A stretch of 64,000 nt of DNA. It comes from Kiritimatiellia bacterium (lineage in GTDB: Bacteria; Verrucomicrobiota; Kiritimatiellia; JAAZAB01). The stretch covers positions 160,001-224,000 of the forward strand of contig JAXGPF010000003.1 of the NCBI GenBank assembly GCA_040767085.1, written 5' to 3'. Positions 1 to 64,000 of the stretch are shown one piece after another. The notes below the pieces were generated by a model. It did not search any database. It was not told where the DNA came from and saw nothing but the letters and a program-made list of their open reading frames with translations. The position numbers and the translations under genes are program-made. The number at the start of each line of letters is the position of its first letter. The stretch's first letter is position 1.

Positions 1-252
1 CATTTGACCTCGCGCGCCCTGCTGCAAGACAAGCTGGTGGATGAAATCGTCGCCGAACCGGAAGGCGGGGCGCATCGCGATCCCGCGGGCGCGGCGGCCG
101 GGTTAAAGGCGCGGCTGCTTGCCAACCTGGCGGATTTGAACCAATTGACCACGGATAGTTTGCTTGCCCAACGTTATGCCAAGTTCCGCGCCATGGGTGT
201 TTACCATGAGGCGGAGCCGGCAGCCGAACCGGAACCGGGACCGCCTGCCTGA
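1..252 (+). CDS. accA: Acetyl-CoA carboxylase carboxyltransferase alpha subunit, 3' end only
   Basis: C-terminal motifs DEIVAEPEGGAHRD and RYAKFRAMG; the ORF runs off the left edge. Confidence 0.9.
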   Translation, partial: HLTSRALLQDKLVDEIVAEPEGGAHRDPAGAAAGLKARLLANLADLNQLTTDSLLAQRYAKFRAMGVYHEAEPAAEPEPGPPA

Positions 253-301
253 CGGCCCCCGGCCGACCTGACCCATGAATCGTAACTCGCAGAGTCCGAC
301 T

Positions 302-2140
302 ATGCATCTCTATCGCACCCATACCTGCGGCGCCTTGCGCCGCGAACAGGCCGGCGCGCCAGCGCGCCTGTCCGGCTGGATTTACCGCAAACGCGACCAC
401 GGCCACCTGCTGTTCATTGACCTGCGCGACCATTATGGACTGACCCAGGTGGTGATCCAGCCCGACCGCGAATTTTTCGAGGCCTGCTGCAAACTCCGGC
501 TGGAAAGCGTGATTACCGTCACCGGCCAGGTCGTCCTGCGTTCGCCGGACACCATCAATCCCGAACTGCCCACCGGCGAAGTCGAGTTGGTGGCGGAAAG
601 CGTGGCGGTCGAATCCGCCTGCGAGCCGCTGCCGCTGATGGTGGACAGCGAGGAAGACGGCCCGGAAGACACGCGGCTGCGCTACCGCTATCTCGATTTG
701 CGCCGGCCGCGCCTGCACGCCAATATCATGCTGCGGTCGCAGGTGATCGCCTACATCCGCCGCCGGATGATGGAACTGGGCTTCTCGGAATTTCAAACGC
801 CGATCCTTACCAGCAGTTCGCCGGAAGGCGCCCGCGATTACCTGGTGCCCAGCCGCATTCATCCGGGCAAATTTTACGCCCTGCCCCAGGCGCCCCAGCA
901 ATTCAAGCAACTCCTGATGGTGGCGGGGTTCGACCGTTATTTCCAGATCGCCCCGTGTTTCCGGGACGAAGATGCCCGCGCCGACCGCTCGCCGGGCGAA
1001 TTTTACCAGTTGGACCTGGAGATGTCTTTCGCCACCCAGGAAGACGTCTTCGCCGTGGTGGAGGATGTCTTTGCCGGGCTTTTCCGGGAATACGGCAAAA
1101 TGCCCTGCAACGCGGCGCCCTTCCCGCGCCTGGCTTTCGCCGACGCCCTGGAACGTTACGGCACGGACAAGCCCGACCTGCGCATTCCGATTGAAATGCG
1201 CGATGTCACCGACACCTTCCGCAGCGGCAATTTCAAGATTTTCAGTTCCGCCATCGCCGGCGGCGCGGTGGCGCGCGCCATTCCGGCGCCGGGCGCCGTC
1301 GCCCAGCCGCGCAGTTTCTTCGACAAGCTTACCGCCTGCGCCCAGGAACTCGGCGCCAAGGGACTGGCCTACCTGACGTGGTCCAACGGCGCGGTCAAGG
1401 GGCCGGCGGCGAAGTTCCTGCATCCCGACCAGCTGGCCGCCCTGGCCCAGCAATGCGGCGTGGGTGAAGGCGATGCGCTGTTTTTCCTGTGCGACCGCCC
1501 CCGCGAAGTCAACCGCATCGCCGCCGAATTGCGCGTGAAACTCGGACGCGACCTGAACCTGATCGAGGAAAACACCTATCGGTTCTGCTGGGTGGTGGAC
1601 TTCCCCATGTTCGAGCAGGATGCTGAAACCGGCGCAGTCGTCTTCTCCCACAATCCCTTTTCCATGCCGCAGGGCGGCCTGCAGGCGCTGGAGGAAAAGA
1701 ACCCGCTGGAAGTGCTGGCTTACCAGTACGATTTCGTCTGCAATGGCTGCGAGTTATCCAGCGGCGCCATCCGCAACCACCGGCCGGAAATCATGTACAA
1801 GGCCTTTGCCATCGCAGGCTACTCCCGCGAGGATGTTGACCAGAAATTCTCCGGCATGATCAACGCCTTCCGCCTGGGCGCCCCGCCCCATGGCGGCATT
1901 GCGCCGGGAATTGACCGGATCGTCATGCTGCTGGCCGGCGAACGCAACATCCGCGAGGTTATAACCTTCCCCATGAACCAGAAGGCGCAGGACCTGATGA
2001 TGGGCGCGCCCGCGGAAGTCACGCTGAAGCAATTGCGCGAATTGCATATCAAGCTGAACGTTCCGCCGCCAGCTTCGGCGCCGGCAACAACGGCGCCGGC
2101 GGCTGCCGCGCCAACACCGCCGGCCCCGCCGGCGAATTAG
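302..2140 (+). CDS. aspS: Aspartate--tRNA ligase
   Basis: YRTHTCG N-terminus, [52 protein letters not shown]; alternative start at 275. Confidence 0.97.
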
Positions 2141-2898
2141 CCCTGCCCGGCGGCGGGCCGCCAGGTCCAGAGCACGATGGCGACCGCGGTCGCGGCATTC
2201 AGCGATTCCACGCCGCGCTGCATGGGGATGGCCGCGCAATCCAGCCGGCCGCGCAGGTTGTCCGGCAAACCCGGCCCTTCCTGCCCGGGCAGCAACCCGT
2301 AGGCGCCGCGCGGTGTCTCCCAGTCATCCAGGGGCCGCCCGCCGGCATCCAGGGTAAACACTCGCCGGCCGGCCGGCCAGGTTAATTCCTCCAGGCGGCC
2401 GGCCTGCGCCAGCGGCAATCTCCAAACGGTGCCCGCCGCCGCGCGCAACGCGCGCGGCAGGAACGGGCAGGCGGCTTCCGCCGTGAGCACCACCCGCGCC
2501 GCGCCCAGCGCGGCGGCCGAGCGGATGACCCCGCCGACATTTTCCGGATCGCTGAAAGGCGCAAACAGGGTGCACCCGCCGGGCCACGGCGCCGCGGGAT
2601 CATAGGCCGGCAGGGCCGGCCGCCGCATCAGCAGCAGCGGACCGGGCGCGCCAAAGACATTGATGCTTTGGAACAGGCCCGCGGCCAGCATGTAGCGCGG
2701 CACACCCGGCGGGGAGGGAATGTCCGGATGATCCGCGGCGGCGATCACGGCCTCGATCAAGTCCGGCCGGTCGCGCAGCGCTTCCCGCACCAGCCGCGCG
2801 CCGCCGGCCAGGTAAACACCGTGCTTGCGGATGCCGCGGGCATCGTCCAGCGCCGCCAGTTTGCGGATCAAGGGATTCGCGCGGCTGGTGATGAGCAT
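2137..2898 (-). CDS. TrmH/SpoU family RNA methyltransferase
   Basis: [22 protein letters not shown] and [18 protein letters not shown] motifs; start set at MLITSRAN. Confidence 0.9.
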
Positions 2899-2957
2899 TG
2901 GTGATACAACCATGGGGCCGGGACCTTGGATGACTGGGTGGCGCGGAAGTTGACCGC

Positions 2958-3674
2958 TTAAGCTTTCCTGATGATTTCCGACTCGGCGGCGCACAAGGCC
3001 TCGAAAATCCCGGCAGCATCCGGCGCCTGGCGCATGGCGGAGATCAGGTGTGTGCGCCGGCACATCATGCAGATGCGCGCCAGCACGTGCAGGTGAATCC
3101 GGTCATCCTGGCAGCAGATCAGGAAAAAGGTGTCCGTTGTTGCCCCGTCCGGCGCGCCGAACGGCAGCGGATGGGCGGTGCGGCCGATGACGATAAACGA
3201 GTCCTCGAACATATACGGCTCGTGATTGCGGGGATGCAGGAGTGCGATGCCGTCAGCAATCGCCGTGGAGCATAAATTTTCGCGTTCCTCCAGGCTGGAC
3301 AGCAGGTCCGCCGCGGAAAACACCATCCCGGTCAGGTCCGCCAGGCGCGTCATCTCGCGCAACAGCGACGGCTTGGTACGGGCCGGCACGTCGGTATGCA
3401 CGAACTCCAACCGCGCCAATTCGGTGATAATAGCCGCATCGTGGGACAAATCGTGCTCCTTGCTGGTCACCTGGTGGTAGTCGGTGAGTTTCTTGTCCAC
3501 CATGCCGAGAATCCGGCGGGACGCCCAGACATCCAGTTCGCGCTGCCGGAAAACACAGCGGCCGCCCAGTGTTTCGCAGGGGATTTCCTGGCGACGCACC
3601 AACTGCTGGAGGTCGGCCGGTTTCAGGTGCAGGTATTCCGCCGTCTGATCTAGATTGAAAATACGGTGCGGCAT
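2958..3674 (-). CDS. PTS IIA (Ntr/Fru-like) domain protein with N-terminal excisionase-like HTH
   Basis: N-terminal NLDQTAEYLHL...IP HTH; EERENLCSTAIADGIALLHPR and FGAPDG; HLHVLARI. Confidence 0.85.
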   Translation of the reverse strand: MPHRIFNLDQTAEYLHLKPADLQQLVRRQEIPCETLGGRCVFRQRELDVWASRRILGMVDKKLTDYHQVTSKEHDLSHDAAIITELARLEFVHTDVPARTKPSLLREMTRLADLTGMVFSAADLLSSLEERENLCSTAIADGIALLHPRNHEPYMFEDSFIVIGRTAHPLPFGAPDGATTDTFFLICCQDDRIHLHVLARICMMCRRTHLISAMRQAPDAAGIFEALCAAESEIIRKA

Positions 3675-3696
3675 ATGATCACAGCCTTGAATTTTA

Positions 3697-4788
3697 TTAT
3701 AACGCGTCCGCCGGCGGCTGCACCAGGATGGCCTGGAACACCCGGCGGCAGTAATCGCATTGATGGCACCGATGCCCGCAGGTCGAAGTCCGCTCGAACC
3801 AATCGGCGGGAAAACGCCGGTTATCCAGCATGGCGGGCGCCAGGGCCCGCGCAAAGCCGGGCTCAAACAGGTTCAACAGGTTGCCGTCATGCCGCCCGCC
3901 GGCATAGGCATGGATCACCAGGCGCGGCTGGGCGTGCATGCGGGTGGCAAGTTTGACCGTGCGGAAGAGGCCGGCGTAATGGCGCAAATCTTCCGGCCGG
4001 ATCCAATTCGCCTGCAGTAAAACATGGCGGCGGTCGGGCTGGCGCAGGTAATTCCAGCAGATGTGCGGCGTCCAGCCTTCCATGTTGGCGGTTTCGTCCA
4101 GTTCCTGTTCATGCGCCACCATGTTATCGTGAAAAATCTGCCCCGGGCAGTGATCCAGGCAGCCGCTGTTAGCCAGCAGGTGCAGGCGCTTGCCGGCGCC
4201 GTCCGCCCATTCCTTCAGCCGGGCCAGGTGCGCCAGGTCGCGATTGCATTCGCGGCGGACGTAAAAGCTGTCGAAGAGCTGCGCGGCGTATTCCATGCCG
4301 TTGACCGTCCCGATCTGCATGTTGACGGATGCGCGCGTTTCGATGGCCGGAAAATGCTTTTTAACGATGTGCGCGACGGCGGGGGATGCCGTCGTGACAG
4401 CATCCGCGCCGTTGACGATATCAGCCAAATGTTCCAGGATGGAGCAGACCTGGCGTTCCAGGCACCGGCTGACGGCCCGGCCGCCGTAGCAGTTCGCGTT
4501 AAGCAGCAAATCCAGCCGCACGCCCATCTCGCGGCAGGCCTGGAGATCTTCTTCCATCCTTTGCTGTCCGCTCCAATCGGTATAGCCCCGGCGCCGGGTC
4601 AACGCGGCGCGGCCGGAGGGCAGATCGGCCCAGGGGAAGTATATTTCTTCGATCGCCGGCCGGTAATCCTGGACGATGCCGGCGAAACTTTCTTCGTCCG
4701 GATCGGCCAGTTGATAACCGACGGCGAAGCGGATGCCATCGGCCGGCGCCGGGCGGGCGGGCGGGATGTTGTCTGGCGGGGATTGCAT
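3697..4788 (-). CDS. U32 peptidase-like (UbiU/TrhP superfamily) Fe-S protein
   Basis: LLLNANCYG, RASVN, RRECNRD, LLANSGCLDHCP, WIRPEDL, KLATR and a C-terminal CxxxCxxCxxC; the longer 5466 start overlaps other genes. Confidence 0.7.
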   Translation of the reverse strand: MQSPPDNIPPARPAPADGIRFAVGYQLADPDEESFAGIVQDYRPAIEEIYFPWADLPSGRAALTRRRGYTDWSGQQRMEEDLQACREMGVRLDLLLNANCYGGRAVSRCLERQVCSILEHLADIVNGADAVTTASPAVAHIVKKHFPAIETRASVNMQIGTVNGMEYAAQLFDSFYVRRECNRDLAHLARLKEWADGAGKRLHLLANSGCLDHCPGQIFHDNMVAHEQELDETANMEGWTPHICWNYLRQPDRRHVLLQANWIRPEDLRHYAGLFRTVKLATRMHAQPRLVIHAYAGGRHDGNLLNLFEPGFARALAPAMLDNRRFPADWFERTSTCGHRCHQCDYCRRVFQAILVQPPADAL

Positions 4789-4902
4789 GCCTAGACAAAT
4801 ATTCTCCATGCCCGGCCATGTCAAGCCGGAAATACGGAAATAAAAACCGCTGGACTTTGACAGGCGTCGCAGTATGCTAATAAAAACAAAAGGGAGCAAG
4901 GC

Positions 4903-5331
4903 ATGCGCAAACGACTTAAACCGGCCGACCCCGCCACGCGGGCGCGCCTGCTGGAGGAACTGCACCGCGATCTCGAGCGCCGCCAGGGCGGCTACCGCGA
5001 ACAGGCGCTGAACCTGCTGCCGCATGTCTGCGCCAGTTGCGGACGGGCCTTCGAGGGACGGCGCCTGCGCGAACTCACGGTCCACCACAAAGACCACAAC
5101 TGGAAAAACAATCCGCCCGACGGCAGCAACTGGGAATTGCTCTGCCTTTATTGCCACGACCATGAGCATGAAAAATACAAGATGGCGGATTACGCCACCG
5201 GCGCGCCGGAAAATCTTGAGCCGGCGCCGTCCATCTTCCAGCCATTTGCCAACCTGGGCCAACTCCAGGCCGCGCCGCCGGCCGGCGATCCCGCCCGGCC
5301 GCCGCCTGGCAGCGGCCCCCGGCCCGGCTGA
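4903..5331 (+). CDS. yajD: YajD family HNH nuclease
   Basis: GYREQAL..LPHVCASC...LRELTVHHKDHN..NNPPDGSNWELLCLYCHDHEH. Confidence 0.85.
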   Translation: MRKRLKPADPATRARLLEELHRDLERRQGGYREQALNLLPHVCASCGRAFEGRRLRELTVHHKDHNWKNNPPDGSNWELLCLYCHDHEHEKYKMADYATGAPENLEPAPSIFQPFANLGQLQAAPPAGDPARPPPGSGPRPG

Positions 5332-5373
5332 CGCCGCCGGCAAAGCCGCGTTCGGCCTGGCATTACCGGGTGG

Positions 5374-7047
5374 ATGATGTATTACCTGATGACTTTTTTG
5401 CGGAAGGATATGGCGGTCCTGTCCAATGTCCTCCGCGCCGGCCGGCGGCAATCGCGGTTCAAGCAAATTTTCATCGGCTGCTTCGCGCTGGGACTCCTGG
5501 CCGGCTTATGGCGACTGTTCCTCGATGGATTCCGTTTCATCTCCGCCCTGGGCGGCGTGGGCACGCTGCTGATCCAGCGACTCTTTTCCCTGTTTTTCTT
5601 CAGCCTGGCCGCCATGCTGCTGGTTTCCAGCCTGATCACCGCCTATGCGGTGCTTTTCCGCGCGGCGGAAAACCCGCCGCTGATTTTATCGCCGGTGCCG
5701 CATGGCCGGCGCATTCTGCATCAATGGCTGGAAATCACACTGATCTCGGCCTGGGCGTTTTTTTTCATGATCGTGCCGTTTATCGGCGCGTTCGTCATGC
5801 ATGAGCGCCTGCCCCTGCCATTCATCTTCTGGACCGGCCTGCTTTCGGCGCCATTTGTGCTGCTATGCTGCGCGGGCGGCGTGTTGATCACCCTGGCGGC
5901 CGTCCGCTGGCTGCCGCGGCTGCATCCGGCCTGGCTCGGGCTGGTGCTGGCGGGCGCGGCGGGATGGTGGTGGTGGCGTTCCGCCGCTGCCGCGGCGCCG
6001 CCGCACGCGGATGAAGCCGTTTTCATGCTGGCGCGCCTGATCCCGGGCTTGCGCCTGGCAGCCTACCCGCTCTGGCCCAGCCATTGGGTGGCGGAAGGCA
6101 TCCTGGCACTCAGCCGCGGTGATTGGGCGCGCGGCGCCGGCTTTTCGGCCGTGCTGTGCGCCAACCTGCTCATGGCCGGGCTGCTGGTGGATCGCCTGGG
6201 CCAGGCCTGGTTTCAGCAAGCCTGGCAGCGCTCGCTGGCGCCGCGTCGGCGCCGGAACGGCCGGCGGCCGGCGGAGCGCGCCTGGAGCGAAAATCTGCTG
6301 CGTCCGCTCCGGCAGGACCACCGGGCGCTGGTCCTGAAAGATTGGCGGCAGTTGATGCGCGATCCGGTCCAATGGACGCAAGGCGCGGTTTTTTTCTGTC
6401 TGCTGGCGGTTTATTTTCTCAACCTGCGCAATTTGAATTACCATCAGCTTGACCCGGTCTGGCGCAACCTGATTGCCTTTTTGAATGTTTTCAGCCTGGC
6501 AGCCATCATGTGTTCCTTCTGCTCGCGGTTCGTCTATCCGCAGATGAGCCTGGAGGGGCATGGCTGCTGGATGATCGGGCTGTCGCCCGTCAGCATGGGG
6601 CGGGTCTTGCTGGTAAAATTCGCGGCCGCCTGGGCGGTCCTGCTCGCCGTCGGCGCCGGCCTGCTGCTGTTATCCAGCTCCCTGCTGAATGCGGCGCCGG
6701 GCATGCGCGCCCTGGCGGTGGCGCTGGCCGCGGCCATGTCGGCGGCCTTCTGCGCCCTGGCCACCGGGTTGGGCGCGATTTTCCTGAACTTGCGCCAGCG
6801 CAATCCGGTAATCATTCTTTCCGGGTTCGGCGGCACGCTGAACCTGGCGCTCAGCCTGGCGTATATGATCGCCGCCATCCTGCCTTTTGCCGCGCTGTAT
6901 CATTGGTTTTACCTTGGACGGCTGGATGCCCAGTCCCTGCAACGCGGCCTTTGGGCCGCAGGCGCCTGGCTGGCAGTCCTGACAGCGGCCGCCGCGGTCG
7001 TGCCGCTGGCCCTGGCCCGGCGCAGCCTGCAACAACGCGAGTATTGA
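5374..7047 (+). CDS. Putative ABC-2 type transporter permease
   Basis: Many TM segments; KDWRQLMRDPVQW and RFVYPQMSLEG..W...SP motifs. Confidence 0.75.
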   Translation: MMYYLMTFLRKDMAVLSNVLRAGRRQSRFKQIFIGCFALGLLAGLWRLFLDGFRFISALGGVGTLLIQRLFSLFFFSLAAMLLVSSLITAYAVLFRAAENPPLILSPVPHGRRILHQWLEITLISAWAFFFMIVPFIGAFVMHERLPLPFIFWTGLLSAPFVLLCCAGGVLITLAAVRWLPRLHPAWLGLVLAGAAGWWWWRSAAAAAPPHADEAVFMLARLIPGLRLAAYPLWPSHWVAEGILALSRGDWARGAGFSAVLCANLLMAGLLVDRLGQAWFQQAWQRSLAPRRRRNGRRPAERAWSENLLRPLRQDHRALVLKDWRQLMRDPVQWTQGAVFFCLLAVYFLNLRNLNYHQLDPVWRNLIAFLNVFSLAAIMCSFCSRFVYPQMSLEGHGCWMIGLSPVSMGRVLLVKFAAAWAVLLAVGAGLLLLSSSLLNAAPGMRALAVALAAAMSAAFCALATGLGAIFLNLRQRNPVIILSGFGGTLNLALSLAYMIAAILPFAALYHWFYLGRLDAQSLQRGLWAAGAWLAVLTAAAAVVPLALARRSLQQREY

Positions 7048-7084
7048 CCCGGCGGCGGCGGGGCAAACTGGGGGATGAACCCGG

Positions 7085-7300
7085 GGCTGCGTTATGTTCA
7101 GCGGCTCGCTCCCGCGCCTTGCGCGCCGTTCCGGATCGGAGGCGGCCAAGGGACCCAGGCTTTGCCAAGGCTACGCCGGGCAAGCTGGCCGCCCTACCGA
7201 AGCATGAATACAGATTCCGGAGGCAGGGCGAGGTCTCCCTGCGTGCTGCGCTATGCAGGGCAAGCCGTACCGAGCCGTCTTTTCCGAGAATGACGCATCC
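7085..7300. repeat. Composite REP/MITE-like element, copy 1
   Basis: Ends GGCTGCGTTATG / GAGAATGACGCATCC, flanked by CCGG on both sides; the right ~75 nt is nearly identical to 15222-15300. Confidence 0.75.
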
Positions 7301-7367
7301 CCGGGGCTGAACCGGGAATGGAAAAGCGCGCTTGTGCGGACGGCGGCGCTATGTTAAGCTTGGCCCG

Positions 7368-8156
7368 ATGAGCATGAAAACACAAAGCGTGTTGATCCAG
7401 GACGAGATGGCCAAGTCCAAGTCCAAACTGGGGCATTACTGCGACTTGATCATCGGCCGGCGCGGCTGGCGCCATTTGCTGCGTTACGAATGCACCATCT
7501 GGCTCTGCGCCATGACGCCGGGCGCCCTGGGTCTGTACCTGCGCTCCAAACTTTATCCGCGCCTGCTGGGCAGTTGCGGGCGCAACGCGGTTTTCGGCGT
7601 CAATATCACCCTCCGGCATCCGCATAAAATCCATCTCGGCGACAACGTGATCATTGACGATAATTGCCTGCTGGACGCCAAAGGCCTGGACAACCAGGGC
7701 ATCCGCATCGGCAACGGGGTCTTCCTGGGGCGCAATTCCATCTTGAGCTGCAAAAACGGCGACATCGTCCTGGAAGACCGGGTGAATATCGGCTTCAACG
7801 CGGAGGTGTTTTCCGGCAACCGCGTCACCGTGGGCGCCGATACCCTTGTGGCGGCTTACTGTTACTTCATCGGCGGCGATCATGCCAGCGCCGATGCCGG
7901 CGCGGCCATTAACCGGCAGGGCACCACTGCCCGGGGCATCACCGTCGGTCCGAATTGCTGGTTCGGCGCGGGCGCCAAAATCCTGGACGGCGTGGCCGTC
8001 GGCAATGACAGCATCATCGGCGCGGGCGCGGTGGTCACCCGGGATGTGCCATCCTTCTCCGTGGCCGTGGGCGTGCCGGCCCGCGTAACGCGCAACCGGC
8101 GGAACGACGCGCAGCATGACTCCGCTTCCGCCGCGCCGGCGCCCGCAGCCGGTTAA
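7368..8156 (+). CDS. Hexapeptide-repeat (LbH) O-acyltransferase
   Basis: Repeated [LIV]Gxxxx hexapeptides; IIGAGAVVTRDVP...AVGVPARV. Confidence 0.9.
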   Translation: MSMKTQSVLIQDEMAKSKSKLGHYCDLIIGRRGWRHLLRYECTIWLCAMTPGALGLYLRSKLYPRLLGSCGRNAVFGVNITLRHPHKIHLGDNVIIDDNCLLDAKGLDNQGIRIGNGVFLGRNSILSCKNGDIVLEDRVNIGFNAEVFSGNRVTVGADTLVAAYCYFIGGDHASADAGAAINRQGTTARGITVGPNCWFGAGAKILDGVAVGNDSIIGAGAVVTRDVPSFSVAVGVPARVTRNRRNDAQHDSASAAPAPAAG

Positions 8157-8243
8157 TCAACCAACTTCCGGCGGGAGCATGCCCGCAGCCCGGATTGCAA
8201 TCGCAACCGAAGTACGATCCCCGCGGGAACAGGCGATAACATT

Positions 8244-10400
8244 ATGGCGAAGATGATTGAACAGCCGCTCCATTGCATCATCCAACGCATGGCCGGCGCC
8301 GCGCTGCCGGCGATCATGCTGACCCTGGCCGGCTGCGCGCCGGAATCCATGCCATCCCGTCCCGCGGCGCCGGCGCCCTCCGGCGCGGGCGGCGGCGGGG
8401 CGAATGTCGGCGCGAAATTACGGGAACTAACCGGCGCGCAGACGCGCGCGGTCTGGATTCAGGACTTGAGCGATGGCACGGACACGGGCCTGGAATCCGC
8501 CAATCTGCGGCTGATGGGATTGGATTCCGACGACGGCCGCGGCGAACGCGCCATCCTGGCCGAACCGGCCAATTATTCCCGGCCCTTGATCATGCCGCGC
8601 GGCGATCGCGTGGTGTTTTCGGACCGGCATACCCGCCGGATCATGCTGGCGCATTGGGATGGGACCAGCTTGCGAACCTTGCGGCCTGGATTGGCGCTGG
8701 CCGTCTGGGCGGATGACGCCGGACGGGAATGGATTTATTACGGCGAAGAGCACGGCATGCAGCGGCTGGTCCCGAAAATTTACCGCTGCCTGGCGGATCA
8801 CCCGGCGACGGTTGAGCCGGTCTGGGAACGGACGGCGGCGGGCTTGAACAATTTTCAACTATCGGCCGACGGCCGGCGCGCCGGCGGCGTCTTTCCCTGG
8901 CCGGAATGCGGCATCGCGGAATTGCCCGACCGCGGTCTGCGGATTTACGGCAAAGGCTGCTATCCGGCGCTGGCGCCGGACGATAGCGGCCTGCTCTGGA
9001 TTTTTGACGGAGCGCATCGCAACCTGTTGTTCTTCCGGGCCGGCACCGATGAGCGCTGGCAGGTGCCGATTAACACCGCCCCGGAGATTGGCGGATATGA
9101 AGTCTATTATCCCCGCTGGAGCAACCGGGCCCGGTTCATGGTCATGACCGGCCCGTTCAAGGTCGGCACCGGGGACAACCGCATCCGCGGCGGGGGCCTG
9201 GAAGTGGAAGTGTACGCCGGGCGGTTCAGCGGCGATTACCGGCGCGTGGAAGAGTGGCGCCGGCTGAGTTTCAATGACCGGGGCGATTTCTATCCCGATC
9301 TCTGGGTGGCGCCCGCGCCGGAGGCATCCGGCACGGCGGACCGCGCACCGGCCCCTCCTCCCGCGCCGGAGGCATCCGCTGAACCGCTGCCGCCCTGGCC
9401 GTCGGACCGCACCCGTTTGGAGTTCATCTGGGAGAACCGCGCCCGTCCGAATGAAGTCGCCGGCGCGGATGGCACGGCGTTGATCTGCGGGGTGGAACCA
9501 GCCGGACAAGCGCGTTACGGCCGGCATTACGAAATGCTGATTGCCCGCGGCGCTTTTGCGGCGCATCCCGCGCCGGCGCGCCGCGCGCTGGCGGCTTGCC
9601 GGGCGTCCGGCGCCATGACGCTGGAACTGGTCGCCATCCCCGCCGCCGGCGGTCCGCGGCCGCCGGGCATCATTTGCGCCATCGGCGCCGCCGGCCGGAC
9701 GTGGAGCCTGCTCCTGGGAGAACGCGATGCGCGTCTGGCATGCCTGCTGCGGCGCAAGGACGGCGCGCCGGGCGCGGAAATTGCGCTCGGCGCGCTGCCG
9801 GCCGGCCGGCCGGCGCACATCTCCTTGAGTTATGCCGACGGCGCTCTAACCTGCCGGCTGAACGGCGGGGAAATCCTACGGACCAATCTGCCGGATGCGG
9901 ATTTAGACGGCTGGGAATCGGAAATCCTGCGGTTCGGCGCGGCGCCCGACAAAAGCCTGAACTGGAGCGGTTTAATTGAAGGCGTAGCGTTGTTCAGCCG
10001 GGCGCTGACGGCGGAGGAAGCGGCCCGGAATTACCGGGCATACGCGGAAAAATTTGCACGCCGCGCGCCGGCGCCGCCCACGGTCATGGTGGACGCGCGC
10101 CTGACTGCCGCGCCGGACATTCCCGACCCGGCGGAAATCGCTCCTTACCGCCGCGCCCTGGCGGTCAACCGCTATCAGTTGGCCCAGGCACTCGACGGCG
10201 CGGAGTTCCCCGCGGAATTCCTGGCGGCCGAGTGGGTGATTATGGACGGCGCCGTGCTGTCCGACGCACGGCGGACGCCGGGCCGGGTTTACCGGCTACG
10301 CCTGGAGCGTTTTGACGATCACCCGGAATTGGAAGGCGAACGCCTGATCATGGAAGGCGACGCCTGGGATTTGCCTATGTATTATCCGCCGGACGCCTGA
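8244..10400 (+). CDS. Putative lipoprotein: TolB-like propeller + LamG-like domain + C-terminal unknown domain
   Basis: Lipobox LAGC; YPALAPD/YPRWSN repeats; WSGLIEGVALFSRALT LamG-type ending; start codon uncertain. Confidence 0.55.
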   Translation: MAKMIEQPLHCIIQRMAGAALPAIMLTLAGCAPESMPSRPAAPAPSGAGGGGANVGAKLRELTGAQTRAVWIQDLSDGTDTGLESANLRLMGLDSDDGRGERAILAEPANYSRPLIMPRGDRVVFSDRHTRRIMLAHWDGTSLRTLRPGLALAVWADDAGREWIYYGEEHGMQRLVPKIYRCLADHPATVEPVWERTAAGLNNFQLSADGRRAGGVFPWPECGIAELPDRGLRIYGKGCYPALAPDDSGLLWIFDGAHRNLLFFRAGTDERWQVPINTAPEIGGYEVYYPRWSNRARFMVMTGPFKVGTGDNRIRGGGLEVEVYAGRFSGDYRRVEEWRRLSFNDRGDFYPDLWVAPAPEASGTADRAPAPPPAPEASAEPLPPWPSDRTRLEFIWENRARPNEVAGADGTALICGVEPAGQARYGRHYEMLIARGAFAAHPAPARRALAACRASGAMTLELVAIPAAGGPRPPGIICAIGAAGRTWSLLLGERDARLACLLRRKDGAPGAEIALGALPAGRPAHISLSYADGALTCRLNGGEILRTNLPDADLDGWESEILRFGAAPDKSLNWSGLIEGVALFSRALTAEEAARNYRAYAEKFARRAPAPPTVMVDARLTAAPDIPDPAEIAPYRRALAVNRYQLAQALDGAEFPAEFLAAEWVIMDGAVLSDARRTPGRVYRLRLERFDDHPELEGERLIMEGDAWDLPMYYPPDA

Positions 10401-10473
10401 ATTAGACCGTTCCGTTTCGACTTAATATCCCATTGTATGGGACAAGCATTTTTGCATGGCATAATATTATCGT

Positions 10474-10540
10474 GGTTTTAAGGTGTTACGTTTTAAGGTT
10501 TCAGGCATAAAACTTTAAAACCATAAAACTTAAAACTTTA
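10474..10540. repeat. Inverted array of ~8-bp tandem repeats
   Basis: About 4 GTTTTAAG-like units followed by about 4 TAAAACYT-like units in an AT-rich intergenic region. Confidence 0.55.
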
Positions 10541-10731
10541 ACGCGGCGCGGGAGTGAACGTTGGTAATTTGAGACTTGTCCTTCGTAGCCGAAGGCTAAG
10601 TAGGATTGCGGCCTGTGCGCCGCTTTGGGGTGAACCGAATTTATCGGCACTTAACAATAGTGAGGTGTGATATTGAGCGCATGCCGGCAGGGTGTTCAGA
10701 CTCTTGATCGCGTTGAGGCACAAGGAGCAGA

Positions 10732-12180
10732 ATGGTTTTCAGTTCGCATATCTTCATGTTCTATTTCCTGCCGGCGGCGCTGGCGCTTTACGCGCTGACG
10801 CCGCGACGGGGCCGGCACCTGCTGTTGACTCTGGCCAGTTACCTCTTCTACGGCTGGTCGAATCCGCTGTTTGTGCTGCTGCTGCTGTTTTCCACCGCGG
10901 TGGATTACGTCTGCGGCCTCGCCATCGCCTACGATGGATTCCGCTGGCACGGCGCAGCCCCGCAGCCCTCCGCCGGCGGTCCCCGCAGCCGTTTGCAGCG
11001 CCGCATGCTGATGCTTTCAATCGCCACCAACCTTGGCTTGCTGGGCTTCTTCAAGTATTTCAACTTCGCTTCAGACAATCTGGCAGCGCTGGCGCAATGG
11101 CTGGGCGCGCCGGGCCTGGCGCCCGTGCTGCGGATAACGTTGCCCCTGGGCATCAGTTTTTACACCTTCCAATCCATGAGTTACACGATTGACGTCTTCC
11201 GCGGGCAAGCCCGGGCCTTGCGCGATTTTATCGATTTCGCCTGCTTCGTTTCGATGTTCCCGCAACTGGTGGCCGGACCGATCATCCGGTTCTCGGAACT
11301 GGCCGACCAGTTGCGCCACCACCCGATCACCCTGGAAAAATTCGCGCGCGGCGCGGCTTTTTTCAGCCTGGGCCTGGCTAAGAAAATCCTGCTGGCCAAC
11401 CCGTGCGGCAAGGTGGCCGACACCGCCTTCGCCGCCGCCAGCTTGAGCGCGGCGGACGCCTGGTACGGCGTCACCGCCTATGCTTTCCAGATTTATTTCG
11501 ATTTCAGCGGCTATTCCGACATGGCCATCGGGCTGGGGCTGATGCTCGGTTTTGTCTTCGCAAAAAATTTCGATTCGCCCTACCTTTCCGAATCCATCAC
11601 GGAATTCTGGCGGCGCTGGCACATTTCCCTGTCGTCCTGGCTGCGGGATTATCTTTACATCCCGCTCGGCGGCAACCGCCATGGCGCCGGCCGGACCTAT
11701 CTTAACCTGATGCTGGTCATGCTGCTGGGCGGGCTGTGGCATGGCGCGGCCTGGAATTTTGTGGTCTGGGGCGCCATCCATGGCGCCTGGCTGGCGCTCG
11801 AGCGGCTGGCCGGCAAAACCAGTTTTTACCGGCATCTCCCCCGGCCGGCCCGGATTGGCGTGACTTTCCTGATTGTGCTGATCGCCTGGGTGTTCTTCCG
11901 GGCCGCGGACTTGCCGGCGGCCGGCCGGTACCTGGCCTGCATGTTCGGCGGAGGCGGCGGCCTGCCCAATGCCTGGCTGGTGCGCGGTGTCATCCGGCAA
12001 CCGTATTACCTGGGAGTAACTATCGCGGCGGCGCTGACCGTCTGGCTGGCCCCGCAAACCTGGGATTGGTCGCGCGCCATGGGCTGGGGCAAAGCCGCCA
12101 CGGCGGCGGCGCTGCTCCTGCTGGCCGCGGCCGTGCTGGCTACGCAGGCTTATAATCCTTTCATATACTTCATCTTTTGA
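10732..12180 (+). CDS. algI: MBOAT family O-acyltransferase (AlgI/PatA-like)
   Basis: MVFSS, LPLGISFYTFQ, FPQLVAGPI, QIYFDFSGYSDMAIG, FWRRWHISLS, GLWHGA, PFIYFIF. Confidence 0.92.
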   Translation: MVFSSHIFMFYFLPAALALYALTPRRGRHLLLTLASYLFYGWSNPLFVLLLLFSTAVDYVCGLAIAYDGFRWHGAAPQPSAGGPRSRLQRRMLMLSIATNLGLLGFFKYFNFASDNLAALAQWLGAPGLAPVLRITLPLGISFYTFQSMSYTIDVFRGQARALRDFIDFACFVSMFPQLVAGPIIRFSELADQLRHHPITLEKFARGAAFFSLGLAKKILLANPCGKVADTAFAAASLSAADAWYGVTAYAFQIYFDFSGYSDMAIGLGLMLGFVFAKNFDSPYLSESITEFWRRWHISLSSWLRDYLYIPLGGNRHGAGRTYLNLMLVMLLGGLWHGAAWNFVVWGAIHGAWLALERLAGKTSFYRHLPRPARIGVTFLIVLIAWVFFRAADLPAAGRYLACMFGGGGGLPNAWLVRGVIRQPYYLGVTIAAALTVWLAPQTWDWSRAMGWGKAATAAALLLLAAAVLATQAYNPFIYFIF

Positions 12181-12235
12181 CCTGAATTATGCTCCGCGCC
12201 AAACTTGCGCGGCGCAAAATTGCGGTTTGAACATT

Positions 12236-13942
12236 ATGGCCGCTGAACTTAAAATGCAATTGACCCGCGAGCAAATCGCCATACTGGAAGCCGGCCGCAC
12301 CCGGATTACGCCGGCTTGCGCGATGTTTCTCGCCGGCGTGTTCCTGGCGCTGATTTGCGCCGTGCCGCTGGCGCAGTTAGCGGCGGAATTAAGCGAACCT
12401 GGACTGCCGCACAGCCTATCGCTCGGCCACAGCCTGGCCGCCGCCGCGCAGGCGCAACCTGCCGGCAGCGCCGGTTGCCTGCAAAGCTTCCTGGCGGCTA
12501 ACCGGCGCCTGCTGCGTGAAATGCATGCCTGGGAGACTGCGCTGGAGGAAAATGCCATCGTGAGCCGCGCCATCAGGCCGCCTATCCAGTACCTGCTGGC
12601 GCGCTGGCTGGGCGCGGGCAATGAGCAAGCCTATTGCGGGCGGGGCGATTGGTTGTTTTTCCGGCCGGACGTGGATTACCTGACGGCGCCCGGATTCCTG
12701 GAACCCGCGGTCATGCAACGCCGCGCCGCAGCCGGTAAAGAATGGCAGACCCCGCCCAAGCCCGATCCGCGCCCGGCCATCCTGGATTTCCAGCGGCAAC
12801 TGGCGGCGCGCGGCATCCAACTGGTGCTGATGCCCACGCCGGTGAAGCCCATGATCCATCCCGACCGGTTGGCGCCGGCCGGCGCCGGCGCGCCGCTGCA
12901 AAATCCATCCTACCGCCGCCTGGCCGCCGACTTGGAAGCCGCCGGTCTGACGGTATTCGATCCCGCTTCCATGCTGGCCAGCGATTTCCACGGCGCCGGC
13001 CGGGAAGCCTTTCTCGCCACCGACACCCATTGGCGTCCGGAAGCCATGGAGCGGACGGCGGAAGACCTGGCGCAATTCATTACCACCCGCGGCTGGCTGA
13101 CCGCGGCACCCCCAACCGCTTGCACGACACACGCGATGACCGTCGAGCAACCGGGCGATACCGCCGCCATGCTGCGCCTGCCGGCCTGGCAGGATTTTTA
13201 CCAGCCGGAAGCTGTGGAAATCCGGCAAGTGCGGGATGCCGCCGGCAATGACTGGCGGCCGGCGCAGGATGCCGATGTGCTGGTATTGGGCGACAGTTTC
13301 TGCAATATTTATTCCCTGGAGGCCATGGGCTGGGGCGAAGCCGCCGGGTTGGTCGAACACCTCAGCCGGGCGCTGGCCCGGCCGGTAGACCGCATCCTGG
13401 TGAATGACAACGGCGCCTTCGCCGCGCGAGCGGCGCTGGCGCGGGAACTGGCGCGCGGACGCGACCGGCTGGCCGGCAAGCGGCTGGTAATCTGGCAATT
13501 CGCCGCGCGCGAACTGGCGGCCGGGGATTGGCGCCTGACTGACCTGCGCTTGGGCGCGCCGGCGGCGGCCGGATTCCTGCATCTGCCGGCCGGCGCCATG
13601 CTCAAGACGCGCGGCGTCGTAGCGGCCATCGCCCCTGCGCCGCGGCCCGGGAGCGTGCCTTATGCCGACCATATCATCGGTCTGCACCTGGTTGACCTGC
13701 AAGCGAATGGCGGCGGCGCGCAGGCGCTGGCCTATGCCTGGAGCATGCGCGACAACGTCTGGACGCCGGCGGCGCGGCTGCGGCCGGGCGAGACCGTGGA
13801 AGCGCTGTTGCGGCCGTGGCCGGACGTGGCCGGCAAGTTCGATGGCATCAACCGCACGGAACTGGATGATCCCGAATTGCTTCTGCAGGAGCCATGCTGG
13901 GCGGCGGAAATCGCCGGACTCGGATTCATCCCCCCGGAATAG
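12236..13942 (+). CDS. AlgJ/AlgX family SGNH O-acetyltransferase with extra C-terminal domain
   Basis: GRGDWLFF, PTPVK, TDTHW, LGDSF; follows the MBOAT gene. Confidence 0.85.
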   Translation: MAAELKMQLTREQIAILEAGRTRITPACAMFLAGVFLALICAVPLAQLAAELSEPGLPHSLSLGHSLAAAAQAQPAGSAGCLQSFLAANRRLLREMHAWETALEENAIVSRAIRPPIQYLLARWLGAGNEQAYCGRGDWLFFRPDVDYLTAPGFLEPAVMQRRAAAGKEWQTPPKPDPRPAILDFQRQLAARGIQLVLMPTPVKPMIHPDRLAPAGAGAPLQNPSYRRLAADLEAAGLTVFDPASMLASDFHGAGREAFLATDTHWRPEAMERTAEDLAQFITTRGWLTAAPPTACTTHAMTVEQPGDTAAMLRLPAWQDFYQPEAVEIRQVRDAAGNDWRPAQDADVLVLGDSFCNIYSLEAMGWGEAAGLVEHLSRALARPVDRILVNDNGAFAARAALARELARGRDRLAGKRLVIWQFAARELAAGDWRLTDLRLGAPAAAGFLHLPAGAMLKTRGVVAAIAPAPRPGSVPYADHIIGLHLVDLQANGGGAQALAYAWSMRDNVWTPAARLRPGETVEALLRPWPDVAGKFDGINRTELDDPELLLQEPCWAAEIAGLGFIPPE

Positions 13943-13952
13943 GAGGCAGATC

Positions 13953-15077
13953 ATGCTTGGCGCAATCCATTACATTTTAAAATCGTGGCCACGCCGGGTG
14001 TTTGCCGGAAGACGCTGTTTGATTGCCATGCTCTTGTTGACGTTGGGGCGCCCCGCCGGCCAGGCCGCCGCCGCGGATTGGCAGGCACGCTGCGGCCAAC
14101 TGGCGGATTTGGCCGCTCGGGATCATCGCGGCGCCATTGCCGGCGACAATGCCTGGCTGTTTCCGGCCGCGGATTTGCGGCACATTGCCGCCGGCGAATT
14201 CTGGGGCGCGGCGGCGGCGGATGCCGTCCGCACCGGCGTGAAGCCGGAATTCGCCGACCCCCTGCCCGCCATCCTGGATTGCCACGATCAATTACAGCAA
14301 TTGGGAGTTAAATTGCTGCTGGTGCCGGTGCCGCCCAAGGCCCGGATTTTCCCGGACGCGCTGCCGGCGCCAGCCGGCGCGGCGGTTCCTCTACCCGCGG
14401 AGTTGCCACTGGCGCCGGTGCATGCCGGATTTTACGAGCTTTTACGCAGTCGGGGCATCCAGGTGCTGGACCTGGCGGAATTATTCTGGCAGCACCGCGT
14501 GGATGCCAAAGGCGCGCCTTATTGCCGCACCGATTCGCACTGGTCCGGCAATGGCTGCGTCCTGGCCGCCCGCGCCATTGCTGAAATCATCGCCGATCCC
14601 GCGACGGCGGAGGCGGCCGCCGGGCTGGAGTCCGCCTGGAGCGAAGTGGAAATCCGCGGCGACTTGTCCCGCATGCCGGGAGGCGAGGGCGCGGCGCCGG
14701 AAAAAATCATGCTGCGGCGCGTCGGCCGGCGCGCCGGCGCTGCGCTCGAGCCGGCGGCGCCGGCTACGGACAGCCCCGTGATCCTGCTGGGCGACAGTCA
14801 TAACCTGGTCTTTCACGCCGGGGGCGATATGCACGCCGCGGGCGCCGGGCTGCCGGACCAACTGGCGCTGGAACTGGGTCAGCCGGTGGAACTGGTCGCG
14901 GTGCGCGGCTCCGGCGCCACGCCTGCCCGTGTCAATTTGTACCGCCGCGCCGCGCGCAATCCGGACTATTGGCGCAACCGGCGCTGGGTGGTATGGTGTT
15001 TTGCCGCGCGTGAATTTACCGAAAGCGACGGCTGGCGCAAAATCCCGCTGCAGCCGGCGGCGGCGGTAAAAAATTGA
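13953..15077 (+). CDS. Second AlgJ/AlgX family SGNH O-acetyltransferase
   Basis: GDNAWLF, PVPPK, TDSHW, LGDSH; AGGAGG RBS upstream of ATG 13953. Confidence 0.85.
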   Translation: MLGAIHYILKSWPRRVFAGRRCLIAMLLLTLGRPAGQAAAADWQARCGQLADLAARDHRGAIAGDNAWLFPAADLRHIAAGEFWGAAAADAVRTGVKPEFADPLPAILDCHDQLQQLGVKLLLVPVPPKARIFPDALPAPAGAAVPLPAELPLAPVHAGFYELLRSRGIQVLDLAELFWQHRVDAKGAPYCRTDSHWSGNGCVLAARAIAEIIADPATAEAAAGLESAWSEVEIRGDLSRMPGGEGAAPEKIMLRRVGRRAGAALEPAAPATDSPVILLGDSHNLVFHAGGDMHAAGAGLPDQLALELGQPVELVAVRGSGATPARVNLYRRAARNPDYWRNRRWVVWCFAAREFTESDGWRKIPLQPAAAVKN

Positions 15078-15117
15078 TCACTCCCCGCCAGGATGCGCGC
15101 GTTCGGGCGCCAGCCAG

Positions 15118-15300
15118 GGCGGCGTCATTCTCGGCGGCTCGCTCCCGCGCCAGGCGGGACAAGCCGGAGGTTGACCCCGCTTTGAGCGGGGTCTCGCCCT
15201 ACCCGGGGAATCTGCTGAAGGTAGGGCGAGGTCTCCCTGCGTCGCTGAAGCTATGCAAGGCAAGCCGTACCGAGCCGTCTGTTCTGAGAATGACGCAGCC
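15118..15300. repeat. Composite REP/MITE-like element, copy 2
   Basis: 14/15-bp terminal inverted repeat GGC(G/T)GCGTCATTCTC; internal inverted CTCGCCCTAC / GTAGGGCGAG (GTAG-type REP doublet). Confidence 0.8.
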
Positions 15301-15435
15301 GTGACCGCGGTGATGCGCGCCGGAATCACGGCTTGCACACCCCGGCGCAAACTGCTTTAATGATTCGAGTTGTATTGCGTCCGCGCAGCCAGGCGCTGAC
15401 CGGCGCTTTGCGTCCCTCCGACTCCCGCTGAAATA

Positions 15436-16632
15436 ATGACTTACTGGAAAAAAACTTTCGCATGCGCTTTTGCGGCGCAGGTGCTGTCAATCCTGGGATT
15501 CTCGTTCGCGTTGCCTTTTTTGCCGTTTTTCATCCAGGACCTGGGAATCACCGATAAAGCCCAGCAAGCCTGGTGGTCGGGTGTGCTGCTGGCAGCCTCC
15601 GGCTTCACCCTCGCGCTGTTTGCCCCGTTGTGGGGTTTGCTGGCTGACCGGTTCGGACGCAAGAGCATGGTGGTGCGCTCGATGTTCGGCGGCGCGGTGA
15701 TCGTGTTGCTGATGTCTTATGCGCGCAACATGGGCGAACTGTTGATTTGCCGCCTGCTGCAGGGTATGTTTACCGGCACGGTTTCCGCCAGCATCGCCCT
15801 GGTGGCCAGCGTTACCCCGCCGAAGCGCAGCGGATTCGCGCTGGGCATGATGCAGGCTGCCGTGTTTGTCGGCTCGGCCATCGGCCCGCTGCTGGGCGGC
15901 ATGATGGCGGATTACTACGGCTACCGTATGTCTTTCCGGGTCGGCGCGGCGGTCATCCTGCTGGGCGGTTTCCTGATTTATTTCGGCGCCCGCGAATCCC
16001 TGGCCCAGGAAGACGAATCCATGGCGCGGCCGATGAGTTTTTGGACTTTACTCAAAACCAGCGGGTTTGTCTTTGCGATCTTAACCCTGCTGGCCGTGCG
16101 CTTCGCCAACACCATCGTCAATCCTTCCTTCCCGCTGGTCATCAAGGATATCCTTACCTCCACCGCGAAGTTGAACAGCGTCACCGGCATTATCATGGCC
16201 TGCGCCGGACTGGCCGGCGCCGTTTCCGCCGGACTGCTGGGCTATATCGGCGACAAGTATGGACACCAGCGGGTGTTGATCTTCTGCAGTTCGGGCGCGG
16301 CGTTGACGGCGGCGGCCCATGCCCTGGCGCACACCATTCCCGCGCTGACGGTGATTCATCTGAGCTTTGGCATGATGATTGCCGGCATCCTGCCGTCCAT
16401 CAACAGCATCATCCAGCGCTCAACCGATCAGCGCCACATCGGGAAGGCCTACGGACTTTCCTCCTCCATCAGCATGCTGGGCCTGGCGCTGGGTCCGCTG
16501 GCCGGCGGATACCTGGCCCGGGATTGGGGCATCCGCACGCCTTTCCTGGCCGCCGGCGTCTGCCAGCTACTGGTCACAGCGATCGCATGGCGCTGGTTTG
16601 CCAAAAGCCGCCCTGAAGACTTCCGCGCCTGA
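15436..16632 (+). CDS. MFS transporter (DHA1/MdtG-like)
   Basis: Motif A WGLLADRFGRK and GYIGDKYG; about 12 TM helices. Confidence 0.92.
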   Translation: MTYWKKTFACAFAAQVLSILGFSFALPFLPFFIQDLGITDKAQQAWWSGVLLAASGFTLALFAPLWGLLADRFGRKSMVVRSMFGGAVIVLLMSYARNMGELLICRLLQGMFTGTVSASIALVASVTPPKRSGFALGMMQAAVFVGSAIGPLLGGMMADYYGYRMSFRVGAAVILLGGFLIYFGARESLAQEDESMARPMSFWTLLKTSGFVFAILTLLAVRFANTIVNPSFPLVIKDILTSTAKLNSVTGIIMACAGLAGAVSAGLLGYIGDKYGHQRVLIFCSSGAALTAAAHALAHTIPALTVIHLSFGMMIAGILPSINSIIQRSTDQRHIGKAYGLSSSISMLGLALGPLAGGYLARDWGIRTPFLAAGVCQLLVTAIAWRWFAKSRPEDFRA

Positions 16633-16660
16633 GATTGCCGGACGCCGGCTCATTCAACAT

Positions 16661-17431
16661 CTACAATCGCACGGTCAGGCCGTCGTACGGAATAAAAATG
16701 CCCGGCGGCAGCCGCCGGCGGACCTGGTCGTAGTCCAGGTCGTGCCCCATGTGGGTGATATAGGCCCGGCGGGGACGCAGCGCCTGCAGCATGGCAATGC
16801 TTTCATCCAGGCAAAAATGGGTAGGATGCGGAGTGCGTTTCAGGGCGTCCAGCACCAGCACATCCATCCCGCGCAAGGCCGCCTGCGCGGCCGCGGGCAT
16901 GGTGTGGCAATCCGGGACATAGCCGATTTTAACCCCTTCCGCCGCCAGCCGGTAGCCATAGGTGGCGATCCCGGCATGTTCCACGGGCAAGGGCGTCACC
17001 CGCGCCGCGCCGACACGGAACGGCCCGGTGCATTCGGTGAAAATGACCCGGGGATACGAAAGGCCGGGCTGCGCGCGCCTATGCACGTAGGGGAAGAACC
17101 GGTTCAAGTCGCGCACGGTGTCCGGCGCGCCGAAAACGGGAATGGCCTGATCCTGGATATCGCAAAAGCGCCGGATATCGTCAAACCCGAACACATGGTC
17201 GGCATGCGCATGGGTGAACAGCACGGCATCCACCCGCGGCACGCGGAAGGCCAGGACCTGTTCGCGGAAATCCGGCGGAGTATCAATGACAATATGCCGG
17301 CCGGCGGCCTCCACGTACAGGCTGGCGCGCCGGCGGCGGTTGCGCGGATTGGCGGACCGGCACACCGGGCATTGGCACCCGATGGCCGGCACGCCAATGG
17401 AAGTGCCGGTGCCCAGGAAGACGATTTTCAC
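16661..17431 (-). CDS. PhnP family MBL-fold metallo-hydrolase
   Basis: [33 protein letters not shown]. Confidence 0.92.
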
Positions 17432-17450
17432 CGGCGTCCTTCCGGGACGA

Positions 17451-19844
17451 TTATTTCGTCACCAATCCCAGCCAACCCTGGATGACCGGCGAAAGCTTGA
17501 TGAATACGGGCGTAAAGACGATGCACACCATGCTCATCAGTTTGATCAGGATGTTCAGCGACGGGCCGCTGGTGTCCTTGCAGGGATCGCCGACGGTATC
17601 GCCGATCACGGCCGCGCCATGGACGGGATTCTTCGTGCCATCCGGCAGTTTCTTGCCGCCTAAATTCCCCTTTTCGACAAACTTCTTGGCGTTATCCCAG
17701 GCGCCGCCGGCGTTGTTCAGCATGGTGGCGAAAACGAACCCGGTGGCCAGGCCGCCGGCCAGCAGACCGATTACACCGCCTATTCCCAGCACCAGACCGG
17801 TGACAACCGGCACCACAATAGCCAGCAGCGACGGAACCATCATTTCCCGTTGAGCGCCGGCGGTGGAAATGGCCACACAGGTGGCGTAATCGGGCTTGTC
17901 CTTGCCTTCCATGATCCCGGGCTTCTCCCGGAACTGGCGGCGCACTTCATTGACCATGGCGCCGGCGGCGCGGCCCACCGCCTTCATCGTCAGGGCGCAG
18001 AACACGAACACCATCATGCTGCCCATAAAAATACCGCACAGCACCAGTGGATTCATGAGATTGATATCGTAGGCATCAACAAAATACCGGATATCTTCAC
18101 GCGCGGCCGCGGCGGCATTCACGGAAACCTTGCCGATCGAAAACCCTTCCGCGCCAGCGGCATACTTGCCGATCCACATTTTAACTTCTTCCAGGCAGGC
18201 GGCCAGCAGCGCCATAGCCGTCAACGCCGCGGAACCGATGGCAAAGCCCTTGCCTGTCGCGGCGGTGGTGTTGCCCAGGGCGTCCAGGGCGTCGGTGCGC
18301 TGCCGCACTTCCGGCGGCAATTCCGACATCTCAGCGTTGCCGCCGGCATTGTCGGCAATCGGCCCATAGGCGTCGGTCGCCAGCGTGATGCCCAGCGTGG
18401 AAAGCATGCCGACCGCGGCGAAGCCGATGCCGTACAAGCCCATGGTGAAGTTGCTGAATCCGCCGGAAAGCCCGAAGGCGAACAGAATGCCGATGGCAAT
18501 GATCACCACCGGCGCGGCCGAGGAAAGCATCCCCGTAGCCAGGCCCTCGATGATCACCGTCGCCGGGCCCATCTTGGCCTGTGTAGCGATTTCCCTGGTG
18601 GGCTTGTATTCATCGGAAGTATAATATTCCGTCGCCTGCCCGATCAGCACGCCGGCGAACAACCCGGCAATCACCGCGCCGAAAATGCCCCACGGCACCA
18701 CGCCTGTGGCCGCCAACACCGCCATGGCCGCCACGATCAGCACTGAACTGCCAAGCGTCCCCGTCAGCAGGGCCCGCAGCAGGTTCTTCTGGCTGGCGCC
18801 TTCTTTGCACCGCACCATGAACATGCCGATGATCGAAAGGACGATGCCGATGCCGGCCACCACCATGGGCGCGGTAATGTACTTGATGGCCAGAGCAGGA
18901 TTATGCGCCTGGATGCCGACGGAGGCGCCCAGGGCGGCGGTGGCCAGGATCGAGCCGCAGTAGGATTCGTAAAGGTCGGCGCCCATGCCGGCTACGTCGC
19001 CGACATTATCGCCGACGTTGTCGGCAATGGTGGCCGGATTGCGCGGGTCGTCTTCCGGAATGCCCGCTTCCACCTTGCCCACCAGGTCGGCGCCGACGTC
19101 GGCCGCCTTGGTGTAAATGCCGCCGCCGACGCGCGCAAACAACGCCTGGGTGGAGGCGCCCATACCGAAGGTCAGCATGGTGGTGGTGATATGCACCAGT
19201 TTTTCATCCACGGTGCAGCCCGCATGCACCAGTTCCAGGCCCAGGAAATGCAGTCCGTTGGCCATGTTGGCCGTGGTGAAGACCAGCTTATCGAGAATCA
19301 GGTACCACAGGCAGATATCCAGCAGGCCGAAACCTACTACCACCAACCCCATAACAGCGCCGGAGCGGAAGGCCACCTGCAAGCCGCGGTTGAGGCCTTC
19401 GCTGGCGCCCTGCGCCGTGCGCGAGGAGGCATGGGTGGCGGTTTTCATTCCCAGGAAACCGCACAACCCGGAGAAAAAGCCGCCCGTCAGGAAAGCGACC
19501 GGCACAAACGGATTCTGAATGCCGATTTTGGCCAGAACCGCGAACACCGCCACCAGGGCCACGAACACCCAGAGCACGACCTTGTATTGGCGGAACAGGT
19601 AGGCCATGGCGCCTTCGCGCACATACCCGGCAATCTCAATCATCCGGGCATTGCCGGGATGGGCCGCCATCATCAGCCGGTAGAAATATACCGCAAACAC
19701 CAGGGCGATGACCGCGGTCACCGGCGCCAGCCACCAAATGCCCGGGGTTAAGTTAAGGTTGGCCTCGCTGGCAGCGGCCCAGGGGGCCGTCGTCAACAAC
19801 AATCCCGCCACCGCCATCAATCCTGCCCAAGCGTTTTTCATCAT
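17451..19844 (-). CDS. hppA: Membrane-integral cation-translocating pyrophosphatase, K+-dependent type
   Basis: [34 protein letters not shown] (Ala form), [16 protein letters not shown]. Confidence 0.96.
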
Positions 19845-20018
19845 CCTCCCTTTACCTTGCGCCGCTGCCGTCCGTGTTCAATCGAACACAAAAAACATTG
19901 GCAAATAAAAAAACGGCCATTATCATAGCGGTTTATCGGTGGAGGTCAATTAATTTCGGCAAATCCGGGCGCCAGTGCGATCGGCATCCGCGGCATTGCC
20001 GGGCAGGCTGGAGAAAAC

Positions 20019-20417
20019 ATGCGCCATCATAAGGTCATTGAGTGGGAACAACGTCTGCAGTCGGCCTTCGAGCGCGTGGACGAGCGCCTGGAAGCCAGGT
20101 ACGGGAAACTCTTCCCGCGGCACCCGGCGCGCCCGGACCATGGCGCCGCCGCCCGGCGCGAACACGACGGCTTATTCAACCTGGGGGCGGCGTTCTCCGC
20201 CGGATACGGCTCGCGCCACGGCCCGAATTACGCCGTGGAAATCCGGATCATGACCCTGTCGGATATCCCCGCGGATACCCGGCGCCGGATCGAGCAAGAC
20301 GCCATCGGCATGCTGCGCGAAGAATTGCCGAAGTTTTTCCCGGACCGCGACTTGCAGGTAGTGCACGAAGGCAAAATGTATCGCCTCGTCGGCGACCTGA
20401 GTCTGGGCCGGGCCTGA
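20019..20417 (+). CDS. Hypothetical protein
   Basis: 132-aa ORF filling the gap between hppA and ftsW; GGAG RBS. Confidence 0.65.
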   Translation: MRHHKVIEWEQRLQSAFERVDERLEARYGKLFPRHPARPDHGAAARREHDGLFNLGAAFSAGYGSRHGPNYAVEIRIMTLSDIPADTRRRIEQDAIGMLREELPKFFPDRDLQVVHEGKMYRLVGDLSLGRA

Positions 20418-20421
20418 CCGC

Positions 20422-21561
20422 TCAATAGCCGTCTTCGACATCCGGAGCGGCCTTGCGCCAAGGCGGACGGGCATTTCCGGCGCCGGATTGCTGGGCGATG
20501 TTCAACAGCACCGCCACCGCCGCCAGGGACATCATCAGGCTCGATCCGCCGAAACTGATGAACGGCAGCGTCAGCCCCTTGGTCGGCAGGCACCCGGTAA
20601 CAACGCCGATGTTGAACATGGCCTGCATCGTGATCAACATCGTCAATCCGAAGGCCAGCAGCCGTCCGAACAAGTCCGGCGCCTTGAAACTGATGCGCAG
20701 GCCGCATCCGCAGATGCCGGCGAACAGCAGCACCACGCCCAGGGTGGCCAGCATGCCTAATTCCTCGCCGATAATGGCGAAAATAAAGTCCGTATGCGCC
20801 TCGGGCAGGTAGAAATGCTTCTGCACGCTGGCGCCCAGTCCCACGCCCCGCCAGCCGCCGGCCACAAAGGCGTTAATGGCATTGATCAGCTGGAAGGAAT
20901 AAGTCTGCGCGTATTTTTCCGGGTCCAGGAATGCCAGCACACGGCTGCGCCGGACCTCGTTGTGCATGACGGCTACGCAAAACAGCGTAAAACCGGAACC
21001 GGCAAACAACACCAGGTAACGCAGCAGCGCCCCGCCGGCAAACATGACCGCCATGCCCACCAGCCCGCAGAGCATGGTGGTGCCGAAATCCGGCTCGATG
21101 AAAATCAATCCGGCGATCAAGCCCAGCATCGCCATGGGCGCCAGGACGCCTCGGCCGAATTCCCGGGAACGCATCCGCTCCCGCGCCATCCACCACGCCA
21201 GCGCAACCACCATCGCGAACTTGGCGAGTTCGGATGGCTGAAGCTGCATCGGACCCAGGCGCAACCAACGCCGGCTGCCGCCCACCTTGGCGCCGATGCC
21301 GGGCACCAGCACCAGCACCAACAGGATCACGCTGACGATGAAGATGGGCGCCGCCAGGGTCCGCCACCAGTGATAATCAATCCGCGAGATGACGCCGGCA
21401 GCCAGCACGGCCAGGGCCAGCCATAAGAGCTGGCGCTTGACGAAAAACATTGGATCGCCGCAAAGCTCGATCGCCTTGACCCCGCTGGCGCTGGCCAGCA
21501 TGACCAGTCCGAAGGCCGTCAAAACGGCTACGATCAGCAACAGCAGGGTGGTAACACGCAC
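20422..21561 (-). CDS. ftsW: SEDS family peptidoglycan glycosyltransferase FtsW
   Basis: GSRRWL..QPSELAK, EPDFGT, LPEAHTDFIFAIIGEELG, PTKGLTLPFISFGGSS. Confidence 0.93.
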   Translation of the reverse strand: MRVTTLLLLIVAVLTAFGLVMLASASGVKAIELCGDPMFFVKRQLLWLALAVLAAGVISRIDYHWWRTLAAPIFIVSVILLVLVLVPGIGAKVGGSRRWLRLGPMQLQPSELAKFAMVVALAWWMARERMRSREFGRGVLAPMAMLGLIAGLIFIEPDFGTTMLCGLVGMAVMFAGGALLRYLVLFAGSGFTLFCVAVMHNEVRRSRVLAFLDPEKYAQTYSFQLINAINAFVAGGWRGVGLGASVQKHFYLPEAHTDFIFAIIGEELGMLATLGVVLLFAGICGCGLRISFKAPDLFGRLLAFGLTMLITMQAMFNIGVVTGCLPTKGLTLPFISFGGSSLMMSLAAVAVLLNIAQQSGAGNARPPWRKAAPDVEDGY

Positions 21562-21579
21562 ATCACGCTTCGCTTGTCA

Positions 21580-22527
21580 TCAGGGAATGCGCAAGCGTTG
21601 TCCAAGCTGCACCTTGGCTTCCGGCAGGTTGTTCAGTTTAACGATATCGTTTACCGATACCACGTACAGGCGCGCGATGTATTCCAAGTCCTCATTGGCC
21701 TGCACCACGTGAACAATTTCCTGGCCGGCGGCGGGCGCGGCGGCTTCGGGGCCTTCAGCCGGGGCTTCCGGGGCGGCCGCAGCGGCGGGCGCGCTGACTG
21801 CCGGGGCGGCCGGAGCGGGCTCCTGCGCGGCGGGCGCCGCCGGCGCGCTGACTGGTGCGGGCGCCGCCGCAGGCGCGGTTTCCGCGGTAGCAGACGCAGG
21901 CGATGCCTTATGCGCCGCCGGCGCCGAACCGGCAACGGTCAGTTTCTGTCCAACCTTGATCAGGTCGCCGTCCAGCTTATTCAATTCGCGCAAGGTGCTG
22001 ACCTTGGTCTGATAACGGTGGGCGATGCCGCTGAGGGTATCGCCCGCCTGCACCACGTATTCGTTCGGCCCGGCGGCTGCCGCGGCGGATTTCGCGGAGC
22101 CCGCGGCCTTGGCCTTGGGCTTCTCAGGCTGATGCAAGGTCACGCCCGGGCGCACCGGGATAATCAGCTTCTGGCCAACACGAATCTTGTTGGGCTCGCT
22201 GATCTTGTTCAAATCCATGATTTGTTTGACGGACACCTTATGGCGCGCGGCGATCTTGGACAGCGCATCACCGGACTTCACGACATATTCCACCGTTTCT
22301 ACCGGCGCGGCCGGGGCCGGCGCGGGACGCTTGACCACGGGCTTGGGCGGCGGCGGCAATTCCTCCGGGGGGAGCGCCGGCTGGTCAATCACCGGCTCCG
22401 GCATAACGGGCGGAGTCGGCGGCATGGTCGTATCCCTGGTGGTTCCGCAACCCTGGATGAAAAACAGCGATCCAATCGCAGCCGCGTGCAACAACACCAC
22501 AATAACCACCAAAACCGGCGTTTTCAT
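21580..22527 (-). CDS. LysM repeat peptidoglycan-binding protein
   Basis: Three LysM repeats (YVVKSGDALSKIA, YVVQAGDTLSGIA, HVVQANEDLEYIA); N-terminal TM/lipoprotein signal. Confidence 0.9.
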   Translation of the reverse strand: MKTPVLVVIVVLLHAAAIGSLFFIQGCGTTRDTTMPPTPPVMPEPVIDQPALPPEELPPPPKPVVKRPAPAPAAPVETVEYVVKSGDALSKIAARHKVSVKQIMDLNKISEPNKIRVGQKLIIPVRPGVTLHQPEKPKAKAAGSAKSAAAAAGPNEYVVQAGDTLSGIAHRYQTKVSTLRELNKLDGDLIKVGQKLTVAGSAPAAHKASPASATAETAPAAAPAPVSAPAAPAAQEPAPAAPAVSAPAAAAAPEAPAEGPEAAAPAAGQEIVHVVQANEDLEYIARLYVVSVNDIVKLNNLPEAKVQLGQRLRIP

Positions 22528-22638
22528 TCGCTGACTCCTTTTTTGCTGAAACGAACGACCAGCATTATAAACTGGCAGGTATCACCCAAAAAAAAGTTGC
22601 CGCATGCCTGCGGGGCTACCCCCGCTTCTTTTTTTGGA

Positions 22639-22667
22639 AATATCGCCTTGGTGCGCGCAATTGTCAA
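22639..22667 (-). promoter_or_regulatory. Putative sigma70 promoter for lysM-ftsW
   Basis: TTGACA-17 nt-GATATT on the minus strand. Confidence 0.45.
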
Positions 22668-23341
22668 GCATTTTTTACCGGCGTTTTCACCGGCGCATGC
22701 AGGTAGATCGGCCGCACCGGCTCCGAGGCCACGGCATCGGCCAGGCGCATCGCCGCCAGCCGCGCCAGCGCGGCAGCCGTCGGATAAACAGCGGATTGGA
22801 TCAACTCCGTTTGCCCCGGCGCCGCGGCCTGTAGCAGTGCGCCAAGACGCGGCCAATCGGAAGTCGCGGCCACCAGGCCGGGGCGCCAGGGTAAGGCATC
22901 GGGCGCGCATAATTCCCAGCCGGTTTCTGTAATTAACGGCGCCAGGCCGCGGGAACGAAACACGCGATACCACAAATGGCCGCGGCGCGCGTCGCCCACG
23001 ACCATGATCGGCAAGCCATTATACTGCGGCGCCAACTGCCAGGCCAGCGCCTCGGCGCTGCTCAAGGCGTACAGCCGCTGGCGGCCGGGCAAGGCGCAAG
23101 CCGTCACCAGCGCGATGGCGCTGCGCAAGCCGCTGTAAGCGCCCGGACCTACACCCAAAACAAAACAATCCACCCGCGCCAGGTCCAAGACGCCTGCGGT
23201 CTGCAGCGCGGTCAATTCCCGCGCCAGCGCCTGGTTGGCGCCGGCGCCATCATCCCAGGCGCGTTCCGCCGTTAATTCCGTGCCGCGCATGACCGCCAGG
23301 CTGCCGCGGGAAGTTGACTGATCTACCGCCAAGTACAACAT
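22664..23341 (-). CDS. tsaB: tRNA threonylcarbamoyladenosine biosynthesis protein TsaB
   Basis: YLAVDQST, GVGPGAYSGLR, DARRG, C-terminal PIYL. Confidence 0.88.
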   Translation of the reverse strand: MLYLAVDQSTSRGSLAVMRGTELTAERAWDDGAGANQALARELTALQTAGVLDLARVDCFVLGVGPGAYSGLRSAIALVTACALPGRQRLYALSSAEALAWQLAPQYNGLPIMVVGDARRGHLWYRVFRSRGLAPLITETGWELCAPDALPWRPGLVAATSDWPRLGALLQAAAPGQTELIQSAVYPTAAALARLAAMRLADAVASEPVRPIYLHAPVKTPVKNA

Positions 23342-23550
23342 TGCATTTTCCCTTTGTTTGGGCATTATACCTGATGCCGCCAGCCGCCGCAACCATGGAA
23401 ATCGGCCGGCGGTTATGATACCGTCTTTTTAAATTTACCTGAGTTGCTTTTAAAAGTCTCGGACGACGTGGAAGTCGTCTCTCCAAAACAGGCAAGGCGG
23501 CCTGGGACCACAGTCCGGCAACCACCTGACCGCCGTCGCTTAACACCATC

Positions 23551-25431
23551 ATGATCCCCGTCCCCAAAAAAGCCGTCATCCTGGCCGCCGGACTCGGCAC
23601 GCGCATGCGCCCGCTGAGCTTCGATACGCCCAAACCGTTGATGCCGCTCTGGAACGAACCCCTGCTTGACCTCGTCCTGGCGCATGTCCGCGACTGGGGC
23701 GTCCGCGACATCCTGATCAACCTCCATCACGCTCCGCAGGCCATTCTGGAACACCTGCGCCGCCGGCCGCCCGCGGGCTTGCGGGTTAATTTGTCCTTCG
23801 AACCGGAAATTCTCGGCACCGGCGGCGCCCTGCGCCGCGCCGCCTGGTTCCTGGACCAACATCCCTTCTGGATGGTCAATGCCGATATCGTCTTCAACGT
23901 GGATATCCGCCCGCTGCTGCGCTGCATGCGCCGCGCTCAACCGCTGGCAACCCTCTGGCTGACCGACCGCGCCGGACCGCGCACGGTGGCCATGCAACGG
24001 GGCTGGATTCACAACTTCCGCAGCCGGACCCCGGGCGCGCCGGATACTTTCACCTTCACCGGCCTGCACCTGTTGTCGCCGCGGATTCTGCAATTCCTGC
24101 CGCCGGCCGGTTATGCTTCCATTGTTGATGCCTATGAAAAAGCCCTGGCCGCCGGCCGGCGCATCGCCGGCATCTGCCCGTCCGGCGCATATTGGAGCGA
24201 CCTGGGCACCCCCGCGGCTTACCTGGAAGCGCATGCGGCAAGCGCCCCGCGCCGGCCGGGAGCGTGTCCGCCGCAGCTTTTCACCGCGGCGGCGTCGGAC
24301 GCTCAAATTGTTCCGGGGGCGGATACGGCACGCGCCGTCATCTGGAGCGGCGCGCGGCTGGGGCCGAACGCCGTTGCGCATGACGCCATTATCGGGCGGG
24401 GCTGCGCCGTCAACCATCATGTGCCCAGCCTGGCCGTCAGGGCCGATTGCCTCCCCCGCGATCCCGCCATCCAAACAGCGTTGTCGCAATTGGGGTGGCC
24501 GGCGGCAGACACCGCCGTGATTCCGCTGGAACCGCGCGGCTCAGCGCGCGTCTTCACGCGCCTGGCCCGCGGCCACCGGAGCGTCATCATGATCCAATAC
24601 CGGCTGGAGCGCGCGGAAAACGGCTGGTACGCCCGGCATGCCCGGCTGCTCGAGTCGGCCGGAGTGGATGTGCCGCGCCTCATCTACGATTGCCCGCGCC
24701 GCAAAATAATACTGCTGGAAGACCTGGGGCGGGAGACGCTGGAAGACCGGGCGAACCAACTCCGCGCGCGCCGGCCGGCCGACATCCGCCGGCTGTATCA
24801 GCCGGTGCTGGACAACCTGCTGCGGCTGCACGCCCTTGGCGCGCGGCCGGCCAGCCGGCGCCATGTCAGGATGGCCGGCGGCTTCACCCCACGGCTCTAC
24901 AAATGGGAACGCGGGTTTTTCGCGCGGCAGTTTCTGCGCCGGCACTCCGCCTGCGGGGAATCCGTTATCCGGGGCATCCTTGCGGAACTCCGGCAGTCCG
25001 CCGCCATCCTGCGCGCCAGTCCATACACCCTGGTTCATCGCGACCTGCAATCCACCAATGTCCTCTACCGGGGGCGCACGCCATGCTTCATTGACTTCCA
25101 GGGGATGCGGCCCGGCCCGGCCGCATACGACCTGGCATCCTTGCTGTGCGATCCCTACGTGGAATTACCCGCCGCCTGCCTGCCCGAACTGCTGGCATAC
25201 TACAACCGGCATCTGCCGGCCCGCCGCCGCATCGGTGAAAAGATTTTCTGGCATGCCGCCGTGGAACGCCTGGCGCAGGCGCTGGGCGCCTATGGCCGGC
25301 TCGGCGCCGAACCGGCCACCCGGCGCTTCCTCCGCTTCATCCCGCCGGCACTCCGCCGGATGGACGCCGCCTTGCAGCAACTGCAGGCGCACCCCGTCCT
25401 GGCTGACGCAGTACGGCAAATGCTGGCGTAA
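23551..25431 (+). CDS. Fusion of sugar-phosphate nucleotidyltransferase (MurU-like) and APH-family kinase (AmgK-like)
   Basis: AVILAAGLGTRMRPL..PKPL and WSDLGT, then GSARVFTR, LLEDLG, HRDLQSTN, IDFQG, YDLASLL. Confidence 0.8.
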   Translation: MIPVPKKAVILAAGLGTRMRPLSFDTPKPLMPLWNEPLLDLVLAHVRDWGVRDILINLHHAPQAILEHLRRRPPAGLRVNLSFEPEILGTGGALRRAAWFLDQHPFWMVNADIVFNVDIRPLLRCMRRAQPLATLWLTDRAGPRTVAMQRGWIHNFRSRTPGAPDTFTFTGLHLLSPRILQFLPPAGYASIVDAYEKALAAGRRIAGICPSGAYWSDLGTPAAYLEAHAASAPRRPGACPPQLFTAAASDAQIVPGADTARAVIWSGARLGPNAVAHDAIIGRGCAVNHHVPSLAVRADCLPRDPAIQTALSQLGWPAADTAVIPLEPRGSARVFTRLARGHRSVIMIQYRLERAENGWYARHARLLESAGVDVPRLIYDCPRRKIILLEDLGRETLEDRANQLRARRPADIRRLYQPVLDNLLRLHALGARPASRRHVRMAGGFTPRLYKWERGFFARQFLRRHSACGESVIRGILAELRQSAAILRASPYTLVHRDLQSTNVLYRGRTPCFIDFQGMRPGPAAYDLASLLCDPYVELPAACLPELLAYYNRHLPARRRIGEKIFWHAAVERLAQALGAYGRLGAEPATRRFLRFIPPALRRMDAALQQLQAHPVLADAVRQMLA

Positions 25432-25456
25432 ATGTGCGACGCCCCCGGCGGAAAAA

Positions 25457-26482
25457 TCACGCCTTCTGGCCGGCCAATGCCTCCAGTTGCCGAACCAGGT
25501 CCGCAGACAAGGGCGGGGCTTGCAGCGCCGCGATATTCTCGCGCATGTGCTCCCAGCGGCTGGTCCCCGCAATCACGGTGGAAACCGCCGGATGCCGCAA
25601 GACATACAACAGCGCCAGTTGCGCGGTCGTATAAGTTCCGCCGGCCAGGGCTTGCAAAGCCGCGCCTTTCGCGGCCAGCGCGCGCTTGCCGGCCAGGTCC
25701 TGCCAACTGCGCCGGTCGTCGGCGGCAAAGGCGCTGTCCGCCAACAGACTGCCGGCCAGGAATCCCGCGCCAAACACGCCGCGAGCCACGATCCCCACCC
25801 CGTTTGCCGCAGCTACCGGCAGCAATTCAGCGATCGCCGCCGGCGTCTGCAGGCTGATGGACTGCTGCAACACATCCACCGCGCCCTGGCGGATCAGAGC
25901 GCAACCGAGGTCGTTCGGGCCCAGCGACACGCCCACGAAACGCGCCTTGCCCATCCGGCGGATTTCCTGCAGGGCTTCCAGGCATTCGCCGCGCTCGATG
26001 TCGGCGCGGCTGGGGCCGTGCAGCAAATAAACATCCACCGCATCCATCCGCAGCCGCCGCAGGCTTTCGTCCGCCTGCGCCAGGATGCGCACCCGGCTGA
26101 AATCCGACCAAGCCCGGCCATGCTCCGCACCATGCCCGCCCTTGGTGCAGACGATCCAGGCGTCGCGGCAGCCGCGCAAGGCGCGGCCAACCAGCTCCTC
26201 GCTGTGCCCATCGCCGTAAATCGGCGCGGTGTCAATGAAATTCACGCCCGTGTCCCGGCAGCGGCCGATTAAATCCAGGGAAACGCGATCGTCCGTGCGC
26301 CCCCAGCCGTGCGCAATCGTGCCCAGCTTGTCGAAAGTCAGATTCACCGCGCCGCCGATTTCCCACGCGCCCAGGCTGACGGCGGAAACCTGCAATCCCG
26401 TCCGGCCGAGCGGACGGTATTCCATGCCGGCGGGCCGGCCGCCATCCTGCTTTTGAACATTCACATCTGTTTGATTTGCCAT
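25457..26482 (-). CDS. Aldo/keto reductase
   Basis: YRPLGRTG, FIDTAPIYGDGHSE, SLRRL..DVYLLHGP. Confidence 0.92.
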   Translation of the reverse strand: MANQTDVNVQKQDGGRPAGMEYRPLGRTGLQVSAVSLGAWEIGGAVNLTFDKLGTIAHGWGRTDDRVSLDLIGRCRDTGVNFIDTAPIYGDGHSEELVGRALRGCRDAWIVCTKGGHGAEHGRAWSDFSRVRILAQADESLRRLRMDAVDVYLLHGPSRADIERGECLEALQEIRRMGKARFVGVSLGPNDLGCALIRQGAVDVLQQSISLQTPAAIAELLPVAAANGVGIVARGVFGAGFLAGSLLADSAFAADDRRSWQDLAGKRALAAKGAALQALAGGTYTTAQLALLYVLRHPAVSTVIAGTSRWEHMRENIAALQAPPLSADLVRQLEALAGQKA

Positions 26483-26554
26483 GCTTTTCCCTTATTGCTG
26501 TTACCGTATAAAATCATGAAAATTACCGTATAATCTGAATTGCACAATTTAATT

Positions 26555-27640
26555 TCACTTCAATATCCGCGCGGTTTCTTCCAACTGGTCCATGATCGGC
26601 AGTTTATTCGGGCATTTCGGCTCGCAGGCGCCGCAGCGCCGGCAGGCATCGGCCCGCTTCCCGGGTTCCAGCGCCGCATACTGCGCGCGCGCCCAGTCCT
26701 GCATGCCGTATACCTTATGATGATTGTAGAGGCGGAAGTTGCCAGGGATATCCACGCCATGAGGGCATTCCATGCAATAGCCGCACATGGTGCAAAACTT
26801 AGCGCCCAGCGCCTGAAACTCATCCAGGATCGCATCCATCCGCCGCCAGTCCTCCGCGTGGGCGCCGCGGAAATTTTCGGCCGTTTTCAGGTTCTCCCGC
26901 AGCATCGCCAGCGTATTCATGCCGGAGCAGGCGGTGCTGACATCCGGGTTGGCCAGCACAAACCGCAAGGCCGCGCCGGCCATGGTTTGCGCGCCGCCGG
27001 GGATGAGTTGCTGCAACCGGGGCGCGGGGCTGGACAGCATCCCCCCCGCCACCGGGCACATAGCGACGACACCCATGCGCAACTCGCCCGCGCGCTTGAT
27101 CACCGGGGCATAGGCGCGGTTCAGCATGTTGTAGGGCACGGTGATACTGTCAAAAATCCCGGTCTCGATGCATTGGATGAAATTTTCCGCCGTATCGTGC
27201 CCCGTGAAGCCGATATGGCCGACGAGGCCTTCGCTGCGGGCCTGGTTCAAGGCCTCCAGCGCGCCGCCCTTTTTCGTCAGCAATGCCAGCTTGGCCAGGC
27301 TGAACCAGCCGACCTGGAAAAACTCCAGGTAGTCCACGCCCAAAATCCGCATTTGCAACTCAATCTCGGCGCGGTAGCTCGCGGCGGTGGTTGCTTCGTT
27401 GACGCCCGCTTTGCCGGAAACAATCAAGCCGCGGCTGCGGCCTTTCAATCCGGGCGCGGTCAGGTGCTGGCACCGGCCGCCGATGTATCCGCGCGTGGTT
27501 TCGAAATAATTGATGCCGGCGGCAATCGCCTCGTCCACAATCCGCGCCGCCAATTCCGGCTGTTCCGGATCAAACCGCATGCAGCCCAAGGCGAGCGAAG
27601 ATACCTTCAGTCCTGTCCGGCCCAAATCGCGATATTTCAT
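26555..27640 (-). CDS. Aldo/keto reductase with C-terminal 4Fe-4S dicluster
   Basis: MKYRDLGRTG..LGCMR; CTMCGYCMECP and CRRCGACEPKCP. Confidence 0.92.
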   Translation of the reverse strand: MKYRDLGRTGLKVSSLALGCMRFDPEQPELAARIVDEAIAAGINYFETTRGYIGGRCQHLTAPGLKGRSRGLIVSGKAGVNEATTAASYRAEIELQMRILGVDYLEFFQVGWFSLAKLALLTKKGGALEALNQARSEGLVGHIGFTGHDTAENFIQCIETGIFDSITVPYNMLNRAYAPVIKRAGELRMGVVAMCPVAGGMLSSPAPRLQQLIPGGAQTMAGAALRFVLANPDVSTACSGMNTLAMLRENLKTAENFRGAHAEDWRRMDAILDEFQALGAKFCTMCGYCMECPHGVDIPGNFRLYNHHKVYGMQDWARAQYAALEPGKRADACRRCGACEPKCPNKLPIMDQLEETARILK

Positions 27641-27690
27641 TAAATTTCCTGACAATTAAAGCCATGCGTTATCGCCAGCCAAGTCTATTG

Positions 27691-27923
27691 CCTGAATCCG
27701 TGATGAGGTCAGTATGCCGCGGATGCGAGGCGCGAAGGATGAAGCTGTATAAATATACCGCGAATCCTTCGCAACAAAGCAGATGCGGCATAATGGCCTC
27801 ACCCGCAGGGCGGTCTTTTCCGCCAAACAACGCCGTGTGTTTTTGGTGATATTTTAAAATGACATAAATTGTTGTTGGTACGCACATTATCTTGACAACA
27901 TAAAATTCCGTCACGGATTCAGG
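27691..27923. mobile_element. 233-bp MITE with IS1380-like ends
   Basis: Perfect 13-bp TIR CCTGAATCCGTGA (27691-27703 / 27911-27923); 5-bp direct repeat TATTG on both flanks; internal long hairpin. Confidence 0.85.
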
Positions 27924-28181
27924 TATTGCCTATGATTTATACAGGATTCCAATGAATATTTCGACTTTTTTCGTTTATTTCTGTGGTTTATTTCTTGACA
28001 ATTTACCAGCAAGAAACATATTATAAATAATAAGAATGCGGCAAGTGCCGGATAAGTGCCGTACGCGGGGCTGAAAAATCTTTTTGCGCAAACGGCGCGG
28101 GATGAATTTTGCCGGATGGCATAGCCCTGATTAACAAACTCGCCGTGTATTCGCGCGGCGCAAACACAAGGAGAATGCCGA

Positions 28182-29951
28182 ATGAAAAAATGCTTGAAAC
28201 TGCAATGGGCGCTCGCCGCCGCGCTGGGCGCGGCCGCCTGCTTTGCCACTGCCCAAACACCCGCGGACGAGCAAGCTGCGCAAACTCCGGTTAAAGCCGT
28301 CGTCGACGCCGGCAAGGAAATCGGCGGCGCTGCCGCTGAAACCACCCGGGGTGTGGTGCGCGGTGTAGGAGAAGCCGGCAGCGAGATCGGAGGAGCGCTG
28401 AAAAGCGGCGGCGGCACAGTCGTGGAACAGAGCCAGAGCATCTGGCGGGAAACCGTCATTCCGGCGCTGGAACGCACTTCCAGCGCGCTGCCCGGGGTGA
28501 TCAAGGCCATTATCCTGCTGGTTGCCTTCTGGATTGTCGCCCGGCTCGTCGGCGGCTTGGTGGCCAAGCTGCTGGGGATGACCCGGCTGGACAACCGGGC
28601 CGCCAAGGAACTCGGGTTGGAAAAGATGCTGCAAAAGCCCGACGGCACCCGGCGCTCCCTGGAGGCCATGGCCGGCAGTCTGGTCAAGTGGGTGATCCTG
28701 CTGTTTGGCTTCATTGCATTCTTCAATGCCCTGAACCTGCAGATGGTGGCCGGACCGCTGCAGAACATCGTTGATAAAATCGTGGGAGTCATCCCTAATC
28801 TGCTCAAGGCGGCTGTGATCCTGTTTGTGTACTGGGCCGTAGCCACGCTGGTGAAAATTGGCTTAACCAAGGGGCTGGGCGCGTTGAAATTCGATACCCG
28901 GGCAGCCAAATATTTCCCCGCGCGCGAAATCAAGGGCGAGCAGGTCGGTCCCAGCGCCATGCTCGGGCGGTTGCTGTTTTACGTGATCCTGCTCTTCGGC
29001 ATTCCGCCGTTCCTGGATGCCCTGGGACAACAATCCCTGGTCGCCCCCTTGCAGGAAATGCTGGCCAAGACCCTGGCCTTCCTACCCAACATCATCGCCG
29101 CCGCCATTATCGTGTTTATCGGCAGCATCGTGGCTACAATTGTCCGCGAATTGACAACTAATTTCCTGGCGACGGTCGGCGCCGATGAAGGCGCGCGCAA
29201 GCTGGGCTTTGACAAGATGGCCGGCGGGAAAAAACTTTCCGGTATCATCGGGCTGATCGCCTATTTCTTCATCCTGGTGCCGATCATCATTTCCGCCGTG
29301 GATGCTTTACAGATCAAGGCGATAGCCGATCCCGTCAAGACCACCCTGGAAGCCGTGCTGGCGGCCGTGCCGGCCGTCATCGTGGCTGCGGTGATCGTTA
29401 TTATCGGATACGCCATCGCCAAGGTGGTGCGCGGCCTGGTCGCGTCGCTGTTGAGCGGCATCGGGTTCGACGCGCTGCCGGACAAGGTCGGCCTGGAATT
29501 CCTCAGGCCCAAGGGCCAGGCAACCCTCTCCGCCATTGCCGGGACGGTCGTAATGGCGGTTATTTTGCTGCTGACGGCGCAACAGGCGCTGGACAGCCTC
29601 GGATTCGCGCAATTGGCGGCATTGGCAGACAGCATTGTGCGCTACCTGCCGCATCTCGTGGTCGGCCTGGTAATCCTGTTTGCCGCCTTGAGCCTCGGCA
29701 AATACGTCGGCGGCCTGGTGGCGCAAGCCGCTTCCGGCTCGCCACACGCTAAACTGCTGGCCATCATCGCACGCTACGCGATCATCTTCCTTGGCGCCGG
29801 CATGGCTTTGGATCAGCTCGGGGTGAGCGAACAAATCGTCATCACGGCTGTCAGCGCCGTGCTGGGCGGCGCGGCCCTGGCGCTGGGGCTGGCTTTCGGC
29901 CTGGGCGGCAAGGACAAAGCCCGGGAAATTATCGAAAACTCCAAACAATAA
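28182..29951 (+). CDS. TM-helix-repeat membrane protein (CmpX/MscS-associated)
   Basis: Repeated 'LP.II.A..I...G..IA..VR' units; C-terminal ALAFGLGGKD. Confidence 0.8.
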   Translation: MKKCLKLQWALAAALGAAACFATAQTPADEQAAQTPVKAVVDAGKEIGGAAAETTRGVVRGVGEAGSEIGGALKSGGGTVVEQSQSIWRETVIPALERTSSALPGVIKAIILLVAFWIVARLVGGLVAKLLGMTRLDNRAAKELGLEKMLQKPDGTRRSLEAMAGSLVKWVILLFGFIAFFNALNLQMVAGPLQNIVDKIVGVIPNLLKAAVILFVYWAVATLVKIGLTKGLGALKFDTRAAKYFPAREIKGEQVGPSAMLGRLLFYVILLFGIPPFLDALGQQSLVAPLQEMLAKTLAFLPNIIAAAIIVFIGSIVATIVRELTTNFLATVGADEGARKLGFDKMAGGKKLSGIIGLIAYFFILVPIIISAVDALQIKAIADPVKTTLEAVLAAVPAVIVAAVIVIIGYAIAKVVRGLVASLLSGIGFDALPDKVGLEFLRPKGQATLSAIAGTVVMAVILLLTAQQALDSLGFAQLAALADSIVRYLPHLVVGLVILFAALSLGKYVGGLVAQAASGSPHAKLLAIIARYAIIFLGAGMALDQLGVSEQIVITAVSAVLGGAALALGLAFGLGGKDKAREIIENSKQ

Positions 29952-30408
29952 TCGACGGAATGAAATGGAGGGGCCGGGCAGTAATGTCCGCGCCCCGCTC
30001 CATTTCCTGTAAGGCGGCTAGATTCCTGGCCGCCTTCCCCGTTACGGTACACTGTTTGTTTTTACCCGCCGGAGGCTAACGCCGGCGAGACGCCTGCCTG
30101 TCATTGCCAATCCGGCAACGTCACAATCCGCAGACCGGCTGCCGCACGCAGTGCGGCACTACAGGAACGGGCCGGATGCCGTCGCAGTGCGGCACTGCAT
30201 TGATCTTCTATCCCGTCTGACGCTGGACACCCGCGCGACGCACCAATTCCGGCGGGGATGGTTTTAGCACCCTGCCGGAATTAACCGGAAATATAAAGGA
30301 TATATTGGATTTTATGCAATTTTAGTGAGAGAATTCAATGAAACAACAAAATCCTTTTCTGATCAACAATTTTATCCTATAATTTTACGTCCGCGAAAAA
30401 ATCCGCGC

Positions 30409-30436
30409 TTGACCATTCCGCCGGCCCGGCTACAAT
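30409..30436 (+). promoter_or_regulatory. sigma70 promoter of tRNA-Gly
   Basis: TTGACC-16 nt-TACAAT, 15 nt before the tRNA. Confidence 0.65.
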
Positions 30437-30450
30437 GAAAAGAATCTTAC

Positions 30451-30522
<72 letters not shown>

Positions 30523-30708
30523 CCCTTAAAACCCTTGTAAAACAAGCCTTTTCTCGTGTTTCCCTGTTTCCCGGCAGCCCTGTAATTGCCATTTAGGGTA
30601 CAATTAGGGGAATTGTTTTCTTGACCGGCGCCCGGCATTGCCTTAGATTGCCCAGTGTAGCCCGGGAATGTTGGTTCCCCTTTTTGTACCCTGATCGGGA
30701 GGCTGGCC

Positions 30709-32367
30709 ATGGCGCTGGAAATGAAACTTACATCCCGCTGGTGGTACGCGCGCTTCCTGGTGAACGGCAAGTTGCGGCGCTTTCCCCTGATGGAACGGCG
30801 CGGCGGGCAAGAACAGCGGGTTGAAATCAAAGGCCGCCGGCCGGCCAGCCTGAAGCATCCCGAGCAAGGCGATGCGGCCTTCCTCGAATCGTATCACCGC
30901 GCGCGCGCCGCGCATGACCGGCTGTCCGAGGAAGAACTGACGCGCCACTCTGTCGAAGACCTGGCGCAACGGATTGTCGAGGCGAAGACCGGCACGCGGC
31001 TTGATTTTGTGAAGGTTGAATCGGTTCCGGATGCCTGGGCATCCCTACCACGTAAACGCCCGCCTTCACCGCAATATCTTGAGACCGGCAAATCCAAATT
31101 GCGGTGCTTTACCACCTTTATGCGGAAAAACTATCCCGCGGTGGAAGACCTGGCCGCTATCCGCACGGAGCATGTCCGCACATTCCTGGACACGGAATCC
31201 GCGCGCGGCGTTGCGCCGCGCACCTGGAACATTACGCTAAAACTGCTCAAAACCGTCTTCGCAAAGTTGGAGCCGAATGCGGACGCATACCGTACTTTCC
31301 TGAAGAATGCGGCCTTCAAGGACGAAGACACCATACACCGGGAGCCGTTCAACGACGAGGAACTGGACGCAATCCTTGTTGCGACGCGTGAGGATGAGAT
31401 TCTGCGCGGACCGCTGGTGACCGCACTCTGCACGGCCATGCGGCGTGGAGATTGCTGTTGCTTGAAATGGGAGAGCGTGGACCTTGGCGCGGGCTTCATC
31501 GAAGTCTGCACCAGCAAGACCGGCGAGACGGCGGAAATCCCCATCCTGCCGTTACTGCGCCAGGAGCTTTTAACTCTGTCGCAGACCGGCGGCGAATATG
31601 TGTTTCCCAAGGCCGCAGCATTGTACCAGACCGATCCGCGTGCCGTTGACCGGCGCCTGCAGGTAATTCTGGCCCGGGCCGGGTTCGTGGATGTCCCGGC
31701 GCCGCCGGCCACCGGAAACGCGGGCGGCAAAAATCCGGAACCAAAACCGCCGATCCCGGAAATCCCACGGGACGAACTTCGCCAACGTGGACTGGACGCG
31801 ATTACCGCCACGGACATGCTTGAGGCAAAACGCCAGCGAATGAAAGTTGTTTTCACGGCCTATTTGGACGGAAAAAGCCTGCCGGCAATTGCCCGTGAAT
31901 TTGGTTTAAGCAAGAGCACCGTATCGCTGCACCTGCATGAGATTGAAGATATGCTCGGCCTGGCCGTCTTCCGCCGTCCAGCGCCGCCGGCGATCCCCGC
32001 CGTGACACGGGGCTTGCTGCATTCAAAGAAATGTGGCGGGCAGCGGTTGAAGCGAGGGAGTGTGCGCGGCTGGCATTCCTTCCGTGTGACGTTTGTCACC
32101 CGCGCGTTGTCAGCCGGCATGCCGGAAGAAATGGTTCGGCGCGTCACCGGCCACACCGCAGTGGACATAGTGCGGAAGCACTATTTCAAGCCCGGCCGCG
32201 AAGAATTCCGGCGTGAATTCGAGAAAGTCTCGTCCAAACTGCTGATGAACGAGACAAAATCCCGCGACGATCAACTGCGCGAAATCATCCACGGCATGAC
32301 CGCCAATACCTGGCGCCAGGATCAGAAACGCCTGCTGGCGGTTTTGGACGGGAAGGCATCATCGTGA
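30709..32367 (+). CDS. Tyrosine recombinase/integrase with internal HTH insertion
   Basis: TAMRRGD (R), SKTG (K), HSFR, TGH, HY catalytic residues; GKSLPAIAREFGLSKSTVS HTH. Confidence 0.9.
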   Translation: MALEMKLTSRWWYARFLVNGKLRRFPLMERRGGQEQRVEIKGRRPASLKHPEQGDAAFLESYHRARAAHDRLSEEELTRHSVEDLAQRIVEAKTGTRLDFVKVESVPDAWASLPRKRPPSPQYLETGKSKLRCFTTFMRKNYPAVEDLAAIRTEHVRTFLDTESARGVAPRTWNITLKLLKTVFAKLEPNADAYRTFLKNAAFKDEDTIHREPFNDEELDAILVATREDEILRGPLVTALCTAMRRGDCCCLKWESVDLGAGFIEVCTSKTGETAEIPILPLLRQELLTLSQTGGEYVFPKAAALYQTDPRAVDRRLQVILARAGFVDVPAPPATGNAGGKNPEPKPPIPEIPRDELRQRGLDAITATDMLEAKRQRMKVVFTAYLDGKSLPAIAREFGLSKSTVSLHLHEIEDMLGLAVFRRPAPPAIPAVTRGLLHSKKCGGQRLKRGSVRGWHSFRVTFVTRALSAGMPEEMVRRVTGHTAVDIVRKHYFKPGREEFRREFEKVSSKLLMNETKSRDDQLREIIHGMTANTWRQDQKRLLAVLDGKASS

Positions 32368-32510
32368 TTTTAGAAGATGATTATGGATAGGGCTCCGGCC
32401 TTTTGTCTGGTCTTTGTAGGCATGTTGTGATAACATTTTTTTACCGGGTTTCGGGGCGTCGGCCGGCGTGAAAGTTCCTGATTTCGCCGGTGAGAGTGTT
32501 CCTCGCCGGT

Positions 32511-32756
32511 TCATTCATCTTTCTGGGATCGGAAGCTTTTGCCCTCGATGGTGACGGTCTCGCAGTGATGGACGAGTCGGTCGAGGATGGCGGTGGTGAG
32601 CATGGTGTCATTGTTGAAGATGCGCGGCCAGTGCTTGTAGGCCATGTTGGTCATGAGGATGATCGCGCTGCGCTCGTAGCGGGCGCTGATGACTTGGAAG
32701 AGCAGGTCCGCCCCTCGCTTGTCCATGGGAATGGAGCCCAGTTTAGTCAACGACAA
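32511..32756 (-). pseudogene. istB: IS21 family IstB helper ATPase, C-terminal remnant
   Basis: LLFQVISARYE, TN...W..IF, AILDRLVHH...IEGKSFR; Walker A half is missing. Confidence 0.85.
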
Positions 32757-33038
32757 TTACTTTTTCCGCATGGGCAAGGGGCTTTATGCATGCTATTTCG
32801 TGGCCAAGGGGAATCCGCAGAGATGCTGTCTTTCCCTTGTAGGATGAACCTGTTGCTTAATATTTAAATAAATACTGACTGACCCCAATTGCCCCTCTAA
32901 GGATATTCATTGAGGATATTCCCTTGTCTTTACAGTCATTGATTGTTACATTTCTAAATATCTTGCGAGCAATGATCAGCGGACATCCTGACGCGCGCTA
33001 AAAATGGAGATTGTCTATGTGTCGAGAGGCAAAACCGA

Positions 33039-36000
33039 ATGGCGGTTGACCCATCCAGATTGCCGATCGGGCAGAAGGTACTGTTGCCGGGACATTTTGA
33101 CCAGGCGGTGACACTGGAAGGCGTTCGCCCTCTCGGGAATAGTTTCGAGTGCCGTGTCCGGTTGGCGTCCGGTGCGCTCGACGAGACCGTGATTTCACAG
33201 AAAGAAGCCAATGCCCTCGCCGACGAGACTGGTGGTGACGCAACGACGACTACGCCGGCCGCCGCCGAACAAGTCCGGTTGCTGATAGAGTCAACCCGTA
33301 TCCGTCTGGCCTACACCCACGACCCGCATTTCGCCGTCAGCCTCTCGGGCATCCGTACGCTGCCGCACCAGATCGAGGCCGTTTACATGAAGATGCTACC
33401 GCAACCCCGTTTGCGGTTCCTTTTGGCCGACGACCCCGGCGCGGGCAAGACGATCATGGCGGGACTGCTCATCAAGGAACTGAAACTTCGCGAGGCGATT
33501 GACCGCGTTCTCATCCTGTGCCCATCGCCATTGACTATTCAGTGGCAGGATGAAATGCAGCGGTGGTTCGGCGAAGAGTTCAGCATCATATTCTATGCTG
33601 TGGACCAGCAACAACTGACGAATCCCTGGCAACGCAGCAACCAGGTTGTCGCTTCGATTGACTATGCCAAGCAGGAGGACGTGCGGGAGCGCGTCTGGCA
33701 ACAGCGGTGGGACCTCATCATCATTGATGAAGCCCACAAGTGCAGCGCCTACACTAAGAAGTCCTCGACCCGTGGCGACGAGGCGGAGAAGACCAAGCGC
33801 TACCAATTGGCCGAAAAACTGACGGCCCAGGCCGACCATGTTGTTTTGCTGACGGCGACACCCCATCACGGCGACGATGACCGTTTTGCGCATTTCATTC
33901 GCCTGCTGGACCCGGACCTTTTCCCAGAACCGCATCGCCTGGCCGAAAAGGCAGGCGAGATTCGCCGCGACATTCTCAAACTCGGCCCGGACTGCCCCTG
34001 GGCGCTGCGGCGCCTGAAGGAAGATTTGAAGGACATGGAGGGGCGACGCCTCTTCCCCGACCGTTATGCCCATACCGTGACGTTCCGTCTCAACCGTGAG
34101 GAATACGACCTCTATAAGGCGGTCACGGCGTACATCAACGAGTTTCTGCCGCAGGCCAGCGGCAGCAAAAAGCAGAGCGTTGCCCTCGCCCGGACAGTCT
34201 TCCAGCGCCGGCTGGCCAGTTCGACGATGGCGATCTACCAGTCATTGAACCGCCGCTTGGGCAAACAGAAAGACCTGCTCCAGGAACTGGAGTCCCTGTC
34301 CCCGTCCCAGCGCGCCAAACGGCTGGCGCAACTGCAAGGCCGCCTGAGTGACAGCGAACAGGAAGAAGACGACCTCGACGACTCGCAGCGGGACTTGCTC
34401 GTTGACGAAACCACATCCGCTCTTGAACTGGATCAACTCCGAGCCGAAATCGCCGCCCTTGGAGAGATCACTGCGCGCGCAAGTCGTCTCAAGGACAAAG
34501 GCCCGGACGCCGATTCCAAACTGGCCGCCCTACAGGCGTGCCTCAAGAAGGCCGAGTTCCACGAACTCAAAGACGGACGCGGGAAATTGCTCCTTTTCAC
34601 AGAACACCGCGACACGATGACATACATCCGCGACCATCTGGACCGGTGGGGATATTCGACGTGCGAGATACACGGCGGTATGAATCCCCACGAGCGCAAG
34701 CGGGCGCAGGAGGACTTCCGGGTTTCACGGCAGATTTGCGTTGCCACCGAGGCCGCCGGCGAAGGTATCAACCTCCAGTTCTGTCATTTGATGATCAACT
34801 ACGACCTGCCCTGGAACCCGACCCGCCTGGAACAACGACTTGGCCGCATCCATCGTATCGGGCAGGATCGCGAGTGCCACGCCTACAACTTCGTTGCCGC
34901 CGAGTCCGTAGAGGGTCAACCGATCATCGAAGGCCGCATCCTTCAACGGCTCTTGGAAAAACTGGAGCAGATGCGAGTTGTGCTTGCTGATCGTGTCTTT
35001 GACGTTGTAGGCGAAGTGCTTTCGCTGAACGACGTAAACCTGCCCGAGATGCTGCGCGAGGCGGCCCACGATCCGCGCCGCCTCGACGAATACCTCGACA
35101 TCATCGAGAAGGTGGACCCCTCGCGCCTGCTGCGCTACGAGCAAGCGACCGGCATCGCCTTGGCCCGCGCCAACGTGGACTTCTCCGGCTTCCAAAAGGC
35201 GAACGTTGAGGCCGAGGAACGCCGCCTCATGCCGCGCTACGTGGAAGACCAGTTCGTCAAATCCGCCAAGGAAGTCGGACTCAAGGTCGAGCCCCGTGCC
35301 GACGGCCTCTGGCGGGTGGAACACGTCCTCGCCGACCTGCGGTCCGAGCGGCTGGACGCCGTCCGACGCATGGGCAAACCCGAGCCGACCTACCGCAAAC
35401 TCACCTTCCACAAGGGCCATCTGGAGCAGGACCAGCACGTTGACGCCGTCCTTCTTGGCCCCGGCCACGCCCTCTATGCCGCCGTAGACGAGAAACTCAA
35501 TGAACGTCTAGCTGCCCTCACCGGCGCAACCGCCATCTTTGTCGAGGCGGCTGCGGAAACCCCGTATCTGCTCCACTTCTTTGAACTCTCCGTCCGCGGC
35601 CAGAACACCAAAGGCGACTCCCAGGCGCTCTATGGCGAACTGGTTGCCGTCCGGGAAGAGACGGCCGGCGACGCCCCCGAGAAGTTCAGCGTGGTACCCG
35701 CCGACATCTTGCTGGACCTCCCGGTCCATCCCGCGCCGCCGGCCAGCGTGCGGCGATTCGACGCCGCCGGCGCGGCCGACTTCCTCAAGGCCACCTACCA
35801 GACCGAGCGGCGCGAGACCTGCCAGAAAGAGCGCCAACGCTTCGTCGCCGTCTGCCGGGACTACCTCGAACAATCCTTCACCGCCCGTATCCGCGCCGCG
35901 CAGAACCGCGTCATGGCCCTACGTGCCCGCGAAGCCGCGGCCCCAGAAATCGCCATTGCGCGTCAGCGTGCCGAGAACGACCTTGCCGATCTACAGCGGA

Positions 36001-36587
36001 CCAGACAGGAACGGCTCGACGGCCTGAAACGGCTGGAAGTGGCCCGACATGGCCCCTTGCGCCATTTGGCGACCGCCATCGTGCTTCCTGCCGCCGACGT
36101 GCCCGCAGACACGGAGGCGAAGACAGCGCTTCTCGACGATCTGGACCCCGAGACCAAGCGCAAAATCGAGCTGGCCGCCGAAGATGTAGTCATCGCCTAC
36201 GAGACCGGACGCGGATGGGAAACCGAGCGCGTGGGCCATCTCAAGATCGGCTTTGACATCCGCAGCCTCGGTCCAGCCGATGCGCAGACAGGTTACCGCG
36301 ATCCGGTCCACGGCGTCCGCCGCATCGAAGTCAAAGGCAGGAAGAAGGGGCAACCAATCCGGCTGACCACGAATGAATGGTACAAGGCCCAGCAACTCGG
36401 CGATTCCTTCTGGCTCTACGTCGTCTGGAATCCGCTACAGAACCCCGGCCCCGTGCCGGTCATGATCCAGAATCCGGCCAAGGTCCTGGAGCACGTCGCG
36501 AAGCCGGTGGTTTCGGCGAGGTTCTATGATGTTCCAGCATCTGCCATCGTCTCAGTAGGCACGAAACTCAGAGAGAGGGAAACATGA
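33039..36587 (+). CDS. SNF2-family helicase with C-terminal DUF3883 PD-(D/E)xK nuclease-like domain
   Basis: LLADDPGAGKT, IIDEAH, LTATPH, EGINLQ, EQRLGRIHRIGQ; GFDIRS..IEVKG..LTTNEW. Confidence 0.9.
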   Translation: MAVDPSRLPIGQKVLLPGHFDQAVTLEGVRPLGNSFECRVRLASGALDETVISQKEANALADETGGDATTTTPAAAEQVRLLIESTRIRLAYTHDPHFAVSLSGIRTLPHQIEAVYMKMLPQPRLRFLLADDPGAGKTIMAGLLIKELKLREAIDRVLILCPSPLTIQWQDEMQRWFGEEFSIIFYAVDQQQLTNPWQRSNQVVASIDYAKQEDVRERVWQQRWDLIIIDEAHKCSAYTKKSSTRGDEAEKTKRYQLAEKLTAQADHVVLLTATPHHGDDDRFAHFIRLLDPDLFPEPHRLAEKAGEIRRDILKLGPDCPWALRRLKEDLKDMEGRRLFPDRYAHTVTFRLNREEYDLYKAVTAYINEFLPQASGSKKQSVALARTVFQRRLASSTMAIYQSLNRRLGKQKDLLQELESLSPSQRAKRLAQLQGRLSDSEQEEDDLDDSQRDLLVDETTSALELDQLRAEIAALGEITARASRLKDKGPDADSKLAALQACLKKAEFHELKDGRGKLLLFTEHRDTMTYIRDHLDRWGYSTCEIHGGMNPHERKRAQEDFRVSRQICVATEAAGEGINLQFCHLMINYDLPWNPTRLEQRLGRIHRIGQDRECHAYNFVAAESVEGQPIIEGRILQRLLEKLEQMRVVLADRVFDVVGEVLSLNDVNLPEMLREAAHDPRRLDEYLDIIEKVDPSRLLRYEQATGIALARANVDFSGFQKANVEAEERRLMPRYVEDQFVKSAKEVGLKVEPRADGLWRVEHVLADLRSERLDAVRRMGKPEPTYRKLTFHKGHLEQDQHVDAVLLGPGHALYAAVDEKLNERLAALTGATAIFVEAAAETPYLLHFFELSVRGQNTKGDSQALYGELVAVREETAGDAPEKFSVVPADILLDLPVHPAPPASVRRFDAAGAADFLKATYQTERRETCQKERQRFVAVCRDYLEQSFTARIRAAQNRVMALRAREAAAPEIAIARQRAENDLADLQRTRQERLDGLKRLEVARHGPLRHLATAIVLPAADVPADTEAKTALLDDLDPETKRKIELAAEDVVIAYETGRGWETERVGHLKIGFDIRSLGPADAQTGYRDPVHGVRRIEVKGRKKGQPIRLTTNEWYKAQQLGDSFWLYVVWNPLQNPGPVPVMIQNPAKVLEHVAKPVVSARFYDVPASAIVSVGTKLRERET

Positions 36588-38902
36588 ATCTGTCAGTCAT
36601 TGAGAGAATGGCACGTGAAGGAGATCTGAGTATTGATGCTGCAACGTACTTGCTCAACTGTCGTGGCGAATGTGAATGGCTGGACTACAAGCAACTACTC
36701 ACGCTGGAACATGACAAGCAGCTTTGTGACTTTGCCAAGGATGCATTGGCCATAAAGAATGTTGGAGGTGGATATATCCTCATCGGAATTGAAGACAAAA
36801 CGTGGAAGCCTGTCGGATTGACGGAACATCTCCCATATGACAGCAAGATGCTACGGGATCAGATACGTCGCGCCGCTGGGATCGAGCTCAGTGTTGATGT
36901 TGTTGCGCACCACATCAGGATTGCAGGTTCCACTGGACACTTCGCACTGATTCTTGTCCGTTCCAGTCGGAAGAGAACCAAGAGGCGGTCACCCACTGTT
37001 GTCAGCAAGGATTTTTGCGCATCGACTGGTTTTGGGCTGCGTCGTGGCGAGATCTACGTTCGCAAAGGTGACTCTACGGTGAAGGTTTCCTCTCAAGCAG
37101 AGTTGGAAGACCTGCTCGACGCGCTTGAGGCGCAAGCCGACGAAGTCGCATTGACTGGCTCGGGAGCATCTTCGCCGTTTGCAGTAGAAGATGGACTGTA
37201 TCGCCTCCTGGAGAAGGGGTTTGATCAGTTCGTCGGCCGTGAGAACCAGAGGCAGGAATTGCTGGAGGCCGTTACACGGGATCCGCGTATCTGGATCATC
37301 AATGTACACGGGCCGGGAGGAGTGGGAAAATCGGCTCTCGTTAACTGGGCTGTCTACGAGTTCTATGCTCGACGCACATTTGAGTGCATCGTCCAACTCA
37401 CAGCCAAGGAGACTGTTCTGACTCCGCAAGGTATCGTGCGCTATGGGCGCTCGCTGTACTCGCTGGAGAACCTATTGGATCACATCTTGATGACCTTTGG
37501 GGAAGATGTCCCTCTTGAGCTTGAAAAGAAACGCTCTCTCGCGAGAGAGATTCTTTCGGCATGGAGTACCTTACTTGTCCTTGACAACATGGAAACCGTG
37601 CAGGACTCCCGTATTGTGAGTTTCATCCAAGAACTTCCTGTTGACACGCGAGCCAAAGTGCTCATGACCAGCCGCGAAAAAAGCGGCGCATGGGAACTTC
37701 CGCTTTACGTTCATGAACTAACCTACGACGAGGTACGGGAGTTCATGAAGGTGCGCGTGGACGAACTCGGGATGGACTGTCCCACCGATGAGAAGACGGC
37801 CAAGCAGGTCCGCGACGCCAGCGGAGGTCTGCCGCTTGCAATTCAATGGATTCTCGGTCGCTACCGGGCCACGGGCAGTCTGGGTGCGGTGCTTCAGGCT
37901 GTCGGTGCAAAGGATTCACCCGTTCTTGAGTTCAGTTTCCGAAATATTTGGCAAGTTCTCTCACCGGACGGCAAGGCGGTACTTGCCATCATGACGATAT
38001 TCGACGACCCGCCAACCGTGCAGCAGATCTCCGTGGCTACAGGCTTCGCTGTTGACCGGGTTGAAACGGCCTGTGCTGAAATTTCTGATGTCACTTTGGT
38101 GGATCGGCGGATAGGTCGTGAGGACGGTATCGCCAGACACATCGCGCTTCCTATCACACTGTCGTTTGCCCGCCACCAACTTAGCGATATGGGGGACTTC
38201 GAGGTCATGGCGAGAAGACGCTTCATGCAGTTTTCGGAGCAGATGGAATTGCAGGAATCCGAACTGCACCGCTTTCGCAACAGATTTGAGACCTACGGGC
38301 TGGCCACCGACAATGAGAAGCGTGCGGCGATCCTGTGCCAACGCGGGGAATCAGAGGTGTTTGCAGGAAACGTCGATGCTGCCGATTCGCTTTTCAAGCA
38401 GGCACGCGAATTGGCTCCACAGTGCGCCTACGTGCATGCCATGAGCGCGAGTAACGACCTAAACAGAAACAGGATTGGAGCGGCGCTCGATCACATTGAA
38501 GAGGCGTGCCGGAGAGCGACAAGGGCCACCGGGGCGCTTTGCTTCACAATCAAGGCTCGCATCATGGATGCCCAACGGGATCGATACGGACGTGTCGATG
38601 CCCTATCCAAAGCGCTTGAGTACTCGGACGATCGGATTACAAGGCACCAATATGGCGTGGCTTTGAGTAGAGCCGGATGCACGGAGGAAGCGGTGAAGCA
38701 GTTCACGCTTATCATCGACGCTGAAAAGGGCAATACGCCCCCGTCCGATACATTGCTGATGGCGTTGCGAACTCGCGTCATCAACCTCAGGAGGCTGAAT
38801 AGACAATCCGAAGCGGCAGAGGATTTGGCGTTCGGCCAGCGACTTCTGGCTGACTATCCACATCTACGTCGCAACATACGATTCGATGACCTGGATGAGT
38901 AG
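36584..38902 (+). CDS. Schlafen/AlbA_2 - NB-ARC (STAND) - TPR protein
   Basis: GECEWLDYK and NVGGGYILIGIED (AlbA_2); GPGGVGKS, LLVLDNME, MTSR, GGLPLAI (NB-ARC); helical TPR-like C-terminus. Confidence 0.82.
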   Translation: MNLSVIERMAREGDLSIDAATYLLNCRGECEWLDYKQLLTLEHDKQLCDFAKDALAIKNVGGGYILIGIEDKTWKPVGLTEHLPYDSKMLRDQIRRAAGIELSVDVVAHHIRIAGSTGHFALILVRSSRKRTKRRSPTVVSKDFCASTGFGLRRGEIYVRKGDSTVKVSSQAELEDLLDALEAQADEVALTGSGASSPFAVEDGLYRLLEKGFDQFVGRENQRQELLEAVTRDPRIWIINVHGPGGVGKSALVNWAVYEFYARRTFECIVQLTAKETVLTPQGIVRYGRSLYSLENLLDHILMTFGEDVPLELEKKRSLAREILSAWSTLLVLDNMETVQDSRIVSFIQELPVDTRAKVLMTSREKSGAWELPLYVHELTYDEVREFMKVRVDELGMDCPTDEKTAKQVRDASGGLPLAIQWILGRYRATGSLGAVLQAVGAKDSPVLEFSFRNIWQVLSPDGKAVLAIMTIFDDPPTVQQISVATGFAVDRVETACAEISDVTLVDRRIGREDGIARHIALPITLSFARHQLSDMGDFEVMARRRFMQFSEQMELQESELHRFRNRFETYGLATDNEKRAAILCQRGESEVFAGNVDAADSLFKQARELAPQCAYVHAMSASNDLNRNRIGAALDHIEEACRRATRATGALCFTIKARIMDAQRDRYGRVDALSKALEYSDDRITRHQYGVALSRAGCTEEAVKQFTLIIDAEKGNTPPSDTLLMALRTRVINLRRLNRQSEAAEDLAFGQRLLADYPHLRRNIRFDDLDE

Positions 38903-38911
38903 CCCACTGCA

Positions 38912-41900
38912 ATGCAAAAGAACAGCGACCGCAGATTAATCGAAGACTACCTGCCCATCGAGGCGATTTCCGCCGAGGCGAGCCGGGAGAAGTCCATCCG
39001 CAAGGGCCACATCTCGACGCTACACCTCTGGTGGGCGCGTATTCCCCTTGTAACCTGCCGCGCAGCCATATACAGCGCACTTGTGCCCGCCTCACGGTTC
39101 GTACCGAACAACGGCGCAGACAACAAGAAGAAGTCTCTGGGACGGGCCAATTCCGCGCGCTTTGTCAAAGGACTCTGCCGGTATCCAAGTGAGACCAAGC
39201 CAGAGGACAAGATTTCCATTGAAAGGGCAATTCAGGAAGCTCAGCGGCATGTCCTTGCCACCCATGCCGAGCGACTCACTGCCGAACTTGCCGACTGGAA
39301 GGCCGGACAGACCGGAAAGCCCGGCTGGGTGGACGAGTTCAAGTGGAAGCCTGCCTGCTGCGACACCGAATGCGGCGCAGGCAGGGGCGAAACCGTCACG
39401 ATCGAGGACATCGTCGCCGGCCGCGCCCCGCGCCCGCGTGTAATGGACATGTTCGCTGGCGGCGGGACGATCCCTTTGGAAGCCTTGCGGCTTGGTTGCG
39501 AAGCCTACGCCAACGACCTGAACCCCGTGGCGCACATCATCCAACTCTGCACACTGGTCTATCCGCAGAAATACGGCAAACCCGACCCGACGGCGCGTGG
39601 CATGACCGGTCCGAAGAACGAGAAGGGCGAGACCACTTGGGGCGGATTGGCGGACGAGGTGCGCTGTTGGGGCGACTGGGTGCTCAACAAAGTCAAGGCG
39701 GAGATCGGTGATCTATACCCGCTGATTCCCGACCCCGACTACAAAGGTAAGAAGCCTGCCCTTCAACCGGACTGGTTCAAGGAACATGACACCGAAGATG
39801 TGCCCGCCGGCTACCTGATGCCCGCCGCGTACTTTTGGACCAGGACCGTCAGATGCAAAAACCCATCCTGTCGGGCGACGGTCCCGCTGGTGAAACAGAC
39901 GTGGCTCTGCAAGAAGGACGGCAAGTACATCGCCATGCGAATGATCGCTCCGAAGGGCAAAAAGGAAGTCCGATTCGAGATAGTCGAAACTCCATCGGAA
40001 GCGAGACTGGGTTTCGATCCCACCGCTTTTTCCAAGGCCGGAAACGCTTCTTGCCCGTTCTGCAACACCGTCGCGGACAGCGACTACGTCAAGGTCGAAG
40101 GTTGCGAGAAGCGCATCGGCGAACAACTCATGGCAATCGCGTGTACACGGCCAGGCGCACGGGGAAAGGTCTATCTCTCCCTTGCGGATGCACCAACCGC
40201 TGACATCCACGAAGAGGCCATTGTGCAGCAACTCAAGGCCCTATGTGGCAAGACTGGCCTGACCGTCCCGAATGAACCCATCGTGACGGACGCAAAGAAC
40301 AGTTGCTGGACGCCCCTGTACGGATTCAGCACCTTCGGCGACATCTTCACCCCTCGTCAGAAACTGTGCCTCTTGCACTTCTGTTGCGCCGTGCGTAGCG
40401 CCGAACAGCACATGAAGAAGGATGGCATCTCGCAGGAGCACACACTAGCCATTGCCACGTCTTTGGGCATCTTGGTGGACCGCGTTGCTAGTCAGAGCAA
40501 CACCTGTTGTATCTACCACACAGGGGGAGAGAAGATTGAAAACTCCCTCGGAGCCCGTTCACTCCCGTTGACGTGGGACTTTGTCGAAGCTAATCCCCTG
40601 GGAAACGTCACCGGCAGTGCGGCAAACCAGATTGACTGGATTGTGGCGGTTTATGAGGAATTGCAGAAGGTGCGGAACACGGCGGCTTTGAACCGCGGGT
40701 CAGCGGTGGAACTGCCATATGCTGACGCCAGTATTGACGCAGTGATTACGGACCCGCCGTACTACGACAATGTTCCCTACGCCAATCTCTCGGACTTCTT
40801 CTTCGCGTGGATGAAACGTTCCATCGGCCATCTATATCCTGCGCATTTCGCGGGAACCGCTACGCCGAAAAAGTCAGAGGCAGTGGCGGACGCCACCCGA
40901 CACGGCGGTTCCAAGGATGCGGCACGCAAGGCATACGAGAAGATGATGGCCGCCGCATTCGCGGGCGCACACCGTGCGCTGAAACCCAGCGGCGAAATGG
41001 TCGTGGTCTACGCCCACAAGACGACACTCGGCTGGTCCACGCTCGTTGATGCTCTTCGCGGTTCAGGCTTCACCGTTGTTGAGGCTTGGCCCGTCATTAT
41101 CACCATTTCCGGCGGCAAGGTGAAGGTGGGGAAGGCAATGCTCGCAGACGCCATCTTCCTCGTCGCCCGCAAGCGCGATGCTACTTCCAAGGCTGGGAAC
41201 TACGAGGCGGACGTGGTTCCAGAGCTTGGAAACATCGTCCGCGAGCGGGTGGACACGCTCTGGGATATGGGAATTTCCGGCGCGGACCTCGTGATTGCCT
41301 GTGTCGGCGCGGGACTGCGGGCGTTCACGAAGTACCCCCGCGTCGAGTTCGCCAACGGCGAGGAAGTGCCGGCCGAGCGGTTCCTGATGGAAGTCGAGAC
41401 GGTGGTCCTCGAAGCGATCCTTGGAAAACTCTCGAAGACGGTCGGCGCGAAAGCGGGCCTGCCTGCCGCGTGGTCCGTGGCGCAGGCAGGAGCGACGCTG
41501 TCCGGCCTCGATCCCGCTACGCGTTTCTACGTTCTCTGGCGCTACACCTATGGCGGCGCGGAACTGGACGCCGGGGAGGCGATCATCTTCGCCAACGGCA
41601 CGCACGTCGAACTAGATGGCCCGCATGGGCTTAGCACGGGTGTACGCCGGTTGGTTGAGAAAAAGAAGGGAAAGTACAAATTGCTGGACTTCACAGAGCG
41701 GGGGCAAGACGAAAAGCTTGGAATATCGGAAGAATCACAGGCTGGGAGTCCTACCGTTGACGCCTTGCATCGGATCCTGTGGCTCGTGGCACACAAGCCG
41801 CCGAAGATTCCCGATTTTCTGAACGAGACAAAACCGAACGTCGAGCAACTCCGCCTCGTCGCGCAAGCCCTCGCCGGCCCGGCGCTGAAAGGCGGCGAAT

Positions 41901-42025
41901 TGGCCGACGTATCACCTTCCGCCGAACAGTCCGCCCTGGGAAAACTTCTCGCCAACTGGAACGCGGTCATGGTCGGCAAGGCCGCCATGGCCGACAAGCG
42001 GGCCGGACAGCAGCAACTGCTTTAG
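38912..42025 (+). CDS. DUF1156 adenine-specific DNA methyltransferase
   Basis: TLHLWWAR (DUF1156), DMFAGGGTIPLEA (motif I), TDPPYYD (motif IV), Zn-ribbon cysteines. Confidence 0.9.
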   Translation: MQKNSDRRLIEDYLPIEAISAEASREKSIRKGHISTLHLWWARIPLVTCRAAIYSALVPASRFVPNNGADNKKKSLGRANSARFVKGLCRYPSETKPEDKISIERAIQEAQRHVLATHAERLTAELADWKAGQTGKPGWVDEFKWKPACCDTECGAGRGETVTIEDIVAGRAPRPRVMDMFAGGGTIPLEALRLGCEAYANDLNPVAHIIQLCTLVYPQKYGKPDPTARGMTGPKNEKGETTWGGLADEVRCWGDWVLNKVKAEIGDLYPLIPDPDYKGKKPALQPDWFKEHDTEDVPAGYLMPAAYFWTRTVRCKNPSCRATVPLVKQTWLCKKDGKYIAMRMIAPKGKKEVRFEIVETPSEARLGFDPTAFSKAGNASCPFCNTVADSDYVKVEGCEKRIGEQLMAIACTRPGARGKVYLSLADAPTADIHEEAIVQQLKALCGKTGLTVPNEPIVTDAKNSCWTPLYGFSTFGDIFTPRQKLCLLHFCCAVRSAEQHMKKDGISQEHTLAIATSLGILVDRVASQSNTCCIYHTGGEKIENSLGARSLPLTWDFVEANPLGNVTGSAANQIDWIVAVYEELQKVRNTAALNRGSAVELPYADASIDAVITDPPYYDNVPYANLSDFFFAWMKRSIGHLYPAHFAGTATPKKSEAVADATRHGGSKDAARKAYEKMMAAAFAGAHRALKPSGEMVVVYAHKTTLGWSTLVDALRGSGFTVVEAWPVIITISGGKVKVGKAMLADAIFLVARKRDATSKAGNYEADVVPELGNIVRERVDTLWDMGISGADLVIACVGAGLRAFTKYPRVEFANGEEVPAERFLMEVETVVLEAILGKLSKTVGAKAGLPAAWSVAQAGATLSGLDPATRFYVLWRYTYGGAELDAGEAIIFANGTHVELDGPHGLSTGVRRLVEKKKGKYKLLDFTERGQDEKLGISEESQAGSPTVDALHRILWLVAHKPPKIPDFLNETKPNVEQLRLVAQALAGPALKGGELADVSPSAEQSALGKLLANWNAVMVGKAAMADKRAGQQQLL
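41458..41490. repeat. 33-bp palindromic REP-like insert inside the methylase CDS
   Basis: CCTGCCTGC-N15-GCAGGCAGG perfect 9-bp inverted repeat; length divisible by 3. Confidence 0.65.
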
Positions 42026-42042
42026 AAACGACAGGTTTGGAC

Positions 42043-43608
42043 ATGGAACAAATATTCGTCAGTAGTGTGCAGAAAGAACTTCAGACGGAGCGGATTGCCG
42101 TGCGGGACTTCGTGCGTGGGAACGACTTGTTGCGGCAGTTCTTCAAGGTGTTTTTGTTCGAGGACCTGCCTCCTGCGGATCGGCGCGCGGATGACGTGTA
42201 CTTGGAGCAAGTCAAGGCAAGTCCGATCTACCTGGGGCTCTTCGGCCATGAGTATGGGCGTGCTAACACAGCGGGGATCTCCGCCACGGAGCAGGAGTTC
42301 GACTGCGCCACCCGGCTGCGCAAACGGCGGCTCATCCTGGTCGAGGGACGGGATGACAAAAATCGCGAGCCGAAGATGGCGGCGCTGATCCGGCGGGCGG
42401 GCGACGAGTTGGTCCGCCGGCGGTTCGAGAACACCGACGAACTGCTGCGCCTGCTGTACGGTAGCTTAATTCAATACCTGCAGGACCGCGGATTCGTGGC
42501 CGCGAAGGATTTTGACGCGGCGCCGTGCGAGAACGCGACCCTTAACGACATCTCGGTGGTGAACGTTCGTCGGTTCATCGAAAAGGCGCGGGCCGAACGC
42601 AAGTATGCTCTGCCGTTGGAGACCGCGCCCGAGCAGGCGCTGGCGCACCTGAACCTGCTCGCGGGTCGGATTCCGTCGAGGGGCGCGGTCCTGCTCTTCA
42701 GCGAGCGGCCTGAGCGGTTCATGCCGTCGGCGGAAGTTACCTGTCTGCATTTCCACGGCACCGAGGTGGCCAAGCCGATCCCGAGCCAGCAGGTGTATCG
42801 AGGTCCCTTGTTCGAGGTGGTGGACAAGGCGGTTGATTTCGTCATGGACCGCGTGGCGCGGCGTGTGGAGCCGGGCCAGGCGTCGGTGGCCAGCACCGTG
42901 ACCTATGAGGTGCCGCACGGCGTGATCCGCGAAGCAGTTGTGAACGCGGTGGCCCATCGCAACTATGCATCGAAGGCGGCGGTGCAGGTGATGGTGTTCG
43001 CTGACCGGATCGAGGTATGGAATCCGGGCGGCCTGCCCGAGAACCTAACGGTAGAGGAACTCCATCGCCCACACCATTCGGTTCCTCGCAACCGATTGAT
43101 CTGCGAGCCTCTCTATTTGGCACACTACATCGAGCGGGCGGGTACGGGCACGCTGGATATGATCCGGCTGTGTCGCGAGGCCGACCTGCCTGAACCGGAG
43201 TTCCGGCATGAAGGAGAACGATTCGTGGTCGTGCTCTGGCGGGACTGGCTGACGGATGCGGTTTTAGCGGGACTGGAGTTGAATGAGAGGCAACGGCAGG
43301 TACTTACCGTGATCAAGAGGGATGGCAGGATCACAAATGCCGTCTACCAGAGAGTCGCGAATGCCAGTCGGCCAACGGCGAAGCGCGACTTGGAGGATTT
43401 GGTTGCGAAGGGGGTTGTGGCACCGGCAGGGGCGGGACGCGGCGCCCGCTACGAGTTGCTCCGGAAACGGCTCACAAATGGCTCAAACGGCTCATCCGAG
43501 TTCAAAACAGGAAATGGCTCACAAATGGCTCACAGAGCAACAACGGGGACTCATCACAGACCCCTCAAAAAAGGGGACGCCAGAAGACCAAAAGAGGTAG
43601 AATCATGA
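42043..43608 (+). CDS. DUF4062 + HATPase_c_4 (RecG-C-like) + wHTH protein
   Basis: IFVSSVQKEL..ER, YLGLFG.EYG, SATEQE; REAVVNAVAHRNY, NPGGLP, ERAGTG; ITNAVY..TAKRDLEDLV. Confidence 0.8.
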   Translation: MEQIFVSSVQKELQTERIAVRDFVRGNDLLRQFFKVFLFEDLPPADRRADDVYLEQVKASPIYLGLFGHEYGRANTAGISATEQEFDCATRLRKRRLILVEGRDDKNREPKMAALIRRAGDELVRRRFENTDELLRLLYGSLIQYLQDRGFVAAKDFDAAPCENATLNDISVVNVRRFIEKARAERKYALPLETAPEQALAHLNLLAGRIPSRGAVLLFSERPERFMPSAEVTCLHFHGTEVAKPIPSQQVYRGPLFEVVDKAVDFVMDRVARRVEPGQASVASTVTYEVPHGVIREAVVNAVAHRNYASKAAVQVMVFADRIEVWNPGGLPENLTVEELHRPHHSVPRNRLICEPLYLAHYIERAGTGTLDMIRLCREADLPEPEFRHEGERFVVVLWRDWLTDAVLAGLELNERQRQVLTVIKRDGRITNAVYQRVANASRPTAKRDLEDLVAKGVVAPAGAGRGARYELLRKRLTNGSNGSSEFKTGNGSQMAHRATTGTHHRPLKKGDARRPKEVES

Positions 43609-43896
43609 CCGATCTATCACCTTTCAATCACCCAACCGCCGGAATCCAGCACCCGTTCGCGCCACGCAAGTCCCCACAGTGTGAGCAATTGACTGATAAA
43701 CGACCGACATTCGGGCTGAATGGACCGATCCGGCATACCCCCTCATCCTTGTTTCCAATGAATCCACCGACAATCTATCGACGTTCCGGCCGAATCTACC
43801 GATCAGGCATAGGACTGCGCGGGCGAATCGAACGCGACCGGAAAGGGCGGAACCGGACATGAACTACTTTGTTATCAGCAAGAATGGAGACATGAA

Positions 43897-46746
43897 ATGA
43901 CTACACCCAAGCCCTGGATTGAATCGGTCCGCCTGCACCCCGACGTGCTCAAGGAAAACGCCGATACTGACATCTTCGCCCTGGATCTCGGCCCTCTGGC
44001 CGACGGGTCCGGCACGGTTGCGTCGGTGTACCGTGATGCCGAGTCCTTTTTCCGGGCGTCCTACGTGACAGCCGGGTTGAAGTCGCTCCTCGATGAGGTT
44101 CTTAAACGGCTGTCAGGCAAGGGCGGCGCGCCTGTGCTCAAACTCATGACGCCTTTCGGCGGCGGCAAGTCCCACACGATGGCAGCCCTGCTGCATGCGT
44201 CGCGCGACCGCAAGGCGCTCGACGTGCTGCCCGAAGCCAAGGGACTTGCCAGCCCGACCGACGTGCGTGTCGCTGTGGTGGACGGACAGTTCTTCAACGC
44301 CCAGCAAGGCAAAGAGGCCGATGGCGTCCGCGTGCAGACACTTTGGGGTTGGCTCGCGTTGAAACTTGGTGGGAAGGCCGGCTATGAAACCATGCGCGCC
44401 AATGACGAGGCGCGGGTGTCGCCCGGCGGCGACGACCTCTTGAAGCTCTTTGGGGACAAACCGAACCTGATTCTGCTCGACGAGGCGCTGGAGTATTTGA
44501 TCAACGCTGGCGGAGTGAAGGTTCTGAAGACCGATCTTCGGGAGCAGACGCTGAACTTCCTGAAGGAACTGTCTGTTGCCGTTGCCAATGCCCCTCGGAC
44601 TGCGCTGGTCATGGCGTTGCCATCGAGCAAACCAGGCGAGACTCTGCACCACTTCCAGTTGCTACAAACCCTGGACCACTTCATCGGACGCAAGGATTCT
44701 CTTCGCGAACCCGTGGAACAGGACGAGGTGTTCAGGGTTATTCAACGACGATTGCTGGAGAAGATGCCGGATGACGAGGTGGCGGGGCTGGCCGCGTCGG
44801 CTTACCAGGAGCTTTTCACGCAGATGCGGAAGGCATACGCGGCAAACCCGGCGGAAGAACAGCAAGCCGGTGAAGAGGGTATTCAACTCCGGGACCGGAT
44901 GCGGATGGCCTATCCGTTCCATCCGGCCATCCTCGACTTGATGCGCCAACGCTGGGCATCCTTGCCGGAATACCAGCGCACGCGGGGCGCCCTGCGCTTC
45001 CTGGCGGCCTGTCTGCGGGCGCACCACAAGGCGGGTAAGAGCGGCGTCGTTCTTGGCCCTGGTGACGTAATGCTTGCCGACCACGAGGTCCGGCGCGCCA
45101 TCATAAAGGAACTCGGCCTGATGAACCGGTTCGACGCCGTGTTCCAATCGGACCTTGTGGGCGCAAACTCGACTGCCGGGCGGATTGACAAACTCCGCGC
45201 CAAGTCCAACCCTGCCGAAATTGGCAAGAATGTTGCCCAGCGACTTGCGTCTGCGATCTTCCTCTACTCCTTCGGCGGGTTGCGGCGAGAGGGTGCGGGC
45301 TCAACGGAAGTCCTCCCTCCCGGCGTGTCGGAGGCCGATCTGCTTGCCGGATGTGTGGGACCCGATCTCGACAGTCTGACGGCGAAGGCGTGCCTGTCGG
45401 AACTCAAGCAGTCTTGTCTGTACCTGCACTTCGACGGCGTGCGCTACTGCTTCAAGCAGGACCCCAACGTCACGTTGCTGATCGAGCAGGAAGCCGATGC
45501 GGTGGCACGAGATGAGAGCCTCGTCACTACGCAAATCAGGACGATGCTCGAAGAGCGGCTGGCGGGGCATCATGGTGCCATCGCCTGGCCTGCGGCCTCA
45601 GGCGAGATCCCCGACGAGCAGCCACGTTTCCAAATCGCCTATCTTCCCCTCTCGTTCAGCGGGTTGTCGGCGAAGGCACGGGACGCCGCGGCGCTCGATC
45701 TGGTCGAGAAATACGGCGGCACCCCCCGCAAGTACCGGAATGGCCTCGCGCTGGCGATCCCGGCAACAGACCAAGCAGAAAGTCTGCGACGGGAAGTCCG
45801 ATACCTCAGCGCGGTGGAAAGGGTCAGCAAGGCGGCCAAGAAGCATAATCTGACCAAGGAACAGGCCGACGAACTACGGGAACGGAAGGCCACACATGGC
45901 AGTGCCGTCGAGTCCGCTTTCGGAAAACTGTACCCCGAGGTCTGGCTCCCGAAGCAGGAACAAGGGAATATCGGCTTCGAGAAGATCACGGTTGGCGGAC
46001 GCCCTCTTCAAACGACCGTGAACGCGCAGCACCTTGCGATGGTTTTCGAACGGAACATGGAACTGCTGACTCAAGTCCAACCTCGCGTCTTCTCCAAGTT
46101 GAACCCCGTCAAGGTTGTGGAACTCTTTAAACTGGGCGAAGAAGATCCGCCGAAGATGGGCATTCGATGCAGTGACATTGTGAGCGGGTTCTACTCGTTC
46201 CTTGGCTTTACCCGGCTCACGACCAAGGAGATCGTGCAGGCTGCCATTGCTCGCGGCGTTCAGGAAGGTGTTTTCGGGTACTTCACCGGTTCAGCCCCGA
46301 CGATGGACGCTGGTGGGAAGTACCAAGTCGCGCGGAGCAAGGTGCGGTTTGAGGTTCCACTTGCCGCGGATGAGGTTGACCTCGAGTCCGGTTTCATCAT
46401 GCTGCCAGCGGTAATCCCCGCCGATATGTCTGCCGGAGACCCCGCGCAGGCGGGGGCGGCCCCGATCTCAGGTACCACTCTACCGCCAGGACCGACTCCG
46501 CCTCCTGTACATGGAACCGGACCAGGCCCGATGCCGCCGCCACCGCCGACGGAGAACTACGTCCAGTTGGAATTTACCGCCAACCGGGACCAACTCTTCA
46601 CCGCATGGAACGCCATTGCCAACCTGGCCGACATGGCCGGCACGGTGAAAGTCAATATTACCGCCGAATCCAACAAAGGTTTTGACAAGAGCAAACTTCA
46701 AAACGGCGTCTTGGAACCGTTACGGGAGGCAGACCTGATCTCATAA
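43897..46746 (+). CDS. DUF499 family ATPase
   Basis: LHPDV..FALDL, TPFGGGKSH (Walker A), LILLDE (Walker B), AYPFHP, QRTRGALR. Confidence 0.88.
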   Translation: MTTPKPWIESVRLHPDVLKENADTDIFALDLGPLADGSGTVASVYRDAESFFRASYVTAGLKSLLDEVLKRLSGKGGAPVLKLMTPFGGGKSHTMAALLHASRDRKALDVLPEAKGLASPTDVRVAVVDGQFFNAQQGKEADGVRVQTLWGWLALKLGGKAGYETMRANDEARVSPGGDDLLKLFGDKPNLILLDEALEYLINAGGVKVLKTDLREQTLNFLKELSVAVANAPRTALVMALPSSKPGETLHHFQLLQTLDHFIGRKDSLREPVEQDEVFRVIQRRLLEKMPDDEVAGLAASAYQELFTQMRKAYAANPAEEQQAGEEGIQLRDRMRMAYPFHPAILDLMRQRWASLPEYQRTRGALRFLAACLRAHHKAGKSGVVLGPGDVMLADHEVRRAIIKELGLMNRFDAVFQSDLVGANSTAGRIDKLRAKSNPAEIGKNVAQRLASAIFLYSFGGLRREGAGSTEVLPPGVSEADLLAGCVGPDLDSLTAKACLSELKQSCLYLHFDGVRYCFKQDPNVTLLIEQEADAVARDESLVTTQIRTMLEERLAGHHGAIAWPAASGEIPDEQPRFQIAYLPLSFSGLSAKARDAAALDLVEKYGGTPRKYRNGLALAIPATDQAESLRREVRYLSAVERVSKAAKKHNLTKEQADELRERKATHGSAVESAFGKLYPEVWLPKQEQGNIGFEKITVGGRPLQTTVNAQHLAMVFERNMELLTQVQPRVFSKLNPVKVVELFKLGEEDPPKMGIRCSDIVSGFYSFLGFTRLTTKEIVQAAIARGVQEGVFGYFTGSAPTMDAGGKYQVARSKVRFEVPLAADEVDLESGFIMLPAVIPADMSAGDPAQAGAAPISGTTLPPGPTPPPVHGTGPGPMPPPPPTENYVQLEFTANRDQLFTAWNAIANLADMAGTVKVNITAESNKGFDKSKLQNGVLEPLREADLIS

Positions 46747-46747
46747 A

Positions 46748-47006
46748 CCTATATCCGGCAGTTGGCAAGTTTGCTGCAGATGCGCTTGCCTACGTTTCGC
46801 GCAAGCAGGCGGCGCGAAGGATGAAGCTGTATAAGCATACCGCGAATCCTTCGTCACAAAGCAGATGCAGTAAAATCGCCACCCCCTTCCGTGTTTAAAA
46901 TTCAGGAAACTTTTTTTACACCCAATAGGCGCAGGGTTATTCAAGCATAATGTATTTATTCTCAACCTTTTATCACGTTTCCTGAATTTCACATGCCGGA
47001 TATCCA
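46748..47006. mobile_element. Degenerate second copy of the 27691 MITE family
   Basis: Core GGCGCGAAGGATGAAGCTGTATAA..ATACCGCGAATCCTTCG..ACAAAGCAGATGC shared with ~27729-27786; ATATCCGGCA / TGCCGGATAT inverted ends. Confidence 0.6.
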
Positions 47007-47208
47007 ACAAGCCCAAGAGTTGTCTGCAAAAATACCGCCTGACGGACAAAGGCTGGACAATCCTCAAGCAGGGAGGGCACCCATGAACTATCCGGCTGAA
47101 TCCCGAATTCAGTCCTATAGTTCTCAATACCGTGCAACTGGTGGATTTGCGTGAGATCGGGGAGTTGATTGAAGTATTGCGCAATTCATAGGCCAAGAAG
47201 GAGACATT

Positions 47209-48291
47209 ATGGCGCTTTGGAAAATTGGCGGCAACAAACCCCTAAAAGTAAAACAGACACACTTGCCTCAGGAAAAACTATTGGAGGAACATCTTGAAAA
47301 TTGGATTCAGATGGAACCAACCTTGTTGGGTGAGCCTCTTTTAATTATAGGCCGGCAAGTCATAATCCCCGATACCAAGGACAGATTGGACCTGCTCGCT
47401 CTGGACCCACAAGGTCAAGCCGTTATTATTGAGCTTAAACGCGGCAAGATTAAAGACCCGGTTGACATTCAAGCGCTTCGATACGCCAGCTACATTTCAA
47501 AATGGAAATTTGATCAATTTGAAAGCGTAGCACGTAACTTTTTCGGAAAATCGGGCGACTCGGAATTTAACTTTAACGAAGTTTTCGAAACTTTCTGCCA
47601 GGAATCCGGTTCTGATGAAGTCCCGGACTTAAACGAAGACCAACGGGTAATTATCGTTGGTTCTTCCGTGCGGGACAAGCTTGGTAGCGTCGCTTTATGG
47701 CTTAGAGATCATAATATTGACATCAAACTCATAGAGGTTACAGCCTATAAGGAAGGTGAAACAGTTTTTATCGAGCCCAATGTCATTGTTCCGCTTCCTG
47801 TCAGTAGATTTGCTAAAGTAGGGAAAGGGCCTACTAAAGGCACAGCGGCCTGGCAAACAGATGGGCAAACTTGGCATCTTGAAAAACGATGCAGCCCAAA
47901 AACAAAAGAGATGTTAATGGTGTTCGACAAAGACATCCGAGAAGCTCTTCCTGTTGATGGTCCACATTGGGATCAGAAACAATATGTTGCTTATCGCAAA
48001 AACAATTATAATTGGTTGTGTATCCATACTCTGCCAAAAACGCTGATTTTTGATTTTAATGTGAAAGCCGGCACGTTTAAGTCCGATATTCTTGCCAAGA
48101 CTTTGGGTGTCGTGAAATTCGATAAAGATGAAACTATGTCGGAAAAACTGAACCTGCCAAGTTCTGTTACTGTCCGCAACAGAAACGAAACGCGCGATCG
48201 TATTCGTCTTCGCGTGAAAGCTGATTTTGATCTCAAATCAAAAACATTTATCCAGTTTATGACCCAGGCATTTGAATTATGCCCGAAGTAA
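47209..48291 (+). CDS. NucS/DUF91-like PD-(D/E)xK endonuclease with C-terminal DUF5655-like domain
   Basis: E..LE.WI, RLDLLALD..G..VIIELKRG...QALRY; AAGGAG RBS. Confidence 0.75.
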   Translation: MALWKIGGNKPLKVKQTHLPQEKLLEEHLENWIQMEPTLLGEPLLIIGRQVIIPDTKDRLDLLALDPQGQAVIIELKRGKIKDPVDIQALRYASYISKWKFDQFESVARNFFGKSGDSEFNFNEVFETFCQESGSDEVPDLNEDQRVIIVGSSVRDKLGSVALWLRDHNIDIKLIEVTAYKEGETVFIEPNVIVPLPVSRFAKVGKGPTKGTAAWQTDGQTWHLEKRCSPKTKEMLMVFDKDIREALPVDGPHWDQKQYVAYRKNNYNWLCIHTLPKTLIFDFNVKAGTFKSDILAKTLGVVKFDKDETMSEKLNLPSSVTVRNRNETRDRIRLRVKADFDLKSKTFIQFMTQAFELCPK

Positions 48292-48405
48292 TATTCTGCG
48301 TATTTGCTAAATACTGACACTCTGGAATATAAAACTGGAATAAAGATACATCAAACCGGTATTGCGTCTGCCGTATAGGAATATATTTTGATGGAGCAAT
48401 GAATC

Positions 48406-49317
48406 ATGTTCGAAAGACTATTCGCCAAGCGCGGGTTGTCGTTGGATCGGTTACGGGTTTTACTGGAAGTCCGCGAGGCGGGCAGCGTCGTCAAGGCGGC
48501 AGGGGGGGATCCGGTCCGGCAAAGCCAGTATAGCCGGCAATTAAAGGAACTGGATGAATATTTCAGTGTGGAATTGACCTGTCGCAAGGGGCGGCATCTG
48601 GTATTGACCGCCGCGGGCGAAGAATTAGCAAAATTGGTGCAAGAGCATTTTGTGGCACTTGGCAATTTCAACAGGCGCGTGGCAAACGAACCGGTGCCGG
48701 TCTTCATCGGCGCGGGTGAAAGCCTGATCCACTGGCTGTTGTTGCCGCTTGCCGGCAAACTACAGCGCGAATTGCCCGGGATCACCCTGCGAATGATCAA
48801 CCTGACTTCCACTATGATCAATCAAAAATTGGTTGATCGGGAGATAGACCTTGGCATTCTCCGCAAAGATGCCATTGCGCCCACCATTTTGCATCATGTG
48901 ATTGGTAAAATCGTTTACTCGCTATATGCCCCGAAAGCATTGTTCTCGGGCTCTGTCGCTAAAAAGACTGCTCTGTTGAATAAACTGCCGGTCGCAACAA
49001 TGCCCGGCAATTCATCGTTCGGACGGCATTTGCACCAGTTGGCTGAAAAAGCCAATATCCGTCTCAATGTCCGGCTTGAATGTGACACTTTTACCGGATT
49101 GGCACAGGCGGTCCAAACCGGAGAATACGCGGCCATCCTGCCCGATCTGGCCGCTTACGCCATGGATGAGCAAACCGACAAAATCACTTTGCCACTGCTT
49201 AAACCGTTGACGCGCGAAATAAGTCTGGCCTGGCTGCAACGCAAGGTTGATTTATGTCCCGAATGGGAAAAAACACGACAGTGGCTTACACAAAATCTTA
49301 ATATGACTATAAAGTAA
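48406..49317 (+). CDS. LysR family transcriptional regulator
   Basis: LDRLRV..AGS..KAA..QSQYSRQLKEL..LT.AGE HTH; IDLGI substrate-binding domain. Confidence 0.9.
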   Translation: MFERLFAKRGLSLDRLRVLLEVREAGSVVKAAGGDPVRQSQYSRQLKELDEYFSVELTCRKGRHLVLTAAGEELAKLVQEHFVALGNFNRRVANEPVPVFIGAGESLIHWLLLPLAGKLQRELPGITLRMINLTSTMINQKLVDREIDLGILRKDAIAPTILHHVIGKIVYSLYAPKALFSGSVAKKTALLNKLPVATMPGNSSFGRHLHQLAEKANIRLNVRLECDTFTGLAQAVQTGEYAAILPDLAAYAMDEQTDKITLPLLKPLTREISLAWLQRKVDLCPEWEKTRQWLTQNLNMTIK

Positions 49318-49418
49318 TGTGTTATGCGATATTAGCACTGGATAATAATATCGGCAATTGATACATTGCCCGTGTTGAAACAAAAAAGCAGAAACAGTAT
49401 TAGCGGGCTTTATTATTT

Positions 49419-51023
49419 ATGGCCGCAGCAACAGATCAAAATATCGGCATGACAGTGTTCGAACTGCAATCGTTTGAATCCTGGCAAAATCGGATAGAAG
49501 CGGCCGCACAATCCGCCGGCGCCGGCATCACGCGCAAGGGGGCCGGTTGCCAGCTCTGGATGCCGAACCAGTTACTTCCCTTGCGCAAAACCAACTTGCA
49601 TTATGCCGATGGCGTTAAAATTTTCCGGGAATGGCTTGGCCCACGCCGCAACGCATTAGCCATTATCCCTCATCGCGTCTATTTTGAACCCGGCGCAAAT
49701 ACCCCCAGTATCAAGCCGGAACGGATTTTGATTGAAGGCGCACGTCCGGCATTGCCCAGCCCGGACAAACGAATCAGCTCATGTTTGGAATGGGCCGGGA
49801 TTTTATCAAAACATATTGATGGATTTGGTCCTGACCCTATCACGGTCGGACGAGTTCGGCATGATTTACACAAATCAACGCAATTGATTTTTGGCGGCGG
49901 CGCAGTTGTCACACCCGGTTCTAAAATCAGTTTGGCACTGATGAGCCACGGAGGCTATTCCACGCCTGCCCGGCTTCAGATTGAACTCGTGGCGCCCTCC
50001 GCCGCCGCCGGCAAAACAAAAACATATCAAACACTTTTGGCAAATGCCTTGAAGCGCTGTAAATGCCACGGCGTGATCTCGATGTTGACTTACGACAAAT
50101 TGCTGACACGCTTACAATCCGGAACGCCGGTAGCGACGCCCGGCACTTGTATTCTGCTCGCTGTAACCGGCAAAAAAGGCCTGCCGCTGGCCCCGGAATC
50201 CGAGACGCTGATAAATCTCATGGCTAATTTCAACATCCCGTTTCGCATGTTCTCCGTTGACAATCCGGCGCTGAACTGGTCGGCTTTGGATCAAGCCGGA
50301 TCGTTGATTACCGGTGCGGGCGGCATTCCATTCATCACCAAATTACCCTGGCCGGATGATATTGGGGAGCCATTCATTCTGGGAGTGGATGTTGGGCACC
50401 CGCCGACAGGCGAGGAAAGCCAGGTTGTCATTAGTTTAATGGATCATCAAGGTGTTTTGCTGGGGAGTTGGCGCCAATCCCAGCCGCGTGATGAGACAAT
50501 TCACACCGAAACGCTGCAAAATGGATTGACGTGGGCGCTTGAAAAAGCACGGTCAAATATTGCAAACGCAACCCCATCATTCCTGGTGCTGCGCGATGGC
50601 AGGTTGCATAAAGGCGAAAACCCCACATTTTACAGCCAGATACTGGGGCCAAAGACAACATTGATTGAATTTTCCAAACACAACACGCCTGAAATGTTCA
50701 TTATGGGTGCATGCCCGGCATCCGCCAAAGCCGGAACAGAGTGCCTTTTAACCGGTAGTTCCACACCATTTATCACTCCGGTGTCAGCGCGCATGAGCAG
50801 TGATTTATCCCGGACATTCAAAATCAACATGCCACCGGCATGGGATGGCCTGGGGCTTGGAATTGACAGAGTCAGCGAGATTGTGGTAGGATTATCTTAT
50901 ACTTCGGGACTCGGGTTAGCGCCACACGCATTACCCGGCCCAATTTACTGGGCGGACGGCATTGCCGCCATTTGCGAGCACAACCATCAATTTGCGGGGC
51001 AGAATATAATGGAGGGAAGATGA
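49419..51023 (+). CDS. Prokaryotic Argonaute (L2-MID-PIWI), 534 aa, putative DEDD catalytic tetrad
   Basis: LIFGGG/GYSTP L2 linker, AGGIPF, ILGVDVGH (D324), RDETI (E359), VLRDGR (D393), EFSK, LPGPIYWADG (D513). Confidence 0.8.
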   Translation: MAAATDQNIGMTVFELQSFESWQNRIEAAAQSAGAGITRKGAGCQLWMPNQLLPLRKTNLHYADGVKIFREWLGPRRNALAIIPHRVYFEPGANTPSIKPERILIEGARPALPSPDKRISSCLEWAGILSKHIDGFGPDPITVGRVRHDLHKSTQLIFGGGAVVTPGSKISLALMSHGGYSTPARLQIELVAPSAAAGKTKTYQTLLANALKRCKCHGVISMLTYDKLLTRLQSGTPVATPGTCILLAVTGKKGLPLAPESETLINLMANFNIPFRMFSVDNPALNWSALDQAGSLITGAGGIPFITKLPWPDDIGEPFILGVDVGHPPTGEESQVVISLMDHQGVLLGSWRQSQPRDETIHTETLQNGLTWALEKARSNIANATPSFLVLRDGRLHKGENPTFYSQILGPKTTLIEFSKHNTPEMFIMGACPASAKAGTECLLTGSSTPFITPVSARMSSDLSRTFKINMPPAWDGLGLGIDRVSEIVVGLSYTSGLGLAPHALPGPIYWADGIAAICEHNHQFAGQNIMEGR

Positions 51024-51048
51024 GCGATACAGAGAAAAAACAATTTCA

Positions 51049-52557
51049 ATGACACAAGTGCGGATAAATAACTTTAAATGTTTTGAAGAGGCTATTGTGC
51101 CGTTGCGCCGCTTGACCTTTATTTATGGACAAAACAGTTCCGGTAAAAGCACGATTTTTCAGGCAATTAATCTGATCCGGCTGGTCATTATGCAACTTAA
51201 TAAAAAAGAGAGTAGATACAGCAAAAACAAGGAACAAGACAAGTCGCGCGAAGATGAAGATATCGGAATGGATGCTTGGAAACGGATCCCTTGGTTTCGC
51301 GGTGGCATTTCAGCCATGCAACGGGACAAAAACGATCCCATTAAAATTGGCTTTACATTGAAATTGGAAGGAGATGGCACAGAAGGAAGCACCTATATTA
51401 CCACAGATATGTCTGTTGGTAATAAGTGGGATTTAGGAAAACACGGCAATTCCCTGCCGGACAAAATTGTTTTTGGCTTTCAATATGGCAAACTTGATGC
51501 GTTCCGCGACAAGGATAACAAATATTTAGATTTAACGATCACGATAAACAATCGCGTGCCAGAAAACCAACAAAGCGTTTTTAGCCGGCAATTCGGCTTT
51601 GTGCAAGTGTCACCGACCCTGTTGGATTGGTTTTGCAGGGAATATAGTCCCGCAAGCGAGCAAATATTCCGGGATTATTTTAATAGCCCATTACCCTTGA
51701 ATTGGGGCGAGGTGCCCTTTTTTAAATCCTTTAACAAAAAGCCTAAATATCCCAATAATGATCATGCGTTTAATAAGGCCTACAAATGGGTTAATGGTTC
51801 GCTTGAACGCGCGTGGGGAGAAATAGAGGATTATCTTAAACCAGCACTCTTGATGGGGTTTTATTCCGGACATATATCCGCCGATGAACATTATATAGGG
51901 CACGATATTCGAAATACTAACGTAAGATTTCATTTAAAAAAAGAATTTGATGATTTCCTAAATAATGAAAAGGTTATAAACCAGGTAAACGAAGCTCTCA
52001 ACCTTCTGGATACTCCACATCGTCTGGATTCAAAGAAAGGCATTCTTGATCTGCGCAAGCAAACATCTGAAAAAGGGAGCGTTTTGACGGAAGTTGGTTA
52101 TGGTATCCAATACCTTGTCCCGAGGCTTTTGTTGCTTTTTGGCGGAGAGCATCCACTATGCATGATCGAGGAGCCAGAAGCACATGTGCATCCGCGTTTA
52201 CAAGCCAAGCTTGGTTCATTGTTTTTAAAACAATCAGCATCTGCTGATATGATGCGGCAACTTATAATAGAAAGTCATAGTGAAAATCTTATTTTGCAAA
52301 TTAAACGCAATATTCATGATATGGCTGAAGCGGATGCAGAAACAGCGAAAAAATGGGCTGATAACATTTTGGCGCTTTACGTTGATTACTCACAGGACAC
52401 TGCAACGCCAGATATTGAAGCCGACGCGGAAAAGCCACAGGCAAACGTTGAGGCAACTCCCCGGATATCATACATCCGAATTGACAGCGAGGGTAATTTT
52501 ATGGATTATTGGCCTAAAGGATTCTTCCCTGAACGTCAAGAAAACCTTTACTACTGA
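51049..52557 (+). CDS. ABC/AAA_15-type ATPase with DUF3696-like C-terminus
   Basis: INNFKCF, YGQNSSGKST, VGYGIQYLVP, IEEPEAHVHP, IESHSE, IDSEG...WPKGFF. Confidence 0.88.
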   Translation: MTQVRINNFKCFEEAIVPLRRLTFIYGQNSSGKSTIFQAINLIRLVIMQLNKKESRYSKNKEQDKSREDEDIGMDAWKRIPWFRGGISAMQRDKNDPIKIGFTLKLEGDGTEGSTYITTDMSVGNKWDLGKHGNSLPDKIVFGFQYGKLDAFRDKDNKYLDLTITINNRVPENQQSVFSRQFGFVQVSPTLLDWFCREYSPASEQIFRDYFNSPLPLNWGEVPFFKSFNKKPKYPNNDHAFNKAYKWVNGSLERAWGEIEDYLKPALLMGFYSGHISADEHYIGHDIRNTNVRFHLKKEFDDFLNNEKVINQVNEALNLLDTPHRLDSKKGILDLRKQTSEKGSVLTEVGYGIQYLVPRLLLLFGGEHPLCMIEEPEAHVHPRLQAKLGSLFLKQSASADMMRQLIIESHSENLILQIKRNIHDMAEADAETAKKWADNILALYVDYSQDTATPDIEADAEKPQANVEATPRISYIRIDSEGNFMDYWPKGFFPERQENLYY

Positions 52558-52564
52558 TTTTGCT

Positions 52565-53752
52565 ATGCTCAATTATTGCACCATAGACCCATTTCTCGTT
52601 ACGATGGCGAGAACACCAACAATCCCCTCATCGGGTAACAATATACAAATATCTACTACTTCGGAACCAGCTCCCTCGTCTACTGTCCCCAGACAGGTTG
52701 GTCACAGTTCAATCCGATATTTTCTGAAGAGAGTTGCCAGCCGGCACATTTTGTGCGACTTTTTCCTGGGAGTGAGTGGATCCGGAACGTGTAAATATCG
52801 AAAATATTTTGAGGACATAGTTTTTGCCGGTGAAAATCATTTTGCCGTCTACTGGCGGGAATTTTCTTTGGCTCGACATTTTGAGCGATTAAAAACAGAT
52901 TTTACGAATTTCCGTGATAAGGATCGCCTTGCGAAAATATGCCCGGATGTTTGCCCAAAATCATCTGCGGGTGCTGATGACTGGGGCAACTGGGCCATGA
53001 AAATGGGCTACCTGTTGGCAGGATGCGCCGCCGACGATATAACAATAATTATTGCGCACCATAAGACGGTTGAAATGCTGAATGCGCTACTTAACCATTT
53101 TAAATGTGCGCTTACCCCTGAAACAAGCGCTTATATTGAAAAGTATCGGCGAAACTGCGTAACCGTAGAGAACCAAGCTGAAGCAAGCGGCTTGAAGTTG
53201 AGCGGCAACTTGGAGGTCCTCGAAAATTCGTGGTTTTTGCTTTCAAGCGTGGAACGGTTTGACCGCCGGATAAATCTTTCAATAGGCCTAAATTTAGCGG
53301 GAATACCGGTGACCGAGTTTTTAAAATTGTTAAACCCTATTCGCCAATGCTTTCCGCATGTCTACGCAATACAATCCTCCAAGCCACCAAATAAAACCTT
53401 GGCTTTATGGAAACAAAACAATTTTAATATCAATATAATTACCACTGATAGTTTACCAAAAGAGCATAAAGGGCTTTGGCATGATCGGTTTATTGTATTT
53501 GCTTCACATCCTCGAGAGCAGGGCATGCGATCACCACACCGGTTTGTAGCGTTGGTATTTTCAGCGCCATTTGAGCAGATATTTTATGTGCCTGAACAAC
53601 ATTTTATGCGCCATAATACTTTTTATTTGCGCCAAGGTACTTGCCTTTTGCGCTGTGACAGTGATTGTTCTAATACTCCAGGGTCTCATGAAAATATAGC
53701 AAGCTTTCTTGCAAATACTTCAGCTACGCTCCCCCCTTTATCTGAACCATGA
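52565..53752 (+). CDS. Hypothetical protein with C-terminal HDRF motif (possible PLD-like nuclease)
   Basis: ATG 7 nt after the ATPase stop; WHDRFIVF; the ORF-track start at 52280 overlaps the ATPase and is rejected. Confidence 0.55.
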   Translation: MLNYCTIDPFLVTMARTPTIPSSGNNIQISTTSEPAPSSTVPRQVGHSSIRYFLKRVASRHILCDFFLGVSGSGTCKYRKYFEDIVFAGENHFAVYWREFSLARHFERLKTDFTNFRDKDRLAKICPDVCPKSSAGADDWGNWAMKMGYLLAGCAADDITIIIAHHKTVEMLNALLNHFKCALTPETSAYIEKYRRNCVTVENQAEASGLKLSGNLEVLENSWFLLSSVERFDRRINLSIGLNLAGIPVTEFLKLLNPIRQCFPHVYAIQSSKPPNKTLALWKQNNFNINIITTDSLPKEHKGLWHDRFIVFASHPREQGMRSPHRFVALVFSAPFEQIFYVPEQHFMRHNTFYLRQGTCLLRCDSDCSNTPGSHENIASFLANTSATLPPLSEP

Positions 53753-55233
53753 AGACAAACGCTATGCCTGTCTCAAACAAAGTATCGTGTGGCATCGGAA
53801 ACTATCCTGATGCTTTATTACGGCTATCTCAACAGCATCAGCCTTTTTGCGATTGGCTCTTGCTCGGACGTTACATTCTTCTGGGAGACGATGGAATTTC
53901 CAATGATGAGCGCAAGGATATCAAGCGGACGAAAGAATATCAACAATTTGCCAATATGTTTTTTGATTTAATCCAGAATATCGAGCGTAATACTCTTGTT
54001 ATTAACTCCGAAACCGCAGACATCCTGACTGGTCTTGCGGCATTTTATGTTTCTTTACGATGTGTTGTGTCGTACAAAAAGAATGTCATGATCAAGGCCA
54101 TGCAATACAACATATTGTTGTATAATTCTATAATATCGGCAATGAAGAGAAACAAAATACACTCATCTATATTTGCCGAAAACATAGTCGCTGGATGTGA
54201 AATTGTGCTCAAGGCAACCGCTAATGACAAGAAGAAAACCCCAGAAGCGCTGGATGCCGGCGTTGATCTGTTGGGTAAATTAATGGAAAGAGTTCCAGGT
54301 GCAACGCCGCTGGGTGACGCCATATTGCGTTATATACGTGATTGGCAGGCGCTGGGCTCCATTGAGGATTCCTGGCTTGAACAAAAACGTGATCAGGCTT
54401 TGTTGCGTTATGTAGGGATAGACGACAACTATTTAAGCAAATATGAAGAATTCAAGGCATGGACGAATTATCACCCTGATGATAATGGTGCAGCAAAAAG
54501 ACTTTTCTTTTTTGCTAAACCTTTAGTTGAAGTGTTTTGCCGGGAAAAACGTTATGAAGACGCCGCTAAAGTATGTGTTGATATTTATAATTTGCACATT
54601 CTTTCAGACACATACAAGCAAGCCATGTTTTGCTTGTTTTACGACTCTTTAACCTTGGATTTGTCTAACGCCAAATGTGAGATCAACCTCGCCCTAAATG
54701 CGCTTATAATTATTTTTGACAAACTAAAACCGGCGGATAATTTTGTTTCAGCCCATTTTGCTGAATTAAAATTATGGGCTGCTATTGGACATATTCAGGC
54801 AAGACGTTCAAAAGACAACGCATCCATTATTAAAGATTTGCCAGAACCCTTGCCCATATCTGAACATGCTCAAAATAAAATTGCCTGGGAAATTTATCGC
54901 CGTTGCAAGCTTTGTATAAAAACTGACCCAATAATGGTTATTGACATGCTTGAACTATATGCTCATTTATCGGAAATAGAAAAGCCGTCTTTGCTTCATT
55001 CCATGATGTTGCAATACGCAACACGTGTTGGTTCATCTTGGACTGGTTTTATTAAATTTATGCGTACACGAGATATGGCTACTTTCCGCCCGGAGGATTT
55101 CAAGACGACAGTTTATGGCAATCGCACATATAACAGTTTGGTTGATAACACTATAAAATGCCTATATCAAACAATAAAACATCAAAAATGGCGTATTATG
55201 GAATCGGCAAGACCCACCGTCAAGGCAATATAG
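53749..55233 (+). CDS. Alpha-helical/TPR-like protein; N-terminal half of a split TPR/OB-fold protein
   Basis: ATGA overlap with the upstream gene; PSLLHS...FIKF...FRPEDF...YNSL recalled from TPR+OB (DUF7017-like) proteins. Confidence 0.6.
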   Translation: MKTNAMPVSNKVSCGIGNYPDALLRLSQQHQPFCDWLLLGRYILLGDDGISNDERKDIKRTKEYQQFANMFFDLIQNIERNTLVINSETADILTGLAAFYVSLRCVVSYKKNVMIKAMQYNILLYNSIISAMKRNKIHSSIFAENIVAGCEIVLKATANDKKKTPEALDAGVDLLGKLMERVPGATPLGDAILRYIRDWQALGSIEDSWLEQKRDQALLRYVGIDDNYLSKYEEFKAWTNYHPDDNGAAKRLFFFAKPLVEVFCREKRYEDAAKVCVDIYNLHILSDTYKQAMFCLFYDSLTLDLSNAKCEINLALNALIIIFDKLKPADNFVSAHFAELKLWAAIGHIQARRSKDNASIIKDLPEPLPISEHAQNKIAWEIYRRCKLCIKTDPIMVIDMLELYAHLSEIEKPSLLHSMMLQYATRVGSSWTGFIKFMRTRDMATFRPEDFKTTVYGNRTYNSLVDNTIKCLYQTIKHQKWRIMESARPTVKAI

Positions 55234-55239
55234 GCCGTA

Positions 55240-56699
55240 TTGGACTATCCCCAAAATATCCTGTGGGATTTTGCGCGGATAGTGTTATTTTCTAAGAAAG
55301 TGAGTGAAAAACGGATTTTTCTGACCATCTGGAAAGTGAAATAGTGGTCTCCAACTGGAAATCCCGTATAATTGGGGTTGAACCAACCAAGAAGGAGACC
55401 ACCGGAATGAATAATAGTCAGACGGCATTCAAATTGCGATCTCAACTTTTAAAATATTTGGGGATATTTTCACCCCATTTTTCCAAACCAGCATTGGCTT
55501 TTCTTGGTGACATGCTCTATGGGATCCAGGCATCCAAAGATATCAAGCTGAGTTGCATTGGCAGGGGCCTGGACGAGGTGATTTCGCTCAAGAAAACCGA
55601 AGAGCGATTAAGCCGGAATCTGGGATGTGAGGGGCTGGCTCAGAGGGTATCGGATTGTTTGGCGTGTGAAGGCGCCAGGCACATAGGGAATGACACCTTG
55701 ATTGTGATAGATCCGACCGATATTCGGAAGCTCTACGCCCGGAAAATGCCATATTTGGCAAAAGTGCGAGACGGGAGCAGCGGCGAGATCGGCAACGGGT
55801 ATCATTGCGGTGTTGCAGTGGCTTGCGAAAGCGGCGGACGCAGTATAGTCCCTTTGCATCTGCGCCTATGGTCGAGCACCGCGCCTGATTTCAAAAGTGA
55901 AAACGATGAGATTGAACAAATCGTCAGCACTATCTGCGCGGGTGCAAAACGACGCGGGATTTACGTTGTGGACCGCGGCGGCGACCGTGACAAGCTGTTT
56001 AATGTGTTAATTGACAGACGCTTGCGATTCATTGTGCGTTTGATTGGCCACCGCCATCTGTTGTGGAGAAAACGCCCCATCCTGGCTGAAAAGCTAGTTG
56101 GTAAATGCCGGATTTCTCACGTTGAAACCATCCGTCGTGAAACTGCCGAAGGTGAAAAAATTTACCGGATTGAATACGGTGCAATTAATGTGTTTCTGCC
56201 GGAACATCCCGATAAACCATTGCGCATGGTCGTTGTGAAGGGATTTGGAGCAAAGCCCATGATGCTCCTGACGGACTTGGCCGGTGGAGATTCCCGGAAA
56301 GGTCTCTGGCAGGTCATTGAAGGATACCTGAGTCGCTGGCGGGTCGAAGATGCGATTCGCTACATCAAGCAAAGCTATCGCCTTGAGGACATCCGCCTGA
56401 TGGATTACACGCGGCTTCGCAACATGATGGCCATGCTGCTGGCCACTGTTTTCTTTGCTTCCGTGTGGCTCGGCAAATCTTTACGCAAAAGCATTCTGGT
56501 CGGCAACATCACCCGCGTTTCCAAGCGACTTTTCGGTGTAGTGGAGTTCCATTATTACGCTATCGCTGACGGCATTGCCGCCTTGTTGCGCCGTTTCGGA
56601 AAATGGCACGGCGCCTGGAATGGCCCCGCCCGAAACACTGTCTCACACCAATTGGAATTAGCCTTGTTTGATTCAGGATAAAAAATGGGGATAGTCCAA
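55240..56699 (+). mobile_element. Complete IS4 family insertion sequence, 1460 bp
   Basis: Perfect 14-bp TIR TTGGACTATCCCCA; 13-bp target duplication AATATAGGCCGTA (55227-55239 and 56700-56712). Confidence 0.95.
55407..56681 (+). CDS. IS4 family DDE transposase
   Basis: IVIDPTD, VVDRGGD, YLSRWRVEDAIRYIK (YREK signature); AAGGAG RBS. Confidence 0.92.
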   Translation: MNNSQTAFKLRSQLLKYLGIFSPHFSKPALAFLGDMLYGIQASKDIKLSCIGRGLDEVISLKKTEERLSRNLGCEGLAQRVSDCLACEGARHIGNDTLIVIDPTDIRKLYARKMPYLAKVRDGSSGEIGNGYHCGVAVACESGGRSIVPLHLRLWSSTAPDFKSENDEIEQIVSTICAGAKRRGIYVVDRGGDRDKLFNVLIDRRLRFIVRLIGHRHLLWRKRPILAEKLVGKCRISHVETIRRETAEGEKIYRIEYGAINVFLPEHPDKPLRMVVVKGFGAKPMMLLTDLAGGDSRKGLWQVIEGYLSRWRVEDAIRYIKQSYRLEDIRLMDYTRLRNMMAMLLATVFFASVWLGKSLRKSILVGNITRVSKRLFGVVEFHYYAIADGIAALLRRFGKWHGAWNGPARNTVSHQLELALFDSG

Positions 56700-56872
56700 A
56701 ATATAGGCCGTAAAGTATACGGAAGCACTTGATGAAGCATCCGTAGAGCTATAACCATAATACACCCACTCCCGTATAGACGGGGGTGGGTGATTTTTAA
56801 AGAGATCTCTTTGCTTGCTCTTGTATAGTTTAGCCTTCGTAATTGGTATTGCCAAATATTCAGGATATTAAG

Positions 56873-58147
56873 ATGGATAATGAATCAAAAACCACTGCGA
56901 AGAAGGATGACGCAGAACATCGCCTTGCGGAGTTGCATAACACGCAAAAAGTAAAGAATACCGGTGACGCGCCTTCAAAAGCCGGAAATGATGACTTCGA
57001 TATAGAGATCAAAAAACAGACCGCCGATACTGAAGAAGATTACCAGGCGCTAATTGACGCATACGAAGACGAATGCGCCCCAGTTGATGAATTGGATTGC
57101 CCGGACGATAGCACAGACGATATTTCTGATTTGTCTTTCGCGCTCGATTTTGTCCAACGCTATTACAAGCAGTGTTCACAACAAACATACGCGGCATATT
57201 ACTACGCAAAACTGCTTTTATTCGCTGATCATAAAAATCAGGCACAAACAGTGTTGCTTGAAGACGCGATTAGTCTTTCCAACAAATATTGGTTTTGGAC
57301 AACGCTCGCTGATACTTTCCAAAACAATGACGACAAAAAACGCCAGGCATGTCTATGCAAGGCGATATTGACAGCCCGGCCCGAAGACGCAAAATATCTA
57401 AATCCTTTGCGCAGGGATTTGCGCGACATATTTAAAGACAACCCAGAATATAACACTGAATCCGACAATTTACCGCTTTATCAGAAATACGCTATTCCAG
57501 CCGATGCAATCGCGACTACAACTCTTAATTGGTTGCCGGCTGTTGTGTTGGGCGTCAAGGATGGAAGCAATATCCGCGTATTATTTCGACAAGATGATAT
57601 GTATTTGTGCGCGAAAGGCACACTAAACGACAACAAATGGTCACACCTTAAACGCGGCGCTTCTATTAGCGTAAAAATCACGGGGAACGCACCTGACATC
57701 ATGGTTCTTTGCATTAAAATACGACGTGCATCAGACTGGAGTATTTTGCCATGGGAGTTTGCAGTTGTTGTGCAAAAATATTCAGCTCGCAAAAGCGTAA
57801 TATTGGCTTTAGTAAAGGGGAAAACACTGATTGTGTCCTCGCGGATATGGCGGGAAGCGGTGAATTGGGAATTAGGCGACATACTGCAAATTAAAATCTT
57901 GCGCGCGGATGGCGAGGAAATAATTGTCGCCTCGAAAATATCACATAAAACCCCCGATTTTGTAAAAAAGACAACCAGTGTCGTTTTGCAAATTAATAAT
58001 GAAGGATGCGCTTGGGTTGATGATGATACTTTTCTGCCGCGCAGACTGACCGCATAGCTTGGTTTAATGAAAGGCGACAAGGTAAGCCTGACAGCGGTTG
58101 AAACCGCGCAAAACAAGTGGGAAACTATTCAAGCCGATAAAAATTGA
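56873..58147 (+). CDS. Acidic linker + TPR + OB-fold-like protein (C-terminal half), with in-frame TAG at 58055-58057
   Basis: YYYAKLL..A, YWFWTTLAD, ACLCKAI TPR; beta-rich C-terminus; the frame continues 29 codons past TAG (LGLMKGDKVSLTAV...) to TGA 58147. Confidence 0.6.
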
Positions 58148-58151
58148 TTTT

Positions 58152-58260
58152 GAGACGCTGTAGAGGTGTGTTTGAGGCCGATGAATGCAATTGCTCGGCC
58201 GGTTATTACGGGTCAGTATGACCCAATGTCGATTCGATGTTAAATCCTCTGCAGCGTCTC
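58152..58260 (+). ncRNA. Candidate structured ncRNA associated with the RT
   Basis: 15-bp closing stem GAGACGCTGTAGAGG / CCTCTGCAGCGTCTC (one U-G pair on + strand) enclosing hairpins GGCCGA..TCGGCC and GGGTCA-GTA-TGACCC. Confidence 0.65.
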
Positions 58261-58268
58261 TTTATTTT

Positions 58269-59987
58269 ATGAGTGAATTGATCGCCAGCGTAACATTGCA
58301 TAAAGTTGCTAATATTCTGATAGGGTTGCGCCTAAAGGATATGCGCGCGCGCCATGATTGCCTTTTTTATTATCAAATCAGTGATGCGGCGCCTTCCGAA
58401 GAGGCCATGCGCGAGTCCGGCGCAGCGAATTATTTGCCGCCACGCCGGCAATGGATACGTCCTGCCCGAGCGGACAGAGCCGGTTTGAATCACGATGCTG
58501 TCGTGCGCAAAGGGATATGGAAAACAATAGCCACACATTTGCGTGGTGGCACGCTCGACAGCACCCTCTGGGGACAACAACTTCTTTCTTTACACGCTGA
58601 AATACAGGAAGCGTTTAATGCGCCTGAAAACACTGTGTTTACACCACCTGACGTTTTGTTAATAAAAAAAGCTGAAACCGGCAAGTATCGCATAATGGCG
58701 CCCTGCGCAAACATAAAGGAGCGTATAATCAGTGGTATTCTGGCGCGCTATTTTGAAGATTTAATTGAATCAGTATTGGATGATTCGTGTTATTCCTTCC
58801 GCATGAACGGCCAAACTCTCCACGACGCAATTTTGAATCTACAGACATATAGCCAAAACAACACCGACAAAATGCTGTATGTTGCAGAATGCGACTTGCG
58901 TGGGTTTTTTGACAGTCTATGCCATGATGTTGCCATTGATGCCGTAAAATATTTGGCTTCTATTCGCCACATAACCATTGATCCCGGAGCCATGGTTTTG
59001 CTGAATTCACTTTTGCGCTCATATTCTTTTCCGGGTTATGCGTTACCTAAAGCACTTGAAAAATTAAAAGATAATACGACAGGTTGCATTGACTGGTTGT
59101 CTCCACAAGAGCGCAATAAAATATATGGCAAAATTGCAGATACCGCCATAGGTATCCCGCAGGGAAATCCGATTTCTCCTGTTTTGGCAAATGCAGCATT
59201 AACTTTTGCGGACAAACAAGTTAAATCCGTATTGGGAACCGAAGGCTTTTACGCACGCTATTGTGATGATATAATTCTTTTACATCCTGACAGAAAAATA
59301 TGTGATTCAGGCTTGAAAGCTTATTATCACGCCATTACAAAACTTCGTCTGCCGGCACACCCAGCGGAGATTGTTGTAAAATACAGCAAATCTCATTACA
59401 ATAAAAAATCCCGCAAACCTTACCCTTGGGGTGACGATAAATCCATGGAAAAGGCTATGCCGTGGATACAATTTGTTGGGTATCAACTGCACAGGGACGG
59501 AATAATTAGAATTCGCAAACAAAGTATAAATAATCAAAAAATGGCAATAAACAAAGTCGTTGCTACAGCTCGGAAGATTGTTCACAAATCTAAAAAAAAC
59601 AATATTCCGTTGAAACTGGACCCGAAAAAAATATATTGCAAAGTGATAATGCGCCTTGTTCGCGCAGGGCTTGGCGACCGCCGGCCTAAAGCAGGCACAC
59701 ATCCGATCGCTGAGCCATGCTGGATTGACGCATTCCCTCTGATCGAAAGGAATCCATGGACAGAAAAGCAAATGCGGGAATTGGATCGCCATAGAGAGAT
59801 TGCATCGCGTAAATTTAAATATTGGCTCGTAAATAATGACAATTTTGTCGAAAACAATGAGTTTTCTGGCCGAAATAAAGAAAAACGCCCTGAACCATTT
59901 TATGGTGCCCCATACAGTTATTATTGCGCGTTGGATAGAGAAAAGAACAGAATCAGGGATTTTAATGCAAATTATGGCAATATTTAA
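58269..59987 (+). CDS. Reverse transcriptase of unassigned (UG/DRT-like) class, 572 aa
   Basis: IKK...KYR, CYSFR, ECDLRGFFDSL, GIPQGNPISPVLAN, YARYCDDII, FVGY; start set at ATG 58269, after the hairpin. Confidence 0.9.
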   Translation: MSELIASVTLHKVANILIGLRLKDMRARHDCLFYYQISDAAPSEEAMRESGAANYLPPRRQWIRPARADRAGLNHDAVVRKGIWKTIATHLRGGTLDSTLWGQQLLSLHAEIQEAFNAPENTVFTPPDVLLIKKAETGKYRIMAPCANIKERIISGILARYFEDLIESVLDDSCYSFRMNGQTLHDAILNLQTYSQNNTDKMLYVAECDLRGFFDSLCHDVAIDAVKYLASIRHITIDPGAMVLLNSLLRSYSFPGYALPKALEKLKDNTTGCIDWLSPQERNKIYGKIADTAIGIPQGNPISPVLANAALTFADKQVKSVLGTEGFYARYCDDIILLHPDRKICDSGLKAYYHAITKLRLPAHPAEIVVKYSKSHYNKKSRKPYPWGDDKSMEKAMPWIQFVGYQLHRDGIIRIRKQSINNQKMAINKVVATARKIVHKSKKNNIPLKLDPKKIYCKVIMRLVRAGLGDRRPKAGTHPIAEPCWIDAFPLIERNPWTEKQMRELDRHREIASRKFKYWLVNNDNFVENNEFSGRNKEKRPEPFYGAPYSYYCALDREKNRIRDFNANYGNI

Positions 59988-60748
59988 TTACCCGAAGATT
60001 TTTCCCATTCCCCGGCATCGGCAATATGCACGAAACACCGGCTGGTGTGGGTGGTGTCCCAGTCTGTTAAATCGTATGGATCCTGGGCATGTTTTTGCTT
60101 TTTCCGCCGGCCAGGCGCCAGCCCCATGCCATACGCTGGGCTGGGTTCGCCAACCATGTTGTATCTTGTCTTATTCCGGATCGGAAACCGCCGAATAAAT
60201 GCCGCGCTTTTCATGGGAAATACCATGATTTGCAGTCCGCCATAGACTGACTGCCCTGTTATTTGCTCTTCCACGGTTTGTCCGGATCCCATCGGCGCCG
60301 CCACAAATTGGCGAACGATTCCGGGGCCGGAACAATAGCCGTCTAATTTACGCTGTTCGGGAATCACCAGATAATTCTGGGGATGTCGACTGAGCGTGTT
60401 TTCCCATCGCTGACCGGTAACGGCATTGATTTTGCCGGCAGCCACCAGCACGGCAAACGGATACGCGGAACCACTATCCTCAATGTATGCCGAGTTAAAG
60501 GTCAAGCGCAGCGCTTCTGACTGAGCCATGGGCAGCATGACCCCGCCATGCTCCAGCCAGGCGGCGGAGATTTTTCCGGCAAAATCATCTACGTGGTATA
60601 AAGGGCAACGGTCCGTGGCATTTGGCAGGACATCGCCTTTTCTATCATCGCGCGAGCGCCGCGTGCGCTGAAATGCCACCCGCATTGCAGCGCTGGGATG
60701 GACTTCGGGAAACGAGAATACGAGTTGTTTATTTTCGATTAAAATCAC
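59984..60748 (-). CDS. Conserved hypothetical protein, probably 3'-truncated or degenerate
   Basis: GTG start with AAGGA RBS; FQRT, GGVMLPM.QSEA, GKINAVTG, RQFVA.PMG, RCFVH motifs; its stop overlaps the RT stop. Confidence 0.6.
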   Translation of the reverse strand: MILIENKQLVFSFPEVHPSAAMRVAFQRTRRSRDDRKGDVLPNATDRCPLYHVDDFAGKISAAWLEHGGVMLPMAQSEALRLTFNSAYIEDSGSAYPFAVLVAAGKINAVTGQRWENTLSRHPQNYLVIPEQRKLDGYCSGPGIVRQFVAAPMGSGQTVEEQITGQSVYGGLQIMVFPMKSAAFIRRFPIRNKTRYNMVGEPSPAYGMGLAPGRRKKQKHAQDPYDLTDWDTTHTSRCFVHIADAGEWEKSSGN

Positions 60749-60782
60749 GGCGGTTCCTTTCTACCCGGCAACTACGCCTGTA

Positions 60783-61133
60783 TCACCATTTTCCATCGCG
60801 GACCTCCCTGATCACACGCAAAACGGCGTGATCCGGCATGTCCTTCAATTCCCGGATGATTTCGGCAAACAGGCGCGGGCGTTTCGTTATGATTTCGCGG
60901 AGGTCGGATGACACCTTGCCGGCCATGGCCAGCAGGAAGTCGGGGTCCTCCTGAAGCGCCACCGCCAGGCGCCGGATTGTGGCCTCGGACGGTGGGGCAG
61001 CTATATTCCGTTCAATTTTGCTTAAATATGATGGTTCCAAGCCAATCCGGGCAGCCACTTTACGGACAGTGTAGGTCGGTCCGTTTTCCGACAATTTTTC
61101 TCTTTTATCACGAATATAGTTGCCAAAATTCAT
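60783..61133 (-). CDS. XRE family HTH transcriptional regulator
   Basis: FGNYIR..R...VRKVAARIGLEPSYLSKIER..PPSE. Confidence 0.9.
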   Translation of the reverse strand: MNFGNYIRDKREKLSENGPTYTVRKVAARIGLEPSYLSKIERNIAAPPSEATIRRLAVALQEDPDFLLAMAGKVSSDLREIITKRPRLFAEIIRELKDMPDHAVLRVIREVRDGKW

Positions 61134-61221
61134 AGCAATGTGTAGTATGTCCTACACAGTCATTAATGTCAAGCATGTTTTCTTGTTGATCTAACATTTA
61201 ATCCATCATGGGTGCCGGAAC

Positions 61222-62676
61222 ATGACAACCAGGCTTGAAATATCGGATGATGACTTTGCAGCGGCCATGGCCGCTCAGCCCAAAAACGATTTGTTATTGG
61301 AGGGGAAGTACTGCGACTTACTTAGTGCTATGCAGGACGAAAATATTGAAGATGATGAAATATTTCGATTAGCTACACGGTATTGCATGCCGCTTTCGTT
61401 GTATCACCCGCCCAAATTTTACCTTTTTCCCGGAATAGTCGGCTTCGAATTATTGGTCAATTTGGTTATAGACGTGATGAAAAATATTGCGAAGCGTTCC
61501 GATCTTTCGCCCGACCAACGACAGACCTTGGAATTGTTTAAAAAGGATTTGGTGGGTTTACCTGAAAGTCGCCCGGCAACCGAAAGCAGTTTCAGTTTAA
61601 CCTACCGCCCCCAACCGAAGAATCAAGGAATGCTTAAACATTATTTTGCGTGTGAATTGTCGCCAAGCGAGTTGCATCTGTATGCGGGCGAGTTCGACGA
61701 GATGAATGACCATAACAGCACTTACTCATTTGAACTTGACGCGGACGGTAGATTTGAGGAGAGCGGATTACTGGGGGCATGGCTGGAGTGTATAGGTATT
61801 GCGGAGGATCTATCTTATAAGGTGCTTGTTTCCGCCGTGTTGCCGGTATCGTCTAGGCCGACGGCCACGACTGCCGCACCTGAACCCAAAGACGAAGATA
61901 GGCCGAGTCCGCCCCCGCCGCCGGTTTTGACCTGGGAAGAGATCGAACAAGGAAAGGCGGGGCAACTGGATTTTCCCGCACTTGTGACGGCACCGAGCAT
62001 GGCGGAACGCGCGTTTCTGTCGCTGTCCCGTGAATGGCTGGCGGAATATCAAGGTCAAACTCCGCCCAAGTGTCTAACAAGTCACATGGGGGATTTGGCA
62101 TTAGCGTGTTTGCTGTTGGCTGTTGAATGGGGGAAAGATTTTACGAGGGTTGCACACGCACAGATGGAGGAAAACAGGATCACCGCTGCCGGGCACGCGA
62201 AACCTTCATGGATGAATGAGCTCCCTTGGCAGCTTTGTCAATCCGTCGGCCTGAAGGCGGCTCCAAAGGATACAAAAGCCGTGGCAAATCTGACCGTCAA
62301 CCTGGATCATCATAATTCGTCAATCCGTTACTGGATGATGGAAATCGGTTGGTTCACGGTTCCCTGGCTTGACCGCGTAGAAGCAACCCTCCGCCTCTTT
62401 AAGAACCTAGCGGATACACTCTGCGGACCATTCATGGCGGCAGGACTGGCGTCACGGTTTTTTGACAAAGAGGAGGAATTTTTCAACATTGCCAAGAAGT
62501 TCAAGCCCCCCAAGGGGTTTGAGGATCAGTATCAAGACCGACTGAAGCACGTTGAAAAGCATGGCATTCTGACCATGCAAACGATTTTTTGGCAGGACGA
62601 AGCGATATGCCGGAGGGAAATTGAGCTGGCAGTCTTATCGTGGCGGGTGCGGAAGATGGCAAAACAAAAAACATGA
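61222..62676 (+). CDS. Hypothetical protein
   Basis: 484-aa ORF divergent from the XRE gene; Pro-rich central linker; no recognised motif. Confidence 0.65.
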   Translation: MTTRLEISDDDFAAAMAAQPKNDLLLEGKYCDLLSAMQDENIEDDEIFRLATRYCMPLSLYHPPKFYLFPGIVGFELLVNLVIDVMKNIAKRSDLSPDQRQTLELFKKDLVGLPESRPATESSFSLTYRPQPKNQGMLKHYFACELSPSELHLYAGEFDEMNDHNSTYSFELDADGRFEESGLLGAWLECIGIAEDLSYKVLVSAVLPVSSRPTATTAAPEPKDEDRPSPPPPPVLTWEEIEQGKAGQLDFPALVTAPSMAERAFLSLSREWLAEYQGQTPPKCLTSHMGDLALACLLLAVEWGKDFTRVAHAQMEENRITAAGHAKPSWMNELPWQLCQSVGLKAAPKDTKAVANLTVNLDHHNSSIRYWMMEIGWFTVPWLDRVEATLRLFKNLADTLCGPFMAAGLASRFFDKEEEFFNIAKKFKPPKGFEDQYQDRLKHVEKHGILTMQTIFWQDEAICRREIELAVLSWRVRKMAKQKT

Positions 62677-62981
62677 AGTTAATTAAACAGACCTTGCGCC
62701 CGAAATCCAGCCGGAGCCGGGTGGCAGGCGTGTCGCGGGTTTGCGCGGCGGCAATTGCACGGACGCGCGCGGCGCGGATGATGATCCGGTGCGAGGTATC
62801 GGATGATCTTTCGATGTGGAGTCTGCCGGGATATAGGCCGCGAAATCCACCGAAGAACTGCTGGTTTGTGAGTTGCGCTGGGTGTCTTCCCCCGGATACG
62901 CTGGGTGGCACAACAATCATGGTCTGCATATCAAAGCGATCTGGGCGTGTATTGCACGTTGAATTAGTAAACGGCGAGTGA
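62673..62981 (+). CDS. Hypothetical protein
   Basis: ATGA overlap with the upstream stop. Confidence 0.45.
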   Translation: MKLIKQTLRPKSSRSRVAGVSRVCAAAIARTRAARMMIRCEVSDDLSMWSLPGYRPRNPPKNCWFVSCAGCLPPDTLGGTTIMVCISKRSGRVLHVELVNGE

Positions 62982-62988
62982 AGGTGGT

Positions 62989-63354
62989 ATGGGAGATATA
63001 TTTACAGCCAAATGCCAGTGCGGGTTCAAGTCGCGGGAACTTACCGTGGGGCGCGGGATGATGCACGCGCATCCATATTATCTGCCGGTCGCCTGTCCGG
63101 CTTGTCATGTAATATGGACCGTGGACTCGCGGCGTGGTTGCCGCACCTGCCGGAAGTGCCATACAGCTCTATATTATCTGCATGAGGGCGGAAGTTTCAT
63201 CCCGGCGGACGTGCTGAAACGGCTCAAGGTGGACTATCCCTGGAATTTGGACAATACGGAAGAGGAAGTCGAATCCATGCCCAAGGTTCGCTATCTATGT
63301 CCGCGGCGTGGAATATTTGAAATGGCGCTGTTAGACGCCGGATGTTGGGATTGA
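62989..63354 (+). CDS. Small Cys-rich (zinc-ribbon) protein
   Basis: CQCG, CPAC, CRKC, CP; AAGGTGG RBS. Confidence 0.65.
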   Translation: MGDIFTAKCQCGFKSRELTVGRGMMHAHPYYLPVACPACHVIWTVDSRRGCRTCRKCHTALYYLHEGGSFIPADVLKRLKVDYPWNLDNTEEEVESMPKVRYLCPRRGIFEMALLDAGCWD

Positions 63355-63445
63355 TGCTTGCGGATGGGCCCTGTTTAGATAAAGAAAAAGGGGTTGAGAT
63401 ATTAATCGTTCCCCGCTGTAATCGCATCGGACGGGGATGAAACAT

Positions 63446-63898
63446 TTATTGTTGCGGAGATTGTTCCATAAGGCGGTGTAACCTCGCCACCCTTTCTCCA
63501 CCAGAAACAAAAGGTTCACGGCCTTCTTTTTCCGCTCGTTCCCCTAAAAACACTCCGAGATCGTGCACACGACGAAAGGCATCAAGCAATAGTCCGGTAG
63601 CAGGCCAAGATATTATGGGTTTTATTCGACCTTCGCCATCTGTCGGCATTATTCCTTTTGGCCCACGACCGAGACCAACGCCCAGCACCCACCGTCTATA
63701 GTTGGCAAATTCTGTGCCCCATGTGTTTGGTCTATCATTTTTAAAAGCAATCTGACAACGCTTAGAGCAGAACAGCACGCCCTTCGCCACCTGGTTTTCT
63801 GGAATATCTTTGCCGCATTGCGGGCACAGATAAAATGCGGTGTCTGTTGTGTCGTCATAAAAATGTTTTTTTCCGCTTGACAAATTATCGGCATTCAT
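63446..63898 (-). CDS. Hypothetical protein with N-terminal zinc finger
   Basis: CPQCG...FCSKRC. Confidence 0.45.
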   Translation of the reverse strand: MNADNLSSGKKHFYDDTTDTAFYLCPQCGKDIPENQVAKGVLFCSKRCQIAFKNDRPNTWGTEFANYRRWVLGVGLGRGPKGIMPTDGEGRIKPIISWPATGLLLDAFRRVHDLGVFLGERAEKEGREPFVSGGERVARLHRLMEQSPQQ

Positions 63899-64000
63899 GC
63901 AAATATATTATCACTTTCGGGAACAAGTGTCAACGACGACCTGAAAGACAAATTGCACGTCCGGCGGTCTTTGACGGGGCGCGCGAGGAATAACCTCGTG

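Follow-up and report, generated by a model that had tools for sequence, protein, structure and literature searches.

A possible composite defence operon in a Kiritimatiellia bacterium, with Argonaute and reverse transcriptase modules on either side of an ATPase and a predicted nuclease

Regulator, Argonaute and ATPase-HxR pair

The window, a stretch of 64,000 nucleotides from a Kiritimatiellia bacterium, carries a row of genes on the + strand in the order LysR-pAgo-ATPase-ORF6-ORF7-ORF9-RT. This order had been proposed in a preliminary description, and the coordinates of the open reading frames confirm it, along with the spacings of 101, 25 and 7 nt between the first genes and the ATGA overlap of ORF6 and ORF7 at 53749-53752. 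The LysR-pAgo, pAgo-ATPase, ORF6-ORF7 and ORF9-RT junctions are bridged by contigs of four metagenomes from other studies, with zero differing letters in the listed pieces, and therefore the row is not an assembly artefact. The higher GC content suspected for LysR and pAgo was also borne out, as GC3 reaches 0.58 and 0.55 in these genes vs 0.38-0.44 from the ATPase through the RT. The fall from 0.55 to 0.40 across the pAgo/ATPase junction suggests, on compositional grounds, a recent join. The defence island also contains an integrase, an Hma system with embedded genes, and PDC-S11.

The first gene of the row (48406-49317, + strand) encodes a LysR-type regulator with the Pfam domains HTH_1 and LysR_substrate, for which no paralogue was detected in its own genome (tblastn, E<=1e-3). 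It is followed by a compact Argonaute of 534 aa (pAgo; 49419-51023, + strand), which was matched weakly by Pfam and PADLOC and whose alignment spans the N domain through PIWI and includes a DEDD-like tetrad. Its AlphaFold2 model (pLDDT 91.6) retrieved Siwi in Foldseek (3e-23), and in VIA-align it matched hAgo1 with a Z of 25.8 over 496 aligned residues and TtAgo with a Z of 24.8. The GvDlGH and lrDGR motifs of the pAgo profile align to MpAgo and AaAgo. In 19 sequences, D324, D393 and D513 of the tetrad never vary, and the conservation of E359 is 90% or more. The protein is a PAZ-less Argonaute that has kept its slicer residues. The family is rare, with 11 clusters among 5.8 billion proteins, and its clade was found at 14 loci of the genome collection.

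The ABC/SMC-like ATPase (51049-52557, + strand) was recognized by Pfam AAA_15 (9.6e-22) and AAA_21 (1.9e-19) and by the PADLOC models NsnB (1.1e-36) and AriA (1.3e-24), and its translation shows a Walker A motif (GQNSSGKST) and IEEPEAHVHP. ORF6 (52565-53752, + strand), initially termed an 'HDR' protein and here named HxR, appears from its gene neighbourhoods to be the constant partner of this ABC ATPase. All 12 partners share H306 and R308 of its motif, and both residues reach a conservation of at least 90% in a set of 76 sequences. With 254 representatives, this is a small family, detected in 11 of the 401 genomes that were sampled across the phylum; a tree of its members did not resolve the branching and placed ORF6 on a very long branch. 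In a structural model of moderate quality (pLDDT 67), residues 1-205 resemble PIN folds (Z 6-7.3) and residues 208-395 resemble PLD folds, namely SauUSI (Z 6.0), PLD (5.6), NucT (5.3), MITD1 (5.3) and Zucchini (5.2). Pfam MIT_C matched weakly in 2 of the 76 members. With moderate confidence, HxR may therefore be regarded as a predicted nuclease with a PIN-like N-terminal and a PLD-like C-terminal domain. Its motif differs from the catalytic HxK of PLD enzymes, and the fold matches lie in the middling Z range.

TPR-OB gene, ncRNA and reverse transcriptase

The distal part of the row begins with ORF7 (53749-55233, + strand), which matches the N-terminal, TPR-like half of a long TOTE-type TPR-OB protein. 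Its residues 350-480 cover positions 150-287 of the TPR-OB profile (E 7e-28), and PADLOC assigned it to PDC-M16B (1.8e-16). ORF9 (56873-58057, + strand, in a frame open to 58147) contains DUF7017 (Pfam, 3.9e-15) and the S1/CSD (OB) half, and its residues 83-392 continue the profile at positions 288-641. The two frames are thus halves of one ancestral TPR-OB gene. The in-frame TAG at 58055-58057, beyond which no further stop occurs until the TGA at 58145-58147, ends ORF9 prematurely: when it is read as X, the profile match extends to position 664 and gains 10.6 bits, and one metagenome contig has TTG in its place.

Between the two halves lies the insertion sequence already recognized in the preliminary description, an IS4/IS701-like element (55240-56699, + strand) with perfect 14-bp inverted repeats, a DDE_Tnp_1 transposase and a 13-bp target duplication (55227-55239 and 56700-56712). 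The element is single-copy in the window's own assembly, and in three of four metagenomes its depth is 50-190x vs 2-5x for its flanks. ORF7 was not truncated by this insertion because its own intact stop, TAG at 55231-55233, lies inside the target duplication. The ORF7-ORF9 spacer occurs once in the genome, and every one of its frames is interrupted by stops. It also holds a terminator-like element (56763-56801, + strand), in which a hairpin of 13 pairs, 9 of them G-C (56763-56792, the top-scoring site of a terminator scan), is followed by ATTTTT. The common ancestry of ORF7 and ORF9, this hairpin and the premature stop had not been part of the preliminary description. A TBP-TOTE helicase (PDC-M16A) was found neither in the window nor in the genome. 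The split TPR-OB gene, the IS in the gap and the premature stop indicate that the TOTE arm is damaged here. Because of this damage, and with no TBP-helicase found, the pAgo-ATPase-HxR arm is most likely the part still working.

A structured ncRNA (58148-58268, + strand) precedes the RT gene, with a 15-bp closing stem (58152-58166 and 58246-58260), three hairpins inside it and a U-rich tail. The proposal that a real RNA lies at this site is upheld by its folding z-score of -4.8 against shuffles, by compensatory changes at 9 of 14 pairs of the closing stem (four sequences) and by covariance-model matches elsewhere. The architecture is shared with 8 other loci, and the model also matches L016, L057 and L173, each time just 5' of an RT; a comparison with Rfam gave no match. 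The 3' arm of the stem ends at 58260 and the RT begins at the ATG at 58269, which agrees with the 8 nt proposed. The proposed distance of 4 nt from the upstream gene to the stem holds if ORF9 is read through the TAG to its TGA, which is followed by four T and then by the stem, and does not hold otherwise.

The RT (58269-59987, + strand) belongs to the UG39-like group of Class 2 UG/Abi enzymes (PADLOC RT_UG39, 6.8e-114) and retains the YCDD motif. Its frame opens at 58185, and the homologues fit a start at M29, the ATG at 58269. Assignment to the retron RTs was rejected, as the NCBIfam retron models scored far below their cut-offs. In the RT tree, a clade of 30 rows contains the window and all 11 TOTE-linked rows (the window being counted among the 11), together with 15 further rows that have neither partner or lack the context to tell. 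All 10 PriCT-linked RTs are placed across a split labelled 98* from the TOTE-linked clade.

Recurrence and possible function

Comparison with other genomes indicates that the row combines two recurrent arrays, both built on a core of LysR, ABC-ATPase and HxR. In the first array (LysR, pAgo, ATPase, HxR), the ATPase and HxR pair lies within a few genes of pAgo, at operon-like distances, in 4 of 5 close relatives and in 6 of 14 loci overall, frequencies that, like all those given below, are conditional on the anchoring of the collection on pAgo, RT, TPR-OB or HxR and come from related loci that are not independent of one another. The spacing of pAgo, ATPase and HxR in L001, L003 and L005 is 6 nt or an overlap, with 6 nt between pAgo and ATPase in L001. 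The second array comprises ATPase, HxR, TPR-OB, ncRNA and UG39-like RT, in some cases with LysR; in 5 of 9 loci with upstream context (L017, L025, L028, L132 and L173), TPR-OB, ncRNA and RT come immediately after the ATPase-HxR pair. The called HxR and TPR-OB frames abut or overlap in the first four (1 nt in L025, 9 nt in L132) and are about 300 nt apart in L173. The ATGA overlap of ORF6 and ORF7 in the window therefore follows a conserved pattern. LysR relatives with 32-60% identity adjoin pAgo in all five close pAgo relatives, three RT arrays (L017, L025, L028) and, in L152, the ATPase-HxR pair alone, so this regulator appears to be specific to such loci. The modules also occur apart: ATPase-HxR without the others in L151, L153, L154 and L159, pAgo beside different genes in 8 of its 14 loci, and TPR-OB before RT without the pair in 4 of 9. 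In L003, whose LysR is the closest to that of the window among the pAgo loci (60% identity), LysR, pAgo, ATPase, HxR and TPR-OB stand in the window's order and a TOTE helicase-TBP replaces the RT. No pAgo was found in 88 RT loci and no RT in 14 pAgo loci, so that among the loci collected only this window joins them. Of the multi-gene system suggested earlier, the notion that the row is more than a random pile is retained, as the ATPase-HxR pair recurs both beside pAgo and beside RT arrays; the partnership of pAgo and RT is not, given these counts, the GC3 step and the hairpin.

The best reading, to which we assign about an even chance, is that one ATPase/nuclease effector is common to two modules acting as sensors. 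From the identities, folds, synteny, ncRNA covariation and lesions described above, we infer how it could work. LysR, which may set expression, the ABC-type ATPase and the predicted HxR nuclease would form a hub, with the compact PAZ-less pAgo as one input module and TPR-OB, ncRNA and UG39-like RT as the other; the window holds both, one on either side of the hub. ABC ATPases hold or license effector nucleases in PARIS, Gabija and retron Ec78-Septu. Here, the ATPase would similarly restrain or license HxR as the executioner. The pAgo would report invader nucleic acid via its guides, the RT-ncRNA and the TPR-OB nucleic-acid binder would signal infection via a cDNA product, and either signal would free the nuclease. 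A composite operon for defence, in which three modules found elsewhere two at a time meet around one hub, is about as likely as not.

Adjacency may instead reflect modules that travel and insert together, LysR-pAgo, ATPase-HxR and TPR-OB-ncRNA-RT being stacked autonomous systems with no cross-talk. Every module is also known alone, the island also holds an integrase, the Hma system and PDC-S11, and the GC3 break, the terminator-like hairpin ahead of ORF9 and the absence of pAgo with RT from the other loci examined all fit such stacking. It is nevertheless rather unlikely, since the rare pAgo, HxR and TOTE-RT families adjoin in constant order and orientation across several lineages, mostly with abutting or overlapping junctions (6 nt in L001, 1 nt in L025, 9 nt in L132), and one LysR subfamily accompanies all array types. 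A retron-like guard in which pAgo plays no part is also conceivable, though doubtful. In retron Ec78, msDNA keeps PtuAB inactive; likewise, the RT-ncRNA product could keep ATPase-HxR inactive, pAgo having been inserted upstream by recombination of two LysR-ATPase-HxR arrays. The recurrence of the second array without pAgo in five loci and the uniform GC3 (0.38-0.44) from ATPase through RT agree with this, as does the composition of a type I-A retron, described as RT, RNA, DNA, an HNH nuclease and four SMC-family ATPases (PMC12475279). However, the adjacency of pAgo and ATPase is conserved in its own right, and the RT falls outside the retron RTs.

A direct pAgo-RT pathway, in which the RT would copy its ncRNA, or invader RNA bound by TPR-OB, into cDNA to be loaded as guide DNA by the PAZ-less pAgo, is very improbable. 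The genes do form one co-directional row, the pAgo has slicer residues and lacks PAZ, L003 joins the pAgo array to a TOTE module, and the related class 2 RTs DRT2 and DRT9 are described as making ssDNA from their own ncRNA (PMC12483538). Nevertheless, the null counts of pAgo in RT loci (0/88) and of RT in pAgo loci (0/14) do not support the earlier suggestion of Argonaute guides made by the RT. Moreover, every relative seen in the pAgo clade manages without an RT, a compositional break separates the two halves of the row, and the TPR-OB gene next to the RT is damaged. The other role proposed for the RT, that it gates the ATPase/nuclease pair, suits the synteny better.

Comparison with known systems

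Like retron type I-A (Ec78, PtuA/PtuB) and PARIS (AriA/AriB), the window combines an ABC/SMC-like ATPase with a nuclease-type partner, and like the former it places RT and ncRNA in an operon with the ATPase. The partner nuclease is of the HNH type in Ec78 and a Toprim protein in PARIS, whereas that of the window is PIN/PLD-like. The PtuA and AriA models match the window ATPase by generic ATPase motifs only, and the RT is of the UG/Abi rather than the retron type.

TOTE conflict systems (PADLOC PDC-M16) are named after TPR, OB, TBP and Effector (Aravind, Iyer and Burroughs 2022, as outlined in PMC12458937). ORF7 and ORF9 correspond to their TPR-S1/CSD protein (PDC-M16B, DUF7017, the region being S1CSD-TOTE in relatives). 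In the window, however, this gene is split and truncated, the SF1 helicase-TBP (PDC-M16A) was found in neither window nor genome, and ncRNA and RT come after the TPR-OB gene instead. UG39, formerly UG28b, is a Class 2 UG/Abi RT defined by a neighbour with VirE and PriCT-2 (Mestre et al. 2022, PMC9226505). It is the best PADLOC model for the window RT, a stand-alone protein of about 570 aa without a fused domain, but the latter groups with TPR-OB-linked rows and with none of the 10 PriCT-linked ones. DRT9, described as a UG28 RT with an ncRNA (Tang et al. 2025, PMC12483538), likewise has a multi-hairpin ncRNA ahead of a class 2 RT on the same strand, with U-rich stretches on either side of the RNA structure. 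The window ncRNA differs in having no Rfam or sequence match and no identified U-rich template loop, and the window adds the partners TPR-OB and ATPase-HxR.

Finally, APAP systems combine a long-A pAgo with the PLD-family nuclease AgaP, a catalytically competent Argonaute being encoded together with, and close to, a PLD-superfamily protein thought to serve as an added nuclease (Cheng et al. 2024, PMC11442185). The window resembles them in this arrangement. In contrast, its Argonaute is a 534-aa PAZ-less protein of a rare bacterial clade, and its PLD-like partner, which has an additional PIN-like domain and HxR in place of HxK, is always accompanied by an ABC ATPase and LysR.

The gene row and the surrounding defence island

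All genes of the row at 48406–59987 lie on the + strand, in the order LysR (48406–49317), the compact Argonaute pAgo of 534 aa (49419–51023), the ABC ATPase (51049–52557), ORF6 (52565–53752), ORF7 (53749–55233), an insertion sequence (IS), ORF9 (from 56873), a 211-nt spacer and the reverse transcriptase (RT, 58269–59987). The row as a whole, as laid out in the preliminary description, was confirmed with respect to its ORFs, junctions, IS, RNA stem and RT, and the junctions of 101, 25 and 7 nt, followed by an ATGA overlap, match the ORF coordinates. The LysR–pAgo, pAgo–ATPase, ORF6–ORF7 and ORF9–RT junctions are spanned by contigs of four metagenomes from other studies, and the listed pieces contain no differing letters. 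The IS (55240–56699) ends in 14-bp terminal inverted repeats without a mismatch and is flanked by a target duplication of 13 bp. The ORF7 stop codon falls within this duplication, so the element landed in an intergenic gap and truncated no gene. Past the IS, the ORF7–ORF9 spacer contains the top terminator-like site of the region (56763–56792 in the terminator scan). No metagenome contig joined the sequence across the IS site at the available depth of 2–5x, so an IS-less allele may still exist. The IS4/IS701-like element itself reaches a depth of 50–190x against 2–5x for its flanks in three metagenomes, so it must be present there in multiple copies. In one contig the IS end is linked back to the IS start with 9 extra letters, which may represent a circular form, a tandem copy or an artefact of assembly. 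The GC3 value drops from 0.55–0.58 in LysR and pAgo to 0.38–0.44 in the genes from the ATPase through RT, a compositional change that points to a recent join, perhaps through recombination between two related arrays. No paralogue of the window's LysR exists elsewhere in that genome.

The row is preceded by a tyrosine integrase (30709–32367) and an Hma system composed of HmaA (33039–36587), HmaB (38912–42025) and HmaC (43897–46746), in which a Schlafen AlbA_2 and NB-ARC STAND NTPase (36584–38902) and a DUF4062-HATPase_c_4-wHTH protein (42043–43608) are embedded. The GC content of these integrase and Hma genes (30709–47000) is host-like, unlike that of the studied row. Just before LysR lies a PDC-S11 gene (47209–48291, GC 0.43) with a NucS-like N-terminus; a 28%-identical homologue is located 1 kb downstream of a distant pAgo relative at locus L007 (12400–13425). 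On the other side of the row, a 254-aa gene (59984–60748, − strand) is convergent with RT and shares 58% identity with a paralogue on contig C28 of the same genome (137011–137784), which lies 12 kb from a weak ATPase match (125222–125500).

The Argonaute and its ATPase–HxR neighbours

The PIWI domain of pAgo gave a Pfam match below threshold only, and the assignment is based on structure. The AlphaFold2 model, built from 19 sequences (pLDDT 91.6), aligned with human AGO1 over 496 of its 534 residues (VIA-align Z 25.8; model 4–530 on chain 33–856), from the N domain to the C-terminus, and with TtAgo at Z 24.8; the best Foldseek E value was 3e-23. A PIWI (RNase H-like) domain embedded in an N-L1-L2-MID-PIWI scaffold is thus present. 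The stretch ahead of the MID-like alpha/beta region measures only about 185 residues, and in total length the protein falls about 150 aa short of TtAgo. Three residues, D324, D393 and D513, do not vary among the 19 sequences, whose identity ranges down to 21%, and E359 shows at least 90% conservation. The GxDxxH and RDG motifs of MpAgo and AaAgo line up with D324 and D393, while E359 and D513 are placed in the tetrad by motif position; the protein retains the catalytic DEDX tetrad of active Argonautes. The model suggests that pAgo lacks PAZ but is otherwise a complete Argonaute, predicted to be able to slice. A short pAgo of the SPARTA/SPARSA/SPARDA type, which consists of MID-PIWI alone, has an inactive tetrad and pairs with an APAZ-domain protein, was ruled out by the conserved tetrad and by the alignment starting from the N domain. 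The genes beside pAgo are the ATPase and ORF6, not an APAZ partner, and the PADLOC 'Aga/PNTD' or 'Aga/pAgo' match to an ORF at 41779–43608, considered as a candidate APAZ partner, was rejected because it belongs to the DUF4062-HATPase_c_4-wHTH protein of the Hma region, whose start is at 42043. The family is rare, with 11 clusters in 5.8 billion proteins and relatives at 14 loci in 185,579 species genomes.

Among ATPases, the one in the row belongs to the AAA_15/AAA_21 type, and its top PADLOC models are NsnB and AriA (AriA 1.3e-24). ORF6, which follows it, matched no family and no PADLOC model at E≤0.01, and hhalign against four partners returned nothing (probability 0.7); its homology to the partners was shown instead by motif and profile. 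An H-x-R-[FY] motif, the source of the name HxR, occurs in 12/12 proteins that follow such ATPases at the compared loci, and the profile built from these 12 has 254 representatives in 1.84 billion proteins and no match among PDB sequences. The branching of the HxR tree was left unresolved. The ORF6 model (pLDDT 67) consists of two halves and retrieved nothing in Foldseek at E≤0.001. Residues 1–205 resemble PIN domains (Nmd4 Z 7.3, VapC, SMG5/6) and residues 208–395 the PLD fold (SauUSI Z 6.0, phospholipase D 5.6, NucT 5.3, MITD1 5.3, Zucchini 5.2); a weak Pfam MIT_C match was found in 2 of 76 family members. Because the Z values are middling, the PIN-like and PLD-like assignment is a lead, not a proof. 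Complex prediction for pAgo with ORF6 scored 0.01 in a run without controls, a value that has no bearing on binding.

The TPR-OB gene, the ncRNA and the reverse transcriptase

ORF7 and ORF9 show no similarity to each other in BLASTP, nor does ORF7 to the TPR-OB protein of L003, a pAgo-bearing relative locus; they were rejected as paralogues and are different parts of one protein. In a profile built from 19 TOTE-type TPR-OB proteins, ORF7 residues 350–480 correspond to positions 150–287 and ORF9 residues 83–392 to positions 288–641, so that the two matches are exactly contiguous and jointly cover positions 150–641. At locus L128 these segments are directly adjacent and meet at residues 253/254. 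ORF7 and ORF9 represent a single TPR-OB gene broken into two pieces. Besides the IS, the halves are separated by about 457 nt without counterpart, comprising the last 14 ORF7 codons, a stop-rich spacer with a terminator-like hairpin and the acidic 82-residue N-terminus of ORF9; this stretch occurs nowhere else in the genome, and the reading frame differs between the halves. ORF9 ends at a TAG (58055–57) within its last S1/CSD domain. When the TAG was read through as X, the frame continued for 30 codons to a TGA (58145–47) and the match extended to position 664 with a gain of 10.6 bits; this read-through accounts for the preliminary figure of 4 nt to the RNA stem. The codon at 58055–57 is TTG in one 640-nt metagenome contig (run X4, depth 4.4) and TAG in three other runs, so two alleles may be in circulation.

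DUF7017 and PDC-M16B match the split protein. The TPR and S1/CSD (OB) protein of TOTE/PDC-M16 systems is thus present, in a split and truncated form. The TBP domain of TOTE (SF1 helicase-TBP, PDC-M16A) was not found in the window's own genome (95% complete), in which no TBP-TOTE match was obtained and PDC-M16A gave generic helicase-motif matches only.

The ORF9–RT spacer folds with z = -4.8. In its core, a 15-bp closing stem (58152–66 with 58246–60) encloses three hairpins; UUUAUUUU and then the RT start codon come after the stem. Eight other loci with TPR-OB followed by RT share this architecture but differ in the sequences of the arms. In a four-sequence alignment including the window, two-sided pair-keeping changes occur at 9 of 14 closing pairs, and the covariance model built from these four also matches L016 (E 1e-12), L057 and L173, each time immediately 5' of RT and on its strand, with 7 matches in total in 0.93 Mb. 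Rfam gave no match over 55000–60200. The 8 ncRNAs aligned poorly as one set in MAFFT, and the subtypes were therefore treated separately; covariation in subtype B is weak (4/14 pairs). The second subtype (L017 7076–7222, L025 7923–8067, L028 9829–9961, L132 3170–3310) has a closing stem of GGAGGUGG with CCACCUCC, in which a Shine-Dalgarno-like arm pairs with a sequence similar to the 16S rRNA 3' end.

The best model for RT is PADLOC RT_UG39 (6.8e-114), matched over profile positions 9–538 of 541. Its ORF opens at 58185, but the model match begins at residue 39 and homologue N-termini align from M29; the start was therefore set at ATG 58269, which sits 8 nt past the 3' arm of the stem, the distance given in the preliminary description. 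In the study of Mestre et al. (2022, PMC9226505), UG39 is defined by a VirE and PriCT-2 neighbour (cluster 64), and its defence evidence was judged inconclusive. No VirE and PriCT-2 gene occurs in the window. A FastTree phylogeny built from 78 RTs falls into two groups at a 98* split: 48 rows, among them all 10 PriCT-linked RTs, and 30 rows that include all 11 TPR-OB-linked rows, the window being one of these, and the window's four closest homologues. Relatives of RT were not detected in the sampled genomes of the same genus (0/4) and family (0/32), as were those of the TPR-OB gene (DUF7017; 0/2 and 0/10).

Combination of the modules and comparison with known systems

Co-occurrence was counted without the contigs of the close homologues P0002 (88% pAgo) and P0013–P0016 (45–54% RT). 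The 14 pAgo-anchored loci contain LysR at five (all five close relatives), ATPase and HxR at six, TPR-OB at one (L003) and RT at none. The RT-anchored set of 88 combined 80 of 416 metagenome RT matches with 8 genome loci, namely four from class-level RT searches and four RT-bearing loci from phylum-level TPR-OB searches; pAgo was present at 0/88. Counted from either side, a pAgo–RT pairing was thus not found to recur at these loci. Among the RT loci covered, TPR-OB stands directly upstream of RT on the same strand at 11 loci (9 distinct), and additionally at L173. At 5 of the 9 loci with upstream context (L017, L025, L028, L132, L173), the gene directly before TPR-OB is HxR, accompanied by the ATPase wherever the contig reaches far enough, and LysR is present at the first three of these arrays. 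An HxR match was found in 11 of the 401 genomes sampled from the phylum, and only the window's own genome and G188, that of L003, combine it with pAgo and TOTE. The order at L003 is LysR, PDC-S02, pAgo, ATPase, HxR, TPR-OB and a convergent helicase-TBP, which is the order of the window with a helicase in place of RT. The ATPase–HxR pair also occurs without other modules (L151, L153, L154, L159) or with LysR only (L152).

Several further arrangements were observed. At L010, a distant pAgo relative lies among type III CRISPR accessory genes (CARF-RelE, Csx1-like, RAMP protein) and is flanked by two separate ATPase–HxR pairs. L046 and L089, from another RT subclade, carry ATPase, HxR, a second ATPase, two unknown genes, a DprA-like gene, a 99–106-aa ORF and RT, with no TPR-OB in these rows. 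At the close pAgo relatives L002 (11614–16121) and L004 (11397–15660), genes for a 1077–1159-aa protein (TPR-rich in L002) and a 333–362-aa protein follow pAgo, where they either replace the ATPase pair or precede it, and may form an alternative partner module. In four other contexts (L155–L158), the HxR domain is fused at the C-terminus of 660–750-aa proteins beside 800–1350-aa proteins, which looks like a different system.

Judged by gene order, the row corresponds to the union of two array grammars to which LysR–ATPase–HxR is common. We take ATPase–HxR to be functionally tied both to pAgo and to TPR-OB–ncRNA–RT, because these rare families stand side by side in fixed order with overlapping or nearly touching junctions in most lineages. 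The earlier interpretation of a single system is supported in this part and not in its direct pAgo–RT link. The simplest model is a common effector, ATPase–HxR, with two alternative sensors, each biochemical step being a prediction. A fully integrated pathway, in which the PAZ-less slicer Argonaute and the TOTE-type RT together drive a LysR-controlled ATPase/PIN-PLD nuclease, and ncRNA- or invader-templated cDNA serves as Argonaute guide or nuclease licence, would tie bacterial Argonaute immunity to reverse transcription, but is very unlikely. Several observations speak against a direct link between RT and pAgo: among the loci compared, the two meet in the window only, a GC3 break separates pAgo from the ATPase, and the RT arm there is damaged. 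Under the common-effector model, one ATPase–nuclease pair appears to serve two unrelated sensor modules and would exemplify a modular 'plug-in' defence architecture. The tie of rare compact Argonautes that keep slicer residues to a PIN/PLD-like protein and its ABC ATPase, with a LysR of their own, would add an Argonaute partner class, and the UG39-like RT clade with TOTE TPR-OB and a covarying ncRNA, frequently preceded by this ATPase pair, would constitute a defined, testable system.

No pAgo–RT system was found in the literature searched, nor any publication under the names PDC-M16 or DUF7017. Retron type I-A (Ec78-Septu) was rejected: NCBIfam retron models gave 24–40 bits on RT against cut-offs of 235–450, PtuA gave 23 bits on the ATPase against 500, and no PtuB-like HNH partner was found in the window. 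PARIS (AriA/AriB Toprim) was also rejected; the AriA model matches the ATPase, but ORF6 has no PADLOC match and its model appears PIN-like and PLD-like. RT agrees with UG39 in sequence but lacks the VirE and PriCT-2 neighbour, and 10/10 PriCT-linked RTs fall across the 98* split. TOTE systems often include RNase H domains, as stated in PMC12458937. The DRT9 type has an upstream ncRNA with a conserved U-rich template loop; the ncRNA of the window is structured and covarying, with U-rich runs on both sides of the closing stem, and no conserved U-rich loop was identified in it. The closest published pAgo case is APAP (PMC11442185), a long-A pAgo with a PLD nuclease, whose motif is HxK(x)4D; ORF6 has H-D-R-F with no D at +4, a PLD-like region at residues 208–395 (Z 5.2–6.0) and a family with weak MIT_C matches (2/76). 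Compared with these, the locus is a combination of systems of known kinds, an Argonaute–effector and a UG/Abi RT–ncRNA system, newly joined through a common ATPase–nuclease pair.

Follow-up and report, generated by a model that had tools for sequence, protein, structure and literature searches.

The Argonaute gene of the window (the whole 64,000-nucleotide stretch of DNA from a Kiritimatiellia bacterium that was analysed) probably encodes a catalytically competent member of a compact (~520–560 aa) Argonaute family, acting as a guide-directed nuclease in a defence island. An active Argonaute of this size class, AmAgo, has already been published, as described in the available extracts of PMC11162769; what is new here is a separate clade, the signature of its MID domain and its gene neighbours. 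The compact, PAZ-poor and catalytically intact Argonaute is no one-off, since the ~530-aa architecture with a near-invariant DEDX tetrad recurs in at least 237 clusters (50% identity), and the only studied part of this compact family is the small AmAgo side branch. A preliminary description of the gene had proposed a compact short pAgo with an intact tetrad, an odd MID domain and no APAZ partner. Those four features held, whereas the short pAgo label, the rule that active pAgos have 700 or more residues and the suggestion of a hydrophobic guide pocket found no support.

An intact DEDD tetrad in a 534-residue Argonaute

The open reading frame begins with an ATG (Table 1), and an ORF check over the same interval found many stops in the same register of the opposite strand. 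The LysR gene lies directly upstream, so the N terminus is complete, as the preliminary description had supposed for this ORF. A second possible start, M11, would cost 10 residues only, and was considered because the conserved 'MT.F' corresponds to the first residues of some homologues. Checking of the translation placed every motif quoted earlier at its given position, namely GVDVGH at 322 (D324), PRDET (E359), RDG at 392 (D393) and YWAD at 510 (D513), together with the MID-region strings ESETLINLMANFNIPFRM at 260 and LITGAGG at 296.

Table 1. Features of the Argonaute locus, in positions of the window
Feature	Position	Strand	Evidence or remark
LysR-type transcriptional regulator, 303 aa	48406..49317	+	Pfam LysR_substrate 6.5e-23, HTH_1 4e-11
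Perfect 8-bp inverted repeat CGATATTA-N11-TAATATCG	49327..49353	.	AT-rich LysR-Argonaute spacer
Second repeat GGCAAT-N6-ATTGCC	49353-49370		LysR-Argonaute spacer
Argonaute gene	49419..51023	+	ATG start, 534 aa
Reduced N-L1-L2 (APAZ-like) module, residues 1-185	49419..49973	+	AF2 and Foldseek (weak)
MID domain, ~residues 186-300	49974..50318	+	beta-alpha repeat in AF2 model
PIWI domain, residues 306-534, and stop codon	50334..51023	+	Foldseek and profile alignment
D324 codon	50388-50390	+	
E359 codon	50493-50495	+	
D393 codon	50595-50597	+	
D513 codon	50955-50957	+	
AAA_15/AAA_21 ABC-type ATPase, 502 aa	51049..52557	+	Pfam AAA_15 9.6e-22, AAA_21 1.9e-19
395-aa protein, no known family	52565..53752	+	7 nt past ATPase stop
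494-aa protein	53749..55233	+	4-nt overlap with 395-aa gene

The comparison by AlphaFold and Foldseek that had been put forward as a check was run, and an Argonaute fold with MID and PIWI (RNase H-like) domains was present. The full-length AF2 model had a pLDDT of 96.1 and a pTM of 0.94, and its top 50 Foldseek matches were all Argonaute or PIWI proteins (E down to 7.6e-23, TMq 0.53–0.73). These included Siwi (E 7.6e-23, TMq 0.70), MpAgo (TMq 0.67), hAgo2 and KmAgo, with E values for the four in the range 1e-23 to 1e-18.

Conservation was counted across 98 aligned full-length members of the family, with identities down to 20%. D324, E359 and D393 were each found in 98/98 sequences and position 513 was D in 86, N in 11 and H in one, which gives a DEDX tetrad, where X may be D, H, N or K; R392 and G394 were, like D393, present in all 98. 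Conservation of this extent in a family reaching down to 20% identity places the tetrad motifs beyond chance. In the profile alignment the GxDxxH motif, the glutamate and the RDG motif line up with those of MpAgo and AaAgo, and YWAD (D513) lines up with 'HYSD' of AaAgo, while the match to TtAgo stops at residue 660. The sole sequence difference between 5ux0 and 5i4a, RAG versus RDG, falls precisely at the D393 position. The aligned acidic positions of MpAgo and AaAgo are taken by us to be catalytic in those proteins. By alignment to their motifs the four acidic residues would form one DEDD active site, in line with the intact nuclease site claimed earlier.

The part of the chain that precedes the MID domain is short. 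An AF2 model of residues 1–190 reached a pLDDT of 93.6, and its best Foldseek matches, themselves weak, were chains of ~410–450 aa from SPARTA/SPARDA complexes (E 8.6e-4 to 1e-2, TMq 0.39–0.46), which from their length we take to be PAZ-less APAZ subunits. Further weak matches were human Ago2 (TMq 0.48) and 8znj_B, which comes from a short-pAgo system of Sulfolobus; the N-terminal fold matches were weak overall (TMq 0.39–0.54). Given these matches to APAZ-sized chains and to the N-terminal side of human Ago2, an equivalent of N-L1-L2 seems, in the model, to be built into the same chain. Profile position 149 aligns with residue 343 of a 745-aa pAgo, which corresponds to ~190 residues fewer than in a full-length pAgo. 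With only ~185 residues before the MID domain, the full N-L1-PAZ-L2 half is missing and no full PAZ fits, so that PAZ is absent or vestigial in the window protein.

A MID pocket with a conserved arginine

The residues of the MID pocket are K253, F275, R276, S288, Q292 and G299. Profile alignment to solved pAgos, including 9iad and CpAgo, set R276 at the position of the canonical Q (R in 88/98 family members), and G299 at the position of the final canonical K (A in 52, G in 18, L in 11 and K in 8 of the 98). The canonical Y-x-x-x-K segment fell opposite a stretch that is unconserved or gapped among the same members. The Y-K...Q...K residues are therefore missing in the profile alignments and the pocket is non-canonical, as had been noticed. 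The preliminary description had also pointed to the hydrophobic MID pockets of MpAgo-like proteins with 5'-OH guides. A pocket of that kind is not indicated, since R276, K/R253 (69/98) and Q292 (82/98) are kept in the family, and from these residues the family pocket looks polar or basic.

A compact family of probable long-pAgo relatives

Searches returned at least 237 family representatives at E<=1e-3, each standing for a cluster at 50% identity. Near-full-length matches measured 503–579 aa, and only two of the 150 best representatives exceeded 600 aa (701 and 818 aa). The possibility that homologues are all longer, which would have made this copy a deletion derivative, was checked and finds no support, the whole family being of ~503–579 aa.

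A family profile searched against the PDB matched 42 sequences at E<=1, of which 40 were Argonautes and the two weakest were unrelated proteins. The best match was MpAgo (1.8e-16), and others included AaAgo (9.3e-15), 9iad (1.3e-14), CpAgo, KmAgo, TtAgo and PfAgo; human Ago1–3 were also present. The prokaryotic matches are presumably long pAgo nucleases, and no SPARTA, SPARDA or AfAgo chain was among the 42. The family profile was needed for this result, as a single-sequence search of the PDB gave MpAgo at E=1.2 only. Pfam Piwi (PF02171) scored 19 bits (E 9.2e-4), below the gathering cut-off of 28.9, NCBIfam had no match to the protein, and PADLOC pAgo models matched it at 4.6e-13. The nearest Atlas cluster is named 'hypothetical', with Piwi on 18% of its members. 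At its usual threshold Pfam does not pick up the protein, so that genes of this kind are likely to be under-annotated, and routine annotation probably leaves this one as 'hypothetical'. A tblastn search against plasmids gave one weak Piwi match, from Halobaculum, at 25% identity.

AmAgo is the only characterised member of the compact (~520–560 aa) family that was found, and the window protein is distantly homologous to it, with 23–27% identity to AmAgo-group proteins over nearly the full length (E 1e-24 to 1e-40). The available extracts of the 2024 paper by Agapov et al. (PMC11162769) describe AmAgo, from Alteromonas macleodii, as an active nuclease of 540 aa, which the authors assign to long-A. 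It cuts DNA, they report, with RNA guides that bear a 5'-OH and a 5'-A and are produced by the RNase Agap-HEPN; together the two proteins counter phage in E. coli. According to the same extracts the tetrad is D331, E366, D398 and D514, the MID domain starts at 190 and lacks the [Y/R/H]KQK motif, and the Agap-HEPN gene lies immediately upstream in this group, with an overlap of 4 or 8 nt. The earlier statement that active pAgos are long-A proteins of ~700 or more residues is outdated by this 540-aa nuclease. AmAgo-group proteins were recognised here by MID motifs common to the published sequences (comparison with Ryazansky Data Set S1); as a second mark, the gene upstream encodes an Agap that agrees with the published Agap sequence at every position over its first ~100 residues.

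The window protein resembles AmAgo in length (534 against 540 aa), MID start (~186 against 190) and tetrad spacing (D324/E359/D393/D513 against D331/E366/D398/D514); both carry DEDX, both lack the [Y/R/H]KQK motif and both fall in the same family by profile search. It may belong within long-A, for which the published placement of AmAgo and the PDB profile matches offer indirect support. The window protein and AmAgo did not fall in one clade. In a FastTree tree of 109 family sequences (midpoint-rooted, no outgroup) the window protein fell in a separate clade of 15 leaves with support of 0.995, and the AmAgo group formed another one (12 leaves, support of 1.0) from which it was excluded. Positions 276, 292 and 299 are R, Q and G/A in the window clade, as against S/V/Q/A, N/L/I/T and K in the AmAgo group; the window protein itself reads R/Q/G and the Alteromonas protein of locus L008, the nearest AmAgo relative sampled, reads S/N/K. 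As the MID signature differs at these positions, the guide specificity of AmAgo cannot be transferred to the window protein. Compact pAgos of this 'R-Q' type made up ~80/98 of the sampled members, the AmAgo group being a small side branch. A search of open-access literature text found no description of the window clade.

Relation to other Argonaute systems

Among solved structures MpAgo is the closest by profile, and the window protein resembles both MpAgo and DecAgo/DreAgo/AshAgo in its non-canonical MID domain, reduced PAZ and intact DEDX. Reduced PAZ domains and non-canonical MID pockets are common to AmAgo, MpAgo and DecAgo/DreAgo/AshAgo in the available extracts of PMC12865457, in which MpAgo is RNA-guided and MpAgo-type genes are CRISPR-associated. 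MpAgo differs in having a chain of ~640 aa and a pocket that, in the published text as extracted, is hydrophobic and binds 5'-OH, whereas the window protein keeps Arg, Lys and Gln in the MID pocket. No cas genes were found among the neighbours of the gene in the window; the relative at L010 sits among CARF/Csx1 and RAMP genes. The D. reticulitermitis row of Data Set S1 is assumed here to be DreAgo. The MID motifs of that row and of the Bacteroides rows (Ryazansky Data Set S1) occurred in 0/160 family proteins.

SPARTA/SPARSA/SPARDA and AfAgo/AfAgo-N are similar to the window protein in the general shape of a 'PAZ-less long pAgo', with an N-L1-L2-like part joined to MID-PIWI. These short pAgo-APAZ systems and AfAgo/AfAgo-N have an inactive PIWI, effector domains and canonical 5'-P MID motifs, whereas the window protein has an intact tetrad and no effector domain, with all parts in a single chain. 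No SIR2, TIR or Mrr domain was named by Pfam or PADLOC among 10 and 8 window neighbours, respectively, and, as the preliminary description had it, no gene for an APAZ-effector partner was found by these scans.

PIWI-RE was considered as an identity because it, too, is a divergent bacterial PIWI protein without standard PAZ and N domains, and it was rejected on length (534 against ~780 aa) and on the operon. In the available extracts of PMC10991935, PIWI-RE has a unique N-domain and shares its operon with genes for a DinG helicase and for a nuclease, and the PsPIWI-RE gene is >2.35 kb (~780 aa) and overlaps the upstream dinG gene. Pfam gave no DinG-type helicase for the neighbours scanned in the window and in 14 loci of relatives. 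The PADLOC model 'PprPIWI' matched the window protein at 1.5e-10, a level near that of the pAgo models, and no paper was found for this name in open-access text.

A LysR gene and an ATPase cassette beside the Argonaute gene

LysR homologues (38–60% identity) adjoin the Argonaute gene or its operon in L001–L005, so that with the window all six loci of the clade have one; the LysR gene is divergently transcribed in L001, L002, L004 and L005. No LysR homologue was found in the other nine loci, which lie outside the clade, and no paper on LysR-linked pAgos was found in open-access text. This clade-specific LysR probably controls expression of the Argonaute. The perfect 8-bp inverted repeat in the spacer (Table 1) is a candidate operator, from its sequence. 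A conserved LysR operator was looked for and rejected, since a common palindrome was shared by L002 and L004 only and that of the window differs.

The Argonaute gene is the first of four co-directional genes: the ATPase gene lies 25 nt after the Argonaute stop, the gene of the 395-aa protein follows the ATPase stop by 7 nt, and that of the 494-aa protein overlaps it by 4 nt. The ATPase matched the PADLOC defence ATPase models NsnB (1.1e-36) and AriA (1.3e-24), as well as HEC-03B and PDC-M55A. Homologous ATPases occur near the Argonaute gene in L001, L002, L003 and L005, giving 5/6 clade loci with the window, and also at L010 (two copies) and L012; in L004 there was no ATPase within the flank examined. 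Three loci (the window, L001 and L003) have the ATPase gene directly against the Argonaute gene, and in L005 the two belong to one gene string; the place of the ATPase gene varies between either side of the Argonaute gene and two genes off.

For the 395-aa protein, whose gene start was set at the first ATG past the ATPase stop, there was no match in Pfam, NCBIfam, PADLOC or Atlas. The 494-aa protein had no Pfam or NCBIfam match, and only its C-terminal part (353–491) matched a PADLOC model, PDC-M16B (1.8e-16). The proteins that follow the ATPase in other loci are of ~320–377 aa and have no detectable similarity to the 395-aa protein. A common effector beside the ATPases was therefore rejected, as neither BLAST nor small HMMs linked these proteins to the 395-aa and 494-aa proteins of the window.

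Of the window and the 14 loci, only L008, L011 (split), L012 and L014 showed an Agap homologue upstream of the Argonaute, and Agap-HEPN was not found in any of the six window-clade loci (window, L001–L005). The window clade thus differs from the AmAgo group in having LysR and ATPase neighbours rather than an upstream Agap-HEPN. The window also carries island features, namely a tRNA-Gly, an integrase, Hma-like genes, PDC-S11 and a reverse transcriptase, and GC falls from ~0.64 to 0.43–0.50. The four-gene Argonaute block is situated in a low-GC part of this tRNA-Gly/integrase island, which is rich in defence genes. In the loci of relatives, R-M, CRISPR-accessory, Vsr and toxin-antitoxin genes lie alongside.

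Proposed function and alternatives

In the proposed mechanism a short single-stranded guide would be loaded through the unusual MID pocket around K253, R276 and Q292 and would pair with invader nucleic acid, and the target would then be cut by the DEDD RNase H-type centre of D324, E359, D393 and D513. Long guides would probably be tolerated, as there is no PAZ pocket for the 3' end. The favoured guess is that RNA guides direct the cleavage of DNA, by analogy with AmAgo and with the wider clade of MpAgo, AmAgo and DecAgo. Encoded by the first of four tightly spaced genes behind LysR, the Argonaute would have a likely role in anti-phage or anti-plasmid defence, and the co-transcribed ATPase and two further genes suggest that the nuclease may not work alone.

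It could be that the protein instead cuts DNA under the direction of DNA guides, as most of the characterised long-A pAgos do; R276 and K253 would then bind the guide, a DNA with a 5' phosphate, in a rearranged pocket. The Arg that 88/98 members have at the canonical Q position, with a Lys/Arg in the loop before it, does suggest phosphate binding; no guide-making RNase is encoded beside the window Argonaute, and according to the available extracts of PMC11162769 and PMC12865457 the majority of active pAgos target DNA with DNA guides. We nevertheless regard this reading as rather doubtful, since none of the canonical Y, K and final K is present, AmAgo as the sole characterised family member takes RNA guides (PMC11162769, as extracted) and the best profile match of solved structure, MpAgo, has been published as RNA-guided (PMC12865457, likewise). 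Another interpretation is that the Argonaute is mainly a sensor, in which guide-directed target binding, with nicking optional, activates the ATPase and the two further proteins as effectors, comparable to long-B and short pAgos. The operon-like spacing of the four genes, the recurrence of a homologous ATPase close to the Argonaute in most clade loci and at L010 and L012, and the match of this ATPase to defence models are consistent with such a role, which we consider unlikely: the post-ATPase proteins are unrelated between loci, and the ATPase shifts its position and is absent from the L004 flank. These unrelated followers and shifting positions would fit independent ATPase-effector modules that merely share the same defence islands, and full conservation of DEDX in the family argues that cleavage itself is under selection.

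The nuclease reading also has to be set against two more distant ones. The preliminary description had framed the protein as a genuine short pAgo, with catalysis retained or recovered and with no need of APAZ, and its 534 aa, the lack of PAZ and the lack of a nearby APAZ-effector gene agree with this. Short pAgos, however, carry HK/RK MID motifs and lack DEDX in the available extracts of Ryazansky 2018 (PMC6299218); here the DEDD is intact, no HK/RK...Q...K motif is present and an extra N-terminal module of 185 residues, with weak N-L1-L2/APAZ-like matches, stands in cis. As SPARTA, SPARDA and AfAgo chains are also missing from the profile matches and the homologue AmAgo was put in long-A by its authors (PMC11162769, as extracted), the label was dropped and this reading is given hardly any weight. 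A housekeeping or regulated factor in DNA metabolism (replication or decatenation, as proposed for PsPIWI-RE and TtAgo), switched by LysR in response to a metabolite or stress, would account for the conservation of LysR in all six loci, and PsPIWI-RE knockouts are ciprofloxacin-sensitive in the extracts of PMC10991935. It is nonetheless very improbable, the gene being in a low-GC, tRNA-linked, integrase-bearing island amid defence genes, its relatives lying beside the defence-type genes listed above, and neighbours other than LysR not being conserved between loci.

Within the preferred reading of an active defence nuclease, the R-Q compact pAgos could make up a distinct slicer system, in which an Arg-based pocket for the 5' end is combined with a dedicated LysR-sensor switch (in the window clade) and with a co-transcribed ATPase/effector cassette acting together with the nuclease. 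That all these parts hold jointly is a tentative idea with the chances against it; if true, it would mean guide chemistry unlike that of canonical pAgos and of AmAgo, and an active-nuclease Argonaute with obligate partners. The presence of a LysR regulator and an ATPase cassette in place of the guide-making RNase of AmAgo raises the questions of the guide source in the window clade and of small-molecule transcriptional control of a slicer pAgo. In one scenario, given in the available extracts of PMC10954474, PAZ was lost after PIWI had become inactive; the compact family, like AmAgo, instead combines PAZ reduction with a strongly conserved active site. As its members are among the smallest natural Argonaute nucleases, they are candidates for small programmable nucleases.

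Catalytic tetrad and fold

The Argonaute gene of the window begins with an ATG, and the same register of the reverse strand is stop-rich throughout. The N terminus of the encoded 534-aa protein is complete, as the preliminary description had held, since a LysR gene (HTH_1 and LysR_substrate domains) ends 101 nt upstream; use of the alternative start M11 would cost 10 residues only. The motifs quoted in that description, GVDVGH (D324), DET (E359), RDG (D393) and YWAD (D513), and the ESETLINLMANFNIPFRM...LITGAGG stretch of the MID domain, all lie where it had placed them. In an alignment of 98 full-length family members, the most divergent of them 20% identical to the query, D324, E359 and R392-D393-G394 were each kept in 98/98 sequences, and position 513 was D in 86, N in 11 and H in one; the family tetrad is of the DEDX pattern.

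Profile alignment to solved Argonautes matched the family GxDxGH with 'GIDLSH' of MpAgo and 'GIDISR' of AaAgo, the tetrad glutamate with 'NEK' and RDG with 'RDGR' of MpAgo, and YWAD with 'HYSD' of AaAgo, while the TtAgo match stopped at residue 660. The aligned positions in MpAgo and AaAgo are taken here to be their catalytic positions, and when the sequences of 5ux0 and 5i4a were compared, 5ux0 carried 'RAGR' exactly at the RDG site. Judged from homology, the four carboxylates probably cluster in the window protein.

An AlphaFold2 model of the protein, prepared with the 98-row alignment, gave a mean pLDDT of 96.1 and a pTM of 0.94, and all 50 of the 50 Foldseek matches listed against the PDB were Argonaute/PIWI proteins. 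These included Siwi 5guh (E 7.6e-23, TMq 0.70), SIWI 9nhc (TMq 0.73), MpAgo 5i4a (TMq 0.67), hAgo2, KmAgo and AfAgo 8ok9_A, itself consisting of MID-PIWI only (TMq 0.57).

Domain architecture and family size

Approximately 185 residues stand ahead of the MID domain, and profile position 149 aligned with residue 343 of the 745-aa pAgo 9iad; therefore ~190 residues are absent by comparison with a full-length pAgo. A separate model of residues 1–190 (pLDDT 93.6) gave weak structural matches throughout. The best were SPARTA/SPARDA chains of ~410–450 aa (E 8.6e-4 to about 1e-2, TMq 0.39–0.46), lengths that presumably fit APAZ subunits, together with 8znj_B from a Sulfolobus short-pAgo system and human Ago2 (TMq 0.48); small domains of the BamC, KA1 and AMPK types matched with similar scores. 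APAZ has been described as the counterpart of the N-L1-L2 portion of long pAgos (PMC10954474). The protein is read as having an N-L1-L2(reduced)-MID-PIWI architecture with PAZ absent or vestigial, and the window Argonaute would then stand without an APAZ partner because the reduced N-L1-L2 part sits within the same protein.

A word-indexed search returned 11 proteins, the query and 10 others, of 502–592 aa except for one 374-aa fragment. A family profile built from 10 of these (the query plus nine relatives) was searched against a set of 1.84 billion representatives; 237 proteins matched at E ≤ 1e-3, of which 182 reached E ≤ 1e-10 and 136 reached E ≤ 1e-30. Among the best 150 of the 237, just two were longer than 600 aa, at 701 and 818 aa; those matched over nearly their full length measured 503–579 aa, and shorter ones resembled fragments. 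The family itself is of this size, and the window copy is not a deletion derivative of longer homologues. Fourteen genome loci (L001–L014) were fetched for neighbourhood comparison. Five (L001–L005) are Verrucomicrobiota MAGs whose Argonautes share 40–55% identity with the query; the others, at 25–34%, come from a Patescibacteria group MAG, Actinomycetota, Alteromonas, Porticoccaceae, Haloferula, Alcanivorax, Coraliomargarita and unclassified MAGs. Where no contig end cuts the gene, the Argonautes are of 522–556 aa. The L007 homologue is broken into two ORFs, reflecting a frameshift/pseudogene unless the assembly is in error.

MID pocket

The canonical MID motif is given as YKQTNK (PMC6299218). 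Its positions were assigned from profile alignments to 9iad and CpAgo combined with the 98-row column counts. R276 occupies the Q position (R in 88/98), Q292 the N position (Q in 82/98) and G299 that of the last K (A in 52, G in 18, L in 11, K in 8); the canonical Y-x-x-x-K falls in a gapped stretch without conservation. Kept instead are K/R253 (69/98), an aromatic residue at 275 (96/98) and S288 (82/98). Because of these conserved residues the pocket is read as non-canonical but polar or basic, so that the earlier proposal stands as to its non-canonical nature, with R276 and G299 at the Q and K sites, and lacks support as to a hydrophobic, MpAgo-like character, which may nonetheless apply.

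Relationship to AmAgo

Ryazansky et al. (2018) state that DEDX is missing from all short and long-B pAgos and PAZ from 31 long pAgos, and their Data Set S1 of MID-variant proteins has rows for Alteromonas macleodii WP_061096135.1 and Calothrix WP_019493534.1, both 'long', and Woeseia WP_068616618.1, 'long_trun' (PMC6299218). The MID fragments of these three rows reappear in compact family members; the stored protein P0157 contains WLKYLD, AFQLCS and YSRHG, and another, P0110, is closely similar to the A. macleodii fragment. The D. reticulitermitis and Bacteroides MID motifs of the same data set were not found among the 160 stored family proteins; the former row is assumed to be DreAgo.

WP_061096135.1 is AmAgo, a 540-aa protein with MID at 190–322, PIWI at 323–518 and the tetrad D331, E366, D398 and D514, assigned to the long-A clade (Agapov et al. 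2024, PMC11162769). According to that report, it cuts DNA only with 5'-OH RNA guides beginning with A, accepts guides of ≤ 30 nt and binds them weakly; its guides are made by the HEPN RNase Agap, encoded upstream with a 4 or 8 nt overlap, and the pair protects E. coli from phage (PMC11162769). Compact size and activity being thus already published for AmAgo, the premise of the preliminary description that every active pAgo is long no longer holds. In a 2026 study, AmAgo is placed with MpAgo and DecAgo/DreAgo/AshAgo in one larger clade whose members are RNA-guided, target DNA and combine a reduced PAZ domain with a non-canonical MID pocket (PMC12865457).

The compact, PAZ-poor architecture is common to the whole family, and the window protein is homologous to AmAgo, aligning over nearly its full length with AmAgo-group proteins at 23–27% identity (E 1e-24 to 1e-40), compared with 31–58% within that group. 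In a midpoint-rooted FastTree without outgroup (LG+gamma, 109 sequences, 532 columns), the AmAgo clade has 12 leaves (support 1.0) with Q/S/V/A, L/N/I/T and K at positions 276, 292 and 299. The window clade has 15 leaves (support 0.995), namely the window protein, L001–L003, L005 and ten stored proteins, L004 being left out of the tree, and carries K/R, R, Q and G/A at 253, 276, 292 and 299. Most leaves outside both clades are R-Q-A at 276, 292 and 299, and AmAgo therefore stands for a minor offshoot of a far larger, otherwise unstudied family. No description of the R-Q-type bulk of the family, above all of the LysR-linked window clade, was found in the open-access text searched, the supplementary trees of PMC12865457 lying outside its scope.

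Four loci (L008, L011, L012 and L014) carry a ~300-aa gene directly upstream of Argonaute, split in two in L011. The protein from L008 (Alteromonas oceani) equals the printed Agap over about its first 100 residues, and the upstream proteins share a HEPN-like [R/K]-N-x-x-x-H stretch with invariant N and H in a three-sequence alignment. The four are AmAgo–Agap systems.

With an Argonaute fold and an intact, strongly conserved DEDX tetrad, the window protein is predicted with high confidence to be an active guide-directed nuclease, and a role in defence is fairly probable. AmAgo-like use of RNA guides against DNA is suggested by analogy with moderate confidence at best, because the pocket differs from that of AmAgo and Agap is missing.

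Neighbourhood and genomic island

Coordinates of features in the window and in the fetched loci
Locus	Coordinates	Feature	Remark
Window	30452–30524	tRNA-Gly(TCC)	Apparent island edge
Window	30709–32367	Integrase, phage-integrase family	552 aa
Window	33039–46746	Hma-like defence gene set	SNF2/NOV_C to DUF499
Window	33039–36587	SNF2 helicase with NOV_C
Window	36584–38902	Schlafen/NB-ARC STAND-like protein
Window	38912–42025	DUF1156 protein
Window	41779–43608	DUF4062/HATPase_c_4 protein
Window	43897–46746	DUF499 protein	PADLOC HmaC match 5e-107
Window	47209–48291	PDC-S11 candidate defence protein	NucS-like N-terminal region; just upstream of LysR
Window	49419–51023(+)	Argonaute	534 aa
Window	51049–52557	AAA_15/AAA_21 ATPase	25 nt after Argonaute stop
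Window	52565–53752	395-aa ORF	7 nt after ATPase
Window	53749–55233	494-aa ORF	4-nt overlap with 395-aa ORF; C terminus matches PDC-M16B
Window	55344–56681	DDE transposase	After 494-aa ORF
Window	56843–58057	DUF7017 protein	Downstream of Argonaute cassette
Window	58185–59987	Reverse transcriptase	Downstream of Argonaute cassette
L002	9892–9913	Palindrome	LysR–Argonaute intergenic region
L004	9805–9826	Palindrome	LysR–Argonaute intergenic region
L002	11614–16121	1077–1159-aa protein	Together with the 333–362-aa protein; TPR repeats detected in the larger protein
L004	11397–15660	1077–1159-aa protein	Together with the 333–362-aa protein; TPR repeats not detected
L003	8685–9851	YhcG-type PD-(D/E)XK nuclease (DUF1016)	Between LysR and Argonaute
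L003	15226–16533	DUF7017 protein	TOTE-type S1/CSD domains
L006	7881–10010	ParE-toxin-like/UvrD-type helicase fusion	Gene overlaps Argonaute
L007	7718–9835	ParE-toxin-like/UvrD-type helicase fusion
L007	9842–11403	Argonaute homologue in two ORFs	286 and 225 aa
L007	12400–13425(-)	PDC-S11 homologue	~1 kb downstream of Argonaute
L010	4701–16533	Argonaute with CRISPR-type neighbours

The window clade is distinct, with its own MID signature and its own partners, and lies in a defence island. LysR adjoins Argonaute or its operon in 6/6 window-clade loci (the window and L001–L005), and a LysR homologue next to Argonaute was detected in 0/9 other loci (tblastn, E ≤ 1e-4). It is divergent from Argonaute in L001, L002, L004 and L005, and the conserved adjacency and divergent orientation make control of Argonaute by LysR plausible. 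The window spacer between the two genes contains a perfect repeat, CGATATTA-N11-TAATATCG, and the intergenic regions of L002 and L004 have in common the palindrome (T/C)ATGACT-N4-AGTCAT(A/G), a candidate LysR operator for that sub-branch. The two elements differ, and a shared operator was not found. In L003, the closest genome locus, a YhcG-type nuclease gene stands between LysR and Argonaute.

The window ATPase matched PADLOC NsnB (1.1e-36) and AriA (1.3e-24). Homologues occur in 5/6 window-clade loci, none being found in L004 within the fetched flank; beyond the clade they were found in L012 and, as two copies, in L010. From locus to locus, the proteins encoded after the ATPase belong to unrelated groups. 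The ATPase cassette may cooperate with Argonaute. After Argonaute, L002 and L004 have homologous 1077–1159-aa proteins in place of a direct ATPase, and also a homologous 333–362-aa protein with no family assigned.

Immediately upstream of Argonaute, L006 and L007, whose Argonautes are distant family members, encode a ~705-aa ParE–UvrD fusion, a candidate partner different from Agap and LysR; L009 and L013, cut upstream by contig ends, are uninformative on upstream partners. The L010 Argonaute lies beside a divergent CARF-HEPN (Csx1-like) gene, a Cas_APE2256 gene and a RAMP-domain protein, with two ATPase-plus-300-aa pairs around it, and these CRISPR-type neighbours are reminiscent of MpAgo-type proteins, for which a link to CRISPR has been reported.

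The setting of the Argonaute cassette is a horizontally acquired defence island. The tRNA-Gly and integrase genes appear to mark the left boundary of a genomic island that extends to at least position 60 kb, GC content falling from about 0.64 ahead of them to 0.43–0.62 beyond. In more detail, GC content is 0.60–0.68 over most of the first 30 kb of the window, 0.56–0.63 early in the island and 0.43–0.50 over 46–60 kb. Two island proteins have counterparts near other Argonautes: the PDC-S11 protein in L007 (Actinomycetota; 28% identity), and the DUF7017 protein downstream of the Argonaute–ATPase pair of L003 (23% identity, E 1.9e-15).

Follow-up and report, generated by a model that had tools for sequence, protein, structure and literature searches.

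A UG39-group reverse transcriptase and a conserved structured RNA directly upstream of it in a Kiritimatiellia contig

Positions 58152-59987 of the window (i.e., the whole 64-kb stretch of DNA analysed here) carry a reverse transcriptase (RT) of the UG39 group, preceded on the same strand by a compact structured RNA. This RNA is a conserved and covarying feature of the UG39 RT family at the 5' position. By analogy with DRT9, DRT2 and DRT10, the RT and its cognate RNA probably constitute a two-part module for the synthesis of an RNA-templated, perhaps protein-primed, cDNA. An RT-ncRNA module had been proposed for this locus in an earlier note, and it is still the best reading, since the fold is conserved and covaries in the RT family at the same position. 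The module had also been called new, which does not hold: UG39 has already been named, and its characterised Class 2 relatives DRT2, DRT9 and DRT10 have earlier been found to work with an adjacent ncRNA. The features of the region are as follows (L009 is one of the homologous loci; A13 and R3 are an alignment and a covariance model described below).

53749-55233, + strand: N-terminal piece of a TOTE-type gene (PDC-M16B profile positions 108-251; residues 199-321 of the L009 protein)
55240-56699, + strand: IS element between the two TOTE pieces, with an IS4/IS701-like DDE transposase at 55344-56681
56843-58147, + strand: C-terminal piece of the TOTE-type TPR/DUF7017/S1-CSD gene, PDC-M16B-like (DUF7017, E 3.9e-15; PDC-M16B; residues 317-616 of the L009 protein)
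58152-58268, + strand: predicted ncRNA or RT leader, comprising closing stem P1, three hairpins and a U-rich tail (folding; covariance model match)
58152-58166, + strand: P1 5' arm (folding; covariation in A13)
58176-58200, + strand: hairpin A, with the conserved junction UUUGAG just before it (folding; model R3)
58210-58224, + strand: hairpin B, with the U-rich junction GGUUAUUAC just before it (folding; model R3)
58225-58241, + strand: hairpin C, the weakest of the three, G-U pairs included (folding)
58246-58260, + strand: P1 3' arm (folding; covariation in A13)
58261-58268, + strand: U-rich tail of 8 nt between P1 and the RT ATG at 58269 (folding; tail common in the family)
58269-59987, + strand: intact UG39-group (Class 2 UG/Abi) RT of 572 aa (PADLOC RT_UG39, Pfam RVT_1, AF2 fold)

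The RT is a member of UG39, formerly UG28b, a Class 2 UG/Abi group next to DRT9. It had been regarded as belonging to an unassigned class; instead, it matches the PADLOC RT_UG39 model over its full length (E 5.7e-114, 380 bits, profile positions 9-538 of 541), the next-best models being Drt2 (2e-25), Drt9 (5.3e-20, with partial coverage of the protein) and RT_UG17 (6e-18). No Drt9 match is listed for it in NCBIfam. RT_UG39 is also the sole model matched by the 36 aligned relatives, each at E<=1e-30, and the window RT has all 35 columns that are invariant in alignment A1. Pfam identifies RVT_1 alone (residues 132-366), with no fused known domain, as defines Class 2; the long relatives (P0142 and others) likewise show no informative fusion, and a tblastn search against plasmids gave one 30% match. 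The motifs YCDD, PQGNPIS, LPPRRQW, CWIDAF, QMRELDRHR and FYGAPYSYY, which had been read by eye, are all present in the translation. About 20 residues from the C-terminus lies a conserved G-x-P-F/Y-S-Y motif (S550/Y551 in the window), whose G, P, S and Y occur in 35, 28, 33 and 31 of the 36 relatives, respectively. The AF2 model of the RT (pLDDT 88.9) has a predicted fold closest to that of DRT9, the top PDB match being 9vma_A (E 8e-14, TM 0.54/0.61, 554 columns). The likely start is the ATG at 58269 rather than the in-frame ATG at 58185, which falls within the RNA fold, because relatives align from the former; residues 4-563 of P0002 (573 aa), for example, align with residues 4-561 of the window RT.

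The RT is not that of a retron, a diversity-generating retroelement (DGR) or a group II intron, in agreement with the earlier assessment. It misses the curated cut-offs of the retron RT models (St85, 39.8 bits vs 235; Ec67, 24 vs 450; TIR-retron, 22.9 vs 600) and of the group II intron maturase model TIGR04416 (87.8 bits vs 300), and an Rfam search of 55000-62000 yielded no intron RNA, nor any other family at E<=1. A search for DGR template and variable repeats in 56700-63000 gave just two short repeat pairs of 70-71%, and no Avd-like family was found in the neighbouring ORFs.

UG39 was named by Mestre et al. in 2022 (PMC9226505), having been called UG28b before (PMC8934634). It is a catalogued group, classified but not functionally characterised, and its defence prediction is rated "inconclusive" by Mestre et al. 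(PMC9226505). The possibility raised earlier, of membership in a characterised family whose RNA is known, is thus borne out in so far as the family is classified, but not as regards its characterisation or a published RNA. In the literature text available to us no published UG39 RNA was found (the ncRNA dots in Figure 2 of Mestre et al. 2022 lay outside this check), and the tree file of that study, as far as it was available, has no "ncRNA" entry.

The RNA element was described earlier as a closing stem of 15 bp, one pair of which is a U-G wobble, around three hairpins, and folding reproduces this description in full. The segment 58148-58268 (+) has a minimum free energy of -53.0 kcal/mol, compared with -29.4 +/- 3.7 for 200 dinucleotide shuffles, none of which is as stable (z = -6.39); the minus strand is weaker in absolute terms (-44.1). 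The sole non-Watson-Crick pair of P1 is U58161-G58251, and the hairpins have stems of 6-7 bp. Elements of the family consist of a long closing stem around 3-6 hairpins, and that of the window, at 109 nt (58152-58260), is the shortest called. Hairpin A aligns with the second hairpin of four related elements (L003, L014, L001 and L021), and the helix of hairpin C is just 68.8% paired across A13. A simple promoter and terminator scan called no promoter just upstream of P1; nor was P1 called a terminator, because the loop limit of the scan is 8 nt.

The module reading implied that homologues would share a conserved, covarying structure upstream of the RT, and such a structure was found. Of 62 homologous loci, 42 have a multibranch closing stem of at least 10 bp whose end lies between -3 and 30 nt ahead of the RT start, compared with 6/52, 10/56, 7/62, 8/62 and 9/53 at control offsets and 26/186 shuffles (about 12-18%). 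The other 20 of the 62 lack a stem so defined, although in three of these (L039, L047 and L052) the element is present by eye and by model R2. A fold-independent long-range helix score of at least 10 was obtained for 25/62 loci vs 7/124 shuffles. In 43 of 46 elements, which were themselves picked by their plus-strand fold, folding is more stable in the RT sense. Of 45 homologous loci, 31 have a U-rich tail after P1, vs 80 of 450 random windows. In addition, 12 of 13 Flavobacteriaceae loci have a TAnnTTTG box within 45 nt upstream of P1, the box ending 3-5 nt from the P1 start in 10 of these 12.

Covariance models link the window element to those of its relatives. Model R3, built from the L003 element alone, has its best match in the whole 64-kb window at 58149-58269 (+; 30.5 bits, E 7e-6), the second-best match reaching 10.8 bits, and the P1 sequence of L003 differs from that of the window. 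R3 also recovers the elements of L014, L001 and L021, in each case at the true position upstream of the RT; it misses those of L009, L016, L011, L005, L044 and L004 and, with default filters, gave nothing but a weak L015 match in 55 other loci. In the reverse direction, the top match of the window model R1 in 99 kb is the L003 element (17.7 bits, E 0.019). With default filters, R1 retrieved from 729 kb the window itself, two marginal matches and nothing more, so similarity of the RNA at the sequence level is narrow. Model R2, built from 8 of 12 Flavobacteriia elements, recovers all 12, L006 and, weakly, L058, but no others; the window element is among those it fails to find. The RNA therefore diverges fast between UG39 clades, as R2 and R3 reach near relatives only. 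These comparisons left out the DNA around the closest relatives of the RT (P0002-P0005, 45-54% identity). MAFFT cross-clade alignments (A2, 29 sequences with 27% identity, and A3) proved unusable for structure.

Covariation was seen in two independent subfamilies. In A13, which comprises the window and four relatives and was fitted to the model structure, inflating the pairing, pairing is 93.0% vs 73.6 +/- 2.4 in shuffled alignments, and both sides have changed in 24 of 41 pairs vs 11.3 +/- 2.4; none of 500 shuffles reaches either value, and slid partners give 35-52% pairing. Among the 15 pairs of P1, 9 change on both sides across the five sequences and remain paired. The Flavobacteriia alignment A6, made from sequence only, shows 92.5% pairing vs 84.3% when shuffled, with both sides changed in 10 of 22 pairs vs 5.5 (0/500 shuffles). 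A k-mer survey inside the elements revealed no unpaired motif common to the whole family and no k-mer shared across clades; the U-rich junctions are conserved within the window's subclade only.

The frame upstream of the RNA was said to end at TGA 58147. The reading frame indeed reaches this TGA (58145-58147), but the strict ORF ends at 58057, because of an in-frame TAG at 58055-58057, probably a premature stop; an S1CSD-TOTE-2 match spans the TAG, read as X, with E 0.0019, below the curated cut-off. The frame is the C-terminal piece of a decayed TOTE-type gene, which the earlier note overlooked and which is a conserved neighbour in this branch: a TOTE-type TPR/S1-CSD gene lies immediately upstream of the RNA and RT in the window's branch, and L009 has a complete PDC-M16A+B pair followed directly by RNA and RT. 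The IS element between the two pieces has perfect 14-nt terminal inverted repeats and a 13-nt direct repeat (55227-55239 and 56700-56712), with no plasmid match; its transposase matches DDE_Tnp_1, the IS701 and IS4 models staying below their cut-offs. A single TOTE ORF cleanly cut by the IS was considered and rejected, as the N-terminal piece has its stop inside the duplicated target. Since 56713-56842 also contains stops in all three frames, the split in the gene does not depend on the IS. With this neighbour broken, the locus may therefore be decaying. Neither the ORF at 51049-52557 nor that at 52280-53752 matches PDC-M16A or TBP-TOTE; the second ORF shares a weak "hDRF" motif (E 0.04-0.23) with ORFs upstream of the TOTE gene in L001 and L003.

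The partner gene varies by clade, being PrimPol-like, TOTE-type or DprA-like. The VirE (BT4734-like_N)/PriCT-2 PrimPol-like gene, also known as cluster 64 or RTasVirE-PriCT2, was found in 24 of the 59 homologous loci with upstream ORFs, all in a Bacteroidota-centred clade. The window sits in a branch of the RT tree without this gene, and none was found in its scanned ORFs from 38912 to 62676. Co-occurrence of UG39 with this gene has been reported at only 45-46% (PMC8934634). Upstream of the module lie methylase/DUF499 genes, a Piwi-like gene and AAA ATPases, which make up a defence setting.

On the basis of DRT9, DRT2 and DRT10, the following mechanism can be proposed. The RNA would be made in excess over the RT mRNA, as P1 and the U-rich tail resemble a terminator-like 3' end, and would serve as a scaffold to which the RT binds. 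Part of the multiloop, short and single-stranded, would then be copied repeatedly into cDNA, the conserved U-rich junctions UUUGAG and UUAUUAC being candidate templates. Synthesis would probably be primed on the RT itself, at the G-x-P-F/Y-S-Y motif (S550/Y551). The motif is compatible with protein priming: DRT9 primes on conserved C-terminal tyrosines, Y496/Y498 (PMC12489045), and DRT10 on a serine (PMC12632851). The cDNA might accumulate upon phage infection and stop the cell. Because the TOTE gene of the window is decayed, its RT-RNA pair may act alone or may be a remnant. We tentatively raise a broader possibility, to which we give limited credence, that modular systems with an interchangeable ssDNA-handling partner are built around UG39 RT-RNA pairs as their DNA-writing core. 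In the window's branch the partner would be a TOTE-type TPR-S1/CSD protein with an OB fold, in Bacteroidota a PrimPol-like VirE/PriCT-2 protein, and elsewhere a protein of the DprA/PsyrA-like kind. The single-stranded cDNA would then act as signal or substrate for the partner, to be bound, copied or loaded by it.

Other explanations of the element can be weighed against an RNA-templated module. In retrons, the RT is immediately preceded, on its own strand, by several hairpins that inverted repeats enclose. The window shares this layout, and the 5' arm of P1 has G residues at its inner end, so that P1 might be the a1/a2 duplex of an msr-msd RNA, with the RT priming from the 2'-OH of a guanosine near P1 to give branched multicopy ssDNA from one hairpin. 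This is improbable, however: the retron RT models score far under their cut-offs, the UG39 match is better than any other by about 90 orders of magnitude, the nearest fold is that of DRT9 and not of a retron RT, the conserved C-terminal S-Y motif fits protein priming, and the short stems include no long msd-like hairpin. Still less credible is a fold unrelated to the RT, whether it terminates the TOTE-type gene upstream, arose as an inverted repeat by chance or marks the end of a small mobile element. The fold does begin 4 nt past the TGA of the upstream frame, and its z-scores are strong on both strands. Nevertheless, the element accompanies the RT regardless of the neighbour and is kept even with an oppositely oriented upstream gene, as in 17 of the 24 loci whose neighbour is PrimPol-like; the RT-sense strand is, moreover, the better-folding one in nearly all elements, and the window element was found by a model from a relative whose P1 differs in sequence.

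The alternative deserving most attention, albeit rather unlikely, is that the element acts only in cis, as a 5' leader of the RT mRNA (a terminator, attenuator or autoregulation site limiting RT expression), without serving as a template or existing as a stable RNA of its own. With P1 closing 8 nt ahead of the ATG and a U-run after it, the element has the geometry of a terminator, and such tails are common in the family; there is no Shine-Dalgarno-like sequence in 58261-58268, and the k-mer survey gave no family-wide unpaired motif to mark a template. A terminator, however, would hardly need the 3-6 conserved, covarying internal hairpins, and all characterised Class 2 relatives with a 5' structured RNA use it as both scaffold and template (PMC12483538, PMC12632851, PMC13174585). 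The leader and template roles are also compatible, as the DRT9 RNA too ends in a dispensable stem-loop and a U-rich region (PMC12483538). We favour the RT with its cognate, probably templating RNA.

Class 2 defence RTs make diverse products from a small RNA: a de novo gene in DRT2, poly-dA in DRT9 and telomere-like repeats in DRT10. To UG39 the present analysis adds a conserved RNA with defined ends and stems open to mutation, a candidate priming motif and a clade-dependent partner gene (PrimPol-like, TOTE-type or DprA-like). The group thereby becomes directly testable, the predicted product being single-stranded DNA handled by the partner, and the 109-nt RNA of the window, the most compact called, is convenient for structural work. 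Should the module behave exactly like DRT9, the gain would be incremental. If the partners are indeed interchangeable, Class 2 DRTs would be linked mechanistically to TOTE conflict systems, and the S1/CSD domain of TOTE would gain a defined ligand.

Among known systems, retrons resemble the window in that the RNA ahead of the RT is closed by a long duplex of its two ends, but the window RT fails the retron models and its RNA has no long msd hairpin. PDC-M16, the PADLOC candidate of the TOTE kind, consists of two genes, for a RecD-like helicase with a TBP domain (M16A) and a TPR-DUF7017-S1/CSD protein (M16B), and includes no RT; the window has M16B, in pieces, and no adjacent M16A helicase. The DRT pair defined in PADLOC combines RT_UG39 with RTasVirE-PriCT2, of which the window has the RT match, its flanks being without the VirE/PriCT-2 gene. 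Neither this definition nor that of UG39 by Mestre et al. 2022, in the form available, includes an RNA component. DRT2 (UG2) and DRT10 (UG17) also belong to Class 2 and, as proposed for the window's module, have a 5' ncRNA that both scaffolds the RT and is copied repeatedly as its template, and DRT10 is protein-primed on serine (PMC12632851); as in UG39, the RNA structure of DRT2 differs between subgroups, with little sequence conservation (PMC9226505). They are nonetheless other RT groups (Drt2 model, E 2e-25; RT_UG17, 6e-18). DRT10 has a SLATT partner, which the window lacks, and DRT2 a rolling-circle template and a de novo gene, for neither of which the window gives evidence. DRT9 (a UG28 RT and ncRNA, synthesising poly-dA) is the closest system, UG39 having been split from UG28 (PMC9226505, PMC8934634). 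The two RTs share just 13-15% identity in the structural alignment, and the window RT matches the Drt9 model with E 5e-20 as against 6e-114 for UG39. The DRT9 RNA is 188 nt long, with six stem-loops and an irregular loop, compared with one long closing stem and 109 nt in the window; its universally conserved internal U4 template has no counterpart in the UG39 elements (k-mer survey), and the UG28 RNA is highly conserved according to Mestre et al. (PMC9226505), whereas that of UG39 diverges fast between clades. Like DRT9, however, the window has a Class 2 UG/Abi RT without a fused known domain, whose modelled fold aligns with DRT9 over its whole length, including the N- and C-terminal extensions, which has conserved hydroxyl residues near the C-terminus (Y496/Y498 in DRT9, PMC12489045), and which is preceded directly, on the same strand, by a structured RNA with a U-rich end.

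The reverse transcriptase (RT; 58269-59987, plus strand, 572 aa), which the earlier note had left unassigned to any class, belongs to the UG39 family. The PADLOC model RT_UG39 covers its residues 11-556 (E 5.7e-114), followed by Drt2 (2e-25) and Drt9 (5e-20), and all 36 sequences of the RT alignment match RT_UG39 at E<=1e-30, a level reached by no other family. The protein motifs quoted in that note are all present in the translation, and we agree with its exclusion of retron, group II and DGR enzymes: no NCBIfam model for retrons, group II or Drt2/Drt3a comes near its cut-off, no Rfam family matches 55000-62000 at E<=1, and no TR/VR-like repeat was found. The name UG39 comes from Mestre et al. 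2022 (PMC9226505), where it denotes a Class 2 UG/Abi group split off UG28 (= DRT9); it is the former UG28b (PMC8934634). The family is small, with 41 clusters at E<=1e-10 in a word-indexed search and 365 representatives at E<=1e-30 among 1.84 billion. The RT in the window is 54, 45, 47 and 45% identical to its nearest relatives and about 30% to the others. Its AlphaFold model, built from the 36-sequence alignment (pLDDT 88.9), has the DRT9 RT as top PDB match (9vma_A, E 8e-14, TM 0.54/0.61, 554 columns aligned), with group II intron RTs and DRT2 ranking lower; a sequence-profile search matched both DRT2 (1.8e-22) and DRT9 (3.8e-16). About 20 residues before the C-terminus, the UG39 RTs carry a G-x-P-F/Y-S-Y motif (G in 35, P in 28, S in 33 and Y in 31 of 36), at a position corresponding to the DRT9 priming tyrosines.

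Folding of 58148-58268 on the plus strand reproduces, base for base, the structure that had been proposed directly upstream of the RT:

58152-58166 / 58246-58260, plus: P1, the long closing stem, 15 bp, with U58161-G58251 as its sole non-Watson-Crick pair
58176-58200, plus: hairpin A, from folding
58210-58224, plus: hairpin B, from folding
58225-58241, plus: hairpin C, from folding
Between P1 and the ATG at 58269, plus: U-rich tail, 8 nt

The plus-strand fold reaches -53.0 kcal/mol, whereas 200 dinucleotide shuffles average -29.4 +/- 3.7 (z -6.39, 0/200 as good); the minus-strand value is -44.1. At 109 nt, this element is the shortest among those called. A second in-frame ATG (58185) falls within the fold, and the alignments of the relatives begin at the 58269 start.

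A scan of genome contigs yielded 80 RT loci, of which 65 were used; the 15 dropped comprise 12 partial weak matches (L069-L080, E 3e-14 to 4e-11), two RTs truncated by a contig end (L063, L068) and one locus without upstream DNA (L033). The full 232-nt upstream stretch was available for 62 of the 65. A closing stem, defined as a multibranch helix of at least 10 bp in the MFE structure whose 3' arm finishes between -3 and 30 nt ahead of the RT start, occurs in 42 of these 62, versus 6/52, 10/56, 7/62, 8/62 and 9/53 when windows at other offsets are taken from these loci, and 26/186 dinucleotide shuffles; L039, L047 and L052 fall outside this definition yet have the element. A fold-free search for the best contiguous long-range helix ending <=45 nt from the RT start gave scores >=10 in 25/62 loci, compared with 7/124 shuffles and 2-6 of 52-62 at offsets (the window scores 14.5). 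The RT-sense fold is better than the antisense in 43 of 46 elements (mean margin 7.8 kcal/mol), a comparison biased by the choice of elements on their plus-strand fold. P1 is followed by a U-rich tail in 31/45 loci, against 80/450 random windows and 64/212 leaders of neighbouring ORFs. Between clades, the P1 sequences are entirely different.

In the Flavobacteriaceae, 12 of 13 loci have a TAnnTTTG box in the 45 nt preceding the P1 5' arm (e.g. L052 5417-5425, L047 5668-5676), ending 3-5 nt from the start of P1 in 10; the figure for the whole set of clade-A loci in which P1 was called is 12/24, against 190 of 5600 background windows. We take this box to be the Bacteroidota -7 promoter element; if so, transcripts would begin at P1, and the placement is consistent with a start at the first paired bases of the RNA in this family.

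The upstream structure is conserved and covaries in homologues. In an unfiltered search of the entire 64-kb window, the best match to R3, a covariance model whose sole source is the L003 element, is 58149-58269 on the plus strand (30.5 bits, E 7e-6; next 10.8 bits). Among 13 loci of the window subclade R3 matches L014 (31.1 bits), L001 (24.7) and L021 (19.9) at the true upstream sites and L032 weakly, and misses L009, L016, L011, L005, L044 and L004. Conversely, a model from the window element (R1) ranks the L003 element first in 99 kb (17.7 bits, E 0.019), with L021 at E 0.61. In an alignment of the window, L003, L014, L001 and L021 elements, whose fitting to the model favours pairing, 93.0% of cells are paired versus 73.6 +/- 2.4 when shuffled and 35-52% with slid partners, and two-sided changes occur in 24 of 41 pairs versus 11.3 +/- 2.4; 0/500 shuffles attain either value. 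A sequence-only MAFFT alignment of 12 Flavobacteriia elements gave 92.5% paired (84.3% shuffled, 31-47% slid) and two-sided changes in 10/22 pairs versus 5.5 (0/500), and a Myxococcota/Acidobacteria trio shows compensatory change in 11/50 pairs.

RNA similarity fades fast across the family. The Flavobacteriia model (R2) matches its own 12 elements, L006 and, weakly, L058, and no others; R3 found nothing in 55 further loci beyond a weak match in L015, and a k-mer survey of the elements found none common to the whole family. Conserved unpaired stretches in the window subclade are U-U/C-N-G-A-G 5' of hairpin A, A-U-U-(U/A)-A 3' of it, and AUCC leading into the P1 3' arm; the first small hairpin of L003 and L014 is absent from the window element. 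In L041, the UG39-like RT is followed after 361 nt by a second RT gene (8170-9966), with a weak R3 match (15.7-16.7 bits) at its start (8181-8330); this could be a tandem RT-RNA pair.

The neighbours were surveyed in 59 loci (112 upstream ORFs) and among 108 downstream ORFs. In 24 loci the gene next to the RT on its 5' side is a BT4734-like_N (VirE) gene, in some cases with PriCT-2 (318-347 aa; RTasVirE-PriCT2 in PADLOC), and in 17 of these loci it is read from the opposite strand. UG39 is linked to a VirE + PriCT-2 gene by Mestre et al. 2022 (PMC9226505), who grade the UG39 defence prediction "inconclusive". In L001, L003, L009 and L014 the RT is immediately preceded, on its own strand, by the gene for a DUF7017/TPR/S1CSD-TOTE-2 protein of 711-927 aa, L009 having in addition a PDC-M16A helicase with a TBP-TOTE domain (TOTE: TPR, OB, TBP, Effector; PMC12458937). 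A DprA-like (PsyrA/ShosA-like) gene occurs in L021, L024 and L032. No family recurs in more than three loci among the downstream ORFs; ADP-ribosylglycohydrolase genes follow the RT in L004, L015 and L016 (Kiritimatiellia-type), L016 having a NUDIX gene too. In a FastTree phylogeny of 63 RTs (FastTree support only, long branches flagged; L002, L011, L015, L025, L030 and L039 omitted for in-frame stops in the ORF call, L050 because its ORF is short), a single clade centred on Bacteroidota holds the PrimPol-linked loci (23/27 rows, support 99). The window falls in the other, within a 17-row subclade (support 96) that contains all five TOTE-linked and the three DprA-linked loci; upstream data exist for 11 loci of this subclade, and 5 of these show TOTE linkage. 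At the extremes, the TOTE gene of these five loci overlaps P1 by 27 nt or stops 12 nt short of it. In L001, a second DUF7017/PDC-M16B-like gene (7695-9587) overlaps the RT stop by 6 nt, placing the RT between two TOTE-type genes.

The genes around the RT in the window are:

38912-42025: DUF1156 methylase-like gene
41779-43608: DUF4062/HATPase_c_4 gene
43897-46746: DUF499 gene
47209-48291: NucS-like gene
49419-51023: 534-aa protein, weak Piwi match
51049-52557: AAA_15/AAA_21 ATPase, immediately following the Piwi-like gene
53749-55233: TOTE-type N-terminal piece (PDC-M16B positions 108-251; aligns to L009 protein residues 199-321)
55240-56699: complete insertion sequence (IS) between the two TOTE pieces, perfect 14-nt terminal inverted repeats (55240-55253 / 56686-56699)
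Within 55227-56712: 13-nt direct repeat flanking the IS
55344-56681: IS transposase, IS4/IS701-like DDE
56843-58057: TOTE-type C-terminal piece (DUF7017 E 3.9e-15, PDC-M16B; aligns to L009 residues 317-616)
59984-60748, minus: 254-aa ORF convergent with the RT, 4-nt overlap at the RT stop
60783-61133, minus: capH-like HTH gene

The frame upstream of the RNA belongs to the TOTE-type gene. The TGA that the earlier note gave as its end is present (58145-58147), but an in-frame TAG precedes it (58055-58057). When this TAG is read as X, an S1CSD-TOTE-2 match spans it (E 0.0019; 18.6 bits, under the cut-off of 27), and the 30 further codons complete the weak S1/CSD match; because the match crosses the TAG, the gene probably once ended at 58147, 4 nt 5' of P1. 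A gene simply cut by the IS (for which the plasmid collection holds no near match) was rejected, since the N-terminal piece stops within the duplicated target and the 130 nt at 56713-56842 have stops in all three frames; the gene is either decayed or naturally split. The ORFs directly upstream of the TOTE-type gene (window 52280-53752, L001 2091-3206, L003 1928-3097) match no family. All three contain a short hDRF(I/V) motif, placed alike along the protein (E 0.04-0.23 in pairwise comparison), and so might represent one shared effector.

GC content is 39-52% at about 47-60 kb, versus 55-62% further upstream, and rises again past the RT; this drop suggests that the RT and its neighbours were horizontally acquired. 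The run at 38912-52557 is defence-island-like, and its Piwi-like gene and ATPase could be a short-Argonaute-type pair. The 254-aa ORF has no Pfam, NCBIfam or PADLOC match.

Three things are established: the family of the RT, its fold, and an RNA, conserved and covarying, that is encoded on the same strand as the RT. The most likely working of the module can be modelled on its characterised Class 2 relatives and on the position of the C-terminal G-x-P-F/Y-S-Y motif. The RNA would be transcribed from just 5' of P1 or, in the window, alternatively together with the TOTE gene; most transcripts would terminate at P1 and the U-tail. The RNA would then bind the RT, and one of its U-rich junctions would serve as template over and over, with a protein-bound primer. 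Domains related to ssDNA occur in each of the three recurrent partners (S1/CSD OB-fold, PrimPol, DprA-like), which suggests an ssDNA product. The DprA-like and TOTE genes are also stand-alone defence modules, so co-location in islands remains a rival explanation of the linkage.

Other readings of the RNA itself carry less weight. A purely cis-acting leader or attenuator, to be set beside a position directly 5' of the RT and a terminator-like 3' end on the one hand and the ncRNA-templated synthesis of the relatives on the other, is unlikely. Retron-like branched priming, another route by which an adjacent RNA may be copied, is improbable to a greater degree, the retron models scoring as poorly as they do. 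An unrelated terminator or repeat is hardly credible.

The mechanism proposed here, copying of the RNA by the RT, has parallels. The DRT9 ncRNA is both scaffold and template, and its RT self-primes on conserved tyrosines to make poly-dA (PMC12483538, PMC12489045); DRT10 uses serine priming and adds tandem repeats templated by a short loop that a stem delimits (PMC12632851), and polymerisation of ncRNA-templated products is put forward in a 2026 abstract as general to Class 2 DRTs (PMC13174585). The >1000-fold coverage of the UG2 and UG28 ncRNAs over RT mRNA (Mestre et al. 2022, PMC9226505) would fit a terminator-like 3' end. The text of that paper gives ncRNAs only for UG2, UG3+UG8, UG28 and UG27. 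In a full-text literature search, which covered neither figures, most supplements nor the TOTE review, it was the sole relevant source on UG39; UG28b was confined to the myRT paper, DRT11 was UG5-nitrilase, and DUF7017/PDC-M16/TPR-CSD/S1CSD and TOTE led to one preprint, silent on RTs. No description of a UG39 RNA or a TOTE-linked RT was found there. The earlier note's reading as a new RT-ncRNA defence module holds in part: a Class 2 RT with a 5' ncRNA is a known kind, and what is new is the UG39-group RNA, its architecture and the PrimPol-less, TOTE-linked branch.
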